Below are positions 1 through 64,000 of a stretch of DNA of 64,000 nucleotides, piece by piece. Under the pieces are notes generated by a model, which did not search any database, was not told the origin of the DNA, and saw only the letters and a program-made list of their open reading frames with translations. Both the position numbers and the translations under genes were made by a program. Positions within the stretch are counted from its first letter, which is position 1, and every line of letters begins with the position of its first letter. This stretch comes from an uncultured Clostridia bacterium (GTDB lineage Bacteria > Bacillota > Clostridia > TANB77 > CAG-508): the NCBI GenBank assembly GCA_944386715.1, contig CALXCD010000001.1, positions 8,141-72,140 on the forward strand, given 5' to 3'.

Positions 1-11630: not shown

Positions 11631-11726
11631 CAAAAGTATTGATATATTAATATTTTGCAGACAAGACCCGGATTGTTACGCTCAAGATATGTTTTGTCAA
11701 ATAATATTAATATATCAATACTTTTG
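11631..11726. mobile_element. MITE-like structured element, copy 1: perfect 24-bp inverted repeats (CAAAAGTATTGATATATTAATATT / RC) around a conserved 48-nt core TTGCAGACAAGACCCGGATTGTTACGCTCAAGATATGTTTTGTCAAAT
   Basis: Read directly. The core is about 80% identical to 41557-41609, whose flanking inverted repeats are different but also perfect. Confidence 0.6.
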
Positions 11727-11787
11727 GATATTTATTTTTTACTCATTAACTAGTAACATGGGGACGTTCCTTTTTGACAACTTGCAG

Positions 11788-11816
11788 ATATTGACTTTTA
11801 TGTATACCGTGATATA
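11788..11816 (+). promoter_or_regulatory. Sigma-A type promoter TTGACT, 16-nt spacer, TGaTATAAT for the 11875 gene
   Basis: Near-consensus -35 and extended -10, about 60 nt upstream of the ATG. Confidence 0.55.
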
Positions 11817-11874
11817 ATTAAGATAAGCTTTTAGTAGCATTTCAATAAATATTATATTTATAGGAGGAAATAAA

Positions 11875-12468
11875 ATGAAACGAGAAACAGACAGGCAACA
11901 TTATAAAGAAAGCCGGTATAGCGAATTCGTAAGGACTCAAAATTATCCCAAAGAAAGAAAACGGATAATTAAACTCCAAAAAGAACTTAAAAAATTGGGA
12001 GATTTCCCCTCAGGAGACCCTAAAAAAATCATTACCTATACAGTTGGTTTTTTAGATTTGGTCTCTAGGTTTCAAGACGAAGGTTATTTGCAATATCAAC
12101 CAATAGAAAAGGCTGAAGCCCAGAAAACCTTCAATTCAGTAATAAAAAATAGTGGTAGGCAAGATTCTCCGAACAAATGGAATTATACCAAAAAAGGAGA
12201 AGCTATCACTATTCATAACATCCTGTTTGGCGGAATTTTAGGTTTACCCATCAAACCAGCTTCTTACTGGCTTAACCTTCCCAAAAGTAAAAAAGTAACA
12301 ATCGACTACAGGAGCAAGTTGGCAATCAATGCCAAAGACAAAAATAGCCCTATTGTTGACACAAAAACAATGTGGGAAACGCAGGCATTGGTAGAAAACA
12401 GCTTAGAAAATTTTTCTCATAATAATTCAGATATTTTAAAGCGTTGTATAAAGAGTCTACTCTCTTGA
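11875..12468 (+). CDS. Hypothetical 197-aa soluble protein, locally elevated GC
   Basis: Intact ORF with AGGAGG RBS. Uses codons (CGG, CCC, CTC, GGC) that are rare elsewhere in the window. No recognisable motif. Confidence 0.55.
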   Translation: MKRETDRQHYKESRYSEFVRTQNYPKERKRIIKLQKELKKLGDFPSGDPKKIITYTVGFLDLVSRFQDEGYLQYQPIEKAEAQKTFNSVIKNSGRQDSPNKWNYTKKGEAITIHNILFGGILGLPIKPASYWLNLPKSKKVTIDYRSKLAINAKDKNSPIVDTKTMWETQALVENSLENFSHNNSDILKRCIKSLLS

Positions 12469-12522
12469 AATATCGTTTCACCTTTTTGGGTTAGCAACTC
12501 CAGCCCAGAAAGGAGCATAAAA

Positions 12523-12560
12523 CCTCTTAAACACACAAATGTTTAAGAGGTTTTATTTTA
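12523..12560 (+). terminator. Bidirectional rho-independent terminator: stem CCTCTTAAAC / GTTTAAGAGG then TTTTATTTT
   Basis: Hairpin about 55 nt after the 11875 gene stop. It overlaps the stop of the convergent Spo0E-like gene. Confidence 0.6.
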
Positions 12561-12728
12561 TATTACCGCCCAAGTGACTTTTTTTTTACTATTTTTTATA
12601 TTTTTATAATACTGTGCAATGAGTTCATCTAAATCTGTACTCAACTTATAAATCACATGATAATCGTCACCATTTTCGATGCTTTTGTTCAATTTATCTC
12701 TTAATTTACAAATTTCATCATTTAACAT
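12558..12728 (-). CDS. Spo0E-like sporulation regulatory protein (aspartyl-phosphate phosphatase family)
   Basis: Product MLNDEICKLRDKLNKSIENGDDYHVIYKLSTDLDELIAQYY matches the Spo0E family helix-hairpin pattern. Start at 12728 is preceded by AGGAGAG. Confidence 0.6.
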   Translation of the reverse strand: MLNDEICKLRDKLNKSIENGDDYHVIYKLSTDLDELIAQYYKNIKNSKKKVTWAVI

Positions 12729-12879
12729 ACTCATCTCTCCTTTTCTCACATTTATCTTTCGTATAGTTATAAATTACCACATAATTTTCCGCAAGTCAAG
12801 TATTTTCAAGGGTTTTTAGCAACTTTCGTATGACATTTATCTTCATTTTTCGACAAAAGAACAAATAAAAAAACGGTAT

Positions 12880-12915
12880 TACATCCTTGTAGAAAATAAT
12901 ACCATTTTTTTGACA
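12880..12915 (-). terminator. Hairpin (GGTATTA / TAATACC) with T-runs on both sides, downstream of the M16 peptidase pair
   Basis: ACGGTATTAcatccttgtagaaaaTAATACCaTTTTTTT read directly. Confidence 0.45.
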
Positions 12916-13032
12916 ATATTTTTTTATCTGAAAAATTTCTATTTTTATACATTTTGTTACAATTAACAAATATTCTATATATTAATATATCAACTTTTTA
13001 TTAGTATTTCCACTGTATATTGTAACTATATT

Positions 13033-14319
13033 TTAATTTTTCACAATAGAAAGAACCATTTTATCTTCTTTAAAAACATCATTCAACACCTGTTTTAAAT
13101 ATTCTACATTTATACCTTCCATCTCTTCTAAATAGTCAAAACTATTAATCCCTTTCATACTATCTGCTAAAAACATTCTTGCAATATCTCCTACATCATT
13201 ATATTCTCTAATATAGCCTCCATATATCATTTTCTTTATCCTCAAAAAGTCTTTCTCATCAATACCCTCTGTTTTAAAACGTTTTATTTCCATTTTGAAT
13301 TTCTGATATACTTCTTCTGGTTGATTTGATTGACCTGTTATCAAAACATGTGCATAAATATTAGAAAATTCATATTCTAGGCTAGGTTGTGCATATAAAA
13401 TACCATTTTGATATAATTCTTGATATAAAGCAGAACTTCTTCCTATGATAAGATTTAACAAAATTTCTATTGCGATTTGCTTTTTTATCATTACATTTTT
13501 ATTTTCAACACCACATACTTCTGGTTTGTCTTTAATTCCTATAGTAAATAAAGGTTGACTAACTTCTAACGTTTGTTCTACTTTTTCCTTTACAATTTCT
13601 TCTGGCTCTGTTGGATAAATTCTTGTTATTTCTCCTGTTTGTTTATTTGGAATCAATCTCTTTTTCACTTCTTCTATCATTTTCTCTGGTTCAAAATCTC
13701 CACATACCACTAACACCATATTAGATGGGTGATAAAAAGTTTGATAACAACGATATAGCACATCTTTATCTATTTTACTAATAGATTCAATCGTCCCTGC
13801 TGTGTCTAATTTAACTGGATTATTATGATACATTGCTTCTAAAGAATTATAATATACTCTCCAATCAGGATAATCATCATACATTTTAATTTCTTGACCG
13901 ATAATTCCCTTTTCTTTTTCTACATTTTCATCTGTAAAATAAGGATGTTGTACATAATCCATTAATTCATCCATTGCTTCATAGAAATTTTCTGTACATT
14001 CAAACAAATAAGCTGTATGGTCATTAGAAGTATATGCATTAGCATTCACTCCTAAAGCAGTTAAAACATCTAAACTGTTTGTCCCATTTTCTTGTTCAAA
14101 CATTTTATGTTCCAAAAAGTGGGCTACTCCCATTGGGACTTGTGTTTTTTCCTTTTCCCCAGGGACAATAAACTCACTATCAATAGAACCATAACGTGTT
14201 CCCCATATTAAATATTTTTTTAGCACATCTTTTTTTGGAATTACCATCACTGCTAATCCATTTTCCAGTTTCTCCATATATACTTTTTCTTTTACCTTTA
14301 AATTCTCTATAATTTGCAT
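13033..14319 (-). CDS. M16-family zinc peptidase (pitrilysin-like, inverted HxxEH motif)
   Basis: Contains GVAHFLEHKMF, the HFLEH zinc-binding signature of M16 peptidases. Confidence 0.8.
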   Translation of the reverse strand: MQIIENLKVKEKVYMEKLENGLAVMVIPKKDVLKKYLIWGTRYGSIDSEFIVPGEKEKTQVPMGVAHFLEHKMFEQENGTNSLDVLTALGVNANAYTSNDHTAYLFECTENFYEAMDELMDYVQHPYFTDENVEKEKGIIGQEIKMYDDYPDWRVYYNSLEAMYHNNPVKLDTAGTIESISKIDKDVLYRCYQTFYHPSNMVLVVCGDFEPEKMIEEVKKRLIPNKQTGEITRIYPTEPEEIVKEKVEQTLEVSQPLFTIGIKDKPEVCGVENKNVMIKKQIAIEILLNLIIGRSSALYQELYQNGILYAQPSLEYEFSNIYAHVLITGQSNQPEEVYQKFKMEIKRFKTEGIDEKDFLRIKKMIYGGYIREYNDVGDIARMFLADSMKGINSFDYLEEMEGINVEYLKQVLNDVFKEDKMVLSIVKN

Positions 14320-14332
14320 TGGCTTCCTCCTC

Positions 14333-15601
14333 CTAATTTTTTAAGAAATAAATCGTATCAATGGTCACTTTGTCCGCAATTGCCAAAATATCTTCTTTTG
14401 ATACTTGCATTACTTTTTCTTTATATTGCTCTATTGACATTTGATATTGTGATAATTCTTGTCCATAATAATAAACTACTTGCGTATCTTGCTCATCTTC
14501 AATAGCTTGTATTCCAGAAATAATTCCTTTTTTTGCATTCTCTATTTCTTCTTGTGTAAAATCTCCTTTTTTCATAGCCTCTATTTGTTCTTTTATTAAA
14601 TTTAATGCTTTTTCGTAATTTTCTATCTCAATACCACAATTCACAAAAATATTATTTTTATAACGAACATAACTTGAACTAGCTACATATGCCATATGTG
14701 CTTTTTCTCTTACATTTTGAAATAACTTAGAATTTGCACTTCCCCCTAATATACTATTATATAACATAACATGGTATCTTAATTCTTCTTTTTCTATTGC
14801 TAAATCTAATCCTAATACAAGTTTACCTTGTGCAACATCCATCGATTCTGTTACTACTTTTTCTTGTTCTACTTTTTTCAATTGCATGTTAGGAATTTGA
14901 TATTCCGGTTTTCTTGCTTGTAATTTTTGTATATTTTCATTTTGCATCACTTCATTTTCTATATCATCATTTAAAATTCCAGAAACAAAAATATCAATTT
15001 TGCAATGCTTAATCAATTGTTGATATGCTTCATATAAATTTTTAGCATTCAATTTATCCAAATCTTCTACATATCCAAATTTATATAAACCAAAAGGTTC
15101 TTCTTTATACATTTCTTCAATACATCTATCTAATGCATATTTTGCCTTATTATCAATTTTAGCTTCAATTCTTTGTTTTACATTTTCTTTTTCTTGATTC
15201 ACATATTCTTCTTTAAATCCCCCTTGTTCTACCAAAGGATTAAACACAATTTCCAATAACTTTTCTGTCGCTACTTTCCACATATTTTCCCCTAAAGGTG
15301 GTAAGAAATTATCATTAATGGTTTCTAAATAAAATTTCAAAACTTGATTATCTCCTGTTTTATCTAATCCACAATCAAATGCAGCACCATACATTTCTTC
15401 TAATTCTTTGCTAATTAGTTCCTGAGATGGCATATTTTGAGTTCCTCTTCTTAACACAGATGAAATTAATGCATTTTGTGTTACTGTTTCTCTTTTTAAT
15501 GAAGTTGTCAAAAAAATCGCCACTAAATTGGTTTTAAATTTATCTGTTTTTATTTGATGAAATTTAATTCCTTCTTTTAATTCTTTTTCTATATGTTCCA
15601 T
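14333..15601 (-). CDS. M16-family peptidase partner subunit (probably non-catalytic, no HxxEH)
   Basis: Same fold-type composition, adjacent to and co-oriented with the active M16 gene. TTGAAT-18-TATAAT promoter at about 15615-15650. Confidence 0.65.
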   Translation of the reverse strand: MEHIEKELKEGIKFHQIKTDKFKTNLVAIFLTTSLKRETVTQNALISSVLRRGTQNMPSQELISKELEEMYGAAFDCGLDKTGDNQVLKFYLETINDNFLPPLGENMWKVATEKLLEIVFNPLVEQGGFKEEYVNQEKENVKQRIEAKIDNKAKYALDRCIEEMYKEEPFGLYKFGYVEDLDKLNAKNLYEAYQQLIKHCKIDIFVSGILNDDIENEVMQNENIQKLQARKPEYQIPNMQLKKVEQEKVVTESMDVAQGKLVLGLDLAIEKEELRYHVMLYNSILGGSANSKLFQNVREKAHMAYVASSSYVRYKNNIFVNCGIEIENYEKALNLIKEQIEAMKKGDFTQEEIENAKKGIISGIQAIEDEQDTQVVYYYGQELSQYQMSIEQYKEKVMQVSKEDILAIADKVTIDTIYFLKN

Positions 15602-15675
15602 TTTCCATTTCCTCCTTTTGCATTATTATACTTCAATCTCTATAAATTATTCAATAATTTTCCAGAAGAATTCAA

Positions 15676-15728
15676 AAAAACAAAAAATTGAAAGTATTTG
15701 CCATCGGCTTTTAACTTTCAATTTAACA
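15676..15728 (-). terminator. rpsU terminator: stem TTGAAAGT / ACTTTCAA then TTTTTTGTTTTTTT
   Basis: Seen on the reverse strand immediately after the rpsU stop. Confidence 0.6.
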
Positions 15729-15734
15729 AACTTA

Positions 15735-15905
15735 TTAAAATTTTCTCTTTCTTGCAGCTTCTGATTTTTTCTTTCTCCTAACACTAGGTTTTTCATAATG
15801 CTCTCTTTTACGAACTTCTTGTAATACGCCATTTCTCGCACATTGTCTCTTAAATCTTTTTAGAGCATCTTCTATATTACCATTATTAACTTTTATCTCT
15901 GACAT
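15735..15905 (-). CDS. rpsU: 30S ribosomal protein S21
   Basis: Reverse-strand translation gives [56 protein letters not shown] with an AGGAGGGG RBS. The ORF-track entry 15647..15841 is the wrong frame. Confidence 0.9.
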
Positions 15906-15968
15906 TTAAATTCCCCTCCTTCCGGTCCATACGAAACTGTATGCTGGGATAACCCTGATAACGTAATT

Positions 15969-15997
15969 ATTATACACAAAAGCTAGCTTCTTGTCAA
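15969..15997 (-). promoter_or_regulatory. Consensus sigma-A promoter TTGACA, 17-nt spacer, TATAAT for rpsU, with a roughly 62-nt structured leader
   Basis: Reverse strand reads TTGACAagaagctagcttttgtgTATAAT. The leader contains the hairpin CATACAGTTTCGTATG. Confidence 0.65.
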
Positions 15998-16025
15998 TAG
16001 CTAGAATTCAAATAATACAGGTTAT

Positions 16026-16562
16026 CTAAAACATCCAACTAAATAAAGGATTTTCAAAAATAAGCTCTCTCATAAAACCATTTGTAAACGGAATAAACCA
16101 TAAAATAATTCCTAAAATAATAATAATAACAGCTGTCAACAAAATAGCAATCCATCCCTTTTTACTTGGTAATCCTTGAAAATGTGGTCTATTTTCAAAT
16201 ACTTCTCGAGCCAATTCTCTCACCGCTGAAAAAGTACCTATTTTATAGGTTCTATCAGCATCTACCACTTGTTTTTGCATTTCTGAAATCGGGTTCTCTT
16301 CTACTTGTCTATTTGAAAAAGATTCACGATATCTAAGCATCTCCTCTTTTTCTAACTCAGCATCATATTGTTCACGTAAAAATTCATTAGAAAGAACTTC
16401 ATATGCTTCATTTATCTCTTTCATTTTTGTTTCGCAATAAATTCTAGCTTTTCCTTCTTGTTTATCTGGATGATATTTAATCACTAAGGCACGATAAGCC
16501 TTATCTATCACTTCTTTGGAAGCAAGTCTATTGACTTCTAATATATCATAATAATTTTTCAT
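16026..16562 (-). CDS. DnaJ (J-domain) protein with C-terminal transmembrane segment
   Basis: YYDILEV...AYRALVIKYHPDK J-domain with the HPD motif. C-terminal hydrophobic stretch IAILLTAVIIIILGIILWFIPF. Confidence 0.8.
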   Translation of the reverse strand: MKNYYDILEVNRLASKEVIDKAYRALVIKYHPDKQEGKARIYCETKMKEINEAYEVLSNEFLREQYDAELEKEEMLRYRESFSNRQVEENPISEMQKQVVDADRTYKIGTFSAVRELAREVFENRPHFQGLPSKKGWIAILLTAVIIIILGIILWFIPFTNGFMRELIFENPLFSWMF

Positions 16563-16662
16563 AAGTTTCTATCTAAAATACCTTTCTTTTATCTTAATAT
16601 TATTCTACATCAAAGGAAAAAAAATAGCAATATAAAATTGCTACTTTTCTATTTACTTATTT

Positions 16663-17466
16663 TTAATAAGACTTTCTATATTTAATATAAAAACCTACTG
16701 CTATCACTACCATTATTGCAATTGCTCCTATTAAACAATTTTGTAAAGTTCCTGTTTTAGGTAATATATTATTAGATTTTCCTGAATTTACAATTCCTGA
16801 ATTTGAATAATTTACAGAACTATTTCCACCATTTGCATTTCCTGAAGGTATATTCGTATTTCCACTTGGTACATTGGTATTGGTAGAAGGCGTATTGGTA
16901 TTTCCTCCTGGTGTATTAGTATTTCCTCCTGGTGTATTGGTATTTCCTCCTGATGTATTATTACCACCAGGATTCGTTTCTTCTACTATTTCAACTGTTG
17001 TTGAAACATCTTCAACAGAAAAAGTTGTATTAGCATCAGAAAATTCATTTTTTGTAAAAGAAATTGTTTGTTCACCTAATGTTACATCTTGTTTGGCTGT
17101 TAATACTACTTTCCCAATTTCTTGGTCTTCACTAGTTGCTTCATAATCAGCTTTTGTAATAGTAATAGAATTTTCAAGCACTGTGCCTGTCCAAGCACCA
17201 GCAGAATCTGGTTGTACTTTTAAATCAAAAACATCAGCATCATATTCTAATGTTGTATTGAAAATTGCAATCCCGTCACCTGCCTCTATATCAGAAACTT
17301 GAATAGATAATGTAACACTTTCTCCTGCTTTTATCTGTGTTGTATCTGGTGTAATTGTTAAAGTACAAGTATAATCAACAGCTAAACTTTTAACTCCTAT
17401 CCCTACCATCAAAACTGCAAATAGAATTAAAATCACTTCTATTCTCTTTATTATTTCTTTTGTCAT
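16663..17466 (-). CDS. Sortase-anchored (LPKTG) cell-wall protein: signal peptide, cohesin-like N-terminal domain, GGNTNTP repeat linker
   Basis: N-terminal TM/signal sequence. The roughly 140-aa domain IKAGESVTLSIQVSDIEAGDGIAIFNTTLEYDADVFDL...ISFTKNEFSD follows the cohesin type-I pattern. C-terminal LPKTG, hydrophobic segment and KYRKSY tail. Confidence 0.6.
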   Translation of the reverse strand: MTKEIIKRIEVILILFAVLMVGIGVKSLAVDYTCTLTITPDTTQIKAGESVTLSIQVSDIEAGDGIAIFNTTLEYDADVFDLKVQPDSAGAWTGTVLENSITITKADYEATSEDQEIGKVVLTAKQDVTLGEQTISFTKNEFSDANTTFSVEDVSTTVEIVEETNPGGNNTSGGNTNTPGGNTNTPGGNTNTPSTNTNVPSGNTNIPSGNANGGNSSVNYSNSGIVNSGKSNNILPKTGTLQNCLIGAIAIMVVIAVGFYIKYRKSY

Positions 17467-17589
17467 GATTTGTCCTCCTAAACATCTAATTTAATATTCA
17501 CTATATTATATATCTCACATTTTCCGCTTTTTTTCAATAGTTTTTATTTACCAATTTTTCTATATAGCAGTACTCTAGCGTCTTTAACG

Positions 17590-17623
17590 TTTTATTACAT
17601 TTTTATTACATTTATATTACATT
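17590..17623. promoter_or_regulatory. Three tandem 11-bp direct repeats TTTTATTACAT / TTTTATTACAT / TTATATTACAT upstream of the cohesin gene
   Basis: Read directly. The 11-bp period puts them on one helix face. They lie about 125-160 nt upstream of the 16663..17466 start and abut the stop of the peptidase gene. Confidence 0.4.
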
Positions 17624-17624
17624 T

Positions 17625-19838
17625 CTAGTTGTTTGTCAATATCCAATCTGGATGTTTTTGTTTTACTACCTCTGAACGAATTGCTGCTATATGCCTTTGA
17701 ATCCATAAAACATCTGATACATCAATATTAGTATCCTGATTAATATCTGCAAACACTAAACTATCCCCCTGTAATATCCAATCTGGATGCTTTTGTTTTA
17801 CACTTTCACTCTTTACGCTTGCAATATATCTTAATAATATTAAAACATCTGCTGTATTAATCAAATTATCTTGATTGATATCTCCTACTACAACCTGGTT
17901 CTCTACAGTCACTTGAATAGGAACCACCACACTATTTCCCGCTTCATCTTTAACCATTATCTCTTCTTGAGTTGATTGCAGGTACCTTTTTATTAATCGT
18001 AAACCATTCTCTTCTAATATCCATCCATCTAATGGTTGCAATTTTTCGTTAGAAACAATAGTTACAATTCCAGTATTTTTCTCGTCATATTCTACCTGTA
18101 CTACAGGTGGTGTTTGATCAAAAAAAACGGTGATAGATTTTACCTCTGATTCATTTCCTGCCATATCTACAGCTTTTACATAAAAAGTATAACTACCCTC
18201 TTCTGGAAAAACATATCGTGTACTTGCTGTTATTTGCTTTCCAGAGCCATCTTTTTCAAAACCTTCTGACCAAAATAATTCTCCTGTATTCTCATATCTA
18301 GTATCTCCTGCAACCTGAAACCAAGTTCCTTCTTCATCTATACTCCTGTGAATGAAAAGATAATCTGCTAAACCACTTTCTCCCTCATCTTTTGCATTTA
18401 CTGTAAAAATAACCTCTCGCATCGAAGAATTCATACTATTGCTACTAATTTCCACCTCTGGTTTTTGGATATCCATCTTATTTACAACATATGTTTTTTC
18501 TCGACTATTTCCATGATTGTCTATTACTTCAATTTCATATGTTCCAGGTTTTACAATAGTATAATATGCCTTACCGTTTCTTATTTCTTGAGATTCTCCA
18601 TTTACTTTAATAGTTTGAACAGAACTATCGTCTTGCATCAGTATTGGGGTAATAATAATTTCCTGTGGTCTTTTATTCCAATCTTCATTCCATGAAGAAG
18701 ATAGACTAACAATAGATATATCTAAAGGATTTGTTACAACCACTTGTGCTTCTTCAATTCCTGTTAAATATTGATAAAAAAAGTAATCTTCATAAGAAAT
18801 ATAAAAATATCCTTCTTCTCCCCAGTCTTCCCCCCAACTATTTGTAACAATCCATGCTCCATCTTGTGAAGGTTGATATTTTCCCGTAAAATTTTCTTTA
18901 GGAAAATCATCATCCCATCCTATCACATTAACTCCATGTCCGTATTCTGGCATTTCAATTGCTGGAGACAAAAATGCAGCATTTTCTTCACTATAACATT
19001 CCAAAAAATCTTCGAAAAAAATATAAGCTTCTATTGCACCATTTTTCTGAATATAAGTCTTAATATCATTTTGAAATGCAGTTTTTTCAGCTTCAGTAGC
19101 TTTTGTGATATCAAAACTTTCAAAAGCACGAGCAACAATATTGGTTACACGAGGCGTAACACTTCCCTTTTCTAGTCCATTTTCTTGTATCATTTCTTGA
19201 ATATGTGCTATCATTTCGTCTGATTCTTGGAGATTTTCTGCAGTAACATCAGACTGCAAAGGCAAATCTTCTTCCATGATAGGTCCCGCACCATCTTGGA
19301 CATAATTAACAAAATCATAAAAATTACCTCCACTATGTAGCTCTCTTTTACCTCCATACAAATCAGATGTTAAATAATCTAAATGTAACTCTGAAAAATC
19401 ATAATATCCTGCACCATTTAATGCTAAATGCGTTTCTAAACATCGAAAAGCAGTAAATGCCCAACAAATCTCTAAACTTTTTTGATTTTTAGCAGCAATT
19501 TTTATGTCTTGTTCTAATGTATATTTCGTTGGTAATACTTGCCTTGCACGATACAGTGCAATTTTATTTTCTTGCGTATGAACTCCGTCTTTATCTATCA
19601 ACAATGGCTTTTGCAATAAATAAGGTCTTGGAATTACCTCAAATTTTTCTTTTTCTTCTTCTGAAAGACCTTGATAATATGCATAATAAGGATTATCCAC
19701 TAGTCCTAATTGTTCTTTTTCTTCCTCCTCCATTGCTTTTACAGAAATAGGGAAAAAGATGCTAACTAATATAGTCATCCACAACATAAAAAATATATAT
19801 TTAAGTTTCTTCCTATATTTCATTTTCATCTTTTCCAT
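17625..19838 (-). CDS. Secreted papain-like (C1) cysteine peptidase with Ig-like middle region and C-terminal dockerin-like module
   Basis: Signal peptide. Catalytic triad motifs CWAF, HGVNVIGWDDD and NSWGEDWGEEGYFYISY. C-terminus carries two Ca-loop segments, GDINQDNLINTADVLILLRYIA and ADINQDTNIDVSDVLWIQRHIA, each followed by KQKHPDWIL. Confidence 0.8.
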   Translation of the reverse strand: MEKMKMKYRKKLKYIFFMLWMTILVSIFFPISVKAMEEEEKEQLGLVDNPYYAYYQGLSEEEKEKFEVIPRPYLLQKPLLIDKDGVHTQENKIALYRARQVLPTKYTLEQDIKIAAKNQKSLEICWAFTAFRCLETHLALNGAGYYDFSELHLDYLTSDLYGGKRELHSGGNFYDFVNYVQDGAGPIMEEDLPLQSDVTAENLQESDEMIAHIQEMIQENGLEKGSVTPRVTNIVARAFESFDITKATEAEKTAFQNDIKTYIQKNGAIEAYIFFEDFLECYSEENAAFLSPAIEMPEYGHGVNVIGWDDDFPKENFTGKYQPSQDGAWIVTNSWGEDWGEEGYFYISYEDYFFYQYLTGIEEAQVVVTNPLDISIVSLSSSWNEDWNKRPQEIIITPILMQDDSSVQTIKVNGESQEIRNGKAYYTIVKPGTYEIEVIDNHGNSREKTYVVNKMDIQKPEVEISSNSMNSSMREVIFTVNAKDEGESGLADYLFIHRSIDEEGTWFQVAGDTRYENTGELFWSEGFEKDGSGKQITASTRYVFPEEGSYTFYVKAVDMAGNESEVKSITVFFDQTPPVVQVEYDEKNTGIVTIVSNEKLQPLDGWILEENGLRLIKRYLQSTQEEIMVKDEAGNSVVVPIQVTVENQVVVGDINQDNLINTADVLILLRYIASVKSESVKQKHPDWILQGDSLVFADINQDTNIDVSDVLWIQRHIAAIRSEVVKQKHPDWILTNN

Positions 19839-19866
19839 AATTCCTCTCTATCTATATCAATTACTA

Positions 19867-22800
19867 TTAATTTTTTATCATCCAATCCGGATGTTTTTCT
19901 TGTACTAATTCTGACTTTTCAGCCGCGATATGTCTTTGTATTTTTAAAGTATCTGTAACATCCACTTTTTGGTCTACATTGATATCTGCATTATTAAATT
20001 TATTTCCTTCTAAAATCCAATCTGGATGTTTTGTTGCAACTTCTTCATCTTTACTAGCAGCAATATGTCTTAAAACAGATAATAAATCCCCTGCATCTAT
20101 TTTTCCATCTAAGTTGATATCCCCTTTCATAGCAGATTTTCCAATATTTGTGATAAGAACCTCTACATAAGCTACATTTCCCGTAATGTCTTCCACTGTA
20201 ATATATTTGTCTATATTTTCTGCATAAGATTTCGTTAATGTTTTTTTATCTTCTGATAATTCCCATCCTTCCAATGGTTTTAACTCACGGTTAGATACAA
20301 TAGATACTACTACTATTTCTACTGGAGAAGAACCTATGGCATGATAGTTTACTTCCAATTCTAATTCTCCAATATCAATATTTACATTTGTTACATTATC
20401 TACAATATCTTTTACTGCTACTACCTCTTGTGTATTTTCTTCATATGTTCTTGTTAACGTTTTACCATCAGCAGACAATTCCCAACCTTCTATTTCTTGC
20501 AATATTTCATTTGCTGTAATAGTTACAATCGTTTGATAACCTTCTTCTTCATTATCTGGATTATAGTATTTTCTTTCATAAGTTAATTGCACTTCTGGTG
20601 ATTCTTTATCTATGTTTCCTATGATAACAGCTACATTGCTTTCATTTCCTACTAAATCTTTTAAAACAATTTCTTCCATTGTATTTTGTGTATAAGTTTT
20701 TGTTAATGTTAGTCCATCTTCTGATAATGTCCAGCCTTCTACAGTTTGCATTGGTTCATCTGCAGTAATAGTTACTAGAATATCTTGATTAGTAATTCCT
20801 TTTTCACTATATTCTACCTTTGTTACCGGAGATGTTTTATCAATATTGGAAATTTGAACTCTTACAACTACCGCATTGTTATTGGTATCTTTTACAGTTA
20901 ATAATTCTTGTGTATTCTGCTGATAAGATTTTGTTAGTGTAAATTTATCCCCTGATAAAGTCCATCCTTCCAATTCCTGTAATGTCGTATCTGATTGAAT
21001 TGTAACAACAACATCTTCTTTTGTTTTTTCGGTTATGCTATAAGTAAGTGATACTAGAAAATCTCCTATTTCAATAGGCACTGTTGTTTGATTTCCAGCT
21101 AAATCTTTTACGATAATTTCTTCTGTTGTTTTTTGCATATACAATTTTGTAAGCTCTTTTTTATCTTCTGACAATGTCCAACCTTCTAACTTTTGTAACT
21201 CTTCATCAGCAGTTAAAGTAACTTCTATTTGTTTATCGTCATCTCCTATTCTATTATAATAAACTTCTACATTTGCAGGTGTTGCGTCATAATTTTGAAT
21301 AGAAATCGCAACTTTTTGTATATTTCCAAACAAGTCTTTTACTTCAATTTCTTCTTCTGCATTTTGATTATATTCTTTTGTTAATACTAATTTATTTTCT
21401 GATAATTCCCATCCATCTACTAGTTGAATTGGTTCATTTGCAGTAAGGGTTACTAAAATATTTTCTGTCGTTGGCTCAGTTGTAGCATAATTTACTGTTA
21501 TTTCTGGTGGTACATTATCTACATTGTTTACTTCTACTTTAACAGTTGTTGTATTTCCATCTATGTCTGAAATAGTAACAGCCCATTTTACATTTTCTCT
21601 AAATTCTTTTGTTAAAGATTTTTTATCCTCTGATAAAGTCCACCCTTCTAATTCTTGCAATTCTCTATCTGCTGTTATTGTAACATCTACTTTTTCCTGA
21701 TTTACTTCTTCTGAACTATAAGTAACTTCAGCAACAAAATCCACAATAGCAATATCTACTGTTGTTTCATTCCCCACTAAATCTTTTACTATAACTTGTT
21801 CTTTTATTGGCTCACTATATTGTTTTACTAATTCTTTTTTATCTTCTGATAAAATCCATCCTTCTAAATCTTGTAATTCTTCATCTCCAATTAAAGTAAC
21901 TTGCACACCTGTTTCCTCTGTTCCTTTTTGATAAGTCGCAACTACTTTTGGAGCAATATTATCAATATTTTCTACCTTGACATTTACTTTAGATACATTT
22001 CCTACTAAGTCTGTTAAGATAACTGTTTCTTCCACGTTTTCTGAATAACTTTTTGTTAATTTCATTCCTTGTAAAGTAGTCTGCCATCCTTCTACAGATA
22101 AAACATTTTCCAATGCTCTAATGGTAACATTTACTGGTCCTTTTGTTTTATCTAACTCGCTGTAAGTAACCATTGTAATTGGCGCTATATCATCTATTTT
22201 ATAAGAATATCCCTCTTCTTTTAAATATTTTTCTGCCACTGTTCCACTTTTGCAATAAATATCAGCCCATAGCATATTTAAACCTAAACTTCCAATTTCA
22301 GTTACTGTATTAGGAATATATAATTCTTCTATAAAAAAGCAATTTTGAAAAACTTGTTTTCCAATTTTAGTAACTCCCATTGGCACTACTAATTTTGTCA
22401 AACTTGCACTCCCTACAAAAGCATAATCACCAATTTCTGTTATGCCTTGTGGAAAAGTAACTTCTTCTAATGTATAGCAATCTGCAAAAGTACATGCTTC
22501 TATCTTAGTAATTCCTTCTGGCAAAACAACCTTTTTTAATGAATTGCATCCTGAAAATACAGCTGTTCCCATGTATGTAACTTTTTCAGGAAGTTTTACC
22601 ACTTCTAATAATTGGCTCCAATAAAAAGCACCTCTTTCAATCTCTTCAACTGTAGAAATATCTACTTGTTGTAAATAATAACTATTAGAAAAAGCGTATT
22701 CTTTAATGCTTTTTACTGTCTCTGGTACAGTATAACTATTTCCTTCTTTATCACTTGGATAACATATCAGTTCTGTTATATTTTTATTAAATAAAATTCC

Positions 22801-23532
22801 ATCGATTGCTATATATTTAGAATTTGTTTCTGCAACTGTAAAATTTTCTAATGCATAACAACTTCTAAAAGCTCCATTTCCAATATAGGTCACAGTCTCT
22901 GGAACTTCTACTGTTTTTAACCATCCATTGTTAGCAAAAGCTATTTCTTTTATATTTGTTACTCCTTCTGGGATTGCATATTGTAAGTCTTCTTTCCCTT
23001 TTGGATAACAAATTAATTCTGTTTTATCTTTATTAAATAAAACCCCATTTTCACTACTAAAGAACAAATTAGATTCATCGACTTTTATTTCCTGCAAACC
23101 ATAAAGATAATGAAAAGCTTTATCACCAATATATGTTACTGTACTTGGAATCTCTATCACAGTTAAATTATCACATTGATTAAAAAAGTCACTTTCAATA
23201 CCAGTAATTCCTTCTTGTAAAATTACCTTTTTTATATCTAACATTTCTATATTAACTTCTTCTCTATTCCAAAATTCAGAAATAATAACATCACTATCTT
23301 CTGAAATATTATTGCTTCCTACATCTTTTGGATAACTACTAACCTCTCGAATTTTATCTATACCTTCCCCTATTATTCCGGTTCCTGAAATAGTCAATGT
23401 TCCTTCCTCGTCTATCGCAAATTCTATTTGGTCTATATTATTTTCTGCTTTTACTTGACCAGATAATAAAATTAGCAATACTATTGTCATAACCGTAATC
23501 ATTAATCCCCAAAAAATTTTACTATCCTTCAT
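19867..23532 (-). CDS. Secreted 1221-aa protein: BspA-type leucine-rich repeats, about 10 repeats of a roughly 90-aa Ig-like module (EGWTLSEDKK), C-terminal dockerin-like module
   Basis: Signal peptide. LRR_5-type repeats (TVTYIGxxAFxxCxxL). DNA repeats with period about 230-270 nt between 20240 and 22100. C-terminus GDINLDGKIDAGDLLSVLRHIA ... ADINVDQKVDVTDTLKIQRHIA, each followed by KHPDW. Confidence 0.75.
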   Translation of the reverse strand: MKDSKIFWGLMITVMTIVLLILLSGQVKAENNIDQIEFAIDEEGTLTISGTGIIGEGIDKIREVSSYPKDVGSNNISEDSDVIISEFWNREEVNIEMLDIKKVILQEGITGIESDFFNQCDNLTVIEIPSTVTYIGDKAFHYLYGLQEIKVDESNLFFSSENGVLFNKDKTELICYPKGKEDLQYAIPEGVTNIKEIAFANNGWLKTVEVPETVTYIGNGAFRSCYALENFTVAETNSKYIAIDGILFNKNITELICYPSDKEGNSYTVPETVKSIKEYAFSNSYYLQQVDISTVEEIERGAFYWSQLLEVVKLPEKVTYMGTAVFSGCNSLKKVVLPEGITKIEACTFADCYTLEEVTFPQGITEIGDYAFVGSASLTKLVVPMGVTKIGKQVFQNCFFIEELYIPNTVTEIGSLGLNMLWADIYCKSGTVAEKYLKEEGYSYKIDDIAPITMVTYSELDKTKGPVNVTIRALENVLSVEGWQTTLQGMKLTKSYSENVEETVILTDLVGNVSKVNVKVENIDNIAPKVVATYQKGTEETGVQVTLIGDEELQDLEGWILSEDKKELVKQYSEPIKEQVIVKDLVGNETTVDIAIVDFVAEVTYSSEEVNQEKVDVTITADRELQELEGWTLSEDKKSLTKEFRENVKWAVTISDIDGNTTTVKVEVNNVDNVPPEITVNYATTEPTTENILVTLTANEPIQLVDGWELSENKLVLTKEYNQNAEEEIEVKDLFGNIQKVAISIQNYDATPANVEVYYNRIGDDDKQIEVTLTADEELQKLEGWTLSEDKKELTKLYMQKTTEEIIVKDLAGNQTTVPIEIGDFLVSLTYSITEKTKEDVVVTIQSDTTLQELEGWTLSGDKFTLTKSYQQNTQELLTVKDTNNNAVVVRVQISNIDKTSPVTKVEYSEKGITNQDILVTITADEPMQTVEGWTLSEDGLTLTKTYTQNTMEEIVLKDLVGNESNVAVIIGNIDKESPEVQLTYERKYYNPDNEEEGYQTIVTITANEILQEIEGWELSADGKTLTRTYEENTQEVVAVKDIVDNVTNVNIDIGELELEVNYHAIGSSPVEIVVVSIVSNRELKPLEGWELSEDKKTLTKSYAENIDKYITVEDITGNVAYVEVLITNIGKSAMKGDINLDGKIDAGDLLSVLRHIAASKDEEVATKHPDWILEGNKFNNADINVDQKVDVTDTLKIQRHIAAEKSELVQEKHPDWMIKN

Positions 23533-23751
23533 TATTTTCTCCTAATTTTTTTCTAATTTTATTCCTACTTATATTCTCACAATTATTTTTTATTGTAAAT
23601 AACCTATATTTTCTGTTTCTAAAATATTTCATTTACCATCTTACGGATATTACTTTTAGATATTTTTCGTTCTATTTATTAAATTTATATGACATTTATA
23701 AAACATTTGCACTCTTCTTCCTTAAAATTTAAAAAAAGCTTTTATTGCTTA

Positions 23752-23790
23752 CAAAAAAAGAGACGCAATCTATACGTCCCTAACATTTAT
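23752..23790 (-). terminator. Probable ftsH terminator (GAGACG/CGTCCC hairpin followed by T-run on the minus strand)
   Basis: Imperfect GC hairpin followed by TCTCTTTTTTTG on the reverse strand just past the ftsH stop. Confidence 0.4.
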
Positions 23791-23794
23791 ATTA

Positions 23795-25648
23795 TTATTC
23801 TTCTCCAAATATAGCTTCAAATTCATCAGCTTCAATTTTCTCTTTTTCTAAAAGAATGGCTGCTACTGCATGTAGTTTTTCTACATGGTCTGATAGAATT
23901 TGTTTTGCTCTATTATAACCTGTATCAACTATTCTCTTTGTTTCTTCATCAATAATAGCAGCCGTTTCTTCTGAATATTCTTTTCCTTGTGCAAGGTCTC
24001 TTCCTAAAAATACTTGTTCTTGATTAGAACCTAACATTAAAGCTCCAATTCTTTCACTCATACCATATTTTGTAACCATACTTCTTGCAATACCAGTTGC
24101 TCTTTCGATATCATTACTTGCTCCTGTCGAAATATCATTTAAGATAAGTGCTTCTGCCACTCTTCCACCTAGTAAAGATACAATATTTTCTTCCATTTCT
24201 GTCTTAGACATAAAGGATTTATCTTCTGTAGGACGATACATAGTATATCCTCCTGCCATTCCTCTAGGCACAATAGAAATTTGATGTACAGGGTCTTGTG
24301 TTTCTAAGTAATGACTAACAACTGCATGACCTGCTTCATGATAAGCTACTAGTTTATTTTCTTTTTCACTTCTTACTTTTGTTTTCTTTTCAGGTCCCAT
24401 CGTAACTTTTATCATAGCATCTTCTATTTCTTTCATTCCAATTTCACTTAAATTTCTTCTTGCTGCTAATAAAGCTGCCTCATTTAAAACATTCTCTAAA
24501 TCTGCTCCTGCAAATCCTGATGTGTTCTTCGCAATTACTTTTAAATCTACATCATCTGCTAATCTTTTCTTTCTACTATGCACTTCTAATATTTGCTCTC
24601 TTGCTTTTACATCAGGTGCTCCTACTACAATTTGTCTATCAAATCTTCCGGCACGAAGCAATGCTTTATCTAATACATCTGGTCTATTAGTTGCAGCTAA
24701 TACAATAACACCTTCATTTTCAGCAAATCCATCCATTTCTACTAATAATTGATTTAATGTTTGTTCTCTTTCATCATGTCCTCCACCAAGTCCTGCACCC
24801 CTTTGACGTCCCACAGCATCAATTTCGTCAATAAATACAATACATGGTGCATTTTTCTTTGCTTGGTCAAATAAGTCTCTTACACGAGAAGCTCCTACAC
24901 CAACAAACATCTCCACAAAATCAGAACCACTAATAATAAAGAATGGTACTCCTGCTTCTCCAGCAACAGCCTTAGCTAACAATGTTTTACCAGTACCTGG
25001 TTGACCAACTAATAAAACACCTTTTGGAATTCTTGCTCCCATATCTGTAAATTTTTTTGGATTTTTCAAAAATTGAACAATCTCTTCTAATTCTTCTTTT
25101 TCTTCATCTACACCTGCTACATCATCAAAAGATATTTTGTTTCTATCTGCTGGTGTCATCATTCTAGCTTTACTTTTTCCAAATGACATTGTTTTACTTC
25201 CTGGATTTCCTCCATTAGAACCACTCATCATAAAGAACCAGAAAATAAAGAAAATAATTAATAATCCAAATGGTGTTAATAAACTAATAACTGTTACTAA
25301 TATAGATTGAGACTTTTCTTCTAAAGTAAATGCTCCTTCTTTTAAGAATTCCTCTGTATATGTCATAAAGCTTCCCATATCTGGAATATTAACTTCTTTT
25401 TTCACTTTATCATCTTTTAATTGAACTGTTGCGGTCTTTCCATCTGCTTCTATTTGAATACTTTCTACCTTCCCACTATTAATATCTGCAATTAATTCAG
25501 AATATTTTAACTTAGAATCACTATTTTCTACAATAGATGATAATACAACAATAAAAATGACTCCAATAATTAACCACATCGCTAATGTTTTGATTCCATT
25601 TTTCAAAATTAATTCCTCCTTTAGTCTTAACCCCTTTATTTTTTCCAA
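23795..25648 (-). CDS. ftsH: ATP-dependent zinc metalloprotease FtsH
   Basis: Two N-terminal TM segments. AAA motifs [18 protein letters not shown] and [11 protein letters not shown]. Protease motif HEAGHAV. Confidence 0.95.
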
Positions 25649-25737
25649 CTTATATCATATTGTTTTGGCTTTTTCAATACTTTTTTCATGACTTTTTTGT
25701 GACAATTTCTTGCCCTTCAAAATCATACTACGGCTCC

Positions 25738-26757
25738 TTATATTTGGCTAATAAAATAAATTTGATGATTTTTTACCAAAACTTTAATTTTTTTATTTGG
25801 CGTTAAAAATTTATTTCCAATATTGTTTTCACAAAGCTTAACAATATCTTCTATATGTATTTTTTCTATTCCACAACTATTACCAAAAAGCCTTGTTATA
25901 GTATATAAAATAATTCTAGCTTTTATCACCTTTTCTTGTTGATTAAATTTTTTTAAATTTAATATAATTTGCCCAAATTCTTTTTTTTCTTTCACTACAA
26001 TCTGTTGATAAACATCTTGTACTTGTTTATCTATATAATCTTCTTCTACTTTTACCAATTTAGCTAACCTGTCTATTGTTTCTATAATGTTAGGATTAAA
26101 TTCCTGTTGAAGATATGGTATAACAACATTTCTAATTTTATTTCTAGTATAAATATTATCAAAATTTGTTTTATCTATTCGAGGATTCAAACCTTTTTGC
26201 TCACAATATTCTTCAATTTCATATCTTTGACAATCAATTAAAGGTCTTATTAAATTTTCTCTTTTTGCTTCCATTCCTTTTAGCCCTATGGTTCCAGAGC
26301 CTCTGATGAAATGCATCATAATAGTTTCTACATTATCGTTTTTATTATGTGCAACAGCAATTTTATGAGAACCAGTTTCTTTCATTACTTCTTCAAAAAA
26401 TTGATATCTTGCTAATCTTCCCGCTTCTTCTGTTCCTATTTTATTATTATTAGCTAATTTTAGGACATCTATACTTTTACAATAAAATTTGATTTGTTTT
26501 TCTTCACAAAAACGTTTTACATATTCTTCATCTTCTTTTGCCTCTTTGCGAATAAGATGATTGACATGAGCTACTACAAACTCAAACCCTTCTAATTGAT
26601 TATCTATTTGCTTGTTAGCAATTCTATATAAAATGTCTAACATACAAATGGAATCTGGTCCTCCAGATACTCCGAAGAACCATTTTGTCTCCTTTTTCTA
26701 TTAATTTATTTTGTTCTATTGTTTCTAATACTTTTTGTTCTATGCTTTTAGTCTTCA
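25738..26757 (-). CDS. tilS: tRNA(Ile)-lysidine synthetase TilS with an apparent 1-nt frameshift at about 26680-26689
   Basis: Frame A (ATG at 26757, RBS GGAGC) encodes MKTKSIEQKVLETIEQNKLIEKGDK and then terminates. The adjacent frame carries the PP-loop SGGPDSICMLDIL with no start codon of its own. Frames switch at CAAAATGG. Confidence 0.75.
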
Positions 26758-26782
26758 TTTTTATTAGCTCCTATCCATCATT

Positions 26783-26828
26783 GGTTCCAGGTTTGGATGC
26801 CAATTTTTTGGCATTCAAACCTGGAACC
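26783..26828. repeat. Palindromic element copy 2: GGTTCCAGGTTTGGATGCCAA-TTTTT-TGGCATTCAAACCTGGAACC (45/46 identical to copy 1)
   Basis: Read directly. Sits between the dnaB stop and the tilS start. Confidence 0.85.
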
Positions 26829-26839
26829 AAAAGCAAAAT

Positions 26840-28175
26840 CTAATCATCAAATCTTTTTTCTAGATTCACAAATTTTGTATAGCTTCCTAACCATAATAAT
26901 TCTATTGTTCCTGTAGAACCACCTCTATGTTTTGCAAGTATTACTTCTGCAATGTCCTTTTTTTCACTATCTTGATTATAATAATCATCACGATATAAAA
27001 ACATAACAATATCAGCATCTTGCTCGATAGCTCCAGATTCTCTTAAATCTGAAAGCATAGGTCTATGGTCTGGTCTTTGTTCTACTGCTCTTGATAATTG
27101 TGATAAAGCAATTACTGGCACATTCAATTCTTTTGCCAAAATTTTCAAAGACCTACTAATTTCAGAAATTTCTTGTTCACGGCTACCGTTTCTCTTATTG
27201 CTTCCTTGTACTAATTGCAAATAGTCAATAACCACCATCCCAATATTTTTTTCTAATTTTAATTTTCTACATTTTGCTCTAATCTCCATCACAGAAATTC
27301 CCGGTGTATCGTCAATATAAATTTCCGCATCAGACAATGGTCCGGATAGCTCCAGCAAGTTTAGTCCAATCCTCTTCCTCTAATTTTCCAGTTCTTACTT
27401 TATTACTATCTACCATTGCTTCACTACACAAAATTCTATTTACCATTTGTTCTTTTGACATCTCTAGACTAAAAATAGCAACTGGTACTTTTGCTTTTAC
27501 AGCCGCATTTGCTGCAATATTAAGAGCAAAAGCAGATTTTCCCATCGCAGGTCTTGCAGCAATTAAAATTAATTCTGAACCATGAAAACCTGCCGTTTTA
27601 TAATCTAACTGTACAAAACCTGATGGAACACCTGTAATATGTTGTTTTCGATTATATAACTCTTCTAATTGTGTAAAACTATCTACTAAAATATCTTTAA
27701 TGGGTGTATAACCTTTTTGATTTTTATTTTGCATCATATTAAAAATTTTTTTCTCTGCCCCTTCCATGATGTCTTCTACATCCTCTGTTGGGTCATATCC
27801 TAATTCAATAATTTCATTAGCAGTTTTGATTAAATTCCTTAATGCTGCTTTTTCTTCCACAATTTTAATATATTTCATAGCATTTGCAGTAGTAGGAACT
27901 TTATCTGGCAGCTCTGCCAAATACTCTAATCCTCCTACCTGTTCAAATTTTCCCATGGTTTCTAATTCTGATTTAACAGTAATAATATCAATAGGTTCTG
28001 CTCTGTTATATAGATTCAAAATTGCTTCATATATTGCTTTGTTATCCTCACGATAAAAATCTTCTTGTTTTAATACTTCTATGGCTGAAATCACAGCATC
28101 TCTATCTGTTAACATACTACCAATTACTGCTTGTTCAGCTTCTAAATCATGAGGTGGTACTTTTCCTAATTCCAT
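26840..28175 (-). CDS. dnaB: Replicative DNA helicase DnaB, split into two overlapping ORFs by a 1-nt frameshift at about 27330-27358
   Basis: Upstream ORF has the N-terminal domain and Walker [17 protein letters not shown] and ends ...[10 protein letters not shown]. Downstream ORF begins [20 protein letters not shown] and has Walker B and the RecA-like C-terminus. An extra C in ATCCGGA reconciles the frames. Confidence 0.8.
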
Positions 28176-28209
28176 CTTTCCCTCCTCTTGCTTTACCTGT
28201 TATCTATTT

Positions 28210-28656
28210 TTATTCTGCCAAGACATCTACTTTTACTCTTCCTATAACTCCTTCGAAAAGTCTTATTTCTACTGTTCTTTCTCCTAAAGTCTTAATGGTT
28301 TCTTTCAAATCTATTTTCTTTTTATCTACATGAATTTGATATTGTTTTTCTAACACTTCTGCAATTTCTTTGGAAGATACCCCTCCAAATATTTTTCCAT
28401 TTTCTCCCGCTTTCACTTTAATTCTTAAAGAAATTTTAGAAAGTTTTTCTGCAACATGCATTGCTTCTTCCTTTTCTTGTTGTTTTTGATATTGCATAGA
28501 TTGTTGTTTTGCTTTCCATTTATTCATATTTTCATTATTAGCTTCTACCGCCAAATTTTTAGGAAATAAAAAATTACGTGCATAACCATCTGAAGCTTCT
28601 ATAACTTGGTCCTTTTTCCCTACCCCTTTAATATCTGCTTTTAAAATTACTTTCAT
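28210..28656 (-). CDS. rplI: 50S ribosomal protein L9
   Basis: 148-aa product MKVILKADIKGVGKKDQVIEASDGYARNFLFPKNLA. Confidence 0.92.
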   Translation of the reverse strand: MKVILKADIKGVGKKDQVIEASDGYARNFLFPKNLAVEANNENMNKWKAKQQSMQYQKQQEKEEAMHVAEKLSKISLRIKVKAGENGKIFGGVSSKEIAEVLEKQYQIHVDKKKIDLKETIKTLGERTVEIRLFEGVIGRVKVDVLAE

Positions 28657-28695
28657 TTATCTCACACCTTTCATTATTGTTACTAAAGTGGTATA

Positions 28696-30714
28696 TTAAT
28701 TTTCAATTTCTGAAAAATACTCATTGATTCTATTCATCAATTCTTGTTTCGTTTCTTCCATTGTCATACCTTCTACTTGTGCTCCTGCTAAGGTGATATG
28801 TCCTCCTCCACCTAGCTTTTCTAAAATAATTTGCACATTGATATCTCCAATAGAACGTCCACTAATACATATCTTATCACCTAAATTTCCTAATACAAAA
28901 GAAGCGGTAATATCACTAATTGTTAATAATTCATCTGCTGCTTTTGCACAAATAAGACTTGCATCCTTTTCCTTTTTTGCATATATCGCTATTGCTATCG
29001 TATCATTAACTATTTCTGCTTTTTTTACAATATCGGCAATTTTATTGAAACTTGCCAAATCACTTTGAAACCATTTTTTAACGCGGATAATATCCACACC
29101 ACATCTACGTAAATATGCAGCTGCTTCAAAAGTTCTTACCCCTGTTTTAAATGTAAAATTCTTTGTATCCATCATAATACCTGCATATAAACTTTCTGCT
29201 TCCATCGTTGTTAATTCAACTTTTGTTTCCGCATACTGTATCAATTCTGTTACTAATTCTGCTGCTGAAGAAGCATATACTTCTTGAAAAGTTAGCGTTG
29301 CTTTTTCAATAAAATCTGCACTTCTTCTATGATGGTCAATCACCACAATTTTATCAGTTTCTTCTAACAATTCAGGTGCTTCCACATAAGTTGATTTATG
29401 CGTATCTACAATAACCAACAAAGTTTCTTTATCTACATTTTCTATTGCCACTTCTTTACTAATCAATATATCTTCATATTCTTCTTCCTTTGCAAGTGAC
29501 TTTTTGAAATTTTGTAAAGTAGTTGTATTATTACTATCGATAATATACGCATTTTTGTTAAGACTTCTTGCTAAACGATAAATTCCCATACTAGAACCCA
29601 TAGAATCAATATCTGGATTTGTGTGTCCCATTATCATTACTTTACTTGCATCTTTGATTAAATTTTCTAAGGCATGTGCCACAATTCTAGCCTTCACTTT
29701 TGTCCTTTTTTCTACTTCTTGCGCTCTGCCCCCGAAAAATTTATAGATTTCGTTTTCTCTAATAACAGCTTGGTCTCCTCCTCGTCCTAAAACAATATCC
29801 ATAGCAGCTTGTGCAGATTTATATTTTTCTTTATCTGTTGCCCCCTCATTAGATACTGCTATACTTAGAGTAAATTGTATGTTTTCTTTTGGTGATATCT
29901 CTTTTATTTTATCTAAAACACTAAATTTATCCTCTTTTATTTTTTCTAGATATCTTTGTTCAAATAAATATATATATCTATCTCTATCTGACTTTATCAA
30001 AACACCATTGGTTTGGTCTGTCCATTCATAAATACATTTATCGATTTCAGCAATAATTTGTGGTCTTTCTTCACTTTCTAATTGTAACATTGTTTCCTCA
30101 TAATTATCTACCATCATAATAGTAACACAAGACTTAGAATCTTTATATTCTTTCTGTAATTTTTTATTTTCAGTTTCATCTAAAAAATACAAGATTATCA
30201 TATATTCTTGTGCTTTCTTTTTATCTTTATTTTTAGAATTAACAAATTTTCCAACGACTTTATAATAATTTTTTCCTATTTCTAATTGTCTAACAATATC
30301 TTTGTTGTTCTTATCTTCTCTTTTTTGAATTTCACTTTTAATATCTATTAATAAATCATTAATATAATTATTAATATCAATATTAGCAAATTCTGAAATA
30401 AATTTATTACTTTTCCATATAACATTTCCATCTGTTTCTAAAATAATTAAAGGAAATGGTGAATTAATCAAACTACTTTTAGCTGCTGAATCTACTGTTA
30501 AAGTTAAATCTTGCAAAGTCTCTGATATTTCGCTTTTCCTTTTTTTATTAGCATAATAGGTATATGCCATCACTAAAAAAAATACAGCAATGGCAGGTAT
30601 TATCATAACTTTATTTTCGATACAAATAATAATTAGTAAAACTAATATAATTCCTAAATATATTTTTGTTCTTGAAATGATATTTTCAAAAACTTTCCTA
30701 TTGGTATTTTGCAT
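28696..30714 (-). CDS. gdpP: Cyclic-di-AMP phosphodiesterase GdpP: 2 TM, PAS-like, degenerate GGDEF, DHH, DHHA1
   Basis: Two N-terminal TM helices. The DHH motif MGHTNPDIDSMGS and DHHA1 GGGGHITLAGAQ. Conserved yybT-rplI-dnaB arrangement. Confidence 0.85.
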   Translation of the reverse strand: MQNTNRKVFENIISRTKIYLGIILVLLIIICIENKVMIIPAIAVFFLVMAYTYYANKKRKSEISETLQDLTLTVDSAAKSSLINSPFPLIILETDGNVIWKSNKFISEFANIDINNYINDLLIDIKSEIQKREDKNNKDIVRQLEIGKNYYKVVGKFVNSKNKDKKKAQEYMIILYFLDETENKKLQKEYKDSKSCVTIMMVDNYEETMLQLESEERPQIIAEIDKCIYEWTDQTNGVLIKSDRDRYIYLFEQRYLEKIKEDKFSVLDKIKEISPKENIQFTLSIAVSNEGATDKEKYKSAQAAMDIVLGRGGDQAVIRENEIYKFFGGRAQEVEKRTKVKARIVAHALENLIKDASKVMIMGHTNPDIDSMGSSMGIYRLARSLNKNAYIIDSNNTTTLQNFKKSLAKEEEYEDILISKEVAIENVDKETLLVIVDTHKSTYVEAPELLEETDKIVVIDHHRRSADFIEKATLTFQEVYASSAAELVTELIQYAETKVELTTMEAESLYAGIMMDTKNFTFKTGVRTFEAAAYLRRCGVDIIRVKKWFQSDLASFNKIADIVKKAEIVNDTIAIAIYAKKEKDASLICAKAADELLTISDITASFVLGNLGDKICISGRSIGDINVQIILEKLGGGGHITLAGAQVEGMTMEETKQELMNRINEYFSEIEN

Positions 30715-30912
30715 GTGATTACTCCTTACATTTATTCTATTTTATTGTACTAGCAAAAGCATATTTTGTCAAGATTAATAAGTGTTTACCTGGGGAAATT
30801 TAAGCACGTTACAGAAGCATTACCATCACTATATAATATAACAATAAACACTAACCAAAATTCCCTTCTGCTACATAATTGTAATATGATTAAATTTCCT
30901 GGTAATATACTA

Positions 30913-30957
30913 AAATTCAGTATGTACTAAATTTTAATACATACTGAATTTAAATCA
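30913..30957 (-). terminator. Hairpin AATTCAGTATGTA / TACATACTGAATT then T-rich tract, downstream of the giant adhesin gene
   Basis: 13-bp stem read directly. On the minus strand it is followed by TTTTAGTATATT. Confidence 0.5.
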
Positions 30958-30984
30958 TATCCTATTAAATTTTTATTCATATAT

Positions 30985-33900
30985 TTAATATTCCATTGTA
31001 TAATATTTCCCGTCCGCTGATTTATTAAAAATAACTCTATCAGAATTAATTGTTATAACTGGACGTATACCATCTCCCTCTGGAAAAATAGTAGTAACTC
31101 CTGTTCCACTAAAAATTTCCCCATTTGCTTCTACATAATCAACTGCATCAGGATCCCAATCACTAATTAAAGGAGTTGCAAGAAGATAACGTGAAGAATC
31201 ATAAACATAATTAGACATGCCCTCTACATTTTTTAATTGATCCAACCTATATATTCCAGTTTCATCTTCAAATGTTTGAATTGTGTCTGTCGAAGATAAA
31301 TCTATGTTATATCTTGCTTTATTGATATTTGTTAAAGTTACCGTATTAAGCTTTACATTTCCGTTTTTAAATAAACTATTTCCCTTTAGCATAAACGGAT
31401 AATAATAGTCATAAACGTTACTTCCATTAGTAATAGAAATATAAGATCCTTTATTGTAACGCTCTTTTCCTTGTATTTCTCCATATTCAAATTCGATATC
31501 TCCCAAATTAGAATAAAGTCCAGCAGATACTGCTAAGCTATTATCACCAGCATAAGAAAACCAATCAGATGGCCATTCAAGTGCCTCTTCGAGTTCCTGT
31601 TGACCTAGTGCGTCTGTTACCCACCAATCATTATTTAGTTGAGAACCAAGCATATCAACCGCTACTTTTGCAGGTATCCCTGTACTAATTAATTTTACAT
31701 TAGAATAAGTTCCATCTTGATTATCTGTATAAGATAATAATCGCCATCCATTAGTAGTAGAATATTTATATTCTGGATAGTATACATCTGTATAAGCAAC
31801 ATCATATTTTACAAAATCTGCTGTTTCAGGTGGTTCTACATCATTAATTGTAATGGTATTACTTCCTGATACATCACTATAATTTCCATTTGTAGAATGA
31901 ATGTACCAATATACCGTAGTAGTTCCTGCTGAACTTCTAGAAGGCTTTGAAGTAGTTCCACTTGTTGAATAATTACTTGATGTTAGAGTACTTGATGTAC
32001 TATAATAAATATTACATCCATTTCTTGGTTCATTTACTACTAAAGTAATCGTATGACTATTTCCATCATAATCTCCAATATAATCTCCTGATGTTTTTTG
32101 AATTGCTTTTTTATTAATCGTAAATGCCTTTGTTGCATTTGTTAATGTATAGTTAGAAGTCTTTTTTCTTCCTCCTGTTACACTTTCTATACTTGCTGTT
32201 GATGTATGAGTTCCTGCACTAACTTCTGTTGTTCTTGTTATATTTAATGTTTCTCTACTTATTCCACTATCTGCACTTGCTGTCGGTGCTTGTGGTGAAC
32301 CATTATAAGTAAAGGTTGTCGTGCTTCCCCATGTTACTGATACACTCTTCTTATTTATTGTCCATGAAATACTTTTTGCTCCTGTTGTTCCATCACTCCA
32401 TGCATAATTTGATGTTGGTGTTGCTTTTGCTGTATATGTTCCTGCATCTATTGCTGATTGCGTTCCACTCCATGTTACTTGACTTCCTGTTACTCCTGTT
32501 TGTGTTGCACCATTATATGTTTTGTTTGCTGCCGATGCTGTTGCTGTTTTTGCTCTTGCTATTGTAAATTGCTTTGTATTTCCTGTTAATGTATAGTTTG
32601 ATGCTTTTCCTCTTCCTCCACTTACACTTGATATACTTGCTGTTGATGTATGTGTTCCTGCACCAATTTCTGTTGTTCTTGTAATATTAAGTGTTTCTCC
32701 ATAAATACCACTTGACGCACTTGCTGTTGGTCCTTGTGCTTTTCCATTGTATGTAAATGTTGTACTTCCCCATGTTACTGATACACTCTTTGGACTAATT
32801 CTCCAACTTAAATTTATGCTTGATGTGCTTCCATCTGACCATTGATAGTTGCCACTATCTTTTAGTGTTACAGTTGCTGTATAATTTCCTGCATCAGTTC
32901 CTGTATTTCCACTAATATTCATTGTACTTGAATTATATCCACTTACATTTAATGATTGTGTATTTCCATTATAAGTATAAGTTCCAGAAGCAGTTGGTTT
33001 TGCTACATTTATTTTAGTTACAGTAGCACTTCCATTATTAGTACTATCTGTAATATCCTTAAATGTTGCATTTGCATAGTTAGTTTTCTTAGCTGTTACC
33101 ACTACATAAATGTATTTTCCTACTAATCCATTACCTATCGTATAAGTTTTTCCTGTTGCCCCACTAATTGGTGTTCCTCCACTTGTTGAATTATATGTAT
33201 TAGAGTACCATTGATAACTTAATGTTGCATCTCCTGGATTTACATTTGTCTGAGCTGTTAAGGTTGAACCATATTGGTTGGTTCCTGTAATTGTTACACT
33301 TCCTGTAATTGTTGCATTTGTAATGTTAAATGCTTTTGTTGTATTGGTTAAAGTATAGTTAGAAGCTTTTCCTCTTCCTCCTGTTACACTTTCTATACTT
33401 GCTGTTGAGGTATAACTTCCTACATTTGTTCCTGTTGTTCTTGTTAAGTTAATTGTCTCTCCACTTACTCCACTTGTTGCTACTACAGTTGGTGCTTGCG
33501 CTTTTCCATTATATACGAAACTTGTTGTCTCTCCCCATGTTACTGAAATTTGTTTTGGATTGATTTTCCATCCTAATGATACTCCTGATGTAGTACCATC
33601 TGACCATTGATAATTGCTACTATCTTTTAATGTTACAGTAGCTGTATAATTTCCAGCATCTGTTCCTGTATTTCCACTTACATTCATCGTACTTGAATTA
33701 TATCCACTTAAACTTAATGTTTGGCTTGCACCATTATAAGTATAACTTCCAGAAACAGTTGGTTTTGCTACATTTATTTTAGTTACAGTAGCACTTCCAT
33801 TATTAGTACTATCTGTAATATCACTAAATGTCGCATTTGTATAGTTAGCTTTCTTAGCTGTTACTACTACATAAATATATTTTCCTACTAGTCCACTACC

Positions 33901-36900
33901 TATTTGATACGTTTTTCCTGTTGCTCCATTAATTGGTGTTCCTCCACTTGTTGAATTACTTGTATTAGAATACCATTGATAACTTAAAGTTGCATCTCCT
34001 GGATTGATACTAGTTTCTGCTGTTAATGTTGAACCATATTGGTTTGTTCCTGTTATCTTTACACTTCCCGTAATAGTTGCATTTGTAATAGTAAATGCTT
34101 TTGTTGTATTGGTTAATGTATAGTTAGATGCTTTTCCTCTTCCTCCTGTTACACTTGTTATACTTGCTATTGAGGTATAACTTCCTACATTTGTTCCTGT
34201 TGTTCTTGTTAAGTTAATGGTTTCTCCACTTACTCCACTTGTTGCTACTACAGTTGGTGCTTGTTCTTTTCCGTTATATACGAAACTTGTTGTCTCTCCC
34301 CATGTTACTGCTACTGATTTTGCATTAATTTTCCAACTTAAAGATACATTTCCTGTACTTCCATCTGACCATTGATAATTGCTACTATCTTTTAAGCTTA
34401 CGGTTGCTGTATAATTTCCTGCATCTGTTCCTGTATTTCCACTCACATTCATCGTACTTGAATTATATCCACTTAAACTTAATGTTTGAGTTGCTCCATT
34501 GTAAGTATAATTTCCTGTTGCAGTTGGTTTATTTAAGTTTATCTTAGTTACAGTAGCACTTCCGTTATTCGTACCATCTGTAATATCACTAAATGTTGCA
34601 TTTGCATAATTAGTTTTCTTAGCTGTTACCACTACATAAATATATTTTCCTACTAGTCCACTACCTATTTGATACGTTTTTCCTGTTGCTCCATTAATTG
34701 GTGTTCCTCCACTTGTTGAATTACTTGTATTAGAATACCATTGATAACTTAAAGTTGCATCTCCTGGATTGACACTAGTTTGAGCTGTTAATGTTGAACC
34801 ATATCGGTTTGTTCCTGTTATTTTAACACTTCCTGTAATCGTTGCATTTGTAATATTAAATGCTTTTGTTGCATTTGTTAATGTATAGTTAGAAGTTTTT
34901 CCTCTTCCTCCTGTTACATTCGTAATACTTGCTGTAGATGTATAACTTCCTACATCAATCTCTGTTGTTCTTGTAATATTAATGGTTTCTCCACTAACAC
35001 CACTTTCCGCACTTACTGTTGGTGCTTGTTCTTTTCCATTATAAACAAAACTTGTTGTATCTCCCCATATTACAGCCACTTCTTTTGCATTAATCTTCCA
35101 GCTTAAAGTCACATTAGATGTAGTTCCATCTGACCATTGATAGTTGCCACTATCTTTTAGTGTTACAGTTGCTGTATAATTTCCTGCATCAGTTCCTGTA
35201 TTTCCACTTACTGTCATATTTCCTGCATCAAATCCATTCAAAGTTAATGTTTGATTAGTTCCATTATAAGTATAATTTCCTGTTGCTGTTGGCTTTTGTA
35301 TACTTATTTTCATAACAGTTGCACTTCCGTTATTAGTTGGGTCTGTAATGTCACTAAATGTTACTTCATTATAATTGTCTTTTTTAGCTGTTACTACTAC
35401 ATAAATATATTTTCCTACTAATCCATCCCCTATTGTATAATCCTTTCTGTTTGCTCCATCAATTGGTGTTCCTCCATTTGTTGAATTAGTTGTATTAGAA
35501 TACCATTGATAAGTTAAAGTAGCATCTTCTGGATTTACATTAGTTTGGGCTGTCAAGGTTGAACCATATTGGTTGGTTCCTGTAATTGTTACACTTCCTG
35601 TAATTGTTGCATTTGTAATATTAAATGCTTTTGTTGTATTAGTTAGTATATAGTTAGCTGTCTTTTCTCTTCCTCCTGTTACACTTTCTAACTTAGCAGT
35701 TGAAGTATAACTTCCTACTTCTGTCTCTGTCGTTCTTGTCATATTAAGAGTTTCGCCATTAACACCACTTTCAGCACTTACTGTTGGTGCTTGTTCTTTT
35801 CCATTATAGACAAAACTTGTTGTTGTTCCCCATACTACTGCTACTTCTTTTGGATTAATTCTCCAGCTCAAAGTCACATTTGATGTAGTTCCATCTGACC
35901 ATTGATAGTTTTCACTATCTTTCAATGTTACAATTGCTGTGTAATCTCCTGCATCTATTCCAGTATTTCCACTAACATTCATTTTTTCTGCATCAAGTCC
36001 CTTTAAAGTTAATGTCTGAGTAGTTCCGTTATAAGTATAACTTCCTTCTGCTGTTGGTTTTTGTACATTTATCTTCATAACAGTTGCACTTCCGTTATTG
36101 GTTGGGTCTGTAATGTCACTAAAGCTTGCATTTCCATAGTTTGGTTTTTTCGCTGTTACTACTACATAAATATATTTTCCTGCTAATCCGCTTCCTACAG
36201 TATAATCTTTTTTATTCGCTCCATCAATTGGTGTTCCTCCACTAGCAACATTATTGCTACTAGAATACCATTGATAAGTTAAAGTTGCATCACTTGGATT
36301 TACTGTTGTTTCTGCTGTTAAAGTAGAACCGTATTGGTTTGTTCCTGTTATTTTCACACTTCCTGTGATAACTTGATTTGCTATACTAAATTCTTTTGTA
36401 GTTCCAATTAAAGTATAGTTAGAAACTTTTTCTCTTCCTCCTGTTACACTTTCCAATTTAGCAGTTGATGTGTAATTACCTACATTAGTTTCTGTCGTTC
36501 TAGTAATATTAAGTGTTTCACCTTCTACACCACTTTCGGCACTTGCTGTTGGTGCTTGTGGGTGTCCATTATATACAAAACTTGTTGTTTCTCCCCATAT
36601 TACTGGTATTTGTTTTGGATTTATTTTCCAACTTAGAGTCACATTAGCTATAGTTCCATCTGACCATTGATAGTTACTACTATCTTTTAATGTTACAGTT
36701 GCTGTATAATCTCCTGCATCAATTCCAGTATCTCCACTTATATTCATAACATTTGCATCATAACCATTTAAAGTTATTTTTTGATTTGTACCATTATAAC
36801 TATAAGTTCCAGAAACTGTTGGTTTTTCCAAGTTAGCTTTCATAACAGTAGCACTTTCGTTAGTATCACTATCTGTAATATCACTAAAGCTTACTTCACC

Positions 36901-39900
36901 ATAATTTGTCTTTTTCGCTGTTACCACTACATAAATGTATTTTCCTATTAAGCCATCTCCTACTGTATAATCTTTTTTATTCGCTCCATCAATTGGTGTT
37001 CCTCCTGTTGTACTTTCTGTTGTATTAGAATACCATTGATAGGTTAAAGTAGCATCTTCTGGGTTTACTACCGTTTGAGCTGTTAAAGTTGAACCGTATT
37101 GATTTGTTCCTATTATTGTTACATTTCCTACTATTTTATCATTTGTAATAGTAAATTCTTTTGTATTATTTGTTAAGGTATAATTAGAAACTTTTCCTCT
37201 TCCTCCTGTTACACTCTCAATACTTGCTACTGATGTATGTGTTCCTACATCTTTTGCCGTTGTTCTTACTACATTAATAACTTCTCCATTTACACCACTA
37301 GAAGCCTTTACTGTTGGAGCTTGTTCTTTTCCGTTATACACAAAGCTTGTGGTTATTCCCCATACAGCCTCTATACTTTTTGTATTAATTTTCCAGTCTA
37401 AAGTTAGCTCTGTCACGGTTCCATCTGACCATTGATAATTCTCACTATCTTTTAAGGATATTATTGCAGTATAATCTCCTGCATCTATTCCTGTATTTCC
37501 ACTTACATTCATAGTTGCTTGATCGAATTTATTTAAAGTTGCCGTTTGGTTTGTTCCGTTATATGTATAAGTTCCTGTAAGTGTTGGTTTTTCAACACTT
37601 ACTTTTATTACAGTTGCACTTTCGTTATTAGTTGGGTCTGTAATATCACTAAAGGTTGCCTCTCCATAATTAGGTTTTGTAGCTGTCACTTGTACATAAA
37701 TGTATTTTCCAATCAATCCCTTTCCTACTACATAATCTTTTTCGTTTGCCCCTTCAATTGGTGTTCCTTCTGTTGTGCTTTCTGTTGTATTAAAGTACCA
37801 TTGATAGGTTAAAGTAGCATCTTCTGGACTTACTACAGTTTGAGCTGTTAAAGTTGAACCATATTGATTTTTTCCTGTTATTTTAACATTTCCTGCTATT
37901 TTATCATTTGTAATAGTAAATTCTTTTGTTGTATTTGTTAAGGTATAGTTAGTTGTCTTTCCTCTTCCTCCTGTTACACTTTCAAGACTTGCTGTTGATG
38001 TATAGTTTCCTACAGTAATTGCTGTTGTTCTTGTAATATTAAGGTTTTCTCCATCTACTCCACTTTCTGCAGTTGCTGTTGGTGCTTGTTCTTTTCCATT
38101 ATAAACAAAGTTTGTCACATCTCCCCAAATTACCGCTATCGTTTTTGGATTAATTTTCCATGTAATTGTTTTTGCTTCTGTTGTTCCATCTTCCCATGTA
38201 TAATTTTCTTCTGGTGTTGCCGTTGCTGTATAAGTTCCTGCATCTATTGCTTCTATTGTTCCTGTTAATATAACATGGTTCCCATTAATACCTTTTTGAT
38301 TTGCACCATTATATATTTTTTCTTCCTCTGCTACTGCTGTTGCTGTTAGCGATTTTTGTACAGTTATTGTTTTGGTGATACTTGCCTCTTTTACTGTTTC
38401 TGTCCTTGCCATAATAGCTGTGATTTCTGAAGCTCCACCCACTGCTACTGGTGTTAATGTTCCTGTACTAGCATCTACTGTCAAATAGGTTGGATTAGAA
38501 GATTGGTAAGTAATTGCTCCTGCTGTTCCTCCTTCTCCACTCACCTTTACTGTTGCTTTTTTACTTGTATCACCATAGTATACAGTATCTGGTGTTGTAT
38601 TTTCCCATTCTAGTGTTCTAGTATATTTTTGTACGGTTATTGTTACTTCCTTACTTGTCTCTTTATAGTTATCGTTTCCTGCATCTGTTACTGTAACTAC
38701 TATTGTTTTATCTCCATCATCATTTATTGAGTTAGTTCCTGCTGTTAATGTATTTCCTTCTATTTTACTTCCTTGTGTTGTTTGATTTTTAATGCTATAA
38801 GTTACATTTCCTTTTGCATTACTTACTAATGTTGATAAATCTACTTTTTCTCCTACTTTAACTGTTTTACTTGTTACTGTCATTGGACTTTCTAATTTTG
38901 TTACTTCAAAACTATTGCTTACTTTTACTTCTTCTGCTCTATTTCCTGCTATATCTGTTACTCTTGTCCATAAGTAATAAGTTCCAGCTTTACAATCTTC
39001 CTTACTTACTGTTTCTCCATTTTCAAATGTCTTCCACTCTTCTTCTTTTGGTTGTTCGTCTTTACTTGTTGACCATGCATATTCTAATTTGTTTAATCCT
39101 GAACCTCCTTCATCTGCTGCTGTTAAAGTTGTTTTTATTGTTGCCTCTCCACTATCTGGCATTACCGTATTTCCCCCATTTGGAGTCAATGTTACAGTTG
39201 GTTTTATCTTATCAATATTACTTATTGTTATTTCTTTCGTTATTTCTTTACCTGATTCATCTTCTACTGTTACTGTTATAGTTTGATTATTTGTTTTTAT
39301 GATGACTTCTGTTTCATCTTTTATTTCGTAATCTATTCCTTCTGTTCCTGTTACTGTTATAGTTTTATCTCCTGTTATTCTATCATCATATTCTATTTTT
39401 ACTGTTACATCTTGGTTTGTCCAGTCTTTTGGATTTTGTGTTAATATGATTAAATTCTCTGTACTTGGTTTTACACTAAATTCTTTACTTACCTCAATTG
39501 CTTCATTTCCTGCTACATCTGTTATTCTTGTCCATAAATAATAACTTCCTTCTTCACAATCTTTTTTACTTACTGTTTGTTCATTTGTTAATGGTTCCCA
39601 TTCTTGTTCTGTTGGTCTTGTTGTATTTGAATTACTCCATGCATATTGTCGTGTATTTAATCCTGAACCTCCTTCATCTTTTGCTGTTACTTTCACTTCT
39701 ATTGTTCCATCTTCTGCTGATTGTTCAGTTGATGTATTAATTAATGTTTTTCCACAGTTTGTTCCCATAGAACATCCATAACCATTTATATCATAGTAAG
39801 TCGAATAACTTGCATGACTATCACATGTTACTGTTCCCCATTCTTGCCCACACTCATCACATTTCATCCAAACATTTTTAGTGGCTGGATTATTACAACC

Positions 39901-40596
39901 TACTACAACACATCCTGAACTTCCAGAATAAGATGTAATTCTATTTCCTCTTAATGTTCCTGAACATGTTTTCCTCTCCTCACAAGTTCCAGCACTAGTA
40001 CTATAATAACCTGAATGTGTTGGGCAATGATAATGCTCTTCTTTAAATGTAGCCTCACATACACTACAATAATACCCTGCTGTTTCAACAAAAAATTCTC
40101 CACCATTTGGATTTAATGTTACTGTTGGTTTTATTTTATCTATTCTTGTAATATCTGCCTTAGCACTCATATCTTTATATTCTGAGATTATTGTACAATT
40201 TTTTCCAATGATAAATTCCTGCTCATATTTTTTCTTAACACCATCAATTGTATAATATCTTTCATCTTCTGGAACTGAAGCCGGAAAAGTAATTTCTACT
40301 TTCAAATCCTGATTTGTCCATTGTTCTATTGGATAAACCTCCCCTGAAGATGCAAAATACAAAGCAATATGAATATTTCCATTTACTAAATCATTATATT
40401 CCTTTTCCATTTCCTTTTCATTACTGCTTTGTTCATAATGTTTTTGTATTGTTTTAACTTGTCTATTTTGTTCTGATACACTATTTACAGTATTGACATA
40501 AATTGCATAAGCAATAATTATGAAAAAAAGTATAGCTATTAAAACAAATAAAGTAATAGAACCTCTTTCTTTTCCATGATTTTTGAATTTACTCAT
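30985..40596 (-). CDS. Giant (3204-aa) repetitive surface adhesin: N-terminal hydrophobic anchor/prepilin-like segment, Cys/His-rich module, Ig-like modules, about 8 tandem 255-aa Y(N/D)G MBG-like repeat units
   Basis: Start set at the ATG at 40596, preceded by AGGAGAG. N-terminus MSKFKNHGKERG|SITLFVLIAILFFIIIAYAI. Repeat unit contains SFVYNGKEQAPT, QYGSTLTAQT and QWYSNT...KYIYVVVTAKK. The ORF-track N-terminal extension has no RBS. Confidence 0.8.
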   Translation of the reverse strand: MSKFKNHGKERGSITLFVLIAILFFIIIAYAIYVNTVNSVSEQNRQVKTIQKHYEQSSNEKEMEKEYNDLVNGNIHIALYFASSGEVYPIEQWTNQDLKVEITFPASVPEDERYYTIDGVKKKYEQEFIIGKNCTIISEYKDMSAKADITRIDKIKPTVTLNPNGGEFFVETAGYYCSVCEATFKEEHYHCPTHSGYYSTSAGTCEERKTCSGTLRGNRITSYSGSSGCVVVGCNNPATKNVWMKCDECGQEWGTVTCDSHASYSTYYDINGYGCSMGTNCGKTLINTSTEQSAEDGTIEVKVTAKDEGGSGLNTRQYAWSNSNTTRPTEQEWEPLTNEQTVSKKDCEEGSYYLWTRITDVAGNEAIEVSKEFSVKPSTENLIILTQNPKDWTNQDVTVKIEYDDRITGDKTITVTGTEGIDYEIKDETEVIIKTNNQTITVTVEDESGKEITKEITISNIDKIKPTVTLTPNGGNTVMPDSGEATIKTTLTAADEGGSGLNKLEYAWSTSKDEQPKEEEWKTFENGETVSKEDCKAGTYYLWTRVTDIAGNRAEEVKVSNSFEVTKLESPMTVTSKTVKVGEKVDLSTLVSNAKGNVTYSIKNQTTQGSKIEGNTLTAGTNSINDDGDKTIVVTVTDAGNDNYKETSKEVTITVQKYTRTLEWENTTPDTVYYGDTSKKATVKVSGEGGTAGAITYQSSNPTYLTVDASTGTLTPVAVGGASEITAIMARTETVKEASITKTITVQKSLTATAVAEEEKIYNGANQKGINGNHVILTGTIEAIDAGTYTATATPEENYTWEDGTTEAKTITWKINPKTIAVIWGDVTNFVYNGKEQAPTATAESGVDGENLNITRTTAITVGNYTSTASLESVTGGRGKTTNYTLTNTTKEFTITNDKIAGNVKITGKNQYGSTLTAQTVVSPEDATLTYQWYFNTTESTTEGTPIEGANEKDYVVGKGLIGKYIYVQVTATKPNYGEATFSDITDPTNNESATVIKVSVEKPTLTGTYTYNGTNQTATLNKFDQATMNVSGNTGIDAGDYTAIISLKDSENYQWSDGTVTELTLDWKINTKSIEAVWGITTSFVYNGKEQAPTVKASSGVNGEVINVVRTTAKDVGTHTSVASIESVTGGRGKVSNYTLTNNTKEFTITNDKIVGNVTIIGTNQYGSTLTAQTVVNPEDATLTYQWYSNTTESTTGGTPIDGANKKDYTVGDGLIGKYIYVVVTAKKTNYGEVSFSDITDSDTNESATVMKANLEKPTVSGTYSYNGTNQKITLNGYDANVMNISGDTGIDAGDYTATVTLKDSSNYQWSDGTIANVTLSWKINPKQIPVIWGETTSFVYNGHPQAPTASAESGVEGETLNITRTTETNVGNYTSTAKLESVTGGREKVSNYTLIGTTKEFSIANQVITGSVKITGTNQYGSTLTAETTVNPSDATLTYQWYSSSNNVASGGTPIDGANKKDYTVGSGLAGKYIYVVVTAKKPNYGNASFSDITDPTNNGSATVMKINVQKPTAEGSYTYNGTTQTLTLKGLDAEKMNVSGNTGIDAGDYTAIVTLKDSENYQWSDGTTSNVTLSWRINPKEVAVVWGTTTSFVYNGKEQAPTVSAESGVNGETLNMTRTTETEVGSYTSTAKLESVTGGREKTANYILTNTTKAFNITNATITGSVTITGTNQYGSTLTAQTNVNPEDATLTYQWYSNTTNSTNGGTPIDGANRKDYTIGDGLVGKYIYVVVTAKKDNYNEVTFSDITDPTNNGSATVMKISIQKPTATGNYTYNGTNQTLTLNGFDAGNMTVSGNTGTDAGNYTATVTLKDSGNYQWSDGTTSNVTLSWKINAKEVAVIWGDTTSFVYNGKEQAPTVSAESGVSGETINITRTTEIDVGSYTSTASITNVTGGRGKTSNYTLTNATKAFNITNATITGSVKITGTNRYGSTLTAQTSVNPGDATLSYQWYSNTSNSTSGGTPINGATGKTYQIGSGLVGKYIYVVVTAKKTNYANATFSDITDGTNNGSATVTKINLNKPTATGNYTYNGATQTLSLSGYNSSTMNVSGNTGTDAGNYTATVSLKDSSNYQWSDGSTGNVSLSWKINAKSVAVTWGETTSFVYNGKEQAPTVVATSGVSGETINLTRTTGTNVGSYTSIASITSVTGGRGKASNYTLTNTTKAFTITNATITGSVKITGTNQYGSTLTAETSINPGDATLSYQWYSNTSNSTSGGTPINGATGKTYQIGSGLVGKYIYVVVTAKKANYTNATFSDITDSTNNGSATVTKINVAKPTVSGSYTYNGASQTLSLSGYNSSTMNVSGNTGTDAGNYTATVTLKDSSNYQWSDGTTSGVSLGWKINPKQISVTWGETTSFVYNGKAQAPTVVATSGVSGETINLTRTTGTNVGSYTSTASIESVTGGRGKASNYTLTNTTKAFNITNATITGSVTITGTNQYGSTLTAQTNVNPGDATLSYQWYSNTYNSTSGGTPISGATGKTYTIGNGLVGKYIYVVVTAKKTNYANATFKDITDSTNNGSATVTKINVAKPTASGTYTYNGNTQSLNVSGYNSSTMNISGNTGTDAGNYTATVTLKDSGNYQWSDGSTSSINLSWRISPKSVSVTWGSTTFTYNGKAQGPTASASSGIYGETLNITRTTEIGAGTHTSTASISSVSGGRGKASNYTLTGNTKQFTIARAKTATASAANKTYNGATQTGVTGSQVTWSGTQSAIDAGTYTAKATPTSNYAWSDGTTGAKSISWTINKKSVSVTWGSTTTFTYNGSPQAPTASADSGISRETLNITRTTEVSAGTHTSTASIESVTGGRKKTSNYTLTNATKAFTINKKAIQKTSGDYIGDYDGNSHTITLVVNEPRNGCNIYYSTSSTLTSSNYSTSGTTSKPSRSSAGTTTVYWYIHSTNGNYSDVSGSNTITINDVEPPETADFVKYDVAYTDVYYPEYKYSTTNGWRLLSYTDNQDGTYSNVKLISTGIPAKVAVDMLGSQLNNDWWVTDALGQQELEEALEWPSDWFSYAGDNSLAVSAGLYSNLGDIEFEYGEIQGKERYNKGSYISITNGSNVYDYYYPFMLKGNSLFKNGNVKLNTVTLTNINKARYNIDLSSTDTIQTFEDETGIYRLDQLKNVEGMSNYVYDSSRYLLATPLISDWDPDAVDYVEANGEIFSGTGVTTIFPEGDGIRPVITINSDRVIFNKSADGKYYTMEY
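32560..38350. repeat. Tandem array of about 8 near-identical repeats of about 765 nt inside the giant adhesin gene
   Basis: The landmark string CCTCCTGTTACACTTTC(T/C)A..CTTGCTGTTGA recurs at about 32611, 33381, 34146, 34911, 35675, 36441, 37203, 37965. Confidence 0.85.
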
Positions 40597-40912
40597 TTTA
40601 CATTCTCTCCTATAAATATTTTTATGCTTTAACAATTCTAATTTAACAAAGCAAAATAAATATTTCAATGCTTTAATTTGGTAAAACCTATCTCCCTTTA
40701 TCAAAGCACTTACGGATTTCGTATTTCGTTTATCTTATTAGAAAAAATTAATTTTATTTTACATTTTTGTAATATTGCTGTAATTTATGCACAAAAAAGC
40801 CTTAAATATTCGATAAATGTCTTTTTTGCAAAAATGTAAAAAAATTTTTCTTGATTTTGCGAGTTTCTTTTGATATATTAATTTTAATTTATAGAGAGGA
40901 AAAATGTTATAA

Positions 40913-41458
40913 AAAAACAAGAAAATCATTATATCCGTAAGGATTGCTGTTATTGTTTTAATAGGATTTTTCATTTTTTTACTAATAAACAACCATAAAA
41001 ACAATACTTCTATAGACCAAAATATTTCCAATAATACTTCAACTGAAATAAATGAGATATCAACAGAGTCTGAATCTACGGTACCAACATTTACCCTAGA
41101 AAGTACACCAGATAATCCTATTGAAATGGACGGGGTAGAAGCCACTACTATCAAAATAAGTAATAATGCAGGAGATGTAAAAGTAGATACTATATTAAAA
41201 AACAATTCTGATGAAGATATACATGGGTTTTTTATCGAAATAAATTTACTAGATAAAGATAACAATATTATTACAACCCTTTCTGAAAATTCCGAAAAAA
41301 CTATAAAAGCTCATAGCGAACATGCCCTAACAAACTATATTACAGCATTAGATAACGCAGAAAATATAACAAATGCACAAATTGTAACAATGGAAAAAAA
41401 CAGTATTAAAAACATGTTAGAAAATAGGTTTCAAGATATAGAAATGATAAAAGAATAA
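40913..41458 (+). CDS. Membrane-anchored 180-aa protein with N-terminal signal-anchor; canonical ATG at 40904 is followed by an in-frame TAA at codon 3
   Basis: Strong RBS AGAGAGGA then ATG TTA TAA. The open frame resumes KNKKIIISVRIAVIVLIGFFIFLLINNHK... and runs to 41458. The first internal ATG is at 41126 (ORF-track entry). The antisense ORF 40759..41265 is low-complexity. Confidence 0.45.
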   Translation, partial: KNKKIIISVRIAVIVLIGFFIFLLINNHKNNTSIDQNISNNTSTEINEISTESESTVPTFTLESTPDNPIEMDGVEATTIKISNNAGDVKVDTILKNNSDEDIHGFFIEINLLDKDNNIITTLSENSEKTIKAHSEHALTNYITALDNAENITNAQIVTMEKNSIKNMLENRFQDIEMIKE

Positions 41459-41466
41459 TTAATACA

Positions 41467-41684
41467 TGAATCTGTCAAGGGGGATATTCCTTTTGGCAGA
41501 TTTCGTTATTTATCATAAAAACTAAAACTATATGAAAAAGTAGTTATCTATTCATAATTTGCAGACAAGACCCGGATTATTACACCCCAAGATTGCTTTT
41601 GTCAAAAAGTATGAATAGATAACTACTTTTTAAGTTATATATAAGTGAAATCTGCCAAAAGGAATATCCCCCTTGACAGATTTA
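41467..41684. mobile_element. MITE-like structured element, copy 2: perfect 35-bp outer IR (AATCTGTCAAGGGGGATATTCCTTTTGGCAGATTT / RC), perfect 22-bp inner IR, conserved core TTGCAGACAAGACCCGGATTATTACACCCCAAGATTGCTTTTGTCAAA
   Basis: Read directly. Fills the gap between the convergent stops of the 41458 gene and rpoC, so it may double as a bidirectional terminator. Confidence 0.6.
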
Positions 41685-41686
41685 CA

Positions 41687-44600
41687 TTATTCTATTATTC
41701 CAGAAACTTGTTCCAATTCTTCCTCTGTACTAATTTTTAAGTCTTGATATTTTTGCATTCCTGTTCCTGCTGGAATTAACTTACCAATAATAACATTTTC
41801 TTTTAATCCCACTAAATCATCAGTCTTACCTTTAATAGCTGCTTCTGTTAATACTCTTGTCGTTTCTTGGAAAGAAGCTGCTGACAAGAAACTATCTGTT
41901 GCAAGAGATGCTTTTGTAATACCAAGTAATACTCTCTTACCTGTAGCAGGACGTTTTCCTTCTTGTTTTGCTTGTTCATTTTTCTCTTCGAATTCATACA
42001 TATCTATTAAAGAACCTGGGAACATGTCTGTATCACCATTATCTTCTACTCTTACCTTTTTAAGCATTTGTCTACCAATTACTTCAATATGTTTATCATT
42101 GATATCAACACCTTGGTTACGATATACTTTTTGAACTTCTGAAATCAAGTATTCATAAACACCTTCTGGTCCTTTAATAGCTAATATTTCTGCTGGATTG
42201 ATAGAACCTTCAATTAAAGGCTCTCCTGCTTCTACCATATCTCCCTCTTTGACTTTCATCTTAGAACCAAATGGAATTGTATATGTTTTAGCATCATCTT
42301 TACTTGTAACAATAACTTCTTTCTTTTTCTTAGTTTCTTTAATTTTAACCTTACCATCTATTTCAGAAATAATAGCAAGTCCTTTTGGTTTTCTAGCTTC
42401 AAATAACTCTTCAACCCTTGGAAGACCTTGTGTAATATCTGCAACACCAGCAACACCACCAGAGTGAATAGTTCTCATTGTAAGCTGTGTACCGGGTTCA
42501 CCAATAGATTGTGCAGCAATGATACCAATCGCTTCTCCAATGGATACCAAATCTCTTCTTGCAAGTCCCATACCATAACATTTTTGACATACACCATGTT
42601 TTGAACGACATCCTAATACAGAACGAACTTTTAATTTTTCTATACCTGCTGCTACTATTTTCTCTGCAATAGCTTCTGTAATCATAGTATTGGTATCTAC
42701 AATTAATTCTTTTGTTTCTGGATGATATACATCTTCTACTACAAATCTTCCTAATAATCTTTCTTGCATTTTTTCAATAATTTGATTTCCATCTTTAATG
42801 TCATAAATAATAATACCATCATCTGTACCACAATCATGCTCTCTAACAATAATGTCTTGTGAAACATCTACTAATCTTCTTGTTAGATATCCTGAGTCAG
42901 CTGTTCTTAAAGCTGTATCAGAAAGTCCTTTACGAGCTCCATGGGCAGAAATGAAATATTCTAAGGCATCTAGACCTTCTGCAAAAGATGATTTAATTGG
43001 AATTTCTACTGCCTTACCAGTAGTACTTGCCATTAAACCACGCATACCTGCAATTTGTCTTAATTGGTTCATATTACCACGGGCTCCAGATTTAACCATC
43101 ATATAAATTGGGTTTAATTCATCAAAATTATCTTCCATGGCATTACTTACTTCTTTGGTAGTAGCTTCCCATACATTAATAACAGCATTATATCTTTCAC
43201 TATCTGTAATAAGACCTCTTGCATATTGTTTTCTAATATTTTCTACTTTGCTATCAGCTTCTTCTAATAATGCTTTTTTCGCTTCTGGCACTTGCACATC
43301 ACTCATAGAGAAAGTAATACCTGCTAAAGTAGAATACTTAAATCCTAATGCTTTAATATAATCAATTACCTCTGCAGACTCTGATAATCCATGAATTCTA
43401 ATAACACTTTCAATAATATTACCCATAGATTTTTTCATAACAGGGAAATTAATCTCATATTGGAAAGGATCTTTCTCTCTATCAATAAATCCTAAATCTT
43501 GTGGAATTCCTTGATTAAAGATAATTCTACCAACACTAGTTTCAATTTTTTGAGATTTCATCTCTCCATTTATTTCTTTTGTAATTCTAACATAAATTTT
43601 TGCATGAATTTCTACTTCATGATTTTCGAAAGCCATGATTGCTTCATCTGGGTCTTTGAAATATTTACCTTCCCCTTTTTCTCCATCTAATACCATTGTT
43701 AAATAATAACTTCCTAAAATCATATCTAGTCTAGGAACTGCTACTGGTCTACCATCTTGTGGTTTTAACAAGTTATTGGTAGATAGCATTAAATATCTAG
43801 ATTCTGCCTGTGCTTCTGGTGATAATGGTAAATGTACTGCCATTTGGTCACCATCGAAGTCTGCATTAAATGCCTCACAAACTAATGGGTGAAGTTTTAT
43901 TGCTCTACCTTCTACCAATACTGGTTCAAAGCTTTGTATACCTAATCTATGTAAAGTAGGAGCACGGTTTAGCATAACAGGATGGTCTTTAATAACTTCT
44001 TCCAAAATTCCCCATACTTCTGGTTTTAATCTTTCTACCATTCTTTTTGCGTTTTTAATATTTTGCGCAATACCTCTGCCTACTAATTCTCTCATGACAA
44101 ATGGTTTAAACAACTCTACTGCCATTTCTTTTGGAAGTCCACATTGATAAATCTTAAGTTCTGGTCCTACTACGATAACAGAACGTCCAGAATAATCAAC
44201 ACGTTTTCCAAGTAAGTTTTGACGGAAACGACCTTGTTTTCCTTTTAGCATATCAGATAAAGATTTTAATGGTCTATTTCCAGCACCAGTTACAGGTCTT
44301 CCACGTCTTCCATTATCAATCAAAGCATCTACAGATTCTTGTAACATTCTTTTTTCATTTCTTACAATAATTTCTGGTGCTCCTAATTCTAATAATCTTT
44401 TTAAACGATTATTTCTGTTAATAACTCTTCTATATAAATCATTTAAATCAGAAGTTGCAAATCTACCACCATCTAATTGAACCATTGGTCTTAATTCTGG
44501 TGGAATAACAGGAACTACCTGCATTACCATCCATTCTGGTCTATTTCCAGAAATTCTAAAAGATTCTACTGTATCTAATCTTTTTACAAGTTTTACCTTT

Positions 44601-45208
44601 TTTTGTTCACTTGCTCCCTCTAATTCTTTTTTGATAGAATCAGATAACTTATCTAAATCAACTTCTTCTAACAACTCTCTTAAAGCTTCTGCTCCCATTT
44701 TTGCTTTAAAAGAACCTCTTCCATATTTTTCTTCTGCCTCGTGATATTCTTTTTCATTCAATACTTGGCATTTTTCTAATCCTGTATCACCTTTATCCAC
44801 AACAATATAAGATGCAAAATAAATAACTTTTTCTAAATTTCTTGGTGAAATATCCAAAATCAAAGCAATTCTACTTGGGATTCCTTTAAAATACCAAATA
44901 TGTGCAACAGGTGCAGCAAGTTCGATATGTCCCATTCTCTCACGTCTTACCTTAGATTTCGTTACCTCAACACCACAACGGTCACAGACGATTCCTTTAT
45001 ATCTTACTCTTTTATATTTACCACAATGACATTCCCAGTCTTTTGTTGGTCCAAATATTCTTTCACAAAATAAACCATCTTTTTCTGGTTTTAAAGTTCT
45101 ATAATTGATAGTCTCTGGTTTTTTTACCTCACCTTTTGACCACTCTCTTACCTTCTCATCTGATGCGATTCCTATTTTTAACTTATTAAAAATATCTAAT
45201 TCGTCCAA
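41687..45208 (-). CDS. rpoC: DNA-directed RNA polymerase subunit beta-prime
   Basis: 1173-aa product with zinc-binding [21 protein letters not shown] and catalytic [12 protein letters not shown] start preceded by GAAGGGGGA. Confidence 0.95.
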
Positions 45209-45245
45209 TTTTTTTCCCCCTTCGGTTAATTTGGTTATGGCTATT

Positions 45246-45298
45246 GGGGGACTGTCCCTCGATTGCCAAAAATGGTTACTTTTGGGACAGGTCCCCTA
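45246..45298 (-). promoter_or_regulatory. GC-rich 12-bp stem-loop (GGGGAC(C)TGTCCC ... GGGACAGTCCCC) in the rpoB-rpoC spacer
   Basis: Stands out in a 30%-GC background. Lies 40-90 nt upstream of the rpoC start. A candidate processing or attenuation structure. Confidence 0.4.
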
Positions 45299-45412
45299 TT
45301 ACTTCAAAACAACTTCTAGGGCTATCCACTGCTCGAACAATTCCTTCTGGTCGCCTTTTCATTTTTTGGAGTATATGACTAGAAAATCTTATCATTTCCC
45401 AGTTTTTTATCA

Positions 45413-45907
45413 TTACACTTCTCTTTCTTCTTCCTTATCTGTCTTTTCTTCTAACATTCCTTGTGTCCAAAATACTTTTAGCCAGGTAGCATATCTGTCT
45501 CTATTTCTTTCATCCTGCTGTGTTAAATGTTCCAATATAGATTCTTCCGTAATTTCCTTATTTTGCTGTTTCATTTGTCCCATTGTTTCCTTGATTTTTT
45601 GCATCGCACGATTTCTTAAATGTATCGCTTCTATTTGTTCTCTTTCCACATGATTTCTATCTACTATGGCAACATTATCTACATAAGTTAATATTTTACT
45701 TAATCTTAGTTTTGCTTCGCTAACAGCTTGATGTTTTAAACCCAAATATGGCAAACTCTCTATACCTAAATTATTTACAATTTCATCAAAATTAACAAAA
45801 GCTCCATTTGGCAATTTTCCAACCGTATTACATATCCCTTTTACCAAAGTATTTCTTATTGCTTCTCTTGTATTAATTTCATATTTGGGAATCTCTAATC
45901 TACTCAT
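45413..45907 (-). CDS. Hypothetical 164-aa protein encoded between rpoB and rpoC (helical, Glu/Lys-rich C-terminus)
   Basis: Intact ORF starting 11 nt after the rpoB stop with RBS AAGAGGAAAA. 204-nt spacer before rpoC. Composition matches the host genome. No recognisable motif. Confidence 0.6.
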   Translation of the reverse strand: MSRLEIPKYEINTREAIRNTLVKGICNTVGKLPNGAFVNFDEIVNNLGIESLPYLGLKHQAVSEAKLRLSKILTYVDNVAIVDRNHVEREQIEAIHLRNRAMQKIKETMGQMKQQNKEITEESILEHLTQQDERNRDRYATWLKVFWTQGMLEEKTDKEEEREV

Positions 45908-45918
45908 GTTTTTTCCTC

Positions 45919-48900
45919 TTATTCTATGATGTCATTTTCATCATCTAGATTATCGTTTGCTAAATCATTATCAAATAATAATTCATCACCCTCATCATCT
46001 AAATCCTGAAACAATTCGTCATCTCCATCATCATAATCATCTGTTTCATCTAGTAATACATCATCTTCTGTATCTTCTCCATAGCCATCTAAATCTTCGT
46101 CTGCTACAATTTCTTCTTCTGTTAATAATTTTTTATCTTTTTCAGGATCGTATTCAATTCCTTCTTCAATATTTTCTTTTAATTCTAATTCTTGATTATC
46201 TCCTGAATATAATCTAACATCTAATCCTAAAGATTGTAATTCTTTTACTAAAACTTTAAAGCTTTCAGGAACTCCTGGCTCTGGAACATTTTCACCTTTT
46301 ACAATAGCTTCATAGGTTTTTACTCTTCCCACAACATCATCTGATTTAACAGTCAACATTTCTTGTAATGTATAAGCTGCACCATAAGCTTCTAATGCCC
46401 AAACTTCCATCTCTCCAAAACGTTGTCCACCAAATTGTGCTTTTCCTCCTAAAGGTTGTTGTGTTACTAATGAATATGGTCCTGTTGAACGAGCATGTAT
46501 TTTGTCATCTACTAAGTGGTGTAGTTTTAACATATACATAACCCCTACTGTAATAGGTTTATCAAATGGGTCTCCTGTTCTTCCATCATATAAAATAGTT
46601 TTTCCATCTTTACTCATTCCGGCTTTTTCTAGTATTTCCTCTACATCTTTTTGTGTTGCTCCATCAAATACTGGTGTTGAAACTTTCCATCCTAATGCTT
46701 TTGCAGCACCTCCTAAATGTACTTCTAAAACTTGCCCTAAGTTCATACGAGAAGGTACACCTAGTGGATTTAATAAAATGTCAATTGGTGTTCCATCTGG
46801 CATAAATGGCATATCTTCTTCTGGTAATACTCTTGAAATAACACCCTTATTACCATGACGTCCTGCCATCTTATCACCAACAGATATCTTTCTCTTTGTT
46901 GCAATATAACATCTTATAATTTGATTTACACCAGGTCCTAATTCATCAGAATTATCTCTTGTAAAGATTTTAACATCTACTATGGTTCCTGCTTCTCCAT
47001 GTGGTACTCTTAAAGAAGTATCTCTTACTTCTCTTGCTTTTTCTCCGAAAATAGCACGTAATAATCTTTCTTCAGCTGTTAATTCTGTTTCTCCTTTTGG
47101 TGTAACCTTACCAACTAAAATATCTCCTGGTCTTACTTCTGCACCAATACGAATAATTCCATTTTCGTCTAAGTCTTTTAAAGAATCATCACCCACATTT
47201 GGAATATCTCTTGTAATTTCTTCTGCTCCTAATTTAGTATCACGACATTCACAATCATATTCTTCAATGTGAATAGAAGTAAATACATCTTCTTTTACTA
47301 GTCTTTCATTAATTAAAATAGCATCTTCATAGTTATAACCTTCCCAAGTAGAAAATGCAACTAATACATTTTTACCAAGTGCCATTTCTCCATTTTGTGT
47401 AGATGGTCCATCTGCAATTGCTTCTCCTTTTTTTACTTTTTCTCCGGCTTTTACAATTGGTTTTTGATTAATACATGTCCCACCATTTGTTCTCTTGAAT
47501 TTACGCAATTTATGTACTATTGTTTTTCCGCTTTTATATTTTACAGTAATTGCATCACCTGTAACTTTTTCTATTACTCCATCTTCTTCTGCTAAAATTA
47601 AAATTCCTGAGTCTTTTGCTGCTCTATATTCAATTCCTGTTCCTACAATTGGAGATTCTGTAATCATTAATGGAACTGCTTGACGTTGCATGTTAGCTCC
47701 CATTAAAGCTCTTTTTGCATCATCATGCTCTAAGAATGGTATCATTGCTGCTGCAATAGATACTAATTGTTTTGGTGATACATCTACATATTGTACTTTA
47801 TCTCTATCTACTTCTATTACTTCATTTCTGTATCTAACTCTAATTCTTTCATTTTTTAGACATCCTTTTTCATCAATTGGTTCTGAAGCTTGAGCTATAA
47901 TATAATTATCTTCTACATCTGCACTCATGTATTCTACAATATCTGTTAATTGATGTGTTTTTGAATCAATCTTTCTATATGGTGTTTCAATAAATCCATA
48001 TTCATTAATAATTGTAAAAGATGATAATGCAGAAATTAATCCGATATTTGGTCCTTCTGGAGATTCAATTGGACATAATCTACCATAATGAGTATAGTGA
48101 ACATCACGAACCTCAAATCCTGCTCTTTCTCTTGTTAATCCACCAGGTCCTAAAGCAGAAATTCTTCTTTTATGTGTCAACTCTGAAAGTGGATTTGTTT
48201 GATCCATAAATTGTGATAATTGTGAACTTCCAAAGAATTCTCTTATGGCTGATGTAATTGGCTTTGTATTAATTAAAGTTTGTGGTGTAATAACATCTAA
48301 ATCTTGAATAGTCATTCTTTCACGAACAACTCTTTCTAATCTTGTTAAACCAATTCTAAATTGATTTTGCAATAATTCTCCAACACAACGGATTCTACGA
48401 TTTGCTAAATGGTCAATATCATCTATTTTTCCAAGTCCATGAGAAAGATTTAATAAGTAATTAATAGATGCAATCATATCTTCTGTTGTAATATGCTTTG
48501 GAACTAATTCATCATATCTTTCTTGTAATACTTTTACTAAATCTTTTTCTTCTGTATTATCTATGATATTTTTCAATACATTGTAATTTACTAATTCTTT
48601 AAAATGTAATTTGCTTAAATCTACATTTGGTAAAACAGCATGAATATTTACGGTACTATTACCAATAACTCTTACTTTTCTTTCGCCAACCATAACATCT
48701 ACTATGTTAATACCCGCATTTTGAATGGCTTCTGCAAGATCTTCTTGAATTACTTCTCCTGCTTGTACCAAAACTTCTCCTGTTTCAGCATCCATAATAT
48801 CTTCAGCAGCAATTTTATCTTGGATTCTAGTAGCTAAATTTAATTTTTGATTAAATTTATATCTTCCTACTTTTGCTAAATCATATCTTCTATTATCATA

Positions 48901-49689
48901 GAACAATCCATTAAATAAATTTCTAGCAGCATCTACTGTTGGAAGTTCTCCTGGTCTTAACTTTTTATAAATTTCAATTAATGCTTCTTCTTGGTCTTTA
49001 ATGGTATCTTTTGCAATAGTAGCTGTTAGCATTTCTTCATCACCAAATAGTTCTCTTATTTGGTCATCTGAAACAACACCAATAGCACGAAGTAAAGTGG
49101 TAACAGGTAATTTTCTTGTCCTATCTACACGAACATAAAAAACATCATTACCATCAGTTTCATATTCAAGCCAAGCACCACGAAGTGGCATAACAGTGGA
49201 TGTATATGTTTTCTTTCCAGTCTTGGTATCAAATTCTTCTGCATAATAACAACCTGGTGAACGAACTAACTGACTAACTACAACTCTTTCTGCTCCGTTA
49301 ATGATAAATGTTCCACTATCTGTCATTAACGGAAAATCTCCTAAGTAAATTTCTTGCTCTTTAATTTCTCCTGTTTCACGATTGATTAATCTAACCTTTA
49401 CGTGTAATCTAGTAGAATAAGTAGCATCTCTTTCTTTTGCTTCTTCTACTGTATATTTTGTCTTATCCTCCATGTAATAATCGAAAAATTCAAGAACTAA
49501 ATTTCCAGAATAGTCTTCTATTGGTGAAATATCTCTTAATACTTCTCCCAATCCTTCCTCTACAAACCAGTCATATGAATCTTTTTGAACTTTAATTAGG
49601 TTTGGCATTTCAATATAATCCCCAACCTTTGCGAAATCCTTACGAGATGCCTTCTCGTATTTGACATCTTTTAATTCCAAAAAAATCAC
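45919..49689 (-). CDS. rpoB: DNA-directed RNA polymerase subunit beta
   Basis: 1256-aa product with conserved rifampicin cluster and C-terminal acidic tail. Start is GTG at 49689 or TTG at 49680. Confidence 0.95.
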
Positions 49690-50056
49690 CCCTATAAAAT
49701 ATTAAGCAGAAAAAAATCAATCTTTCGATTGTTTATATATGGAAAAAAAGTCCCTCTTAAATACTTTCCTCTTAACTAAGTTTTTAATTTGTCTGCTCCC
49801 ACAAATTAAATTTGCTTAGGGATTTCAGCATTTAATTCCTCTTTTCTTCTTCATAAACGAAAATAATAATGAAATAATTTCTTTGCAAAATTAACCCTTT
49901 TGTAAAACAAACGGCAATAAAAGAGCTGTTGAAAATCCTCTGTTTTTCAACTGGCTCTAAGAGTTATTTAATTTCACATTTTTTCTTTTCTTTATTTTTA
50001 TCACCCTTATGTTTTTCTTTTTTTCATTTGGGTAAATTTTCCTTGCAAATATCTTT

Positions 50057-50095
50057 ATTATAATATCATATTTTTCTTACGGATGTCAAGGTTTT
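50057..50095 (-). promoter_or_regulatory. Candidate rpoB promoter (TTGACA, about 18-nt spacer, TATTAT) at the head of a roughly 400-nt leader
   Basis: Reverse strand reads ccTTGACAtccgtaagaaaaatatgaTATTATaat. rpoB is not preceded by rplL here, so it needs its own promoter. Confidence 0.4.
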
Positions 50096-50114
50096 GAGCG
50101 AAAATTCATCAAAA

Positions 50115-50150
50115 AAATTTGGCATCCATACCTGGAACCATTGCCAAATT
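50115..50150. repeat. Degenerate half-copy of the GGTTCC...GGAACC palindrome (TTTGGCATCCATACCTGGAACC) inside a short AAATTTGGCA / TGCCAAATTT hairpin
   Basis: 21/22 match to the right arm of the 8168 and 26783 elements. Lies just past the stop of the 50152 gene. Confidence 0.6.
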
Positions 50151-50151
50151 T

Positions 50152-51267
50152 CTAACAAGTTTTATATCTTATATAATCTTCTAACAATATTTTAATAACA
50201 GCAGTAACAGGAACCGCTAAAAACATACCTAAAATTCCAAAATAAGCTCCTCCAACTGTAATAGAAAAAAGAACAAATAGTGGGCTTATTTTTAATGATT
50301 GGCCTACAATTTTAGGGTTAATGATATTTGCATCTATTTGTTGTAAAATTATAACAACAATCAACATCCAAATTGTTTGACTAATACCACCTGTAATCAA
50401 AGTAATAATACCAGCAATACCAACTGCTATAATGGCTCCAATATATGGAATCATATTAAATAATCCAATTAAAAATCCTAACAATGGTGCATATTTTATT
50501 CCCATTATTGTCATTGCTATTGTTACCAAAATCCCAACTATAACTGCATCTAAAAATTGACTAACAATAAATTTAAAGAAAATTTGATTAGAATTATCAA
50601 AATATTTATCTAAATTTCGATATACTCTTTCTTTTAATATTGCACTCATAAATTTTTTTAGAAAACGAATTATTTGTGTTCTTTCTGATAATATATAAAT
50701 AGATACAACAACAGCTACAAATATATCAAAAATACCTGTTACAGCTTGAATAGCACTTCCTATATATGCCAATATTTTATCTACCTGAAAATATTGTTTA
50801 ATGTCTATATTTTGAATTCCCTGAATAGCATCTTTTACTACTTCTCCTTTTAAGAAAGAGTCTTCTGGTAAATCATTGTATTTTTGTATTGCAAGTTCAT
50901 AATAGCTTTGAATATTATTAATTAAATCTTCTACACTTTCTAACACAACAGGTAGAATTACATTAATTAAAATAACTAATAATAATACCACTATAAGATA
51001 AACTGTCATAATACTCAATGTTCTAGCTTTTTTTCTAACAAATTTAATTTTAGACTTTAGAAATGTTTCTTCGATTTTTTTACATGGCATATATAGCAAA
51101 TAAGCAATAAATATACCAGCAAAAAAAGGAGCTATTATATCTAAAAATTTATGTACTACTCCCATAACATCTTGAAAATTATCAAAAAGTTTATAAACAA
51201 TAATAATAGCTACTCCTAATAAAAACCAATATACCCATTTCTTCCAATGATTTTTCATTTCTTCCAT
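50152..51267 (-). CDS. AI-2E family transporter (UPF0118 / YtvI-like permease)
   Basis: About 8 predicted TM helices with the characteristic C-terminal GILGMFLAVPVTAVIKIL region. Confidence 0.7.
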   Translation of the reverse strand: MEEMKNHWKKWVYWFLLGVAIIIVYKLFDNFQDVMGVVHKFLDIIAPFFAGIFIAYLLYMPCKKIEETFLKSKIKFVRKKARTLSIMTVYLIVVLLLVILINVILPVVLESVEDLINNIQSYYELAIQKYNDLPEDSFLKGEVVKDAIQGIQNIDIKQYFQVDKILAYIGSAIQAVTGIFDIFVAVVVSIYILSERTQIIRFLKKFMSAILKERVYRNLDKYFDNSNQIFFKFIVSQFLDAVIVGILVTIAMTIMGIKYAPLLGFLIGLFNMIPYIGAIIAVGIAGIITLITGGISQTIWMLIVVIILQQIDANIINPKIVGQSLKISPLFVLFSITVGGAYFGILGMFLAVPVTAVIKILLEDYIRYKTC

Positions 51268-51287
51268 TTACTACACTCCTATCAAAA

Positions 51288-52040
51288 TTAAAATATTTCT
51301 AATCCCACTGGGCAATGGTCACTTCCCATTACTTCAGGATAAATTGTAGCTTCTTTTATTTTATCTTTAATACTTTCAGAAACTATAAAATAATCTATTC
51401 TCCAACCTACATTTTTTTCTCTTGCTCTTCCCATATATGACCACCAGCTATAAGCTCCTTCTTTTTTTGGGTACAAATATCGATAAGTATCAATAAATCC
51501 AGAATTTAATAATTCTGTCATTTTATTTCTTTCCTCATTTGTAAATCCTGCATTACCTTTATTAGTTTTTGGATTTTTTAAGTCTATTTCGTTATGTGCT
51601 ACATTTAAATCTCCACACATAATAACTGGTTTTTTATTATTTAAATTTAATATATATTTTCTAATTTCATCTTCCCATATTTGTCTATAATCTAGTCTTT
51701 CCAATTCTCTTTTAGAATTAGGAGTATAAATATTTACCATATAAAAGTTCTCATATTCTAATGTGATAACTCTACCTTCTTTGTCATGCTCTTCTATTCC
51801 AATTCCATATTGTACTTGCATTGGCTTTTGTTTGGTAAAAATAGCTGTCCCAGAATATCCCTTTTTTTCTGCACTATTCCAATAACTAGTATATCCTTCA
51901 AATTCCAAATCAATTTGTCCTGATTGGCATTTTGTTTCTTGAATACAAAAAATATCTGCATCTATTTGTTTAAAAAATTCTTCAAATCCTTTATTGACAC
52001 ATGCTCTTATTCCATTTACATTCCATGAAATTAATTTCAT
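51288..52040 (-). CDS. xth: Exodeoxyribonuclease III (AP endonuclease)
   Basis: MKLISWNVNGIRA...CIQETK and C-terminal GSDHCPV. Start placed at the ATG with AGGAGA RBS, not the upstream ORF-track ATG. Confidence 0.88.
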   Translation of the reverse strand: MKLISWNVNGIRACVNKGFEEFFKQIDADIFCIQETKCQSGQIDLEFEGYTSYWNSAEKKGYSGTAIFTKQKPMQVQYGIGIEEHDKEGRVITLEYENFYMVNIYTPNSKRELERLDYRQIWEDEIRKYILNLNNKKPVIMCGDLNVAHNEIDLKNPKTNKGNAGFTNEERNKMTELLNSGFIDTYRYLYPKKEGAYSWWSYMGRAREKNVGWRIDYFIVSESIKDKIKEATIYPEVMGSDHCPVGLEIF

Positions 52041-52134
52041 CGTTTTTTCTCCTCTTTTATCAAATAACTTTTTCATTTTTTTATCTTACTATATTTTCTT
52101 ATAAATTTCAATATTTTTAGTAACTTTCCTTTTG

Positions 52135-52195
52135 TAGAAAAAAGAGAACTTTAATAATTTACTTACTTAAAAAAGTAAATTATTAAGCTCTCTTT
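52135..52195 (-). terminator. Roughly 20-bp imperfect hairpin followed by T-run, terminator of the pilin-like surface protein gene
   Basis: AGAGAACTTTAATAATTTAC / GTAAATTATTAAGCTCTCT arms, followed by TTTTTTCTAC on the minus strand. Confidence 0.5.
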
Positions 52196-52235
52196 ATCAT
52201 TTTATTTTTTAAATATGAATTAGCTATTTCTGCTT

Positions 52236-54314
52236 TTAATAAGTATAAAATTCGTTACTTACTTTTCTTGCTATACTTCCATCATCATAAGTTACTTCTA
52301 CCCACAAATAATATGACGTTCCATAAGATGTTTTATATGCAGTTGTAGAATTTGATGAGAATGTTGTCCAAGACGTTGGTTCTGATGTACTTGAAGTACT
52401 CCATCCATATCTTCTTTTTGTTATATTTGAACCATTTGGGCTTATTGATATTGTACTACTAAATGATGCTGAACCAGCTGAATATGTAGACCTCTTTACC
52501 GCTGTCTTACCACATTCAACCGATTTCATATATGTCTCACCACAAGGCTCTTTTCCATAATCATCTACTACCTCACTCAAATGATGTTGATCACAATTAT
52601 GTGCAGTTTCCATATATCTACCACAAACATTACATCCATACATATTTTGTCTAACCGCCCATCTCGTACATCCAGGATATGAGCACCTTATCTGTCCTGG
52701 TTCAATTACACTCTCAGTCAATTGACCTTTTATTCCTGGGCAAATATAAGGTTCTCTTACTAGGGTTGTACAAGTATAAGAATAACTTTTATATCCACTA
52801 TGACCATCAGGGCAATGATAATGTGGCGTTGAATCAGATTGTCTACATTCACTACAGTAATATGATCCTGCACTCTGATAAAATCCTCCGCCATTTGAAC
52901 TAAATGATATTGTAGGTGATGCTGACTCTATTATAATGGTATTACTTCCTGACACATCACTATAATTTTCATTTGTAGAGTGAATATACCAATATACTGT
53001 TGTTGTTCCTGCTGAACTTCTAGAAGGCTTTGAAGTAGTTCCACTTGTTGCATAATTACTTGATGTTAGTCTTGTGGATGTACTGTAATAAATGTTACAT
53101 CCATTTCTTGGTTCATTTACTACTAAAGTAATCGTATGACTATTTCCATCATAATCTCCACTATAATCCCCTGATGTTTTTTGAATTGCCTTTTTATTTA
53201 TTGTAAATTCTGTTGTTGCATTTGTTAATACATAATTAGATGTCTTTCCTCTTCCTCCTGTTACACTTGCTATACTCGCTGTTGATGTATGAGTTCCTGC
53301 ACTAACTTCTGTTGTTCTTGTTATATTTAATGTTTCTCCACTTATTCCACTATCTGCACTAGCTGTTGGTGCCTGTGGTGAACCATTATAGGTAAAACTG
53401 GTTGTATTTCCCCATGTTACTGCTACAGATTTTGGATTGATTTTCCAAGAAATTGTTTTAGGCATTTTTGTTCCATCACTCCAAGTACTATTAGAAGATG
53501 GTGTTGCCGTTACTGTATATGTTCCAACATCTATTGCTGTTCTTGTACCACTCCATGTTACATTATTTCCACTAACCCCTGTTTGCTCTTTTCCATTATA
53601 TACTTTATCACTACTTGTCGTTATTGTAGCGGTTGAACTTCCTTCTAATGTGACTTTTTTAGTTGATTTCTTTTCTTCTCCTTCTAATGTTCCAGTTGCT
53701 GTTACTGTATAAACTCCCTCTCCTTTTACAGTAAAGCTTGCTTCTCCTTCACCTGTTACATTTTCATTTTTCTCAATATTATTCCCTGCTGCATCTTTTA
53801 ATGTAATCTCTAAATTTTCAAATTTATCTTTATTTGGAATACTAACTGTAATGATAACTTTTTCATAATATTTACTAGGATCTATTGGTTCTCCATTTAA
53901 TTGATACACTTTTACTTTAATAAGTGGCTTCATATTCGTACTATCATAAATATCTCCTGTCTCCTTATCAATAATAACATCCACATCATCTATTGTTACA
54001 GTAATGGTATCTTCATCTTCTGCAATTTCTGGATCATATCGATCCAAATGGTCTCTTACATTATCTTTAAACTGTTCCGAATCAAATTCTCCTCTCTTAT
54101 CATAAGTATGCACTGCTTCTGCTCTTACTAATTCTTCTATTTGTGTCCTTTTGGTTGCATCTTCTGCTTTATTAGCATTTTTAAGTACACTATTATCTCC
54201 TGTTAATGTCGCAATTGTTATTCCTGCTAAAATTAACAAAATAATGATAATAACGACTAATGCTATTAAAGTAACTCCATTTTCTTTCATCTCTTTTTCT
54301 TTAAAACTCCTCAT
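52236..54314 (-). CDS. 692-aa surface protein paralogous to the giant adhesin: prepilin-like N-terminus, Ig-like region, one MBG-like unit, Cys/His-rich module
   Basis: N-terminus MRSFKEKEMKENG|VTLIALVVIIIILLILAGI resembles a class-III (type IV pilin) signal peptide. Shares about 90% nucleotide identity with 31860-32350 over about 490 nt. Shared YYCSxC...HYHCPxxHSGY module. Confidence 0.75.
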   Translation of the reverse strand: MRSFKEKEMKENGVTLIALVVIIIILLILAGITIATLTGDNSVLKNANKAEDATKRTQIEELVRAEAVHTYDKRGEFDSEQFKDNVRDHLDRYDPEIAEDEDTITVTIDDVDVIIDKETGDIYDSTNMKPLIKVKVYQLNGEPIDPSKYYEKVIITVSIPNKDKFENLEITLKDAAGNNIEKNENVTGEGEASFTVKGEGVYTVTATGTLEGEEKKSTKKVTLEGSSTATITTSSDKVYNGKEQTGVSGNNVTWSGTRTAIDVGTYTVTATPSSNSTWSDGTKMPKTISWKINPKSVAVTWGNTTSFTYNGSPQAPTASADSGISGETLNITRTTEVSAGTHTSTASIASVTGGRGKTSNYVLTNATTEFTINKKAIQKTSGDYSGDYDGNSHTITLVVNEPRNGCNIYYSTSTRLTSSNYATSGTTSKPSRSSAGTTTVYWYIHSTNENYSDVSGSNTIIIESASPTISFSSNGGGFYQSAGSYYCSECRQSDSTPHYHCPDGHSGYKSYSYTCTTLVREPYICPGIKGQLTESVIEPGQIRCSYPGCTRWAVRQNMYGCNVCGRYMETAHNCDQHHLSEVVDDYGKEPCGETYMKSVECGKTAVKRSTYSAGSASFSSTISISPNGSNITKRRYGWSTSSTSEPTSWTTFSSNSTTAYKTSYGTSYYLWVEVTYDDGSIARKVSNEFYTY

Positions 54315-54685
54315 TTTACTTATCTCCTTATTATGAATTCTTATAACATAAATGTAAACTTTAATATTAATTTAACATAAGTAAAATACAAATTACAATA
54401 CTTAAAATGAACAGTTTTTATCTGATATTCTCAACTACATACGGATTTTGACTTTTGTCACTTTATTTAATTTATTTTACAATTTTGTAATATTTTTGCA
54501 ATTAATAACAAAAAATATAGATTTTCTCTTTCGGATATTAGAATAAAAGCGGACATTAATAACTTTGTCGCTATTTATAACATTGTAAAGTCCTCGTCTT
54601 TGTTCGTCTGCGAAAAATTGCAAAGCAATTTTTCTGTGCATCTATCTTTTTTTACATTATAGAAAATGCAATTTCCTATAATGCA

Positions 54686-54720
54686 AAAAAAGATTGTTAG
54701 CTTATCTCCTAACAACCTTT
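54686..54720 (-). terminator. Terminator of the 3D-domain gene (GGTTGTTAG / CTAACAATC then TTTTTTTGC)
   Basis: Seen on the minus strand right after the stop at 54737. Confidence 0.55.
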
Positions 54721-54736
54721 TTTCTATTTTATTACT

Positions 54737-55672
54737 CTATTTTACTACACTTACTGGTAAGTATCTTACTCCCCATGCTAAAGCTTCTGCATGAGAGCTA
54801 ACATATAAGTCAATTTTATTTCCACTAATTGCTCCACCTCTATCTTCTACTGTATAAACCTTACCATTTAAACTTAATTTTGTACCAAAAGCAAATCTAG
54901 CTGGTGCTGCAATTGTTCTACCTGCTGTAGCTCTTGTTCCTGATGCTGTAATTCCTGTCGTTTTACCACAACATTTTGCACAAGAACAATAAGCTGTTAC
55001 TTTATAAATTTCACCACTTGCACCTGTAGAAGTTGTTCTTGGTAAAGAAGAACCTCTTGAAGTAGTAGTGACTGTTTTTTGTACTTGTACGATTTTATCT
55101 TGTGGCTCTGTAATTACTTTCTCAGAAATCACTGTTTTTTCAATCTCTACATCATTTTGATATTTTATTTTATAAGTAATTTCTTTTAATCCGTCTTTTC
55201 CTTGTTGTAATACTTTATTTTTTGTATTTTGTGTTGTACCTGTTGTATTTTTTGTGATAGTTTCAAATGGGATTGGTACTTGTTCTACCACTATTTTTTC
55301 TGTAATAGGTGCATAATTTTCTAATAATTGTTCCAAAGATGTTTCTACACCTTCTTCAGAAATATTTGCTATTTGAACTTCATTATATGACTTATCTGTA
55401 ATTTTGATACTTTCCCCTGCATTCACTTGTGCTTCTAAATCTGGTATCGTTTTTTGATTTTCTTCCAATACGATATTATTTTCTTCTAATATTTCAGAAA
55501 CTGTTTCTTTTCCGGTTAATGCCGTCATTTCATATCCATTTTGAAGTATTATTTTAACATCTTTTAAGTTTGTATTTACTGCCATTACTCCTATTCCTGA
55601 TATTAGAATTAAAATAATGCTTATGCATATAATTCGCATAATCGATATAGAAGCTTTTTCTTCTTTTTTCAT
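54737..55672 (-). CDS. Cell-wall-binding 3D-domain protein (DUF348-G5-3D architecture, YabE/Rpf-like)
   Basis: N-terminal TM. G5-like middle. C-terminal 3D domain YKVTAYCSCAKCCGKTTGITASGTRA...IDLYV. Consensus TTGACA-17-TATAAT promoter at 55705-55743. Confidence 0.75.
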   Translation of the reverse strand: MKKEEKASISIMRIICISIILILISGIGVMAVNTNLKDVKIILQNGYEMTALTGKETVSEILEENNIVLEENQKTIPDLEAQVNAGESIKITDKSYNEVQIANISEEGVETSLEQLLENYAPITEKIVVEQVPIPFETITKNTTGTTQNTKNKVLQQGKDGLKEITYKIKYQNDVEIEKTVISEKVITEPQDKIVQVQKTVTTTSRGSSLPRTTSTGASGEIYKVTAYCSCAKCCGKTTGITASGTRATAGRTIAAPARFAFGTKLSLNGKVYTVEDRGGAISGNKIDLYVSSHAEALAWGVRYLPVSVVK

Positions 55673-55885
55673 AAAAATAATTACCTCCTTTTGGCAACAT
55701 CTATATTATACTATTTTTTTTCTATTTTGTCAAATTTAGTCAAAAGTTTGATTTCTCCTTGTCCTTCTTACGGATACAAGGATTTCATTTTTTCATTTGT
55801 TTTAACTAATGATAGTATATGCGACTTCTTTACCCATTATGACTATTTTTTATAAACTTTTTATACTTTTTTATAGCATCGTAAA

Positions 55886-56010
55886 GATAATGATTTATTC
55901 ATTTTGAAGTGATTTGTGGGGACCATTCTAAAAATTCTAGCAAAAGTTTGAAAAACTTTTGCTAGAATTTTTAGAATGGGGAAAACGAAAAAATGAATAA
56001 ATCATTATCT
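55886..56010. promoter_or_regulatory. About 125-nt imperfect palindrome (perfect 23-bp outer arms, perfect 24-bp inner arms around GAAAAA) in the 3D-domain/lemA divergent region
   Basis: Outer arms AAAGATAATGATTTATTCATTTT / AAAATGAATAAATCATTATCTTT. Inner arms CCATTCTAAAAATTCTAGCAAAAG / CTTTTGCTAGAATTTTTAGAATGG. Confidence 0.5.
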
Positions 56011-56155
56011 TTTACTAACAACATTAAAATAACATTATAAAAAATATAAAACAATTACACAAACTTCACAGATTTTTCACAAATTTATTGTATAAAATAA
56101 ATTAATATGTTATGATGAAATTGTATATAATAAAGTAAAGGAGGATTAATAATAC

Positions 56156-56719
56156 ATGATTGTTGGAATTATCATAGCCATTATAGTCATTTTAGTTATC
56201 GCAGTAATAGGAATGTATAACAGTCTTGTACAGGCAAGAATAAAAGTAGACAATGCTTGGAGTCAAATTGATGTCCAATTACAAAGAAGATTTGACTTGA
56301 TTCCTAACTTTGTAGAAACCGTAAAAGGATATATGCAACATGAATCTGCAACTTTTGAAAAAATTGCAGAATTAAGAACATCTTGGGCAAATACAGAAAG
56401 TGTTGCAGAAAAAGCTCAATTAGACAATGAATTATCTACAGCATTAAAAACCATTATGGCTGTTTCTGAAAATTATCCTGATTTAAAAGCAAATCAAAAC
56501 TTTTCAGAATTATCTGAAGAACTAAGAAATACAGAAAACAAAATCTCTTTTTCTAGACAATTCTATAATGATACTGTTACCATGTATAACACAAAATTAG
56601 AAGTCTTCCCTTCTAACATAATTGCCGGAATATTCCACTTTACAGCTCGTGACTTATTTAAAACAGAAAGCGAAGAAGCTAGAAAAAATGTAAAAGTAGA
56701 TTTTGGAACAAATGCTTAA
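56156..56719 (+). CDS. lemA: LemA family membrane protein
   Basis: N-terminal TM plus the conserved LemA region NAWSQIDVQLQRRFDLIPNFVETVKGY. RBS AAAGGAGG. Confidence 0.85.
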   Translation: MIVGIIIAIIVILVIAVIGMYNSLVQARIKVDNAWSQIDVQLQRRFDLIPNFVETVKGYMQHESATFEKIAELRTSWANTESVAEKAQLDNELSTALKTIMAVSENYPDLKANQNFSELSEELRNTENKISFSRQFYNDTVTMYNTKLEVFPSNIIAGIFHFTARDLFKTESEEARKNVKVDFGTNA

Positions 56720-56817
56720 CTAAAATCACTAAAACAAATTTATCATAAAAAGCAAAAATGGCGGAGGTTGGAATTTTCATTTTCTGGCCTCTTTTATTAA
56801 ATAAAGGAGTACCTATT

Positions 56818-57720
56818 ATGTTTGAAAATATCAAAAAAAATAAAATAGAATCTGGAATTATTATTAGCATTTTTATCATTGTTATTACATTAATTGTTTA
56901 CTACATTTGTCATGCCTTAAGACTAGGAACTTTTTCCATTGTAATTGCACTTGTATTTTCTATTGGTTCTGCATGGGCATCTTATTACTACAGTGATAAA
57001 ATTGTTTTATCTTTAAATAAAGCAAGACCTGCAACAAAAGAAGAAGATTTAAAGTTAGTCAATATTTTAGATTCCTTAATGGTAACCGCAGACTTACCAA
57101 ATAAACCAAGACTATATGTCGTAGAAGATAAACAACCAAATGCCTTTGCAACAGGAAGAAATCCAGAAAACGCTGTCATTTGTGTTACAACTGGTTTATT
57201 AGATAAATTAGAATACTATGAATTAGAAGGCGTTCTTGCTCATGAAATAAGTCATATAAAAAACTATGATATCCGTTTAAGCTGCGTCGTATCTGTTATG
57301 GTAGGATTTATTGTCATGTTATCTGATATTTTTTCTAGAGCCTTATTCTGGGGAGGATTAGATGATAGAGATAGTGATAATAAAGGAAATACAATTTTAA
57401 TGTTAATCGGATTAATCTTTCTAATTCTTTCTCCTATATTTGGAAGTCTAATGCAACTAGCATTATCTAGAAAGAGAGAATTTTTAGCAGATGCCACAGC
57501 AGTACAATTAACACGTAATCCAGATGGTTTAATTTCTGCTTTGCAAAAATTAGATGCCGACCCTAATCAATTAGAAACTGCCAATAGTGCTACTGCTAAT
57601 ATGTATATTGTTAATCCATTTAAGAAAAATACAAAAGAAGGAAAAAAGAAAACAAGTAGTATTTGGTCTACTCACCCTAGTATTGAAGATAGAATTGAAG
57701 CATTAAGAAATATAAAATAA
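56818..57720 (+). CDS. M48-family zinc metalloprotease (HtpX-like), partner of LemA
   Basis: HEISHIKNYD HExxH motif. 4 TM segments. Start at 56818 preceded by AAAGGAG. Confidence 0.8.
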   Translation: MFENIKKNKIESGIIISIFIIVITLIVYYICHALRLGTFSIVIALVFSIGSAWASYYYSDKIVLSLNKARPATKEEDLKLVNILDSLMVTADLPNKPRLYVVEDKQPNAFATGRNPENAVICVTTGLLDKLEYYELEGVLAHEISHIKNYDIRLSCVVSVMVGFIVMLSDIFSRALFWGGLDDRDSDNKGNTILMLIGLIFLILSPIFGSLMQLALSRKREFLADATAVQLTRNPDGLISALQKLDADPNQLETANSATANMYIVNPFKKNTKEGKKKTSSIWSTHPSIEDRIEALRNIK

Positions 57721-57740
57721 TAAAACATCATTAATCAAAA

Positions 57741-57788
57741 AAGATATTTCAAATAAAATTAATCTTTTATTTGAAATATCTTTTTTGC
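57741..57788 (+). terminator. Bidirectional terminator: perfect 18-bp inverted repeat AAGATATTTCAAATAAAA / TTTTATTTGAAATATCTT then TTTTTTGC
   Basis: Lies between the convergent htpX-like and tatD genes. The right arm overlaps the last tatD codons. Confidence 0.65.
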
Positions 57789-58541
57789 ATTTGCAAACGT
57801 AAAATTGGCAACCTCTTCTAAAGTAATATTTTTGACATCTGCTATTTTTTGAGCAACTAATTTCACATTTCGTGAATCATTTCTTTTACCTCTAAAAGGT
57901 TCTGGAGATAAGTATGGGCTATCTGTTTCAATTAAAATTTTATCTAATGGAACCATCTGAATAATCTCATTTGCATTTTTAGAATTTTTGAAAGTAACAG
58001 GACCTGCAAAAGAAATATAAAATCCTAGCTGTAAAGCTTCTTTAACTAATTCTCTATTAAGAGGACAACAATGAAAAACACCTCTTTTTTCTACTTTATT
58101 TTCTTTTAAGATAGTAACAGTATCCATTACTGCTTCTCTAGTATGAATTACAATAGGTTTTCCCAATTCATTTGCCATTTTTATTTGTGTAACAAAAGCC
58201 AACTTTTGTAAATCAATATTTTCTTTATTCCAATGATAATCTAAACCAATCTCTCCTATGGCAAGAACTTTATCATTATTTTTAACTAAATCTTCTATTT
58301 GTTCTAAAACTTTCCACAATTCTTCTTCTGTTTGTGGAATATCATTAGGTGAAATACCGCAAGTTGCATAAATAAAATCATATTTTTTTGAAAGTTCAAT
58401 TGCTTTTTTAGAACCTTCCAAACTATAACCAGCAGAAATTACTTTTGTAATCCCTGCCTCTTTTATATCTGAAATAATTTGCTCCCTATCTTCTTCAAAA
58501 GCATCATCATCTAAATGTGCATGACTATCTAAAAATTCCAT
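57759..58541 (-). CDS. tatD: TatD-family metal-dependent DNase/hydrolase
   Basis: MEFLDSHAHLDDDAF... with conserved His/Glu/Asp metal ligands of the TatD/YabD family. Confidence 0.85.
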   Translation of the reverse strand: MEFLDSHAHLDDDAFEEDREQIISDIKEAGITKVISAGYSLEGSKKAIELSKKYDFIYATCGISPNDIPQTEEELWKVLEQIEDLVKNNDKVLAIGEIGLDYHWNKENIDLQKLAFVTQIKMANELGKPIVIHTREAVMDTVTILKENKVEKRGVFHCCPLNRELVKEALQLGFYISFAGPVTFKNSKNANEIIQMVPLDKILIETDSPYLSPEPFRGKRNDSRNVKLVAQKIADVKNITLEEVANFTFANAKKIFQIKD

Positions 58542-58553
58542 ATCTTTTCCTTC

Positions 58554-58931
58554 CTATAAATCCATCACTGCGACGACATTAGCTACTGCATAACTCTTAC
58601 AATGAGAAATACTTATATCTATATTTTGAATATTAGGAATATGTAATCCCTGTAAATGAACTTTAGGTCTACCCTGTTCATTATTAATGACCTCTATATT
58701 TCTCCATTCTATTGCATATTTATCTTTTAATTCTCCAGAAAGAGCTTTAAACACCGCTTCTTTTGCCGCAAACCTAGCTGCATAGTGCTGATATTTTTGC
58801 ATTTTTTTACTTTCACAATACGCAATTTCTTGAGGTGTATACACTCTTTCCAAAAATCTTTCTCCCATTTCTTCTATACTTTTTTGTATTCTATCAATTT
58901 CTATTATATCTGTTCCACAAGTTATTTGCAT
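58554..58931 (-). CDS. acpS: Holo-[acyl-carrier-protein] synthase
   Basis: 125-aa product GTDIIEIDRI...RFAAKEAVFKAL typical of AcpS. Confidence 0.85.
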   Translation of the reverse strand: MQITCGTDIIEIDRIQKSIEEMGERFLERVYTPQEIAYCESKKMQKYQHYAARFAAKEAVFKALSGELKDKYAIEWRNIEVINNEQGRPKVHLQGLHIPNIQNIDISISHCKSYAVANVVAVMDL

Positions 58932-58974
58932 TTTGTTCTCCTTTCTTTAGCCTTTACATCCCATTTTCTATAAA

Positions 58975-59065
58975 ATACTTATATATTAATATTGAAAAAA
59001 TTTTGAATATGAATAAAGAAAAGTTAGAATTTATAAAATATTAATATATAAGTATTTATAATCAT
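58975..59065. repeat. AT-rich inverted-repeat element: ATACTTATATATTAATATT ... AATATTAATATATAAGTAT around AAATTTTGAATATGA
   Basis: 19-bp perfect arms read directly. The same TATATTAATATT + AAATTTTGAATATGA unit recurs at 60403-60440 in the same orientation. Confidence 0.6.
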
Positions 59066-59084
59066 CAATTTAATATTAAGTATT

Positions 59085-60326
59085 TTATTGTTTTGACAAC
59101 AAGATAAAATTCATAATATTAAAAATAAGAGAACCTACCAAAACAAGAGCTATCACAAAAGTTGCCCTCTTATTTTTCTCAATATTTAATTCTTTATAAT
59201 AAATATCATATTCTCCTTTTACCTTATAATATAATTCATTCAATTCTAAAATTTCCTTCAACTTATGATATAACACACTCCCAGTCTCATCCTCTGTAAT
59301 TTCTGAAATCCATATTTTTTTTGAAAAAGAAACAAATTTTTTCCTTGCTTTTTTAAGCTTAGGAGCCTCTTTAAATTCTAAGCTAAGTTTCTTCAAGTAA
59401 ATTTTTTGATACAAAGCAACAAGATATGTATATAAATATGCATTTTCATACTCTTCTGGTAATATCGTATAATTATTCATATCATGAGAAGAAGTCATCA
59501 AAGTAATTCCCTGTTTTGTCATTCCCATCTTTGCATATTTCCATTTAGAAAATGAAACAATATCTTCCTGTTTTAAATTAGCAACCGTATCATTTGGCAA
59601 AATATTCGCATATTTGATAAAATTATGTTCTATTGTTTCAAATTGTTCATTATGATTCCAAGCTTCTTGGTCAATACAAACATAAGAATAAGTCAAAAAT
59701 CTTTCTGTATCAATATCTAATTTCATTGCCTCAATAGGAGAACCAGTTATCTTATTAATAAATTCTATAAAACTATCTGCACTTGCAAAACTATCTGTTT
59801 GAATTCGAATATTATCATAATTATTTAAAGAATTATTTCCTTGATAAATATCTCTAAATTTATAATTAAAATTAAGTAAATCTGCAAAATTCTGTGTATC
59901 TTCCATATTTGTTTTCACACATAAAAAACAAATTCCTGTTGAAAAACAAATAACCTCTATTTTTTGAATATGAAAGAAAATTCCATTTTCGCGACTTGTT
60001 TTCCCTTGGATATCATTTTCCAATCGATATTCAAAAATAGTACAAGGATATTTAGCAAGAACGCCTGCTCTCGTTTCTAATGGCAACTCTTCAAATTTAG
60101 CATATTTTGCATTTGTACAACTAAAACTAGAAAACAAAAATTCTCTCATCTTAGGACTAAAATATTGATATAGTTTTAAATCTTTTTCTTTCTCAAACCT
60201 CTTCAAAAAACAGTTCTTATCTTTCAGCATTTTTAACATATATCTTTGATATTTAGTTTCCTTCACAACAAAAGGATGTATGAAATATGTATATTGATAA
60301 TTTATCTTTAGTTCCATTTTTATCAC
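59085..60326 (-). CDS. Hypothetical 413-aa protein with C-terminal transmembrane anchor
   Basis: Intact ORF. Hydrophilic body. C-terminal ATFVIALVLVGSLIFNIMNFILL. No recognisable motif. Bracketed by the AT-rich inverted-repeat elements. Confidence 0.55.
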   Translation of the reverse strand: MIKMELKINYQYTYFIHPFVVKETKYQRYMLKMLKDKNCFLKRFEKEKDLKLYQYFSPKMREFLFSSFSCTNAKYAKFEELPLETRAGVLAKYPCTIFEYRLENDIQGKTSRENGIFFHIQKIEVICFSTGICFLCVKTNMEDTQNFADLLNFNYKFRDIYQGNNSLNNYDNIRIQTDSFASADSFIEFINKITGSPIEAMKLDIDTERFLTYSYVCIDQEAWNHNEQFETIEHNFIKYANILPNDTVANLKQEDIVSFSKWKYAKMGMTKQGITLMTSSHDMNNYTILPEEYENAYLYTYLVALYQKIYLKKLSLEFKEAPKLKKARKKFVSFSKKIWISEITEDETGSVLYHKLKEILELNELYYKVKGEYDIYYKELNIEKNKRATFVIALVLVGSLIFNIMNFILLSKQ

Positions 60327-60397
60327 CTTTATTCCTTCATTCCATTTTATATTTAAACTTTTATTAGTTACAATTCACAACTAAAATTTATTAGAAT

Positions 60398-60605
60398 GTT
60401 GATATATTAATATTAAATAAATTTTGAATATGATTGTAGATGTTTTAGAATTTGTTATATGATTTATTGAGGAATGTTCACGGTACTCGAGGTACGAGAG
60501 GGTTTGAGTGAAAGAGACTCAATAAATCATTTTACAAATTCTTAAATATCGTATTGAATCGAAAAATTTATGAAATATTAATATATCAATATTTTTATTA
60601 ATCTA
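60398..60605. repeat. AT-rich inverted-repeat element (GTTGATATATTAATATTAAATAAATTTTGAATATGA ... AAATTTATGAAATATTAATATATCAAT) enclosing a GC-richer inner hairpin (GATTTATTGAG ... CTCAATAAATC)
   Basis: Read directly. The inner core GAATGTTCACGGTACTCGAGGTACGAGAGGGTTTGAGTGAAAGAGAC is unusually GC-rich for the window. Confidence 0.55.
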
Positions 60606-62127
60606 ATTGGTTATAATAATTCATATTAATATCCTGACCCAAATGCCATCTACCAATAAAATCTACTAATAAATAATTATCTAAGTTATAAGTCGGCTCT
60701 ATCACAACACTTCCTTTACTATCCACACTTCCCCATTTTCCATCTTTTTTGATACCAGCGAAACCATAACTATTTTGACTTGTTACATCATCATATAAAT
60801 AATCCACAATCACTTTTCCGTTTTTATCAACAAATCCATATTTTCCATCCTTTTTACTAACAAATAATGTATTGTTACTTAAAATATCAGTTTGAGATTT
60901 TTCTTCAAATCTAAAATTATAATATTTATAATCTTCACCTTGTTTTAATTCCATATAACCTTTATCTGTATCAATTTGAATCAATATTCCTGTTTGCTTT
61001 ACCGCAAAATTATTATCTAAAATATTAGCTTGGAAAGAAGTATCTTCCGCCACATAAAAATCTGCTGCTTCTTGATAAGTAATAGATTGATATTGAAATG
61101 GCAATTTTTCTTGTCCTGCCATATCTATGATACCAAATTTTCCATCTTTAGAAGCAATAAAAATTCCTGATTTTGCCTCTTTCAAAGATTCATAAGTACT
61201 ATCTATTACTACCTTTCCTGTTAAATCCATGACTCCAAATTTATCTGCCTTTTGATAAATAACACCAGCTCCACTTGTTTTTAAAATAGCTGTTATTTTA
61301 TCAAATCCATCTTTTAACACTTCTGTTCCGTCTTTTTGTATTAATTTTTGTTTTCCTGCTTCTACTACAACATACAAGTCATTTCCATAAACTGCTTCAA
61401 TACCTTCATATTGATTTGGCAATACCTGATTTTTAGAATAATCAATAATACCATATTTTCCTTGCTCATCTTTTACAATATAACCTGATTTATTATCTTT
61501 GCCAAGTGGTTTAATTTCTGTATAAGCAATATCTGTCATTGCTTTTCCCTCTTTATCTACCACACCATATTTTCCATCTTTTTGAATCAGAATCGCATTT
61601 TTAATTCCTGCTACTGCTTCAATAGTTTCATATTCAGGCTGTAGTATTTCTTTTCCTTCAAAATTTATCATACCATATTTGCCATTTTTTTGTACTTTTA
61701 AAACATCTTCTTCATACCATAAATTTTGATTTACATCTTGGTTAGGAATTGCTTCTACTTTGTCATATTGTGTAAATATCATCTCATTTTTGCTATTTAA
61801 AACCTTGGTTTTATATTCTCCAGTTTCATAGTTTACATCATAAGTACATAAGAAAATATCATTTTTGTTATTAGGAACTATTATCATCTCTTGATAAGAA
61901 GGATCTATTACTGTATTTCCATTAGAATCCATAACACCCCATTTATTATCATGGAAAGCTGCAAAATAACTTAAACTACTAATACTTCCGGTACTACTAT
62001 CTTGTTCTTTTTGTAAGATTCCTTTCATCATAAATACAAACATGATAATAACTAATATAGCAACAATAACTGCTACCACTTTTTTCATATTTAATTTTGG
62101 TTCTTCATATCTTTTCCCTTTACTCAT
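60598..62127 (-). CDS. Membrane-anchored WG-repeat (KWG/WG_beta_rep) protein
   Basis: N-terminal TM then many DGKYGVxD / KDGKWG repeats. Confidence 0.75.
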   Translation of the reverse strand: MSKGKRYEEPKLNMKKVVAVIVAILVIIMFVFMMKGILQKEQDSSTGSISSLSYFAAFHDNKWGVMDSNGNTVIDPSYQEMIIVPNNKNDIFLCTYDVNYETGEYKTKVLNSKNEMIFTQYDKVEAIPNQDVNQNLWYEEDVLKVQKNGKYGMINFEGKEILQPEYETIEAVAGIKNAILIQKDGKYGVVDKEGKAMTDIAYTEIKPLGKDNKSGYIVKDEQGKYGIIDYSKNQVLPNQYEGIEAVYGNDLYVVVEAGKQKLIQKDGTEVLKDGFDKITAILKTSGAGVIYQKADKFGVMDLTGKVVIDSTYESLKEAKSGIFIASKDGKFGIIDMAGQEKLPFQYQSITYQEAADFYVAEDTSFQANILDNNFAVKQTGILIQIDTDKGYMELKQGEDYKYYNFRFEEKSQTDILSNNTLFVSKKDGKYGFVDKNGKVIVDYLYDDVTSQNSYGFAGIKKDGKWGSVDSKGSVVIEPTYNLDNYLLVDFIGRWHLGQDINMNYYNQLD

Positions 62128-62143
62128 GCTTTTTTAGTTCCTC

Positions 62144-64000: not shown

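Follow-up and report, generated by a model that had tools for sequence, protein, structure and literature searches.

Two sites in the 64-kb stretch of DNA analysed here (the window) raise the question of how one conserved core comes to lie within perfect inverted repeats whose sequences differ from site to site. The initial annotation regarded the shells around the core as non-homologous and read the arrangement as the mark of either a MITE-like mobile element or a structured RNA or DNA hairpin with covarying stems. The window is bacterial chromosome of ~30% G+C, with genes almost all on the - strand; domain annotation revealed that cohesin and dockerin genes are encoded in the host lineage, which indicates a fibre-degrading Clostridial lineage. 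With a probability of about 0.7, the two sites represent a mobile repeat of ~90-100 nt that is lineage-restricted and non-coding, forms a hairpin and is MITE- or REPIN-like.

Two copies of a palindromic repeat in the window

Exact matches to the 18-mer GCAGACAAGACCCGGATT number two in the window (11657 and 41561, + strand in each case), against none in 100 dinucleotide-preserving shuffles. It is the identical part common to two cores (48-53 nt) that are ~80% identical, as had been annotated, and a family-profile search of the 64 kb recovered core copies at sites 1 and 2 only. The perfect inverted repeats reported around the cores were also found, at 24 bp for site 1 and at 22 bp (inner) plus 36 bp (outer, previously given as 35) for site 2 (Table 1). 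The inverted repeat of copy 1 extends to 33 nt at 91% identity (11622-11654 / 11703-11735).

Table 1. Positions of the repeat copies, the MITE remnant and the invertible unit within the window
Feature	Position	Strand	Remarks
158-bp MITE remnant carrying copy 1 centrally	11600..11757	+	Alignment with L010 and L020
Palindromic repeat copy 1 ("A-type")	11631..11726	+	Inverted-repeat and profile search
Copy 1 arms	11631-11654 / 11703-11726		24 bp, perfect, enclosing 48 nt
Copy 1 core	11655-11702		Inner 8-bp stem GACAAGAC/GTTTTGTC inside
Sigma-70-like motif in core 1	11672..11700	-	TTGACA-N17-AACAAT; consensus match only; directed towards SNF2 helicase gene
Right terminal repeat of remnant	11743-11757		CATTAACTAGTAAC
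Degenerate half-copy of outer-arm hairpin family	11758..11790	+	ATGGGGACGTTCCTTTTTGACAAC...; abuts right end of MITE remnant
Outer left arm, segment boundary	41469..41504	+	36 nt; just past stop codon of small convergent gene
Invertible segment	41505..41646	.	30-nt spacer, copy 2, 15-nt spacer; opposite orientation in other strains
Palindromic repeat copy 2	41535..41631	+	Inverted-repeat and profile search
Copy 2 arms	41535-41556 / 41610-41631		22 bp, perfect; 26 nt at 96%
Copy 2 core	41557-41609		
Sigma-70-like motif in core 2	41576..41605	-	TTGACA-N18-AATAAT, TG upstream; consensus match only
Outer right arm, segment boundary	41647..41682	-	Same hairpin on - strand; 4 nt past rpoC stop codon

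Site 1 lies within a 357-nt gap between two divergent genes, one for a SNF2-family helicase (8236-11517, - strand) and one for a 197-aa protein (11875-12468, + strand). Site 2 lies 4 nt beyond the stop codon of rpoC (41687-45208, - strand); on its other side a small + strand gene for a membrane protein, convergent with rpoC, has its 3' end. Past the small gene is the gene (30985-40594, - strand) for a 3,204-aa protein that is rich in Thr, Ser, Gly and Asn and has an N-terminal membrane anchor. No transposase had been seen near the sites, and this holds across the whole window, since gene and domain annotation gave no transposase, RAYT or recombinase gene or domain among the genes of the 64 kb. 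An RNA gene search found no tRNA or tmRNA. Other long perfect palindromes, unrelated to the repeat, are present at 8160-8221, 26781-30, 55883-56012 and 57736-87.

Paired changes in the arms

Alignment of the two sites does not bear out the description of the shells as non-homologous. The inner arms are collinear and match ungapped at 20 of 26 positions (77%), and all five differences within the paired part are mirrored by a complementary change on the partner arm (5/5). Judged from this alignment, the inner arms of sites 1 and 2 are diverged homologues.

Pairing was assessed in 18 aligned copies, for which the consensus fold comprises 21 arm pairs and the 8-bp inner stem GACAAGAC/GTTTTGTC. In this alignment 96.9% of cells are paired, and two-sided changes, amounting to 30 cells, are present at 9 of the 21 arm pairs, in agreement with the covarying stems suggested initially. 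The observed values for pairing and double changes were attained in 0 of 500 column shuffles, and moving the register by 1-3 columns left pairing at only 40-51%. Almost every compensation exchanges one Watson-Crick pair for another; A-T to T-A and G-C to T-A flips are among them, and G-U pairs account for only 1-2 of the arm cells. This pattern argues for symmetry at the level of DNA pairing and not for the wobble-rich pattern of an RNA helix. Where an arm mismatch is left uncompensated, it is in most cases A-C on the + strand. By virtue of its invariance, broken only by a matched G/C insertion in two L015 copies, the 8-bp inner stem is neither supported nor contradicted by covariation.

The folds predicted for the repeat have energies of -30 to -36 kcal/mol, with z scores of about -8 to -9. 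Assignment to a known RNA family was considered and rejected: a scan of the whole window at Rfam gathering thresholds gave no match, and permissive E-value scans of both sites and of element C returned microRNA-hairpin look-alikes, all below gathering scores. Assignment of a putative RNA strand from G-U versus A-C mismatches was likewise abandoned, the signals being in conflict and the counts small.

Copies in related genomes

A scan of one genome per species with the 18-mer gave 10 matches in BRZ_PM__bin58 and 2 in BRZ_RS__bin5, both uncultured Clostridia MAGs; the remaining 13 genome matches lay in GC-rich coding sequence, at a number close to chance expectation. The same 18-mer added two true copies, in a single assembly, when metagenomes were scanned, and looser patterns applied to the fetched loci brought the total to ~25 copies, dispersed over non-syntenic, non-homologous loci in four related genomes of uncultured, gut-type Clostridia. 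The genome and metagenome scans took exact matches only, so diverged copies are under-counted. The core is thus not confined to the two loci of the window and absent from relatives, a distribution that the initial annotation had considered fatal to its proposals. Searches of viral contigs, phage records and plasmid records returned no member of the family, and a phage or plasmid origin was dismissed.

All copies are intergenic and share one build, in which AT-rich arms of ~23 bp surround a conserved 48-nt centre that contains a separate 8-bp stem. Copies also occur in tandem arrays of three with a period of ~96 nt (L014 and L002) and as adjacent pairs (L011 and L015), and one copy has a doubled core. 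The arms of the bin58 copies are conserved (AAAAAGTTATATATTAATATTTT ... AAAAAATATTAATATATAACTTTTT) and clearly homologous to those in the window, which identifies the unit as a palindromic repeat of ~90-100 nt rather than a core in arbitrary shells. Insertion of the core into pre-existing palindromic targets was rejected for a related reason: identical outer-stem variants (e.g. AAATAG/CTATTT) are found at separate loci and in more than one genome, which means that the stems travel with the element.

Divergent neighbouring genes flank 5 copies, convergent ones 2-3, and a further 7 copies lie between co-directional genes of either sense. Such a lack of bias in orientation or context speaks against the copies serving as dedicated promoters, terminators or leaders. 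A dedicated promoter or terminator was set aside on the same contexts and on the observation that the SNF2 promoter is kept without the element.

Conserved core and promoter-like motifs

The longest invariant block of the repeat is GACAAGACCCGGATT, which shows no variation in 18 of 18 copies and occupies 15 consecutive invariant columns, A33-T48 in the numbering of the first sequence of A2; the G at 49 is nearly invariant. Window site 2, which has ATTA, is the one copy in which the block does not continue as GACAAGACCCGGATTGTTA. The most variable part of the repeat is the 3' half of the apical loop, and two site-2 alleles that are otherwise identical differ at many positions of this loop.

Each core in the window contains a sigma-70-like motif (Table 1), and that of core 2 reads away from rpoC in the window's orientation. 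Across the family the sequence of the promoter-like spacer varies while its length is kept. The -35 element, which overlaps the inner stem, occurs as TTGACA, TGGACA, TAGACA and TTGGCA among copies; given this variability and the overlap, the resemblance to a promoter may be coincidental. As read from the consensus match, the chance that the motif acts as a promoter is put at roughly one in three. The SNF2 gene has a proximal motif of its own, TTGCTT-N17-TATAAT, that is also kept in strains without copy 1. Readings of the core as a sigma-54 promoter, a CtsR site or another operator were discarded on inspection, as spacing and motifs did not fit.

The 158-bp unit and its target duplications

Two loci of bin5 (L010 and L020) share with window site 1 a 158-nt unit that has the short repeat at its centre, and the contexts of the three are non-syntenic. 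At L010 and L020 the ends of the unit form a 15-bp terminal inverted repeat, GTTACTAGNTAATGG, and the unit, which contains no ORF, is bordered by exact 8/8 direct repeats, ATTTTATC at L010 and GATTCATT at L020. Exact 8-bp target duplications at two non-syntenic sites show the 158-bp version to have moved, evidently by a cut- or copy-and-paste reaction that leaves duplications of this size. A pattern search of the window and the fetched loci found no insertion sequence with matching terminal repeats.

Target duplication, which the initial annotation had named as a mark to look for, is therefore present for the 158-bp version, at the two bin5 sites, and is lacking for window copy 1 and for the short copies of bin58. 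In the window the left terminal repeat of the 158-bp remnant is degenerate (TAGTTAATGG), with the outer 5 nt unmatched, and no target duplication is visible around it; this copy consequently looks like an old insertion. The short, ~90-nt copies of bin58 have no convincing target-site duplication and either move without leaving one or have spread mainly by local tandem duplication.

Presence of the repeat varies between strains at both sites. L112-L116 lack copy 1 at the orthologous locus: the sequence upstream of SNF2 is otherwise nearly identical there, and another small hairpin repeat, in three tandem copies, takes the place of the element. The whole site-2 unit is missing in L084-L091, L102-L105, L092-L094 and L118, which include strains with near-identical RpoC and a different downstream region as well as relatives at 96-97% RpoC identity. 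The absences at both sites are replacements and not clean empty sites. The MITE-like element proposed at the outset is thus upheld by a dispersed, multi-copy intergenic family, by 8-bp target duplications and by presence/absence polymorphism at orthologous loci.

An invertible segment between rpoC and a convergent gene

The outer repeat of site 2 had been annotated as a second shell of the same element. It proved to be a separate pair of hairpin-like arms that bounds a naturally invertible segment. The arms are 100% complementary over 36 nt and are separated by 142 nt, and each is in itself an imperfect hairpin, TCTGTCAAGGGGG-ATATT-CCTTTTGGCAGA; the left arm has G-U pairs on the + strand and scored as terminator-like.

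Inversion was examined by aligning the rpoC-downstream regions of ENA contigs that encode an RpoC ~100% identical to that of the window. In some contigs everything between the 36-nt arms is reversed, such that the asymmetric spacers (30 nt versus 15-25 nt) change sides. Among the 13 assemblies carrying the unit, 8 have the window's orientation and 5 its exact reverse complement. The segment measures 142-150 bp across alleles, and the 150-nt allele is found as exact reverse complements, in orientation A in 4 contigs and in orientation B in 5. Both orientations of the site-2 segment exist in nature, are present in both sample cohorts and lie each on at least three flanking haplotypes, 20-37 SNPs apart in 4.7 kb. 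This spread over haplotypes suggests recurrent switching; conceivably, a few old inversions spread by recombination could also account for the 8:5 split.

The evidence for inversion comes from consensus assemblies of different samples, and metagenome assemblies underlie all the comparative results. Assembly with metaSPAdes or MEGAHIT uses largest k-mers that exceed the 36-bp repeat, so orientation would have been set by arm-spanning reads and not by graph ambiguity. A one-base difference between the arms remains with the flank after inversion, which places the crossover inside the arm. The orientation of core 2 is fixed relative to the asymmetric spacers. A mini-inverton, in which the 48-nt core would flip between the inner arms, was accordingly rejected: at site 2 only the whole segment flips, and the site 1 core has the same orientation in 11 orthologous contigs.

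Two convergent genes have their 3' ends on either side of the segment, which is ~970 nt away from the start codon of the giant gene. In one relative the interval from rpoC to an intact homologue of the small gene (175 aa) is occupied solely by a simple bidirectional terminator hairpin. In some strains similar hairpins form an inverted doublet with a 41-nt spacer between trmFO and SNF2 (seen intact as GTTGCCATCGGGGACGTTCCTTTTTGGCAAC in L064-L067), for which no inversion was found in four contigs. Similar hairpins also flank the MITE insertion at L020. The outer-arm hairpins may be strand-specific terminators of the convergent genes, REP-like doublets or lox-like recombination sites.

Alternative explanations

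Phase-varied surface proteins often vary in length between strains, as the giant protein strongly does, and site 2 could be a programmed, phase-variable promoter switch of the classical inverton type, with the core above all a portable promoter; this reading is possible but doubtful. A recombinase encoded elsewhere would bind the outer arms as lox-like sites, made of two ~13-bp half-sites around an asymmetric centre of 5-7 bp, and the flip would turn the giant surface-protein gene ON or OFF through the core promoter. The 64-kb window is without a recombinase gene; known invertases are able to act from distant loci. Natural strains with both orientations on several haplotypes and the pseudo-dyad architecture of the outer arms are in keeping with such a switch. 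So is TTGACA-N17/18-AAYAAT, which is found with a constant spacer length at both window sites and in most family members and which faces the 3,204-aa membrane-anchored protein in the window's orientation, as are segment size and repeat length, both usual for invertons; over 75% of these measure less than 300 bp (PMC11602134). Against it stand the ~970 nt, with an oppositely oriented gene between, that separate the motif from the start codon of the giant gene, the divergent promoter region that the giant gene has of its own, and the antisense course into rpoC that the promoter would take in the other orientation. Neither the related hairpin doublet with the 41-nt spacer (4 contigs) nor the core at site 1 (11 contigs), where SNF2 has its own promoter, is ever inverted.

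Two further readings concern the palindrome itself. If the repeat were a structured non-coding RNA gene or a cis-regulatory RNA hairpin, the RNA fold would be under selection and the conserved loop would serve as a seed or a protein-binding site. The very stable predicted folds and the significant covariation of the stem fit this proposal, as do an invariant G-T pair in the inner stem, which would be tolerated as G-U only in + strand RNA, and the order A-tract, hairpin, T-tract on both strands, like a bidirectional intrinsic terminator. The A-C mismatches on the + strand, however, conflict with the strand implied by that G-T pair, compensation is nearly all Watson-Crick, flips included, and the sub-threshold Rfam matches are generic. 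Moreover, the orientation and position of copies relative to genes are inconsistent, orthologous loci of close relatives lack the element with no like-for-like replacement, and tandem arrays and target duplications belong to mobile DNA and not to an RNA gene. The RNA hairpin offered initially has thus gained no positive support from Rfam, from orientation or from the strictly Watson-Crick compensation, and it is improbable. Somewhat less improbable, though still unlikely, is a passive origin, in which palindromes without element-level function keep their arms by intrastrand template switching (quasi-palindrome correction) and the inversion at site 2 is an occasional by-product between 36-bp repeats, without regulatory meaning. 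Arm-templated copying would be expected to give strict Watson-Crick symmetry with transversion flips, the window holds several other unrelated long perfect palindromes, the inverting segment is flanked by convergent 3' ends, a position at which its orientation may be of no consequence, and the apical loop, the most variable part, differs widely between two otherwise identical alleles. What a passive origin leaves unexplained is an invariant, GC-containing core of 19 nt in four genomes of 28-30% GC background and non-syntenic dispersal with 8-bp target duplications; in addition, a rare accident between 36-bp repeats would be expected in a smaller share than 5 of 13 assemblies on at least three haplotypes.

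Proposed mechanism

For the preferred reading, that of a mobile palindromic repeat, the arms would be kept complementary by a need of the element to fold as a single-stranded DNA hairpin, or to extrude as a cruciform, for recognition or copying. Alternatively or additionally, intrastrand template switching in the hairpin may copy changes from arm to arm. The mobilising enzyme would recognise the apical GACAAGACCCGGATTGTTA. At site 2 the outer repeat would represent a second kind of element, an inverted doublet of REP-like hairpins, and recombination between its arms would flip the 142-150-bp segment that holds copy 2 and might redirect the sigma-70-like promoter of the core. In one orientation transcription from this putative promoter would cross the small convergent gene in antisense, heading for the gene of the giant surface protein, and in the other it would enter the 3' end of rpoC, again in antisense. 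Given that convergent 3' ends lie on both sides of the segment, a classical ON/OFF promoter switch does not suggest itself as the first reading.

A more far-reaching proposal, to which only a small probability is attached, is that the A-type hairpin belongs to a new Clostridial class of structure-recognised mobile DNA, in which the GACAAGACCCGGATTGTTA loop on its 8-bp stem is the handle for a single-strand-DNA transposase or recombinase. The same module might act as an accessory or enhancer site that makes neighbouring hairpin doublets inversion-competent. Such a role would explain the long spacers of both element-carrying hairpin doublets and the inversion of the doublet sampled across strains, and a mobile element of this type would create new phase-variable switches wherever it landed.

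Comparison with known systems

Nothing observed here falls outside known categories, the repeat being MITE- or REPIN-like and the site-2 unit inverton-like. The repeat family, the mobile palindrome nested in an invertible hairpin doublet and the inversion polymorphism adjacent to rpoC appear to be undescribed instances of these categories. They document a small family of mobile palindromes and a natural DNA inversion in an uncultured Clostridial lineage with cohesin and dockerin genes, where such elements have hardly been catalogued. They also illustrate that a conserved loop in differing perfect stems can arise by compensatory evolution of one mobile repeat, and that an outer shell can be a separate recombination site, which assemblies of near-identical strains reveal directly. 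Were the nested promoter active, the locus would exemplify a mobile element that has brought a promoter into an invertible cassette, next to rpoC and to the gene for a giant surface protein.

Invertons include fimS, the Mpi-controlled promoters of Bacteroides and the RecV switches of Clostridioides difficile, and many are collected in the PhaseFinder and DeepInverton catalogues. Site 2 differs from these in lying between convergent gene ends instead of directly upstream of its presumed target, in the lack of an invertase gene in the surrounding 64-kb window, and in having arms that are themselves hairpins resembling the terminators of both genes, with a nested mobile palindrome as cargo. Its likeness to invertons rests on a 142-150-bp segment of typical size (PMC11602134) with 36-bp inverted repeats, on the occurrence of both orientations in natural populations, on the promoter-like motif and on its proximity to a giant, variable surface-protein gene.

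The resemblance of the repeat to integron attC sites and to the subterminal hairpins of IS200/IS605 elements lies in pairing that is kept while the stem sequence changes, which fits recognition of a folded single strand. This comparison is limited by the absence of integrase or TnpA gene context and of an extrahelical-base signature for the repeat. Both attC sites and IS200/IS605 hairpins act as single-stranded DNA and are recognised through their structure. An attC site has a variable loop and conserved short boxes at the stem base, the reverse of the pattern in the repeat family.

Correia elements of Neisseria and the RUP and BOX elements of Streptococcus pneumoniae are intergenic, hairpin-folding sequences of ~100-160 bp with terminal inverted repeats and target-site duplications; they may carry outward promoters or terminate transcription and are polymorphic in presence or absence between strains. 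The 158-bp version, with its terminal repeats and 8-bp duplication, is similar, as are the dispersed intergenic positions and the strain-to-strain presence or absence. At 90-100 nt and 158 nt, both versions stay below the limit of ~300-500 bp that applies to MITEs as small non-coding elements with terminal inverted repeats. The differences are that no matching insertion sequence was found in the window and the fetched loci, that the 90-nt form has no detectable duplications, and that the arms of the repeat evolve by compensation in place of being fixed as transposase-binding sites.

REPINs are mobilised by RAYT transposases, and BIME clusters are found in enterobacteria and pseudomonads. By analogy, the closest described behaviour appears to be that of REPINs, which are hairpin-forming doublets with common compensatory changes, occur in ordered clusters and leave no obvious target duplication (PMC3116915). 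Like REPINs and BIMEs, the repeat family is short, non-coding and intergenic, forms long hairpins with compensatory changes and occurs singly and in tandem clusters; it also has the build of an inverted doublet folding as a hairpin by which REPINs are defined (PMC3116915), and the short bin58 copies lack a detectable target duplication. The outer arms of the site-2 type, two inverted imperfect hairpins with a 41-45-nt spacer, are in turn reminiscent of REP doublets. REPINs conserve the REP arms and have a loose spacer, whereas here the outer arms vary and the apical 48 nt are at least as conserved as the arms. They are also GC-rich, present in hundreds of copies and found in Proteobacteria, in contrast to an AT-rich repeat with tens of known copies in Clostridia. 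The copy number of the family is modest in comparison with classical REP or MITE families.

The Gene Neighborhood of rpoC

Downstream of rpoC lies a hypervariable surface-protein locus. In the window it is occupied by the gene for a giant Thr/Ser/Gly/Asn-rich protein without a Pfam domain, which varies strongly in sequence and length (1,964 to 3,203 aa) among strains with identical RpoC, in some of which the gene is broken into several ORFs. Other genes occupy its position at loci L084-L091 and L102-L105 of related strains, where RpoC is near-identical and the invertible unit is absent, and relatives L092-L093 (96% RpoC identity) have there a surface-protein gene with a Flg_new domain.

Inspection of the small gene convergent with rpoC reveals that it begins ATG TTA TAA AAA AAC, with an in-frame TAA as codon 3. 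This stop codon is kept in all 13 of the 13 strains with the invertible unit, and only the C-terminal 110 aa are called by gene callers. An intact version of the gene, encoding 175 aa with the N terminus MKNKKI, is present in relative L118. The small gene could be a fixed pseudogene, use a non-canonical start, or be expressed by stop-codon readthrough.

The ORF inserted between rpoB and rpoC, for which no Pfam match was found, is present in all close strains. Relatives at 95-97% RpoC identity are without it, and the rpoB-to-rpoC gap there is ∼40-220 nt.

Coordinates of genes and repeats in the window
Feature	Position	Strand	Details
Inverted doublet of TTGGCATCCAAACCTGGAACC family	8160-8221		4-nt loop
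Inverted doublet of TTGGCATCCAAACCTGGAACC family	26781-26830		4-nt loop
Giant Thr/Ser/Gly/Asn-rich protein	30985-40594	-	3,204 aa; N-terminal membrane anchor
Small membrane-protein gene	40912-41458	+	Convergent with rpoC
ORF between rpoB and rpoC	45413-45907	-	164 aa
Nested palindromes	55883-56012		Perfect repeats, 23 bp and 27 bp
Perfect hairpin	57736-57787		23 bp
Palindromic unit, arm motif (G/T)ATATATTAATATT	58973-59057		Cargo 43 nt
Palindromic unit, arm motif (G/T)ATATATTAATATT	60377-60611		Cargo 159 nt

Alleles of the Site-2 Core

The core of the site-2 copy, which lies within the invertible unit, occurs as two alleles, one in the window (41576-41600) and one in contigs L057-L063 of related strains, that differ at ∼6-8 positions, including indels. 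The differences are confined to the 20-nt apical loop (GCAATCTTGGGGTGTAATAAT versus CATATCTAGGGTATAACAAT), the arms and remaining unit being identical. This pattern suggests either a hotspot of local mutation or conversion from a different copy. All four observed cases of the window-type allele were in the window's orientation (A).

Other Palindromes

The two palindromic units at 59-61 kb use the same arm motif and enclose different cargo. A promoter-like motif, TTGAAT-N16-TAGAAT, is common to the start of both cargos, and the longer cargo includes an internal 33-bp hairpin. The short unit of strains L075 and L079 has an additional 95 nt and thereby resembles the long one. Neither unit had an Rfam match, and none of 10 contigs showed an inversion. 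A stand-alone palindrome at 12964-13003, CTATATATTAATATATCAAC, consists of the arm motif with its halves directly joined and nothing enclosed; it may be a relative of the mobile repeat that has collapsed or carries no cargo. Lone arm-like motifs are present at 27861, 40873, and 60581.

Several short public contigs (L072, L073, L109, and L110) end exactly at or within the site-1 hairpin. These ends fit assembler breakage at the palindrome and are no evidence of inversion.

A second family of small hairpin repeats, TTGGCATCCAAACCTGGAACC, is represented in the window by two inverted doublets. The place of the site-1 element is taken in other strains by three copies of this family in direct tandem (L112, ∼2310-2400). 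In the gap between trmFO and the SNF2 helicase gene, L064-L067 carry a hairpin doublet of the GGGGACGTTCC type as the allele of the window's doublet. Further long perfect palindromes, all intergenic, lie at 55844-56046 and 57736-57787. The host genome is unusually rich in long palindromic structures.

Follow-up and report, generated by a model that had tools for sequence, protein, structure and literature searches.

A gene of 3,203 codons in an uncultured, low-GC gut member of the Clostridia seems, on balance, to encode a membrane-anchored fibrillar adhesin that combines a pilin-type N-terminal module with a putative ligand-binding C-terminal domain. From the sequence and the structural models, we infer the topology, the rod, the binding, and the anchoring mechanism as follows. 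The N-terminal module, made of a basic leader, an invariant Gly, a hydrophobic helix of ~22 to 26 residues, and an amphipathic helix, would insert N-in/C-out and fix the giant protein in the cytoplasmic membrane. Behind it, ~2,850 residues would build a rod comprising about 32 Ig-like modules (6 unique, 7 times A-B-C, and 5 more), on the order of 100 nm if extended, projecting outward a 284-aa DUF6273/DUF1566-like (lectin-like) C-terminal domain that would bind the ligand. The novelty rests not in the stalk but in the N-terminal module, which has no entry in Pfam, NCBIfam, or PHROGs; giant surface proteins of bacteria commonly have a stalk built from repeats.

The preliminary description had recognized one giant gene at this place, without giving its strand, and we found a single intact ORF there, on the minus strand of the 64-kb stretch of DNA analyzed (here called the window). 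Its features, with positions in the window, are as follows.

30985..40596, minus strand: whole gene, a single ORF of 3,203 codons plus TAA, from ATG at 40596 to TAA at 30985-30987
40605..40610, minus strand: GGAGAG, ribosome-binding site 8 nt ahead of the ATG at 40596 (read from the sequence)
40375..40596, minus strand: N-terminal module, aa 1-74, with basic leader, invariant G12, hydrophobic helix, and amphipathic segment
40534..40572, minus strand: core motif of the module, K9-E-R-G-S-I-T-L-F-V-L-I-A21
38353..40374, minus strand: six Ig-like modules outside the array, aa 75-748
39715..40077, minus strand: Cys/His-rich insertion of ~121 aa, aa 174-294, inside Ig-like module 2
33016..38370, minus strand: seven complete units (A-B-C) of 765 nt/255 aa in exact register, aa 743-2527
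31840..33015, minus strand: incomplete units A8-B8 and A9-B9 plus a divergent DYDG module, with no C modules, aa 2528-2919
30988..31839, minus strand: C-terminal globular domain of 284 aa, aa 2920-3203, with motifs GWRLL, STGIPA, YLLATP, and GIRPVI

The start at ATG 40596 was preferred over an upstream in-frame TTG at 40704 because of the GGAGAG at 40605 to 40610. The gene is flanked by rpoC and gdpP, one on each side, in a Clostridia genome of ~30% GC, and the rpoC of the window is 89% identical to that of Clostridium sp. CAG:440, which we take to be a member of TANB77. An Rfam scan of the window gave no match, and scans for promoters and terminators on either side of the gene scored no better than shuffled sequence. 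No part of the protein matched a curated Pfam or NCBIfam model above threshold; the best subthreshold matches were ZirU_fam (50 bits, cutoff 100) and Sde0182_C.

The 74 N-terminal residues define a large family, with 1,685 protein clusters at an E value of ≤1e-3 and 756 at 1e-10. The module is always N-terminal, in proteins of 62 to 6,477 aa, and stands alone in about half of the cases, hundreds of proteins of 62 to 85 aa that correspond to aa 1 to 74 over their whole length. In the other cases, it carries lectin, Ig, or CBM passengers; in 51 members, the passengers include the Listeria-Bacteroides repeat, Laminin_G_3, GLUG, Big_2/Big_12, FGE-sulfatase, CBM_2, and choline-binding domains, and all are of predicted extracellular type. 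All genomic matches come from uncultured gut Clostridia, among them a “Ca. Merdicola” genome (TANB77/CAG-508). The genes are multicopy, in arrays of tandem paralogs and in small-plus-large pairs (loci L009, L034, L045, L050, and L056), and their neighbors are housekeeping genes. The family consensus is K-x-E-K-G-S-I-T-L-F-V-L-I-A, in which the Gly is invariant (48 of 48 aligned members and 202 of 202 motif-bearing members; median position 11), followed by T at +3 (95%), L at +4 (97%), F at +5 (98%), and V at +6 (95%). In the giant protein, the basic leader does end in a Gly, as had been noted from the first inspection of the sequence. This is G12, and after it comes the only hydrophobic helix of the protein, a single transmembrane-like segment (aa 13 to 34) with positive charges before it and an acidic stretch behind, and then an amphipathic segment with N38, Q43, I50, Y54, and Y67 conserved. 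Several candidate relatives of the module were set aside. Matches to SAG1386/EF1546 (NF042931, E value of 2e-5, 25 bits against a cutoff of 80) and to ComGE, FtsL, and DivIC were judged to reflect composition (a transmembrane helix plus a charged helix), and a phage origin was rejected, with no relative in IMG/VR and only function-unknown matches in PHROGs.

A plain anchor does not explain why GS[IV]TLFVLI, where the helix borders on the cytoplasm, is nearly invariant, nor why the module is all there is in half of the family. The main alternative, which we regard as possible though clearly the less probable of the two readings, is that the protein is a true modular type-4-filament pilin. A prepilin-type peptidase would clip the leader after Gly12 and the helix would enter a filament, Tad-like or type IV-like, that has the 62- to 85-aa proteins as Flp-like major subunits and the giant protein as an adhesin, placed at the tip of the filament because it lacks Glu5. 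The conserved motif lies exactly where prepilin peptidases cut, with the invariant Gly closing a short basic leader ahead of an uncharged run of 22 to 32 aa (median, 26). By hhalign, the module was linked (E value of 1.7e-5, probability of 79%) to another leader of the same genomes, type B (G[IV]TLIALV), whose PDB matches are type IV pilins only (PilA, 0.001; MshA, 0.0012; geopilin, 0.0016; PilE1, 0.01) and which scores 12 to 19 bits against N_methyl, with matches at 17.5 to 19 bits falling just under the cutoff of 21.2. Several members of the family also gave subthreshold matches to PF13400 (Tad; E values of 0.04 to 0.3, 12 to 15 bits, cutoff of 22.3) and PF07811 (TadE; E values of 0.04 to 0.05, below the cutoff), recurrently in one register with the G at profile position 1. 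The best PDB match of the module itself was an archaellin precursor (5z1l_A), in the right register though not significant (E value of 0.46). In this alignment KKG-(x)-I-(x)-TLIVFIAMV faces EKGS-I-TLFVLIAML, both without Glu5, but the organism here is a bacterium, and archaellum-type genes were not seen. The gene pattern of tandem paralogs and small-plus-large pairs is pilin-like too, and taken together the module appears remotely pilin-like, behaving as a pilin N-domain does in being always N-terminal, stand-alone or fused, and multicopy.

Against a pilin proper, no pilin model reaches threshold on the module. The resemblance to a prepilin without Glu5 that had been proposed at first is thus real but remote, and membership in N_methyl was rejected: neither PF07963 nor TIGR02532 matched the giant protein or eight family members, even at an E value of ≤10. 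Glu is absent at mature position +5 in every member of the family, in which the helix contains no acidic residue at all; as polymerizing subunits, the small proteins would thus be unusual. Of the PilD and pilus genes that the preliminary description suggested looking for, none was found, nor any T2SSE-type ATPase, A24-like peptidase, or platform protein, by Pfam among all ORFs of at least 100 aa in the window or, by a regex motif scan, up to 10 kb away from 69 related loci (1.15 Mb), where the module genes have housekeeping neighbors. To our knowledge, a passenger of 340 kDa on a pilin is also unprecedented.

There are, however, described systems with part of this arrangement. Lack of Glu5 is characteristic of the tip subunits of type 4 filaments, and modular pilins with grafted adhesive domains have been described (PMC10191384). 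In Streptococcus sanguinis, the modular type IV pilins PilB and PilC (PMC8179133, PMC9934059; summarized in PMC10191384) are presented in these accounts as having a pilin-type N-helix onto which unrelated adhesive modules are grafted, in a monoderm host and with one N-module common to small and large proteins. According to the same accounts, their class III signal is canonical, their genes belong to the pil locus, and they were shown in pili, whereas the proteins described here are without Glu5, an N_methyl match, or linked machinery, and the passenger of the giant protein (3,129 aa) exceeds theirs many times in length. The minor pilins of the GspK/PulK and PilK/PilX type, which lack Glu5 and cap the filament tip (PMC10191384), share with our protein the basic leader ending in Gly and the hydrophobic helix without Glu5, and it is at the tip that one would look for an adhesin. 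Yet here the whole family lacks Glu5, small members included, and we found no relation in sequence or fold to GspK-type globular domains. The same ecological and taxonomic setting is that of the TANB77 genomes, uncultured low-GC gut Clostridia with a conserved Tad-like pilus cluster and “pilin-like proteins” that have one N-terminal transmembrane helix, as ours do; one of them has a TadE/PilV-like structure (Kim et al. 2024, PMC11680825). The module-bearing “Ca. Merdicola” belongs to this same group. Nevertheless, the published cluster does not list a prepilin peptidase (PMC11680825), and its genes adjoin CpaB, TadZ, TadA, and TadBC, which the module genes found here never do, in a comparison that for the N termini is one of descriptions only.

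A broader proposal, which we hold more tentatively still, is that the module represents an undescribed branch of type-4-filament subunits, one confined to uncultured gut Clostridia (TANB77 and relatives). Its members would be processed by a prepilin-type peptidase after the Gly, the 62- to 85-aa proteins would polymerize as Flp or archaellins do, without Glu5, via the Tad-like machinery of the clade, and the fusions would be displayed on the filament. If so, no modular pilin known would come near the fusions, among them those of 3,203 and 6,477 aa, in size.

It is very unlikely that signal peptidase I cuts the N terminus as it would an ordinary Sec signal peptide, leaving the protein released or held noncovalently at the wall. 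The basic n-region, the hydrophobic stretch behind it, and the absence of a sortase motif would agree with this, but the uncharged run (median, 26 aa) is too long for the h-region of a signal peptidase I substrate, no AxA-like site comes after it, the conserved positions of the family extend 40 aa past the helix, and no wall-binding domain was detected by Pfam.

In the preferred reading, that of a membrane-anchored fibrillar adhesin, the rod begins with the six Ig-like modules outside the array. Modules 1 and 2 are duplicated as modules 3 and 4, and two Big_2-like modules follow. The Cys/His-rich module of the preliminary description is real, but it sits inside Ig-like module 2 as an insertion with CxxC...CxxH-type pairs that contains 12 of the 16 Cys of the protein. 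It is lacking in module 4, the paralog of module 2, and is also kept in the homolog P0002. We found no Pfam match and no PDB sequence relative for it, and kinship with zinc fingers was discarded, with the best PDB matches at chance level (E values of about 2 to 3).

The array itself bears out most of what had been read from the sequence. The 255-aa (765-nt) periodicity is present, with seven copies at exact 765-nt spacing, and “about 8” repeats was a fair count given that A8-B8, A9-B9, and the DYDG module come after the seven full units. Each full unit has, as claimed, two Y-N-G modules (A and B) and one module with the signature QWY...KYIYV.VTA (C). The A and B modules, of ~75 to 80 aa, are arranged in tandem, with Y-(N/D)-G near the beginning of each and an N-Y motif near its end; in total, the protein contains 19 Y(N/D)G modules. 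Contrary to what had been stated, the repeats are not near-identical. Identity between units is 66 to 89% in nucleotides (11 to 34% of positions differ) and 55 to 88% in amino acids, and the longest exact nucleotide repeat within the gene is 142 nt. With dS of 0.29 to 0.69 and dN/dS of 0.24 to 0.41 between units, the repeats are, judging by these ratios, under purifying selection. The number of units varies between species.

That the array is an artefact of collapsed or misjoined repeats, with a different true copy number, is the least probable alternative of all. These are short-read metagenome assemblies and the period of 765 nt exceeds the read length, but the units differ at 11 to 34% of positions, the longest exact repeat is of 142 nt, the register and reading frame are intact, the identical 3,203-aa protein is called in samples ERZ24773341 and ERZ28614461 (ENA assemblies), and a comparison of locus L001 with the window over 17,916 positions shows 26 differences and no gap, with only one synonymous change in the gene. 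Rapid copy number variation and assembly collapse, both anticipated in the preliminary description, found no support in these old, diverged units; as the protein recurs unchanged in one or more further assemblies of clearly independent origin, nothing suggests collapse or copy number polymorphism.

AlphaFold modeled the A and B modules as Ig-like beta-sandwiches (pLDDT of 80 to 96), while the C module of the unit was poorly modeled (pLDDT of <65). The stalk model resembles tandem Ig-like arrays, namely, a chitinase (4mb3, E value of 2e-4), GhpA (9fls), and the extender of an RTX-adhesin (6xi1). By sequence, the repeat unit matches phrog_37900 (E value of 1.8e-13 in PHROGs), of function unknown. 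The assignment of the Y(N/D)G modules as MBG-like did not hold. They resemble MBG domains (PF17883 and PF18676) in being tandem Y-(N/D)-G modules of ~75 to 80 aa within a giant surface protein, but neither model matched the whole protein (E value of ≤0.01) or one 255-aa unit (E value of ≤10), no MBG structure was among the matches listed for the stalk model, and the predicted fold is that of generic tandem Ig-like sandwiches, so that MBG membership was rejected.

The C-terminal domain gave a confident model (pLDDT of 91.6, pTM of 0.90). A fold search found no solved relative (best PDB match, E value of 0.2), and its fold matches, all weak, were to DUF6273, DUF1566, and C-type-lectin viral proteins (E values for the latter of 2e-3 to 0.6). 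We consider the domain weakly DUF6273/DUF1566-like, and the lectin-like assignment comes from these subsignificant matches. The DUF6273 HMM (PF19789) did not match the C-terminal domain of this protein; it matched two homologs, P0135 (7.7e-7, above the cutoff) and P0093 (0.0039), and in these only over the final ~80 aa. More than 70 other proteins, of 300 to 600 aa, also contain the C-terminal domain, nearly all behind a pilin-like leader. We presume this domain to be the tip that binds the ligand.

Fibrillar adhesins of Gram-positive bacteria consist of a stalk of tandem Ig-like domains and a terminal adhesive domain. The protein described here is similar in its giant size, its richness in Thr, Ser, Gly, and Asn, its stalk of beta-sandwich repeats, and its one distal nonrepeat domain. 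The adhesin claim of the preliminary description stands as far as this architecture goes (a predicted N-in/C-out anchor, about 32 beta-sandwich modules, and the distal domain) and not beyond it. The differences are that the stalk and tip domains are not recognized by Pfam or NCBIfam above threshold and that the putative anchor is an N-terminal helix and not a C-terminal LPXTG or wall-binding domain (neither an LPXTG/sortase motif nor a second hydrophobic segment is present in the protein). With the anchor at the N terminus, the adhesive domain would therefore be C-terminal.

The 74-residue signature of the module is more conserved than the proteins carried behind it, and it labels a large share of the surface proteome in organisms not yet amenable to cultivation. 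The lineage of the module includes TANB77, whose “pilin-like” proteins have recently been tied to the response to cancer immunotherapy. Were the module only an anchor, its conservation would still need explaining. If it is a processing and assembly signal, it would represent a new class of pilins and provide, through its motif with the invariant Gly and through the small subunits that stand alone, a direct handle on the adhesins of these organisms, for their prediction, expression, and localization.

The giant gene is a single, very long minus-strand ORF that, from the ATG at 40596, encodes 3,203 residues, with a GGAGAG ribosome-binding site 8 nt upstream of this start. The gene order around it is rpoB, rpoC, giant, gdpP, rplI, dnaB, tilS, and ftsH, its flanking genes being housekeeping ones, all on the same strand, and the GC content is ca. 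30%. Self-comparison of the protein peaked at a lag of 255 aa, and at the DNA level the spacing was exactly 765 nt for seven copies. Each unit consists of two Y-N-G modules (A and B) and one QWY...KYIYV.VTA module (C), so that the preliminary description had the anatomy right. The protein has 19 Y(N/D)G modules.

Features of the giant gene and its product (minus strand throughout)
30985-30987: TAA stop codon
aa 75-748: six more Ig-like modules, N-terminal to the array, 1/2 duplicated as 3/4
aa 174-294: Cys/His-rich insertion of ca. 121 aa inside Ig-like module 2, holding 12 of the 16 cysteines of the protein
aa 743-2527: seven complete repeat units
Directly C-terminal to these units: A8-B8, A9-B9, and a DYDG module
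Last 284 residues: separate C-terminal domain

The units had been called near-identical, which is wrong: identity between them was 66 to 89% in nucleotides and 55 to 88% in amino acids, the longest exact repeat within the gene was 142 nt, and synonymous divergence was 0.29 to 0.69 (dN/dS 0.24 to 0.41). Similarity was highest between neighbors and among units closer to the C terminus. Judged from these comparisons, the units are old duplicates under purifying selection and not freshly homogenized copies. The Cys/His-rich module proved real and is kept in one homologue, where it is positioned after the array; a search for relatives of this insert detected none.

No curated model recognizes the giant protein. 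The sole Pfam match (Sde0182_C) was subthreshold, the NCBIfam model ZirU_fam reached 50 bits versus a cutoff of 100, and MBG models matched neither the whole protein nor a single repeat unit. AlphaFold predicted modules A and B of one unit with confidence (pLDDT 80 to 96) and C poorly. Because the unit model matches tandem Ig-like arrays in the PDB (a chitinase stalk, the grappling-hook protein GhpA, and an RTX-adhesin extender), the stalk is predicted to be a string of beta-sandwiches. The predicted fold of A and B is an Ig-like beta-sandwich; specific MBG membership is unproven. The C-terminal domain has more than 70 homologues, mainly in proteins of 300 to 600 aa. Its model was of high quality (pLDDT 91.6, pTM 0.90) and had no significant neighbor in the PDB. 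Two homologues match Pfam DUF6273 over their last ca. 80 residues, and the best matches in a viral structure set, all weak, were DUF6273, DUF1566, and C-type-lectin proteins. We infer a putative lectin-like binding domain.

A search with residues 1 to 377 gave almost no matches, one of them sharing only the first ca. 55 residues and then continuing into an FGE-sulfatase domain. A profile of residues 1 to 74 (the N-terminal module) retrieved 82 proteins, most of only 62 to 85 aa, in which the module is the entire protein. When 1.84 billion representatives were searched exhaustively with HMMER, the family grew to 1,685 clusters at an E value of ≤1e-3 (756 at ≤1e-10), always with the module at the N terminus of proteins of 62 to 6,477 aa; 55% of the 202 members inspected did not exceed 100 aa. 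The motif is exceptionally well conserved; its positions, counted from the Gly, are K(-4), E(-2), K/R/N(-1), G (100%), S+1 (89%), T+3 (95%), L+4 (97%), F+5 (98%), and V+6 (95%). In protein numbering, N38, Q43, I50, Y54, and Y67 in an amphipathic stretch beyond the helix are conserved as well. Passengers in 51 longer members were all of extracellular types (Listeria-Bacteroides repeats, Laminin_G_3, GLUG, Big_2/Big_12, FGE-sulfatase, CBM_2, and choline-binding repeats), and a further type is a phage-baseplate-type Gp10_C domain. In the GTDB, with one genome per species, the motif occurred in 53 loci, all in MAGs of uncultured gut Clostridia from humans, ruminants, rabbits, and chickens. The module was not found in IMG/VR.

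Relatives with an rpoC 81 to 93% identical to that of the window carry a module gene in the same slot downstream of rpoC, followed in several by gdpP. Its length varies widely, from 75 to 80 aa (L011 and L017) through 985 to 2,600 aa (L019, L021 to L024, and L030) to 3,203 aa in the window and >3,400 aa (L016 and L034). Three loci (L045, L050, and L056) have three or four paralogous module genes in tandem, of ca. 200 or ca. 530 aa each, while L009 and L034 have pairs in which a module-only gene precedes a module-plus-passenger gene (in L009, 62 aa and then 237 aa with the Gp10_C domain).

The reading toward which we lean is that of an N-terminally membrane-anchored fibrillar surface protein with a pilin-type helix, a beta-sandwich stalk, and a lectin-like C-terminal end. 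The conserved helix, the only hydrophobic segment of a protein without LPXTG, would anchor it in the membrane with its N terminus inside and its C terminus outside. Some 32 beta-sandwich modules would form the stalk, which would measure ca. 100 nm if an Ig-like domain spans ca. 3 to 4 nm, and the lectin-like domain would be the putative business end.

It is possible, if less probable, that the module is instead processed by cleavage and assembled into a Tad-like or type IV-like filament, at whose tip the giant protein would sit. The arrangement matches a class III signal (short basic leader, invariant Gly, and long hydrophobic helix), conservation is centered on the cleavage-site position, and the family behaves like pilin genes. 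Several members gave subthreshold Tad and TadE matches in a constant register, and the best PDB match of the module was an archaellin precursor, aligned in the correct register at a nonsignificant E value of 0.46. A second leader, type B (G[IV]TLIALV[VI]TIIVLLILAG), is found in the same genomes, in the window (ORF 52236-54314), and ahead of most homologues of the C-terminal domain; N_methyl matches it slightly under the cutoff, its profile retrieved only type IV pilins from the PDB (E values of 0.001 to 0.01), and hhalign aligned it to the giant's module with an E value of 1.7e-5, 79% probability, and a one-residue gap after the Gly. Minor pilins at the filament tip typically have no Glu5, and it is well established that modular pilins can make pili sticky (PMC10191384). 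A conserved Tad-like pilus cluster including "pilin-like" genes has been described in TANB77 (PMC11680825), the order that includes "Ca. Merdicola." Against a filament, Glu5 occurs in no member of the family, and the published cluster does not list a prepilin peptidase (PMC11680825). As for the proposed check for PilD and pilus genes, no assembly ATPase, platform protein, or A24 peptidase was found in the window or by a motif scan of 1.15 Mb around 69 loci; the recurrent neighbors of module genes are rpoC, gdpP, dnaB, a 426-aa protein, and genes resembling, by eye, pyruvate:ferredoxin oxidoreductase subunits. The prepilin-like N terminus without Glu5 of the preliminary description keeps its layout and, via type B, a remote pilin link, but no model reaches threshold on the module. 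An ordinary SPase I signal peptide is improbable, fitting poorly with an uncharged run of 22 to 32 residues and conservation reaching well past it.

The type B ORF in the window (52236-54314, minus strand, 692 aa) has no Pfam match and opens with this second, more canonical pilin-like leader (MRSFKEKEMKENGVTLIALVVIIIILLILAGITIATLTGDNSVLKNANKA), in which +5 is Ala, not Glu. It has modules in common with the giant protein, since PHROG 37900 matches both its residues 229 to 474 and the giant's repeat unit.

Two further ENA assemblies, made from other samples, encode exactly the same 3,203-aa protein. Of the two contigs concerned, L002 is 100% identical to the window across 12.9 kb and may have the same source, while L001 differs at 26 of 17,916 positions without gaps, only one of them (synonymous) in the 9.6-kb giant gene. 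The 26 differences (window 26806-44721) are clustered, with 11 in the final 60 nt of the L001 contig; rpoC holds 11, eight of them within 43175-43529, and gdpP has three inside 40 nt. Nothing in these alignments points to collapse or within-species copy-number polymorphism, and the rapid variation that the repeats were said to allow found no support; with the same protein in other assemblies and a gap-free L001, an assembly artefact is the least probable of the explanations weighed. In the closest relative found, L006 (gdpP 94.5% identical), the counterpart (L006 1-10246; 4,867 aa) repeats the 255-aa unit at least eight times, with up to 82% identity to the copies in the window. At its C terminus, an Ig-like module, two YQWY modules, and a Gly-rich beta-helix-like domain take the place of the GWRLL domain, and a module-only gene of 81 aa follows as a separate ORF. 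As judged from these loci, the array does change between species, and L006 versus the window shows domain shuffling and tip swapping among close species.

Other features of the neighborhood deserve mention. dnaB (26840-28175, minus strand) is split into two overlapping ORFs of 281 and 172 aa, as also in the independent assembly L001 and the related species L006 (281 and 177 aa), and is unbroken in L011 and L014 (444 to 445 aa); this could be a conserved, perhaps programmed, frameshift or a true split. Divergent from the giant gene, a plus-strand gene (ca. 40908-41458) has a good ribosome-binding site (GAGAGGAAAA) and an ATG, followed by TAA as codon 3 (ATG TTA TAA AAA AAC...), after which the frame runs on through a transmembrane helix and an Ig-like ectodomain. 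Only the last 110 aa of this gene are annotated by gene callers, and by eye it is similar to a 169-aa gene after a module-only gene in L003 (10246-10755). Between its end and the rpoC stop, two inverted copies of a ca. 35-nt hairpin (AAATCTGTCAAGGGGGATATTCCTTTTGGCAGATTT; 41468-41503 and ca. 41650-41685) enclose a second nested palindrome; they have no match in Rfam and probably act as terminators in both directions or form a small repeat element. Two dockerin proteins (papain-like Peptidase_C1 plus dockerin and BspA-type LRR plus dockerin; 17625-19838 and 19867-23532, minus strand) imply cohesin-dockerin display beside helix-anchored proteins in the same organism, and L006 likewise encodes a dockerin protein. 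A SpoIIE homologue (62144-63997, minus strand) shows that sporulation genes are present in this organism, even though its genome is low in GC and looks reduced.

A giant repeat adhesin as such is ordinary. The module that it carries is uncatalogued, sharply conserved, clade-restricted among the genome matches, and pilin-like, existing also as hundreds of stand-alone miniproteins, and it provides a concrete and testable way into the surface biology of a gut lineage that has not been cultured and is currently of medical interest.

Follow-up and report, generated by a model that had tools for sequence, protein, structure and literature searches.

Bacterial genomes carry several families of multi-copy intergenic hairpin elements of about 100 bp, among them the Correia elements of Neisseria, the enterobacterial ERIC elements, the pneumococcal RUP and BOX elements, and bcr1 of Bacillus cereus. 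Copies of these elements occur in either orientation and sometimes in tandem, and they differ in presence or absence between close lineages. Correia elements contain promoter-like hexamers and act as terminators or as RNase targets. Other described systems with which the locus reported here can be compared are the REP and REPIN sequences that accompany RAYT genes, the bidirectional intrinsic terminators, and the invertons, which include E. coli fimS, the Bacteroides invertible promoters, and the C. difficile switches cwpV/Cdi1, flgB/Cdi4, and cmrRST. In C. difficile cwpV, a terminator hairpin has been proposed at the junction of the repeat and the invertible region, and the repeats themselves are imperfect and 21 bp long (PMC2784873). 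The repeats of such switches are typically 10-20 nt in length (PMC5903667).

We analysed a 64-kb stretch of DNA from an uncultured Clostridia bacterium, hereafter the window, in which a nested palindromic element lies between rpoC and a small convergent gene (Table 1). This element resembles both the invertons and the dispersed palindromic repeats and is not a proven member of either class. It shares with invertons an invertible intergenic segment, a promoter-like sequence inside that segment, and a large variable surface-type protein encoded nearby, and as in cwpV, a predicted terminator hairpin is found where the repeat meets the invertible segment. It differs from invertons in that its arms are 36 bp long, perfect, and each a complete terminator-like hairpin, in that its orientation follows strain phylogeny rather than varying freely, in its placement between convergent genes about 970 nt from the candidate target, and in that a dispersed repeat makes up its interior, with no recombinase among the window ORFs scanned. 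With bidirectional intrinsic terminators it shares a site between two stop codons and a stem-loop that an A-tract precedes and a T-tract follows, whereas its own design is that of two strand-asymmetric mirror hairpins with a flippable 142-bp insert between them.

The repeat family that supplies the insert can be compared with the Correia, ERIC, RUP, BOX, and bcr1 elements. In contrast to these, the family has a conserved core and stems that diverge yet stay complementary, its modules are nested in further palindromic shells, it is confined to a very narrow clade, and no parent IS or transposase was found for it among the window ORFs scanned. REPINs likewise consist of paired inverted units that form long hairpins and are dispersed between genes. 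However, a REPIN has conserved arms, a variable loop, and a RAYT gene, whereas here the arms vary, the core is conserved, and no Y1 transposase is present among the 25 window ORFs scanned.

Table 1. Features of the rpoC-downstream element and its surroundings (positions in the 64-kb window)
Feature	Position	Strand	Description
Copy 1 of the ~95-bp module	11631..11727	+	divergent region between a SNF2 helicase gene and a 197-aa ORF
Giant gene, 3203 aa	30985..40596	-	Thr/Ser/Gly/Asn-rich repeats, N-terminal membrane anchor; ATG at 40596
Small convergent gene	40904..41458	+	homologue of a 173-aa membrane-anchored protein; starts ATG-TTA-TAA
Left outer arm	41469..41504	+	would terminate the small convergent ORF; first recombination arm
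Invertible interior	41505..41646	.	142 bp in the window strain
Copy 2 of the ~95-bp palindromic module	41535..41631	+	A-tract, 26-bp stem, 45-nt core, stem, T-tract
Conserved core	41561..41605	+	GCAGACAAGACCCGGATTRTTA...TTTTGTC
Sigma70-like match in core	41576..41605	-	-35 TTGACA 41605-41600, 18-nt spacer with TG, -10 AATAAT 41581-41576
Right outer arm	41647..41682	-	perfect reverse complement of the left arm; putative rpoC terminator and second recombination arm
rpoC, 1173 aa	41687..45208	-	stop codon 4 nt from the right arm

A repeat search resolved the outer inverted repeat into two 36-nt arms that are 100% complementary and have 142 nt between them, and a G·T pair lengthens the outer stem to positions 41468 and 41683. 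An earlier note on this DNA had described a perfect 35-bp repeat starting at 41467; the perfection of the repeat holds, and its extent is corrected to 36 nt starting at 41469. The inner repeat (41535-41560 and 41606-41631) is 26 nt long at 96% complementarity and encloses the 45-nt core, and the perfect 22-bp hairpin that had been noticed here is found within it. The label of copy 2 that was given to this inner module is borne out by the second module elsewhere in the window, with which it shares 82% identity over 96 nt. The stop codon of the small gene (TAA, 41456-41458, + strand) lies just upstream of the left arm, which starts 10 nt further on, and 4 nt separate the right arm from the stop codon of rpoC (41687-41689, - strand); the element does therefore adjoin both stop codons, as the same note had observed, with spacings about one base larger than the 9 nt and 3 nt it had given. 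The arm sequence has no further site in the 64-kb window beyond the two arms, and the number of matches expected by chance is 0. When the 236-nt region is folded, the predicted free energy is -101 kcal/mol on the + strand (z = -18 versus shuffles) and -103 kcal/mol on the - strand (z = -13 versus shuffles).

Each of the two arms, whose sequence is of the type GGGG..TTCCTTTTGGCAGATT, is also nearly self-complementary. Reading inward, an arm is predicted to form a 16-bp stem with five G·U pairs, a 4-nt loop, and a U-rich tail. The left arm alone folds with -19.8 kcal/mol inward (+ strand) versus -8.9 kcal/mol outward, and the right arm alone with -20.3 kcal/mol inward (- strand) versus -10.2 kcal/mol outward; the outward hairpins are weak because the G·U pairs turn into C·A mismatches on that strand. 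On the + strand the left-arm hairpin is followed by the tail CGUUAUUUAU. On the rpoC side, the window strain has a poor tail, ACUUAUAUAU, where the commoner variant has a better one, ACUUUUUUAU. The U-rich tracts previously reported on both strands thus do follow both arms, with the one on the rpoC side being weak in the window strain. A consensus scan recognised as terminator-like the left arm of the window and the orthologous rpoC-side arm of L095, a contig of the sister lineage considered below. Each arm read inward therefore presents what is expected of an intrinsic terminator, namely a stable stem-loop with a U-rich tract just past a stop codon, and on the strength of these predicted structures we consider it quite likely that the right and left arms terminate transcription of rpoC and of the small convergent ORF, respectively. 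Since the arm transcribed first is already a complete hairpin with a U-tail, a terminated transcript never contains the second arm, and because either convergent transcript meets such a complete hairpin first, the 36-bp long-range pairing is unneeded in RNA. A ~60-nt near-perfect hairpin with a 29-bp stem occurs elsewhere in the window at 8160-8221 and 26779-26837 (83% identity), each time at the end of a gene, and this repeated terminator-like hairpin has a TTGGCA/TGCCAA motif in common with the arms of the rpoC element.

The 110-aa ORF originally called opposite rpoC (41126-41458) proved to be the 3' part of the 173-aa gene, which is interrupted by a stop at codon 3; the description of the two genes as convergent is thus correct as to position, and the 110-aa ORF does not represent the full gene. 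The ATG-TTA-TAA start is present in every window-lineage contig and reflects 5 inserted nucleotides that are missing from the intact gene of the sister lineage, which suggests that the small gene probably became a pseudogene recently in the window lineage. A 168-aa ORF at 40759-41265 (- strand) was set aside as non-coding by codon usage. A chimeric ORF in contig L055 (P0003) matches the 110-aa ORF exactly over its first 26 residues and is different thereafter; the sequence beside it resembles RNase P RNA.

The sister lineage, whose rpoC is 95.6% identical, has other arrangements at this site. Contig L095 has the same two arms, here 36 nt at 94% complementarity, around a 91-bp interior (11260-11350) that contains shell sequences and no core. 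In contig L054, by comparison, the 36-nt intergenic region is a single classical bidirectional terminator, AAATATTGCCAAAGGT-AGCA-ACCTTTGGCAATATTT, next to a small ORF that is 97% identical to that of L095, and an 'empty' shell of stems without a core is located upstream of this ORF at 480-545. Empty shells in the sister lineage indicate that the repeat family is modular and nested. The element is thus polymorphic for presence or absence, with the pocket lacking the core in L095 and the whole structure lacking in L054, and three states exist among close relatives, namely the simple terminator by itself, the two arms around an empty pocket, and the two arms around the core module. This comparison of the region downstream of rpoC, which had been proposed as a check for insertion, identifies the core as an addition and its position as that of a terminator.

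The module inside the pocket belongs to a dispersed palindromic repeat family. The family unit of ~95 bp consists of an A-tract, a 21-26-bp stem, the 45-nt core, the returning stem, and a T-tract. Copy 1 has the same core as copy 2, different but again complementary stems, and extra outer shells. Scanning a genome collection with an 18-nt core sequence yielded 11 loci with true copies, some of them in tandem, and all of these loci belong to two MAGs of uncultured Clostridia; the remaining matches in that collection were dismissed as chance matches in GC-rich coding DNA. A metagenome core scan contributed 3 further copies, all from one sample, and an nhmmer search of the fetched loci brought the family to about 25 copies in total, about 20 of which are in the two MAGs. 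The family accordingly has the makeup of a dispersed repeat, with many intergenic copies bearing terminal inverted repeats, 2 of them within the window. The module is located 4-102 nt past the upstream stop codon in 10 of 10 non-divergent contexts, which is the position of a terminator; 6 of 17 family loci occupy divergent regions, which have no need of a terminator. The neighbours of the copies at other loci are housekeeping genes. We conclude that the family is lineage-specific and dispersed and probably mobile, and that a terminator-like or selfish-repeat role of the module is at least as likely as a promoter role.

The core is conserved between family copies whereas the stems are divergent, and the manner of this divergence is informative. 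An alignment of 18 copies shows 97.5% pairing in the stems, where both partners have changed in 10 pairs and a single partner in 0. G·U pairs make up only 2 of 521 cells, and shuffles and slid controls all score far lower. Compensation that avoids wobble intermediates in this way fits a requirement for a perfect palindrome at the level of DNA better than it fits selection for an RNA helix. Inside the core no covariation was detected, and helix 2 is invariant.

In plasmid and phage collections, a BLAST search with the element returned no match, and one core match in a viral contig was judged to be a chance match in GC-rich DNA. Rfam at gathering score gave 0 matches over the whole window, and a tRNA/tmRNA scan found none; the Rfam matches of both copies at E ≤ 10 were only generic plant miRNA-precursor-like hairpins and were dismissed as meaningless. 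When we checked for target-site duplications, a 5-bp TACAT was found to flank both outer arms, offset by one base, and none was evident around the inner modules. In contig L020 (MAG BRZ_RS bin5), the interval between leuS and an HD-domain gene holds a family copy inside similar 35-nt arms (4656-4919); these arms are 91% complementary and 194 bp apart, making this a second candidate invertible pocket. The window also contains a second type of palindromic module, at 58972-59057 and 60377-60611, with similar TATATTAATAT-type arms and a different promoter-like core, TTGAAT-16-TAGAAT; inside the copy at 60377-60611 lies a GC-rich hairpin (60439-60550), possibly a small RNA.

On the strand opposite 'GCAGACAAG...', the family core reads as TTGACA, a spacer of 17-18 nt, and AAYAAT, often with a TG, and the differences from copy to copy and from strain to strain fall mostly in the would-be spacer. 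The core in the window matches the sigma70 consensus at 11 of 12 positions, the best match between 40500 and 41800, and copy 1 does so at 10 of 12. This promoter-like sequence is oriented toward the downstream gene in 7 of 9 tandem-gene contexts (p about 0.09). In the window strain it is directed away from rpoC, with the ORF remnant and the giant gene ahead of it, and in the flipped state described below it is aimed into the 3' end of rpoC. The -10 element of nearly all family copies is AACAAT with an invariant C, and 15 further bases downstream are conserved, which is more than a sigma70 promoter explains; the -35 element varies among copies (TGGACA, TAGACA, TGAACA, and others). At three family loci the downstream gene has a better promoter of its own between the module and the start codon, and the idea that the core is the sole promoter of downstream genes is weakened by such better canonical promoters downstream of modules. 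Judging from its sequence, the core may fire as a promoter, a possibility about which we are somewhat doubtful. We also compared the core by eye with consensus sequences for sigma54, ECF-sigma, attC, dif/Xer, cre, the Spo0A box, and IHF, and none fitted.

The element was located in 16 distinct contigs from independent metagenomes, which were retrieved by exact protein matches to the 110-aa ORF, to RpoC, and to a 99% variant. The arms are present in all 16, around interiors of 136, 142, or 150 bp. Three of these contigs, L039, L041, and L043, each from a different sample and together from two projects, have a flipped interior, which is exactly reverse-complementary to the commonest variant, that of 150 bp seen in 8 other contigs. 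A short intergenic segment inside inverted repeats thus occurs in both orientations in nature, as in invertons, which indicates that the arms have recombined there. The arms of the three flipped contigs differ at one position, and each base is kept on its own side, indicating that the exchange took place within the inner ~25 bp of the arms.

The flipped contigs are also alike in their flanking haplotype and in a private SNP that lies 78 nt beyond the left arm, and a neighbour-joining grouping agrees with this linkage of orientation to the flanking haplotype. The private SNP and the grouping make a single inherited inversion the most parsimonious interpretation, and one such inversion is the simplest account of the flipped contigs. 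Several independent inversions, which had been suggested by pairwise distances, were set aside after the flanking-haplotype analysis. Identical strains from different samples have the same orientation, and none of the contigs seen places both orientations within one sample. What the contig data prove, then, is recombination of the arms in nature, not rapid phase variation. No inversion was found at copy 1 in 9 contigs or at the nested-repeat element at 60377-60611 in 4 other contigs, and a Pfam scan of 25 window ORFs (of 34 of at least 150 aa, plus the 110-aa ORF) detected no recombinase or transposase domains.

The gene that the core promoter would serve in the common orientation is the giant gene, which begins about 970 nt downstream. 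It is 87-98% identical between strains, compared with about 99.5% for rpoC and its flanks. Its ORF is uninterrupted in 11 of 11 assessable contigs of the common orientation. Nonsense codons are present at codon 395 in the flipped contigs L039 and L041 and additionally at codon 56 in L041, two contigs that do not differ otherwise in 4.1 kb of flanking sequence, and in L043, also flipped, the giant ORF is intact over 1297 codons. The restriction of the nonsense codons to flipped contigs is suggestive of a functional link to orientation, within one lineage only. A closer promoter-like site upstream of the giant gene, ATTACA-17-TAAAAT, is conserved with the sister lineage.

Several other features of this neighbourhood were recorded. 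Within the giant gene, a 765-nt unit is repeated in tandem at least seven times, and a 692-aa paralogue at 52236-54314 matches the giant gene at 92% identity over one stretch and resembles it in its pilin-like N-terminal anchor. Between rpoB and rpoC lies a 164-aa ORF (45413-45907, - strand) with no Pfam match, which is kept in relatives at 68-98% identity and in the same synteny, and a GC-rich hairpin at 45246-45298 parts this ORF from rpoC. The dnaB gene is split into overlapping ORFs at 27330-28175 and 26840-27358 by a frameshift or a sequencing error.

The reading that we favour, with a probability of roughly 0.5, is that paired inward terminators have come to serve as a recombination-prone repeat around a pocket that holds a mobile promoter-like palindrome and that has flipped at least once. 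The element would then be composed of three layers. Two inverted 36-nt hairpins, one facing each convergent gene, would most likely end the transcript of that gene. The near-identity of these two copies would make them a recombination-prone inverted repeat, across which the 136-150-bp pocket would have inverted at least once. The pocket, finally, would hold one perfect-palindrome repeat of ~95 bp with a centre that matches a sigma70 promoter. We think it fairly probable that the inversion came about through rare general or replication-linked recombination of the arms, and less likely that it required a dedicated recombinase.

The main competing explanation is a true inverton, in which a recombinase encoded elsewhere flips a promoter segment such that the common orientation is ON for the giant protein and the flipped orientation is OFF. 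A short intergenic segment within inverted repeats and found in both orientations is what this predicts, and the best sigma70-like match of the region is inside the segment and aimed at the giant gene in 13 of 16 contigs. The target is giant, repeat-rich, hypervariable, and of surface type, as is typical of phase variation, and its ORF is whole in 11 of 11 common-orientation contigs, with nonsense codons in 2 of the 3 flipped ones. Retention of the arms in the sister lineage and the similar arms around a family copy at the unrelated locus in L020 are also consistent with a switch, and distant recombinase genes are frequent for known Clostridial switches (PMC5903667). However, no recombinase was found among the 25 ORFs scanned in the 64-kb window, orientation is perfectly tied to the flanking private SNP and is stable per strain, which points to one old event rather than frequent switching, and no sample among the contigs seen contains both orientations. 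The promoter would have to act from about 970 nt upstream of the giant-gene ATG, across an oppositely oriented ORF, on a gene that has its own conserved promoter-like site, and L043 is flipped yet retains an intact giant ORF for 1297 codons. In addition, the perfect 36-bp arms exceed the 10-21 bp of known switches (PMC5903667, PMC2784873) and are long enough for general recombination. We therefore regard an inverton as rather unlikely. A bolder variant, which we consider unlikely to a greater degree, is that the modules are mobile promoter 'capsules', perfect DNA palindromes that lodge in or beside terminators, and that two mirror terminators around such a module create an insulated invertible promoter.

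Three further explanations are each less probable again. The earlier note had interpreted the whole nested structure as one long RNA hairpin that works as a bidirectional terminator or as a stabiliser of the rpoC 3' end, and possibly as a cruciform in DNA. The predicted fold is indeed very stable on both strands, it lies directly between two stop codons, and a relative has a terminator at the same position. As to the terminator, this proposal survives for the arms individually, which form hairpins directly after the stop codons and have a counterpart in the terminator of L054. The 36-bp long-range stem is not supported as a working RNA structure, since the first arm is self-sufficient, with a complete hairpin and U-tail at which termination should precede the partner arm, and since the inner stems covary in the Watson-Crick manner only, as expected of DNA. 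Moreover, the interior flips without loss and is replaced by unrelated sequence in L095. A 142-bp spacer makes extrusion of a cruciform kinetically unlikely, and overall we find the long hairpin improbable. The core could instead be a structured non-coding RNA gene or a cis-regulatory RNA carried on a long stem, as conservation of 45 nt over about 25 copies and the many compensatory stem changes might suggest. Against this, no Rfam family is matched at gathering score (only the generic miRNA-precursor hairpins at E ≤ 10), the core shows no covariation and has an invariant helix 2, the stems are essentially without G·U pairs, copies face either way with respect to the genes beside them, and the core is absent from the equivalent element of the sister lineage, which together make an RNA core very improbable. 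Finally, de Bruijn graph assemblers can be confused by inverted repeats when k is smaller than the repeat, and the inversion might be an assembly artefact of this kind. The flipped form was recovered three times, in contigs that each come from a different sample and that cover two projects or assemblers. Every time it is the exact reverse complement, and the one arm difference stays on its own side in the flipped contigs; because these contigs also share a private SNP and a haplotype outside the repeat, we consider an artefact extremely improbable.

If paired terminators around a mobile promoter-like palindrome are indeed what is found downstream of rpoC, ordinary terminator hairpins can double as inversion arms while a dispersed repeat supplies the promoter, and the three states seen in relatives suggest a concrete route to DNA-inversion switches. 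Should the more speculative capsule idea be true, phase-variation switches would be born from ordinary terminators and a mobile promoter, and the switch here would gate a hypervariable giant surface protein near rpoC. If the inversion was instead a rare accident, the locus is a clean natural case in which a 36-bp inverted repeat gave rise to a structural polymorphism beside an essential operon. The repeat family itself, with its conserved centre and stems that covary in Watson-Crick fashion only, is unusual, and it may shape transcription boundaries in uncultured gut-type Clostridia.

Follow-up and report, generated by a model that had tools for sequence, protein, structure and literature searches.

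An orphan gene in an apparently variable slot, and a conserved structured RNA, between rpoB and rpoC in uncultured gut Clostridia

Few bacterial genes are as conserved or as tightly linked as rpoB and rpoC. In the 64-kb stretch of DNA analyzed here (referred to as the window) they are separated by a 164-codon gene, which we call X, and by a 204-nt spacer. Comparison with related genomes suggests that X is a genuine, dispensable and fast-evolving accessory gene whose place is a variable cargo slot, with the rpoB stop codon at one end and an RNA of the rpoC leader at the other, and we put the probability of this reading at roughly 0.55. The evidence comes from the pattern of selection on X, from the genomes that share the junction and either lack X or carry other genes in its place, and from the structured RNA in the spacer, which is conserved whether or not X is present.

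Organization of the rpoB-rpoC junction

All four components of the junction (rpoB, X, the spacer and rpoC) are on the minus strand, as judged from the list of open reading frames and from reading of the sequence. The features are as follows, with the basis for each in parentheses; L numbers denote related loci.

45919..49689, minus strand: rpoB, RNA polymerase beta subunit, 1256 aa, GTG start (list of open reading frames; Pfam RNA_pol_Rpb2 domains on the L001 orthologue)
45914..45918, minus strand: Shine-Dalgarno sequence of X, GAGGA, 6 nt 5′ of the ATG (sequence reading)
45413..45907, minus strand: gene X, 164 aa, ATG start, protein begins MSRLEIPKYEINTREAIRNTLVKGICNTVGK (list of open reading frames)
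45209..45412, minus strand: spacer from the X stop codon to rpoC, 204 nt (sequence reading)
45374..45412, minus strand: short AT-rich linker 3′ of the X stop codon (alignments with related junctions)
45300..45373, minus strand: structured RNA element of the rpoB-rpoC junction (covariation, RNAalifold, covariance model)
45246..45296, minus strand: GC-rich stem-loop in the rpoC leader (folding energy and conservation in L004, L001 and L082)
45216..45220, minus strand: rpoC Shine-Dalgarno sequence GGGGG, in AAGGGGGAAAAAAA-TTG (sequence reading; GGGGG, GGGAG or GGAGG in all related leaders)
41687..45208, minus strand: rpoC, RNA polymerase beta-prime subunit, 1173 aa, TTG start (list of open reading frames; Pfam RNA_pol_Rpb1 domains on the L001 orthologue)

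The rpoB TAA and the X ATG are 11 nt apart, and this gap (GAGGAAAAAAC) carries the GAGGA Shine-Dalgarno sequence of X. The order rpoB-X-rpoC, the 11-nt gap with its ribosome binding site, the 204-nt spacer and the TTG start of rpoC had been described in an earlier note on this DNA, and all are found at the same positions here; the composition of X, which the note called host-like, is low in GC (0.29–0.33) like that of its neighbors. The rpoC start codon is TTG in the window, and relatives have GTG at the aligned codon. The final ~100 aa of RpoB form an acidic tail (net charge −41, from composition) that ends in ...DIIE. This tail is kept across ~60 related genomes and served to recognize rpoB upstream of X-family genes.

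X is a protein-coding gene of an orphan family

X is a genuine, selected protein-coding gene. The region is ~30% GC, and because about 8% of random codons would be stops at such a composition, a 164-codon open reading frame is not a random one; we estimate the chance of such an open run from composition as ~1e-6. The predicted product is exactly 164 aa long in four lineages at identities of 68–98%. Pairwise dN/dS values for X are 0.18–0.35 at dS of ~0.5–0.6, from which we conclude that X is under purifying but relaxed selection, and the view that X is intact and lineage-specific is borne out. For rpoB and rpoC dN/dS is 0.012 in the same genome pair, and the non-synonymous rate of X is ~70 times that of RpoC. 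We note that dS is also higher in X (0.59) than in the flanks (0.18–0.26); this is the sole hint of recombination-driven turnover at the junction, and codon bias could explain it too.

The family to which X belongs is small. A search of 5.8 billion protein clusters recovered three relatives, at 98, 77 and 68% identity and each of 164 aa, and an HMM search of 1.84 billion representative proteins gave eight matches, fragments included; a broader profile of the family run against 5.8 billion proteins again returned eight clusters. X has no match in Pfam, NCBIfam, PHROGs, PADLOC or the PDB sequences, and it was not found in collections of plasmids, phages and viral contigs. A first scan of genome contigs with X peptides gave no match, and the family profile matched designed helical proteins alone among the PDB sequences, with E values above 0.02. 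The description of X as having no recognizable motif thus holds at the level of sequence but not at that of the predicted fold, which contains a winged helix (see below).

Every member of the family with a readable context has rpoB upstream, and rpoC downstream where the contig is long enough. The site is the same even for family members that are only 23–28% identical to X, and orthologous rpoB-X-rpoC arrangements, whose occurrence in relatives the earlier note had raised as a question, are present wherever the context can be read. In the family alignment the conserved core is a C-terminal module (ITKEEIL.YL...D.RN..KYRTWI..LC..G) together with the acidic end. The number of winged-helix domains per member is 0, 1 or 2, with short members having none.

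Predicted structure of the X protein

The AlphaFold2 model of X has a pLDDT of 74, which becomes 81.6 with a 10-sequence alignment. In the model, residues ~10–85 form a winged helix, with the expected succession of three helices and a beta-hairpin wing; residues 87–114 form a long helix, residues 121–148 a pair of helices that bears the family core (ITxExIL..L...D.RN...Y.TW), and residues 149–164 a disordered acidic tail (14–16 residues, net charge −4). The segment from 87 to 148 is confidently helical. Foldseek searches against the PDB and BFVD found no match below E 0.01. The best weak matches are to GntR/FadR-type regulators composed of a winged helix plus a helical domain (E ~0.02–0.06, TM-scores 0.2–0.3), and there is no structural match for the C-terminal module that defines the family. 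The winged-helix N-domain is only slightly basic, with a net charge of +1, and because it is not markedly so, DNA binding by X is not assured.

A conserved structured RNA in the spacer

Related loci were collected by scanning 185,579 species-representative genomes with a loose pattern drawn from the loop and core of the spacer RNA, a retrieval key that misses relatives without the motif. The scan gave 78 loci, of which ~62 are in gut metagenome-assembled genomes with the titles "uncultured Clostridia", "Clostridium sp. CAG:343", "Clostridium sp. 27_14" or "Eubacteriales". The motif is flanked by rpoB and rpoC in 61 of the 62; the remaining one (L065) has neither gene in the fetched 8 kb and no match to the covariance model, and is probably a chance match. 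The other 16 of the 78 loci are from unrelated phyla and were rejected as chance matches in which the loop positions alone fit and the stems are absent.

Among the X-bearing relatives the DNA identity of the spacer is 92–96% compared with 78–83% for X, and the spacer core can be recognized even beside the most divergent X genes. It contains an RNA element of ~75 nt, made up of a long stem, P1, with 13 + 8 pairs and of P2, a hairpin of 5 pairs at its apex. The conserved bases of the internal loop read GCGAC-nn-GA-n-GGA on one side, with GG-n-UAG opposite; their invariance is partly by construction, as the loop pattern was the retrieval key, and the stems lie outside the pattern. In an alignment of 64 distinct sequences 92.3% of cells are paired, as against 33–50% in slid controls, and compensatory changes occur in 15 of the 26 pairs, with the observed values reached by none of 500 shuffles. 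RNAalifold, run independently, gives the same helices. The G-U pairs of the element are confined to the sense strand, which argues that it functions as RNA rather than as DNA.

The covariance model identifies one copy of the element in the 64-kb window (72 bits), and no further copies there or in L001, a 20-kb locus. Searches of Rfam 15 gave no match in the spacer at E ≤10 nor, with gathering thresholds applied, anywhere in the window; the element is previously undescribed and matches no described family. It is present at empty slots and without X, and is equally conserved in ~55 species that lack X. At the level of sequence comparison, these results establish a conserved structured RNA in the spacer that is independent of X.

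Where the junction is minimal, the first bases of the hairpin fall in the stop codon of rpoB (..ATA ATT GAA TAA-ATTTC..). The 3′ end of the linker in the window (45382..45374, CTAGTCATA) aligns with a box, AAYTRAATA, that is the end of rpoB in the minimal-junction species. Species with an insert keep the ATTGAATAA box as a non-coding relic immediately before P1, and many of the cargo open reading frames end in the box. We considered the box upstream of P1 as a promoter −10 sequence and rejected this; it is instead a relic of the ancestral rpoB 3′ end (..ATT GAA TAA), and the promoter scan is at background. Two other candidates were also rejected, a small open reading frame in the spacer (it has no start codon, and the frame is not conserved in other lineages) and a role of the 3′ arm of P1 as an anti-Shine-Dalgarno sequence for rpoC (duplex energies are those of shuffled controls, with a mean z of 0.2 over 48 species).

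The rpoC leader and transcription signals

The striking GC-rich stem-loop in the spacer to which the earlier note drew attention is real. Segment GGGGACCUGUCCC (45296..45284) pairs with GGGACAGUCCCC (45258..45247) at ~−24.6 kcal/mol, giving 12 pairs with one bulge and a 25-nt loop that contains a small CCA/UGG hairpin. It is kept at −22.7 to −23.8 kcal/mol in L004, L001 and L082, and there is a compensatory change among the relatives, from UGUCCC/GGGACA to UGUUUCC/GGGAACA. Because it is retained in L082, which lacks X, we assign the stem-loop to the rpoC leader and not to X; among the genomes compared it is lineage-specific. An intrinsic terminator for X was rejected, as the sequence directly 3′ of the stem-loop (CCAAUAGCCAUAACC) has no U-tract and the structure is present without X. 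From the RNA element to the Shine-Dalgarno sequence of rpoC the leader measures ~30 to ~290 nt depending on the species, and nested GGGAC...GUCCC palindromes are frequent in it. We considered the GGGAC-N-GUCCC units as a dispersed repeat, and discarded this since within the 64-kb window they are found in the rpoC leader alone.

A terminator scan of 44900–46300 gave 0 sites, and in a simple scan promoter-like sites across rpoB, X and rpoC are at background level. With neither a terminator nor an above-background promoter between the genes, co-transcription of rpoB, X and rpoC is plausible, as judged from this absence of signals.

Variation at the rpoB-rpoC junction

The distance from the rpoB stop codon to the motif varies from 18 to 1651 nt across ~58 species; it is less than 100 nt in 27 species, 100–300 nt in four, and more than 300 nt in 27. 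X is present in three of the ~58 species-level genomes with the same junction (three GTDB species), in addition to the window lineage. The closest species-level genome, L082, has RpoB and RpoC proteins that are 99.5% and 97.8% identical to those of the window, and it has no X. Its junction is 216 nt long, and homology with the window resumes ~35 nt 5′ of the motif, at about TTTT(C)TAGTCATATACTCC. The absence of X reflects either a loss in L082 or a gain in the window lineage, and the search for a remnant of X in L082 is an alignment of AT-rich sequence that is unable to separate insertion from deletion.

Several other types of cargo are found at the same site. One example is a second orphan family of ~102–115 aa, with proteins starting MATFVER, which is present in 10 species and is likewise confined to the slot (10 of 10 contexts). 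Other examples are MazF/PemK-like toxins with an N-terminal extension (PF02452), some of them reduced to fragments, and pairs of MNT nucleotidyltransferase and HepT genes (PF01909, PF01934). A few further inserts encode other proteins without an assigned family. All of the cargo is in the same orientation as rpoBC. In some loci a ~125-nt palindrome replaces the gene; it is absent from the window. MazF-like cargo was not found in plasmids, and no repeat, palindrome or recombinase boundary flanks X in the window. The possibility that the X N-domain is homologous to the MATFVER family was rejected, as the in-register HMM matches are weak (E 0.008–0.4) and the hhalign probability is 6%.

The cargo types are not evenly placed on the rpoC tree. 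The X family falls in a single subclade, with empty slots among its occurrences, MazF-like and MATFVER cargo dominate another subclade, and MNT/HepT pairs occur in several places. The MazF-like and HepT toxins never adjoin an X-family gene in the slots examined. Taken on the sequences alone, these comparisons show the rpoB-rpoC junction to be a variable cargo slot, and X to be dispensable.

Interpretation of the junction

If X is an accessory gene of a variable slot, it would be translated from the rpoBC polycistronic mRNA, and so would be made whenever RNA polymerase is made. The product may be a small nucleic-acid-binding protein, possibly dimeric via the long helix, that acts as a regulatory accessory and not as a core subunit of the polymerase. 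Turnover of the slot would occur by homologous recombination in the flanks, since rpoB and rpoC sequences that are 95–99% identical between species should be ideal substrates for it. The hairpin RNA, ancestrally starting from the rpoB stop codon, would contribute to rpoC expression as a site for processing, stability or the binding of a protein, and may buffer rpoC expression from whatever sits upstream; the GC hairpin would have been added to the leader in a lineage-specific manner.

From its position the earlier note suggested that X is an RNA polymerase factor stoichiometrically coupled to the beta subunit. The variability of the slot among the sequenced relatives weakens this step from position to function and speaks against such a factor: X is missing from a genome with near-identical RpoB and RpoC (L082) and from all but three of the ~58, and elsewhere the slot is empty or has unrelated cargo, including MazF-like and MNT/HepT genes. 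Because toxin-antitoxin genes fill the slot elsewhere, position alone is no evidence of a polymerase role. X could nonetheless be a lineage-specific RNA polymerase factor, delta-like in spirit, that is produced in concert with the beta subunit and binds the enzyme, perhaps with the unusual ~100-aa acidic tail of RpoB. This would fit with the confinement of the family to the junction, the tight placement of X behind rpoB with a Shine-Dalgarno sequence of its own, the loose resemblance of a winged helix plus acidic C-terminus to delta, the slot-exclusivity of the second orphan family too, and the presence of a delta-like acidic RpoB extension throughout the lineage. However, X has no HARE-HTH or other Pfam match, its acidic tail is a mere 14 aa with a net charge of −4, short members of the family have no winged helix, and non-synonymous change is ~70 times faster in X than in RpoC, its supposed partner, which is nearly invariant. 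X is also missing from its closest relative and from the majority of species whose RpoB and RpoC are near-identical, and toxin-antitoxin genes fill the same slot elsewhere; all of this makes a bound polymerase factor unlikely. We note that the existence of two slot-exclusive orphan families could mean a functional tie to RNA polymerase rather than passive cargo. A broader and rather improbable scheme is that the junction is a dedicated socket for polymerase-directed proteins, in which X and the MATFVER family bind or protect the polymerase (perhaps with the RpoB acidic tail) and evolve fast through conflict with phages or toxins, the hairpin RNA being an insulator or processing element of a new class, which holds rpoC expression steady whatever the slot contains.

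Conflict could also account for X without any contact with the polymerase, if it were addiction cargo (an antitoxin-like regulator on its own, what is left of a toxin-antitoxin or defense cassette, or an anti-phage or anti-toxin protein) made hard to lose by its place in an essential operon. Sister slots do contain MazF-like toxins (PF02452) and MNT+HepT pairs, X is fast-evolving and patchy with a variable number of domains, as is typical of conflict genes, and its best structural match, LP1413, is from the mobile element SCCmec. On the other hand, the window slot has a single open reading frame with no partner toxin, there is no PADLOC, PHROG, phage or plasmid match and no recombinase or repeat boundary around X, and the family is never at other loci, unlike ordinary mobile toxin-antitoxin genes; we consider the conflict explanation distinctly unlikely. 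That X regulates rpoC directly, through binding of the downstream RNA element or its DNA, is suggested by its predicted nucleic-acid-binding fold and by its place next to a highly conserved structured element. This is very unlikely, since conservation of the RNA is no lower where X is lacking, in ~55 species including the closest relative, and X diverges fast whereas the loop bases of the element are unchanged. The idea that X is a spurious or decaying open reading frame in an expanded AT-rich spacer draws on its lack of named homologues and its absence from the nearest genome, but it is effectively refuted by the constant length in four lineages, dN/dS below 0.35 at dS of ~0.5–0.6, the confident fold prediction, the correctly spaced Shine-Dalgarno sequence and the ~1e-6 chance of such a reading frame.

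Read as a dispensable accessory gene in a variable slot, X is one of a set of variable small genes, including toxin-antitoxin modules and two families known nowhere else, that an entire clade of uncultured gut Clostridia tolerates between rpoB and rpoC. Variable cargo at this site changes the reading of the rpoBC operon. The locus offers a natural test case for the buffering of insertions in an essential operon, with a candidate cis-element in the covariation-supported hairpin, which has no Rfam entry and starts from what was ancestrally the stop codon of rpoB. Should X or the MATFVER family touch RNA polymerase, these proteins would be transcription factors new to science and specific to this lineage, whose members are not yet culturable; if they do not, the junction would be a clean case of a recombination hotspot made by ultra-conserved flanks. 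The rpoB-rpoC junction is an unprecedented place for a winged-helix orphan protein, for a hotspot of cargo genes and for an RNA acting in cis.

Comparison with known systems

The delta subunit of RNA polymerase (RpoE) of the Bacillota differs from X in several respects. X does not have the HARE-HTH profile signature (Pfam PF05066), and its tail of 14–16 residues with a net charge of −4 is unlike the long, strongly acidic and disordered C-terminal half of delta; the delta tail is roughly 70–80 aa. X also has an additional conserved helical C-module, which is the real core of its family, and it is encoded inside rpoBC and missing from most close relatives. Among proteins of known structure the best match to X is LP1413 (PDB 6btc), a winged-helix nucleic-acid-binding protein of SCCmec, at 9% sequence identity. 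LP1413 has 79 residues, has no counterpart of the X C-module, and is in an unrelated genomic context.

Regulators of the GntR/FadR type have an N-terminal winged helix followed by an all-helical C-domain, the same domain order as in X. However, their signature (PF00392 plus an FCD or UTRA domain) is not found in X, which has no Pfam match, the TM-scores are 0.2–0.3, and the C-module of X is much smaller (~60 aa). One member of the X family has a GntR Pfam match at E 0.07, which is below threshold. The antitoxins of type II and type VII toxin-antitoxin systems are adjacent to a cognate toxin, whereas X is alone in the window slot. An integron cassette would end in an attC-like imperfect palindrome and have an integron integrase close by, and no repeat or palindrome boundary is present in the X flanks; no integrase was found among the Pfam-annotated neighbors at the syntenic locus L001 or the open reading frames adjoining rpoBC in the window. 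The conserved hairpin is also unlike attC in having G-U pairs on the sense strand and in being present at empty slots.

A search of a limited literature collection found no account of genes or structures between rpoB and rpoC. Structured RNAs are known elsewhere in rplKAJL-rpoBC, where there is an L10 leader and, in E. coli, an RNase III site upstream of rpoB. The spacer element resembles these in being a conserved RNA structure between cistrons of the RNA polymerase operon, and differs in its location at the rpoB-rpoC junction and in belonging to no Rfam family at E ≤10.

At hotspots of horizontal transfer, accessory genes are swapped by recombination in conserved flanking core genes. The rpoB-rpoC slot departs from such hotspots in that it sits in an essential and normally uninterrupted operon, its cargo is all co-oriented, two of its cargo families are known from nowhere else, and recombination at the site is a presumed process. 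It resembles them in having variation in both presence and content at one fixed site, and in having toxin-antitoxin genes among its cargo.

Cargo between rpoB and rpoC in related Clostridia

The rpoB-rpoC interval, which in the window holds the 164-aa winged-helix orphan gene (X), carries a second orphan family in related gut Clostridia. These proteins are ~102-115 aa long (MATFVERxDSESxYTK...), and are encoded at loci L062, L034, L027, L033, L075, L043, L084, L030, L025, L071 and L090-L099, with rpoB on one side and rpoC on the other in all 10 of the metagenomic contexts. The stop codon of this family is usually contained in the conserved box (AAYTRAATA) that precedes the RNA hairpin heading the rpoC leader.

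Toxin-antitoxin-type genes also occur between rpoB and rpoC in related species, in the same orientation as rpoBC, and are of two types. One is a PemK/MazF-like toxin bearing a 55-aa N-terminal extension (L016, L048, L081 and L056), with fragmentary, degraded copies at five loci (L023, L044, L043, L030 and L071). The other consists of MNT nucleotidyltransferase and HepT pairs, and MNT and/or HepT are present in L020, L050, L025, L053, L071 and L085.

Directly after the rpoB stop codon in L016 (first ~125 nt), L066, L068 and L076 there is a ~125-nt imperfect palindrome (TAAACGAATAAAAAGCAGCATCTTGCAC...), which is the sole insert in three loci; it has the appearance of a small MITE-like element by which a short conserved sequence following rpoB was split. 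Further downstream, the rpoC leader, measured from the RNA element to the rpoC start, is expanded to 200-350 nt in L030, L048, L056, L067, L068, L027, L043 and L084 by long nested inverted repeats of GGGAC...GUCCC units, and the GC-rich hairpin in the window's rpoC leader is a small-scale version of this theme. A scan of the whole 64 kb with Rfam models gave none at the gathering score, whether for a riboswitch, an rRNA or a tRNA.

Divergence of X and an overlapping ORF

Synonymous divergence between the window and L001, a related locus, is 2-3 times greater in X (dS 0.59) than in the adjoining rpoB (0.18) and rpoC (0.26). Weaker codon bias in X could account for the elevation, as could recombination that left X alleles older than their flanks. 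One further reading frame overlaps the end of X:

45105-45653, + strand: 182-aa antisense ORF overlapping the end of X and the start of rpoC as well as the spacer between them

The antisense ORF at the matching position in L001 is only 44 aa, and because the 182-aa frame is not conserved there it is probably spurious.

The rpoBC neighbourhood and the RpoB C-terminus

Two features of rpoBC and its surroundings are:

30985-40704, - strand: 3239-aa ORF downstream of rpoC
45922-46230, - strand: ~100-aa acidic C-terminal extension of RpoB

The usual ribosomal-protein genes do not flank rpoBC in the window (49690-51267 and 40705-41686) or in L001. Upstream, genes for an AI-2E-family transporter and an Exo_endo_phos protein are in place of rplJL, and downstream a small ORF of unknown kind and the giant protein are in place of rpsL/rpsG. 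The giant protein has an N-terminus that by eye appears hydrophobic and prepilin-like, and includes some twelve long tandem repeats, each of ~200 aa; its L001 orthologue has no solid Pfam match.

The RpoB extension contains 46 D/E residues with a net charge of -41. It is present in all of the rpoB-bearing loci among L013-L086, and is kept in ~60 related species at 51-80% identity. It is reminiscent of the acidic C-terminal half of the delta subunit.

Follow-up and report, generated by a model that had tools for sequence, protein, structure and literature searches.

The 692-aa ORF and the 3203-aa giant gene analysed here probably (at a rough probability of 0.62) encode two modular surface proteins whose C-terminal tails are exchanged non-reciprocally between their loci by way of a shared block. 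The feature is real, and its kinds are known: modular pilin-like adhesins and segmental gene conversion, which are found here as a variant. Both genes lie in one 64-kb window, i.e. the whole stretch of DNA that was analysed; the host genome of both is that of a 30%-GC, uncultured gut Clostridia bacterium.

Modules of the two genes and their shared block

The 692-aa ORF occupies the A locus, which we define as the interval between the G5/3D gene at 54737-55672 and the exoIII gene at 51288-52076. The giant gene constitutes the B locus, and rpoB and rpoC lie between the two. Their features are as follows:

52236-54314 (-), 692-aa ORF with ATG start: allele 'A1' of the variable A locus
54210-54314 (-), class-III-like N-terminus: a 13-aa hydrophilic leader with Gly13 as its last residue (54276-54314), then a 22-residue hydrophobic tract, VTLIALVVIIIILLILAGITIA
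53940-54209 (-), small α/β head, aa 36-125: helices 43-68 and 79-89 and three strands in 96-116 (AF2 model, pLDDT 88.2)
53640-53936 (-), Ig-like β-sandwich domain, aa 127-225 (AF2 model of aa 1-230, pLDDT 84.7)
52930-53601 (-), shared block, A copy, aa 239-461: MBG-like units and a terminal 'YDG..H..YYSTS' unit
53314-53360 (-), 47-nt exact run that holds the deletion junction: relative to the 1429-aa allele, the window passes here from repeat copy 1 into copy 2
52515-52928 (-), Cys/His-rich module, aa 463-600, which interrupts the C-terminal Ig-like domain at a loop
52239-52514 (-), C-terminal Ig-like 'YGWSTSS' domain, aa 601-692, aligning with the giant's uninterrupted 'YAWS' domains
52078-52195 (-), 3' flank of the Cys/His tail: terminator hairpin at 52141-52195 (-23 kcal/mol, z -6.1 by fold computation) and a 50-nt piece at 52078-52127
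41687-49689 (-), rpoC (41687-45208), a 164-aa ORF (45413-45907) and rpoB (45919-49689), between both block copies
30985-40596 (-), giant gene, 3203 aa, starting MSKFKNHGKERG/SITLFVLIAILFF
39727-40104 (-), the giant's Cys/His module, aa 165-290
32758-38210 (-), seven tandem 765-nt repeats in the giant gene, 71-80% related to the shared block
31847-32518 (-), shared block, B copy, directly before the giant's C-terminal tail
30985-31845 (-), the giant's 'NDVEPP...' C-terminal tail cassette, aa 2918-3203 and the stop codon
30895-30950 (-), terminator hairpin 3' of the giant gene (-17.6 kcal/mol, z -5.5), which accompanies the NDVEPP tail in A3 alleles (see below)

The two block copies align by blastn (52930-53601 versus 31847-32518) at 86.46% identity over 672 nt, ungapped, with E=0. 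A repeat search within the window recovers the same pair as two segments at a spacing of 21083: 31847-32146 versus 52930-53229 at 92%, and 32115-32414 versus 53198-53497 at 84%. In 60-nt windows within 52940-53389 the identity is 83-98%, and the longest exact runs between the copies measure 66, 61 and 46 nt; beyond the block, identity between the two genes drops to 23-47%. The figure of 90-95% given in an earlier note on this DNA was slightly generous, as the ungapped identity over 52930-53430 is 90.6%, at the low end of that range. The block is nonetheless real, its similarity being well above anything chance would give. At the protein level aa 217-467 match about aa 2674-2923 of the giant with 79% identity over 251 aa, or 753 nt, in agreement with the 'about 800 nt' of protein similarity read by eye, and the partial paralogy of the two genes is supported. 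The same note correctly described direct repeats flanking rpoBC: both surface genes are on the (-) strand with rpoC and rpoB (identified by Pfam labels on orthologous contigs) between the copies. It was also right that the domain order is shuffled: the Cys/His module precedes the repeats in the giant, at aa 165-290, and follows them in the 692-aa protein, at aa 463-600.

Neither full protein and none of the isolated regions gave anything above threshold in Pfam or NCBIfam (only weak GspG, FliL, ZirU and DUF4330 matches); PHROGs returned only families of unknown function. Both C-terminal tails lack a Pfam match and, by phmmer against PDB sequences, any meaningful match. The α/β head (aa 36-125) yielded no PDB fold match at E<1, whereas the best Foldseek matches of the Ig-like domain (aa 127-225) are Ig/FN3-like, none at E≤0.001. 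The Cys/His module of the 692-aa protein has no PDB or Pfam match; its motif YYCSxC-x7-8-HYHC is conserved in an alignment of 8 copies. The label 'MBG unit' used earlier was not confirmed by Pfam: the MBG models (PF17883, PF18676 and PF18887) match neither the 692-aa protein, nor the giant, nor the isolated repeats, even at E≤10. A precomputed PF18676 match exists for some relatives only (P0017, P0021, P0022), and the stalk units are MBG-like by motif only (YNG...DxGxYT...NY...I.W.I), as judged by eye.

Alleles at the two loci and the proposed movement of tails

The A locus is polymorphic and accessory across the loci compared: it is empty (L019 and L026), or holds the 692-aa gene, an intact 1429-aa gene (L021-L023) or a 1429-like gene with the giant's C-terminal tail. 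The alleles of the last type, here termed A3 (L001-L003, from two projects), match the 1429-aa allele at 98% identity or more as far as the block. Past it they continue into the NDVEPP tail together with 82 nt of the 3' flank of the giant locus (97.8% over 32337-30903); this flank abuts unique sequence upstream of exoIII, and no long k-mer is shared at the join. The A3 alleles are disrupted, either by a TGA at codon 460 (in L001 and L002) or by a 188-nt deletion. We rejected a reading of this TGA as Trp under code 4, as rpoB, rpoC and similarly long ORFs are intact under table 11 and TGA is thus not a sense codon, even though none of 23 ORFs ends in TGA.

The converse arrangement is seen in L004, L005 and L006: here it is the gene located between rpoC and gdpP that has the Cys/His tail at its end, and in L004 and L005 the A-type terminator (94%) and the 50-nt piece (98%) come after this tail at the B locus. 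Both elements are missing at the empty A sites of L019 and L026, and for this reason we discarded the interpretation of the 50-nt piece (52078-52127) as a native exoIII promoter, which would have implied A-to-B transfer. L004 is a long-read contig, while all other comparison sequences are short-read metagenome contigs. Exchange between the two surface genes, previously raised as a possibility, is thereby supported: in other metagenomes, entire C-terminal tails occur at the other locus together with their 3' flanks.

The strain comparison for mosaicism that the earlier note had called for was likewise positive, with alleles switching between A-type and B-type inside the block. Along 39 diagnostic sites, L017 and L022 (contigs of one project) read as 7 A-type, 16 B-type and 16 A-type, and the A3 alleles as A-type, then B-type to the end; the A-locus alleles thus hold runs of 16 and 19 consecutive B-type sites. 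The B-type tract of L017/L022 (117-243 nt) has as its precise boundaries the 61- and 66-nt exact runs common to both copies. The evidence for non-reciprocal transfer, relocated tails and mosaics alike, comes mostly from short-read assemblies. All breakpoints in the compared alleles lie within the shared block, so that it serves as the hinge at which tail cassettes recombine. With 7.7-13.5% divergence between the window's own block copies, some time must have passed since sequence was last exchanged in this strain.

Removing 2211 nt (737 codons) from the 1429-aa allele yields the 692-aa form, which is apparently an in-frame deletion derivative of that allele. The 57-mer spanning the deletion junction is absent from every fetched locus and from the metagenome contigs searched, and a 45-mer specific to repeat copy 1 has no match in the metagenome contigs; therefore, the 692-specific junction is unreplicated and seen only in this assembly. 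The exact 692-aa protein occurs on just 2 contigs of the searched collection, probably from one assembly, and a genome-contig search with it returned one locus, in an uncultured Clostridia MAG.

We propose that both ORFs would be built from swappable modules: an N-terminal anchor, Ig-like domains, MBG-like β repeats, a Cys/His-rich insert and alternative C-terminal tails. The shared 430-670-nt block, predicted to encode the last stalk units just before the tail, would furnish the homology for non-reciprocal exchange between two directly oriented loci separated by 21 kb. Since crossing-over between the copies would remove rpoBC, presumably with lethal effect, only conversion-type products would be expected to survive. 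We infer that the encoded proteins would be adhesins whose ligand-binding tails and stalk length are diversified in this manner.

That the block, the structure of the 692-aa gene and the mosaics are instead mis-joined similar repeats from short-read metagenome assembly strikes us as most improbable, even though the window derives from a MAG contig (140,624 nt), several contigs end at repeats and the 692-specific junction, located in a 47-nt exact repeat, stands without independent support. The L017/L022 tract, bounded as it is by the longest exact runs and confined to one project, could have its source in de Bruijn graph bulge removal. Against a mis-assembly, both block copies with their flanks recur in independent assemblies from several projects. 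The 3' end of the giant is reproduced in four of these (L007, L008, L010 and L011), with L008 covering the whole giant at 99.97% over 13.9 kb and likewise called as 3203 aa; the B-copy block (31847-32518) is identical or 99.9% in L007, L008 and L011. The 692 tail through exoIII is reproduced in six (L017, L018 and L021-L024) at 98.7-99.9%. This refutes a chimeric join as the origin of the two copies, an alternative that the earlier note had left standing. Furthermore, the A3 tail, found in two projects, enters unique sequence at a join free of any long shared k-mer, the long-read contig L004 has the converse arrangement, and SPAdes or MEGAHIT usually end on a k larger than 47 nt.

Static paralogy also appears very improbable: here an old partial duplication would have its stalk-end units held similar by purifying selection, with allelic recombination and deletions acting within each locus and no ongoing exchange between them. 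The dN/dS of about 0.2 in the block core (dN 0.05-0.06), the divergence of the window copies and the conservation of the same units across distant relatives would all fit such a history. However, the synonymous divergence of the core (dS 0.21-0.30) is far below that of the flanks, which are unalignable; the long runs of B-type sites in A-locus alleles also speak against it. Moreover, the non-coding 3' flanks (the terminators and the 50-nt piece) accompany their own tail at the other locus, and selection on the protein cannot explain such co-movement. Inter-locus exchange, the reading we prefer, has been documented between strains only, and could reflect recombination proceeding slowly at population level instead of a mechanism dedicated to variation.

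The N-terminal leader

The start of the 692-aa protein, MRSFKEKEMKENG/VTLIALVV... (the slash marks the putative cleavage site), had been described as the prepilin consensus with Glu at +5 replaced by Ala. The leader and this replacement are indeed present, but position +1 is Val and not Phe, and hence it is not the consensus with a single substitution. Rather than a variant of the consensus, it represents a distinct family. A search with aa 1-125 matched 13,819 cluster representatives (50% identity clusters) at E≤1e-3; in 145 representatives of the leader family, the residue at -1 is Gly in 142, that at +1 is Ile (135) or Val (10) in all, that at +2 is Thr in 144, and that at +5 is Ala in 136 and Glu in one. 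The N-terminus is thus an almost invariant G/ITLIALV. Its members stand as orphans among housekeeping genes; the family lacks a Pfam or NCBIfam model, and no paper printing the motif TLIALV turned up in a full-text literature search.

We use 'pilin-like' as a working hypothesis: judged by its sequence the start resembles that of a pilin. Of the features of class III signals, the protein has the short hydrophilic leader ending in Gly and a mostly hydrophobic stretch of about 21 residues beyond the cleavage site, but has Ala in place of Glu at mature +5 and Val in place of Phe/Met at mature +1. Tentatively, with a chance close to even, G/(I/V)TLIALV would be a class-III signal cut by prepilin peptidase after Gly13, so that the Glu5-less protein would reside either at the membrane or on a short type-4 filament, as its tip. 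An uncleaved signal-anchor or Sec-type signal is a reading to which we also accord considerable weight, somewhat short of even odds; the proteins would then be membrane-tethered, wall-spanning fibrils and their prepilin likeness convergent. The substitutions at +1 and +5 favor such an anchor, as do the orphan status of the family, the motif's absence from the publications searched, and a match to the N_methyl model (PF07963, IPR012902) that remains below threshold (13.3 bits versus a cut-off of 21.2, E 0.063). Fold searches with the N-terminal models returned no pilin fold. On the other hand, Gly at -1 and positions +1 to +8 are near-invariant in the 145 diverse representatives, which exceeds what a generic anchor needs. 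The GspG N-terminus is matched at E 1.4e-3, if well below the cut-off (TIGR01710 at 18.7 bits versus 88.85). Of the ten best PDB profile matches, five are to type IV pilins, with the cleavage sites in alignment; those to MshA, geopilin, PilA5 and PilA are in register, though marginal (E 0.009-0.07). The AF2 model, with a helix at 12-38, a break, a second helix at 43-68 and then a small sheet, has a pilin-like topology, and relatives with the same repeats (P0018, P0058, P0060) carry canonical KKGFTLxE leaders. Counting against the pilin reading, pilus or prepilin-peptidase genes were found neither in the 64-kb window nor within 10 kb of the relatives P0075 and P0018.

Relation to known systems

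Modular pilins are widespread, the largest in a survey having 860 aa (PMC8179133), and Glu5-less subunits cap the tips of type-4 filaments (PMC10191384). With modular type IV pilins such as Streptococcus sanguinis PilB/PilC, CofB and the GspK-type tip subunits, the proteins described here share a hydrophilic leader ending in Gly, a hydrophobic tract of ~21 residues, a small module and bulky non-pilin modules behind it. They differ in the family-wide I/V at +1 and Ala at +5, the sub-threshold N_methyl match, the absence of a fold match or linked machinery, and their size: 692-3203 aa as against the survey maximum.

The giant repeat adhesins of Firmicutes, such as Ebh, SasG/Aap and the Mub-type proteins, have Ig-like/MBG-type repeats that vary in number. 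Comparable to these are the very long tandem β-sandwich stalks and the in-frame expansion or deletion between repeats (692 versus 1429 aa; the seven 765-nt repeats). Unlike them, the present proteins lack both a Sec-type signal and any known wall anchor, LPXTG included, the Pfam MBG models do not match, and anchoring appears, from the sequence, to be via the N-terminal pilin-like helix.

Segmental gene conversion for surface variation is known from Neisseria pilE/pilS, Mycoplasma genitalium mgpB/mgpC-MgPar and Borrelia vlsE. Dispersed copies, conserved blocks next to variable segments, non-reciprocal transfer and mosaics are common to these and to the present loci, and in other strains some copies, the A3 alleles, carry disruptions and might serve as silent donors. 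There are several differences: only two loci are involved; both window genes are intact, each with its own start codon, leader and terminator, and the window contains no silent promoter-less donor cassettes feeding one expression site; whole C-terminal domains with terminators move, instead of short hypervariable minicassettes; and nothing comparable to the pilE G4 was identified as an initiating element. It is unlikely, if conceivable, that this is a dedicated cassette-exchange system in which the hinge block swaps the ligand-binding tails of giant Glu5-less pilin-type tip adhesins, the disrupted A alleles serve as silent donors, the placement of the two loci around rpoBC lets only conversion products survive, and G/ITLIALV marks a very large undescribed class of pilin-like display anchors in Clostridia.

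If the exchange is as we propose, a gut Clostridia lineage diversifies its largest surface proteins by copying C-terminal binding domains with their terminators between two loci, and changes stalk length through in-frame repeat recombination. This would amount to strain-level variation in a commensal's adhesion or immune visibility, with a logic comparable to antigenic variation in pathogens. The G/ITLIALV N-terminus points to a very large unannotated protein family; should its export depend on prepilin peptidase, the monoderm repertoire of modular type-4 pilins would grow substantially. Module shuffling also reaches beyond these loci, as the NDVEPP module recurs as the C-terminal part of 320-500-aa proteins of other organisms with either leader type.

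The two genes and their shared block

The analysis concerns the following features of the window:
52236-54314, minus strand: gene of the 692-aa protein
30985-40596, minus strand: giant gene (3203 aa, starting MSKF at 40596)
52930-53601: A copy of the shared block, in the 692-aa gene
31847-32518: B copy, in the giant gene
Between the two copies: AI-2E-family permease, exonuclease III (exoIII), rpoB, a 164-aa ORF and rpoC
54737-55672: G5/3D gene; the site between it and exoIII is the A locus
28696-30714: gdpP; the site between rpoC and it is the B locus

The sequence of the 692-aa protein matches that quoted in the earlier note. The two block copies form a single ungapped blastn alignment of 672 nt with 86.46% identity (E=0), and window self-comparison recovers them as two repeat pairs with the same offset of 21083 nt: 31847-32146 versus 52930-53229 (92% identity) and 32115-32414 versus 53198-53497 (84%). 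Hence, the near-identical segment claimed for the two genes is confirmed, while the quoted identity of about 90-95% lies at the optimistic end of the values measured; over 52930-53430, the ungapped identity is 90.6%. Stretches of 66, 61 and 46 nt match exactly within the block, and just outside it identity drops to 23-47%. In blastn, the giant gene's internal 765-nt repeats, seven in number, align with the block at 71-80%. At the protein level, the best segment pairs aa 217-467 of the 692-aa protein with giant aa ~2674-2923 (79% over 251 aa). Between the window's two copies, synonymous divergence in the block core is 0.21-0.30 (dN 0.05-0.06), so the last exchange in this strain is not recent; the block is nevertheless far younger than the unalignable rest of the two genes. 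Two further claims are borne out: the repeats are direct and flank rpoBC, both genes lying on the minus strand with rpoB and rpoC in between, and domain order is shuffled, with the Cys/His module preceding the repeats in the giant protein (aa 165-290) and following them in the 692-aa protein (aa 463-600). The 164-aa ORF (45413-45907, minus strand), which is followed by a 204-nt gap, is without a Pfam match; gene calls for it exist in L017, L018, L020, L024 and L025.

An assembly chimera as the source of the block copies is ruled out, as both recur with their flanks in other assemblies. The 3' part of the giant gene, including block copy and tail, is found in L007, L008, L010 and L011, all from different samples, with L008 covering the whole gene (99.97% over 13.9 kb). 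The block copy of the 692-aa gene, its C-terminal Cys/His tail and the downstream exoIII recur in L017, L018 and L021-L024 at 98.7-99.9%. The specific 692-aa structure, by contrast, does not recur: the exact protein is on two records only, the longest contig (140,624 nt) being presumably the window's own MAG, and its cluster is represented by a truncated form of 324 aa, seen on 14 contigs. Three independent contigs (L009, L014, L016) all begin at window 31011, 27 codons short of the giant stop, which would fit a repeated or polymorphic tail in those samples.

Allelic states and probable exchange between the loci

The A locus is polymorphic, with four states.

Allelic states of the A locus, surveyed on contigs having the neighbouring permease protein
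A0 (L019, L026): empty; exoIII directly after the G5/3D gene
A1 (window): 692-aa gene
A2 (L021, L022, L023): intact 1429-aa gene
A3 (L001-L003): at least 98% identical to A2 as far as the block, then the giant's C-terminal NDVEPP tail

Inserting 737 residues after ~aa 335 turns the 692-aa protein into the 1429-aa one, and the window DNA is identical to A2 repeat copy 1 down to ~53361 and to copy 2 from ~53313. The 692-aa form thus corresponds to a 2211-nt in-frame deletion of A2, with the crossover within a 47-nt exact run. The junction may reflect a true deletion by recombination or a shortcut taken by the assembler; a 57-mer spanning it occurs in 0 of the 30 fetched loci and was not found in the JGI metagenome collection, which apparently holds no member of this species. 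At the empty A0 sites, a long perfect palindrome of TTGGCATTGGTTCCA(A/G)G units lies between the G5/3D gene terminator and exoIII (L019 8940-9080, the longer version; L026 1150-1200), and may represent a scar or an element of REP/MITE-like type.

Evidence for transfer between the loci comes in three forms. In the A3 alleles, a B-type tail and B-type terminator sit at the A locus, inside A-locus flanks: the tail region (97.8% to window 32337-30903) extends through 82 nt of 3' flank from the B locus, terminator hairpin included, and meets unique sequence just upstream of exoIII. All three A3 alleles are disrupted, by AGA->TGA at codon 460 (L001, L002) or a 188-nt deletion (L003). The stop codons of 23 large window ORFs are TAA (18) and TAG (5), with no TGA; TGA is not sense either, because rpoB and rpoC remain whole when translated with table 11. 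Conversely, the gene between rpoC and gdpP terminates in a Cys/His and YGWSTSS tail in three relatives: L004 (a noisy long-read contig; rpoB 93.7%, gdpP 87.6%), L005 (rpoC 97.3%) and L006 (an 'uncultured Clostridia bacterium' MAG that serves as a GTDB representative). In L004 and L005 this tail is followed by the window's A-locus terminator (94% to 52266-52133) and a 50-nt piece (98% to 52127-52078). The latter is absent from the empty A0 sites and is therefore part of the cassette rather than of exoIII; consequently, the transfer may have gone in either direction.

The third form is mosaicism in the block, for which the earlier note had proposed comparing strains; the result was positive. The comparison used 39 sites at which L021's A2 allele differs from the B copy of the window. 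Along its whole length the A copy of the window reads as A-type (37/39), whereas L017 and L022 show 7 A-type, 16 B-type and 16 A-type sites in that order, the B-type tract spanning columns 325-441 in gene orientation (~window 53161-53277). The A3 alleles are A-type to ~column 403 and B-type onward into the tail. Every breakpoint thus falls within the shared block. The L017/L022 tract could be an artefact of bulge removal in a de Bruijn graph, given that it is delimited precisely by the exact runs of 61 and 66 nt and that a single project supplied both contigs. However, the A3 junction, in unique sequence and from two projects, is immune to this objection, as is the long-read L004. Gene conversion between the surface genes, which the note called possible, is thus supported by the relocated tails and terminators and the breakpoints in the block, with the L017/L022 tract open to the assembly objection.

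Leader family and protein architecture

A phmmer search with aa 1-125 against 1.84 billion representatives gave 13,819 matches with E<=1e-3, 622 of them with E<=1e-10, in proteins of 96-1485 aa. Across 145 of the top-scoring representatives, the motif G|ITLIALV (| marks the putative cleavage site) is near-invariant: Gly-1 in 142, Ile+1 in 135 (Val in 10), Thr+2 in 144, Leu+3 in 137, Ile+4 in 136 and Ala+5 in 136 (Glu in one), with leaders mostly of 5-30 residues. It therefore defines a distinct conserved family, not a prepilin with a lost Glu5. The proposal of a prepilin consensus with one substitution accordingly finds no support: the family conserves Ile/Val+1 and Ala+5, and the N_methyl score of 13.3 bits is below the cut-off of 21.2. 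The GspG match has E 1.4e-3.

A profile built from 37 N-terminal domains has type IV pilins as its top PDB matches (MshA, two geopilins, Thermus PilA5 over 107 residues, PilA), in register at the cleavage site, with E only 0.009-0.07; Foldseek did not find a pilin. Canonical KKGFTLxE leaders with PF07963 occur in homologues with the same repeat modules (proteins P0018, P0058, P0060, P0062, P0109). The family member P0075 stands alone amid housekeeping genes, and the 64-kb window has no pilus genes. According to published work, class III signals comprise a hydrophilic leader ending in Gly/Ala and ~21 hydrophobic residues, and modular pilins are widespread (PMC8179133); a Glu5-less subunit caps filament tips (PMC10191384). 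We put the probability of a processed, tip- or membrane-displayed pilin-type protein at about 45%, and that of a plain signal-anchor only slightly lower. The giant's own N-terminus (40500-40596, minus strand), KERG|SITLFVLIAILFFIIIAYAIY, fits the generic class III outline as well, has no Pfam match and may be related to N-termini of the PilX/GspK/ComGG type; its leader type is a second conserved class (P0010, P0026, P0319, P0322, P0324, P0350, P0362).

Neither protein matches a Pfam family at threshold. AF2 models of the 692-aa protein (pLDDT 84.7 for aa 1-230, 88.2 for aa 1-128) feature a transmembrane helix (aa 12-38) with a break at TGDN (39-42), helices at 43-68 and 79-89, a three-stranded sheet and an Ig-like sandwich (133-223). 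Next come three beta-rich units, MBG-like by motif only, and then an Ig-like 'YGWS' domain, whose first loop houses a fast-evolving Cys/His insert of ~130 residues with the conserved motif YYCSxC-x7-8-HYHC. The NDVEPP tail (30985-31845, minus strand), for which no Pfam or PDB relatives were found, recurs as the C-terminal module of 320-500-aa proteins of other Clostridia (P0317-P0367). The leader is of the G|ITLIALV type in at least 29 of 51 NDVEPP-module proteins and of the giant type, G|SIxxFVLV..F, in several. Either leader type can thus carry the same modules, which indicates that modules are shuffled between the two classes far outside this genome. Nearby genes encode LRR and papain-type proteins with dockerins: two large secreted proteins with type I dockerins (17625-23532, minus strand), one combining Peptidase_C1 and the other BspA-type LRR_5 with the dockerin, suggest that the organism has a cohesin-dockerin surface display system.

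Proposed mechanism and related systems

The block that the two loci have in common lies at the end of the stalk. Tails with their own terminators are found at either locus, depending on strain or lineage, and stalk length differs through in-frame repeat recombination. Exchange would start by RecA-type recombination within the block and proceed by copying what lies downstream, tail and 3' flank, into the other locus; the distal junction would form without long homology. A reciprocal crossover of the direct copies would excise rpoBC and be presumably lethal, so that only conversion-type products would persist. The outcome may be a surface fibril with diversified adhesive tails and stalk length. 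The exchange may be a programmed high-frequency system or slow population-level shuffling.

The segmental gene conversion of pilE/pilS and MgPa/MgPar follows the same logic; here, however, there are two expressed loci, the cassettes comprise whole domains, and exchange is documented between strains. Modular type IV pilins share the architecture, but the 692-aa protein lacks their defining residues and falls below their thresholds. Repeat-variable giant adhesins of Firmicutes complete the three closest kinds. The most open-ended part of the picture is the G|ITLIALV family, which is large and unannotated.

As a separate observation, a frameshift divides dnaB (26840-28175, minus strand) into one ORF of 281 aa (27330-28175) and one of 165/172 aa (26840-27358), overlapping near GCTATCCGGACC. 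Gene calls show the same division in at least 8 independent contigs (L007-L014), so it is no local sequencing error; programmed frameshifting or a helicase that is truly split could explain it.
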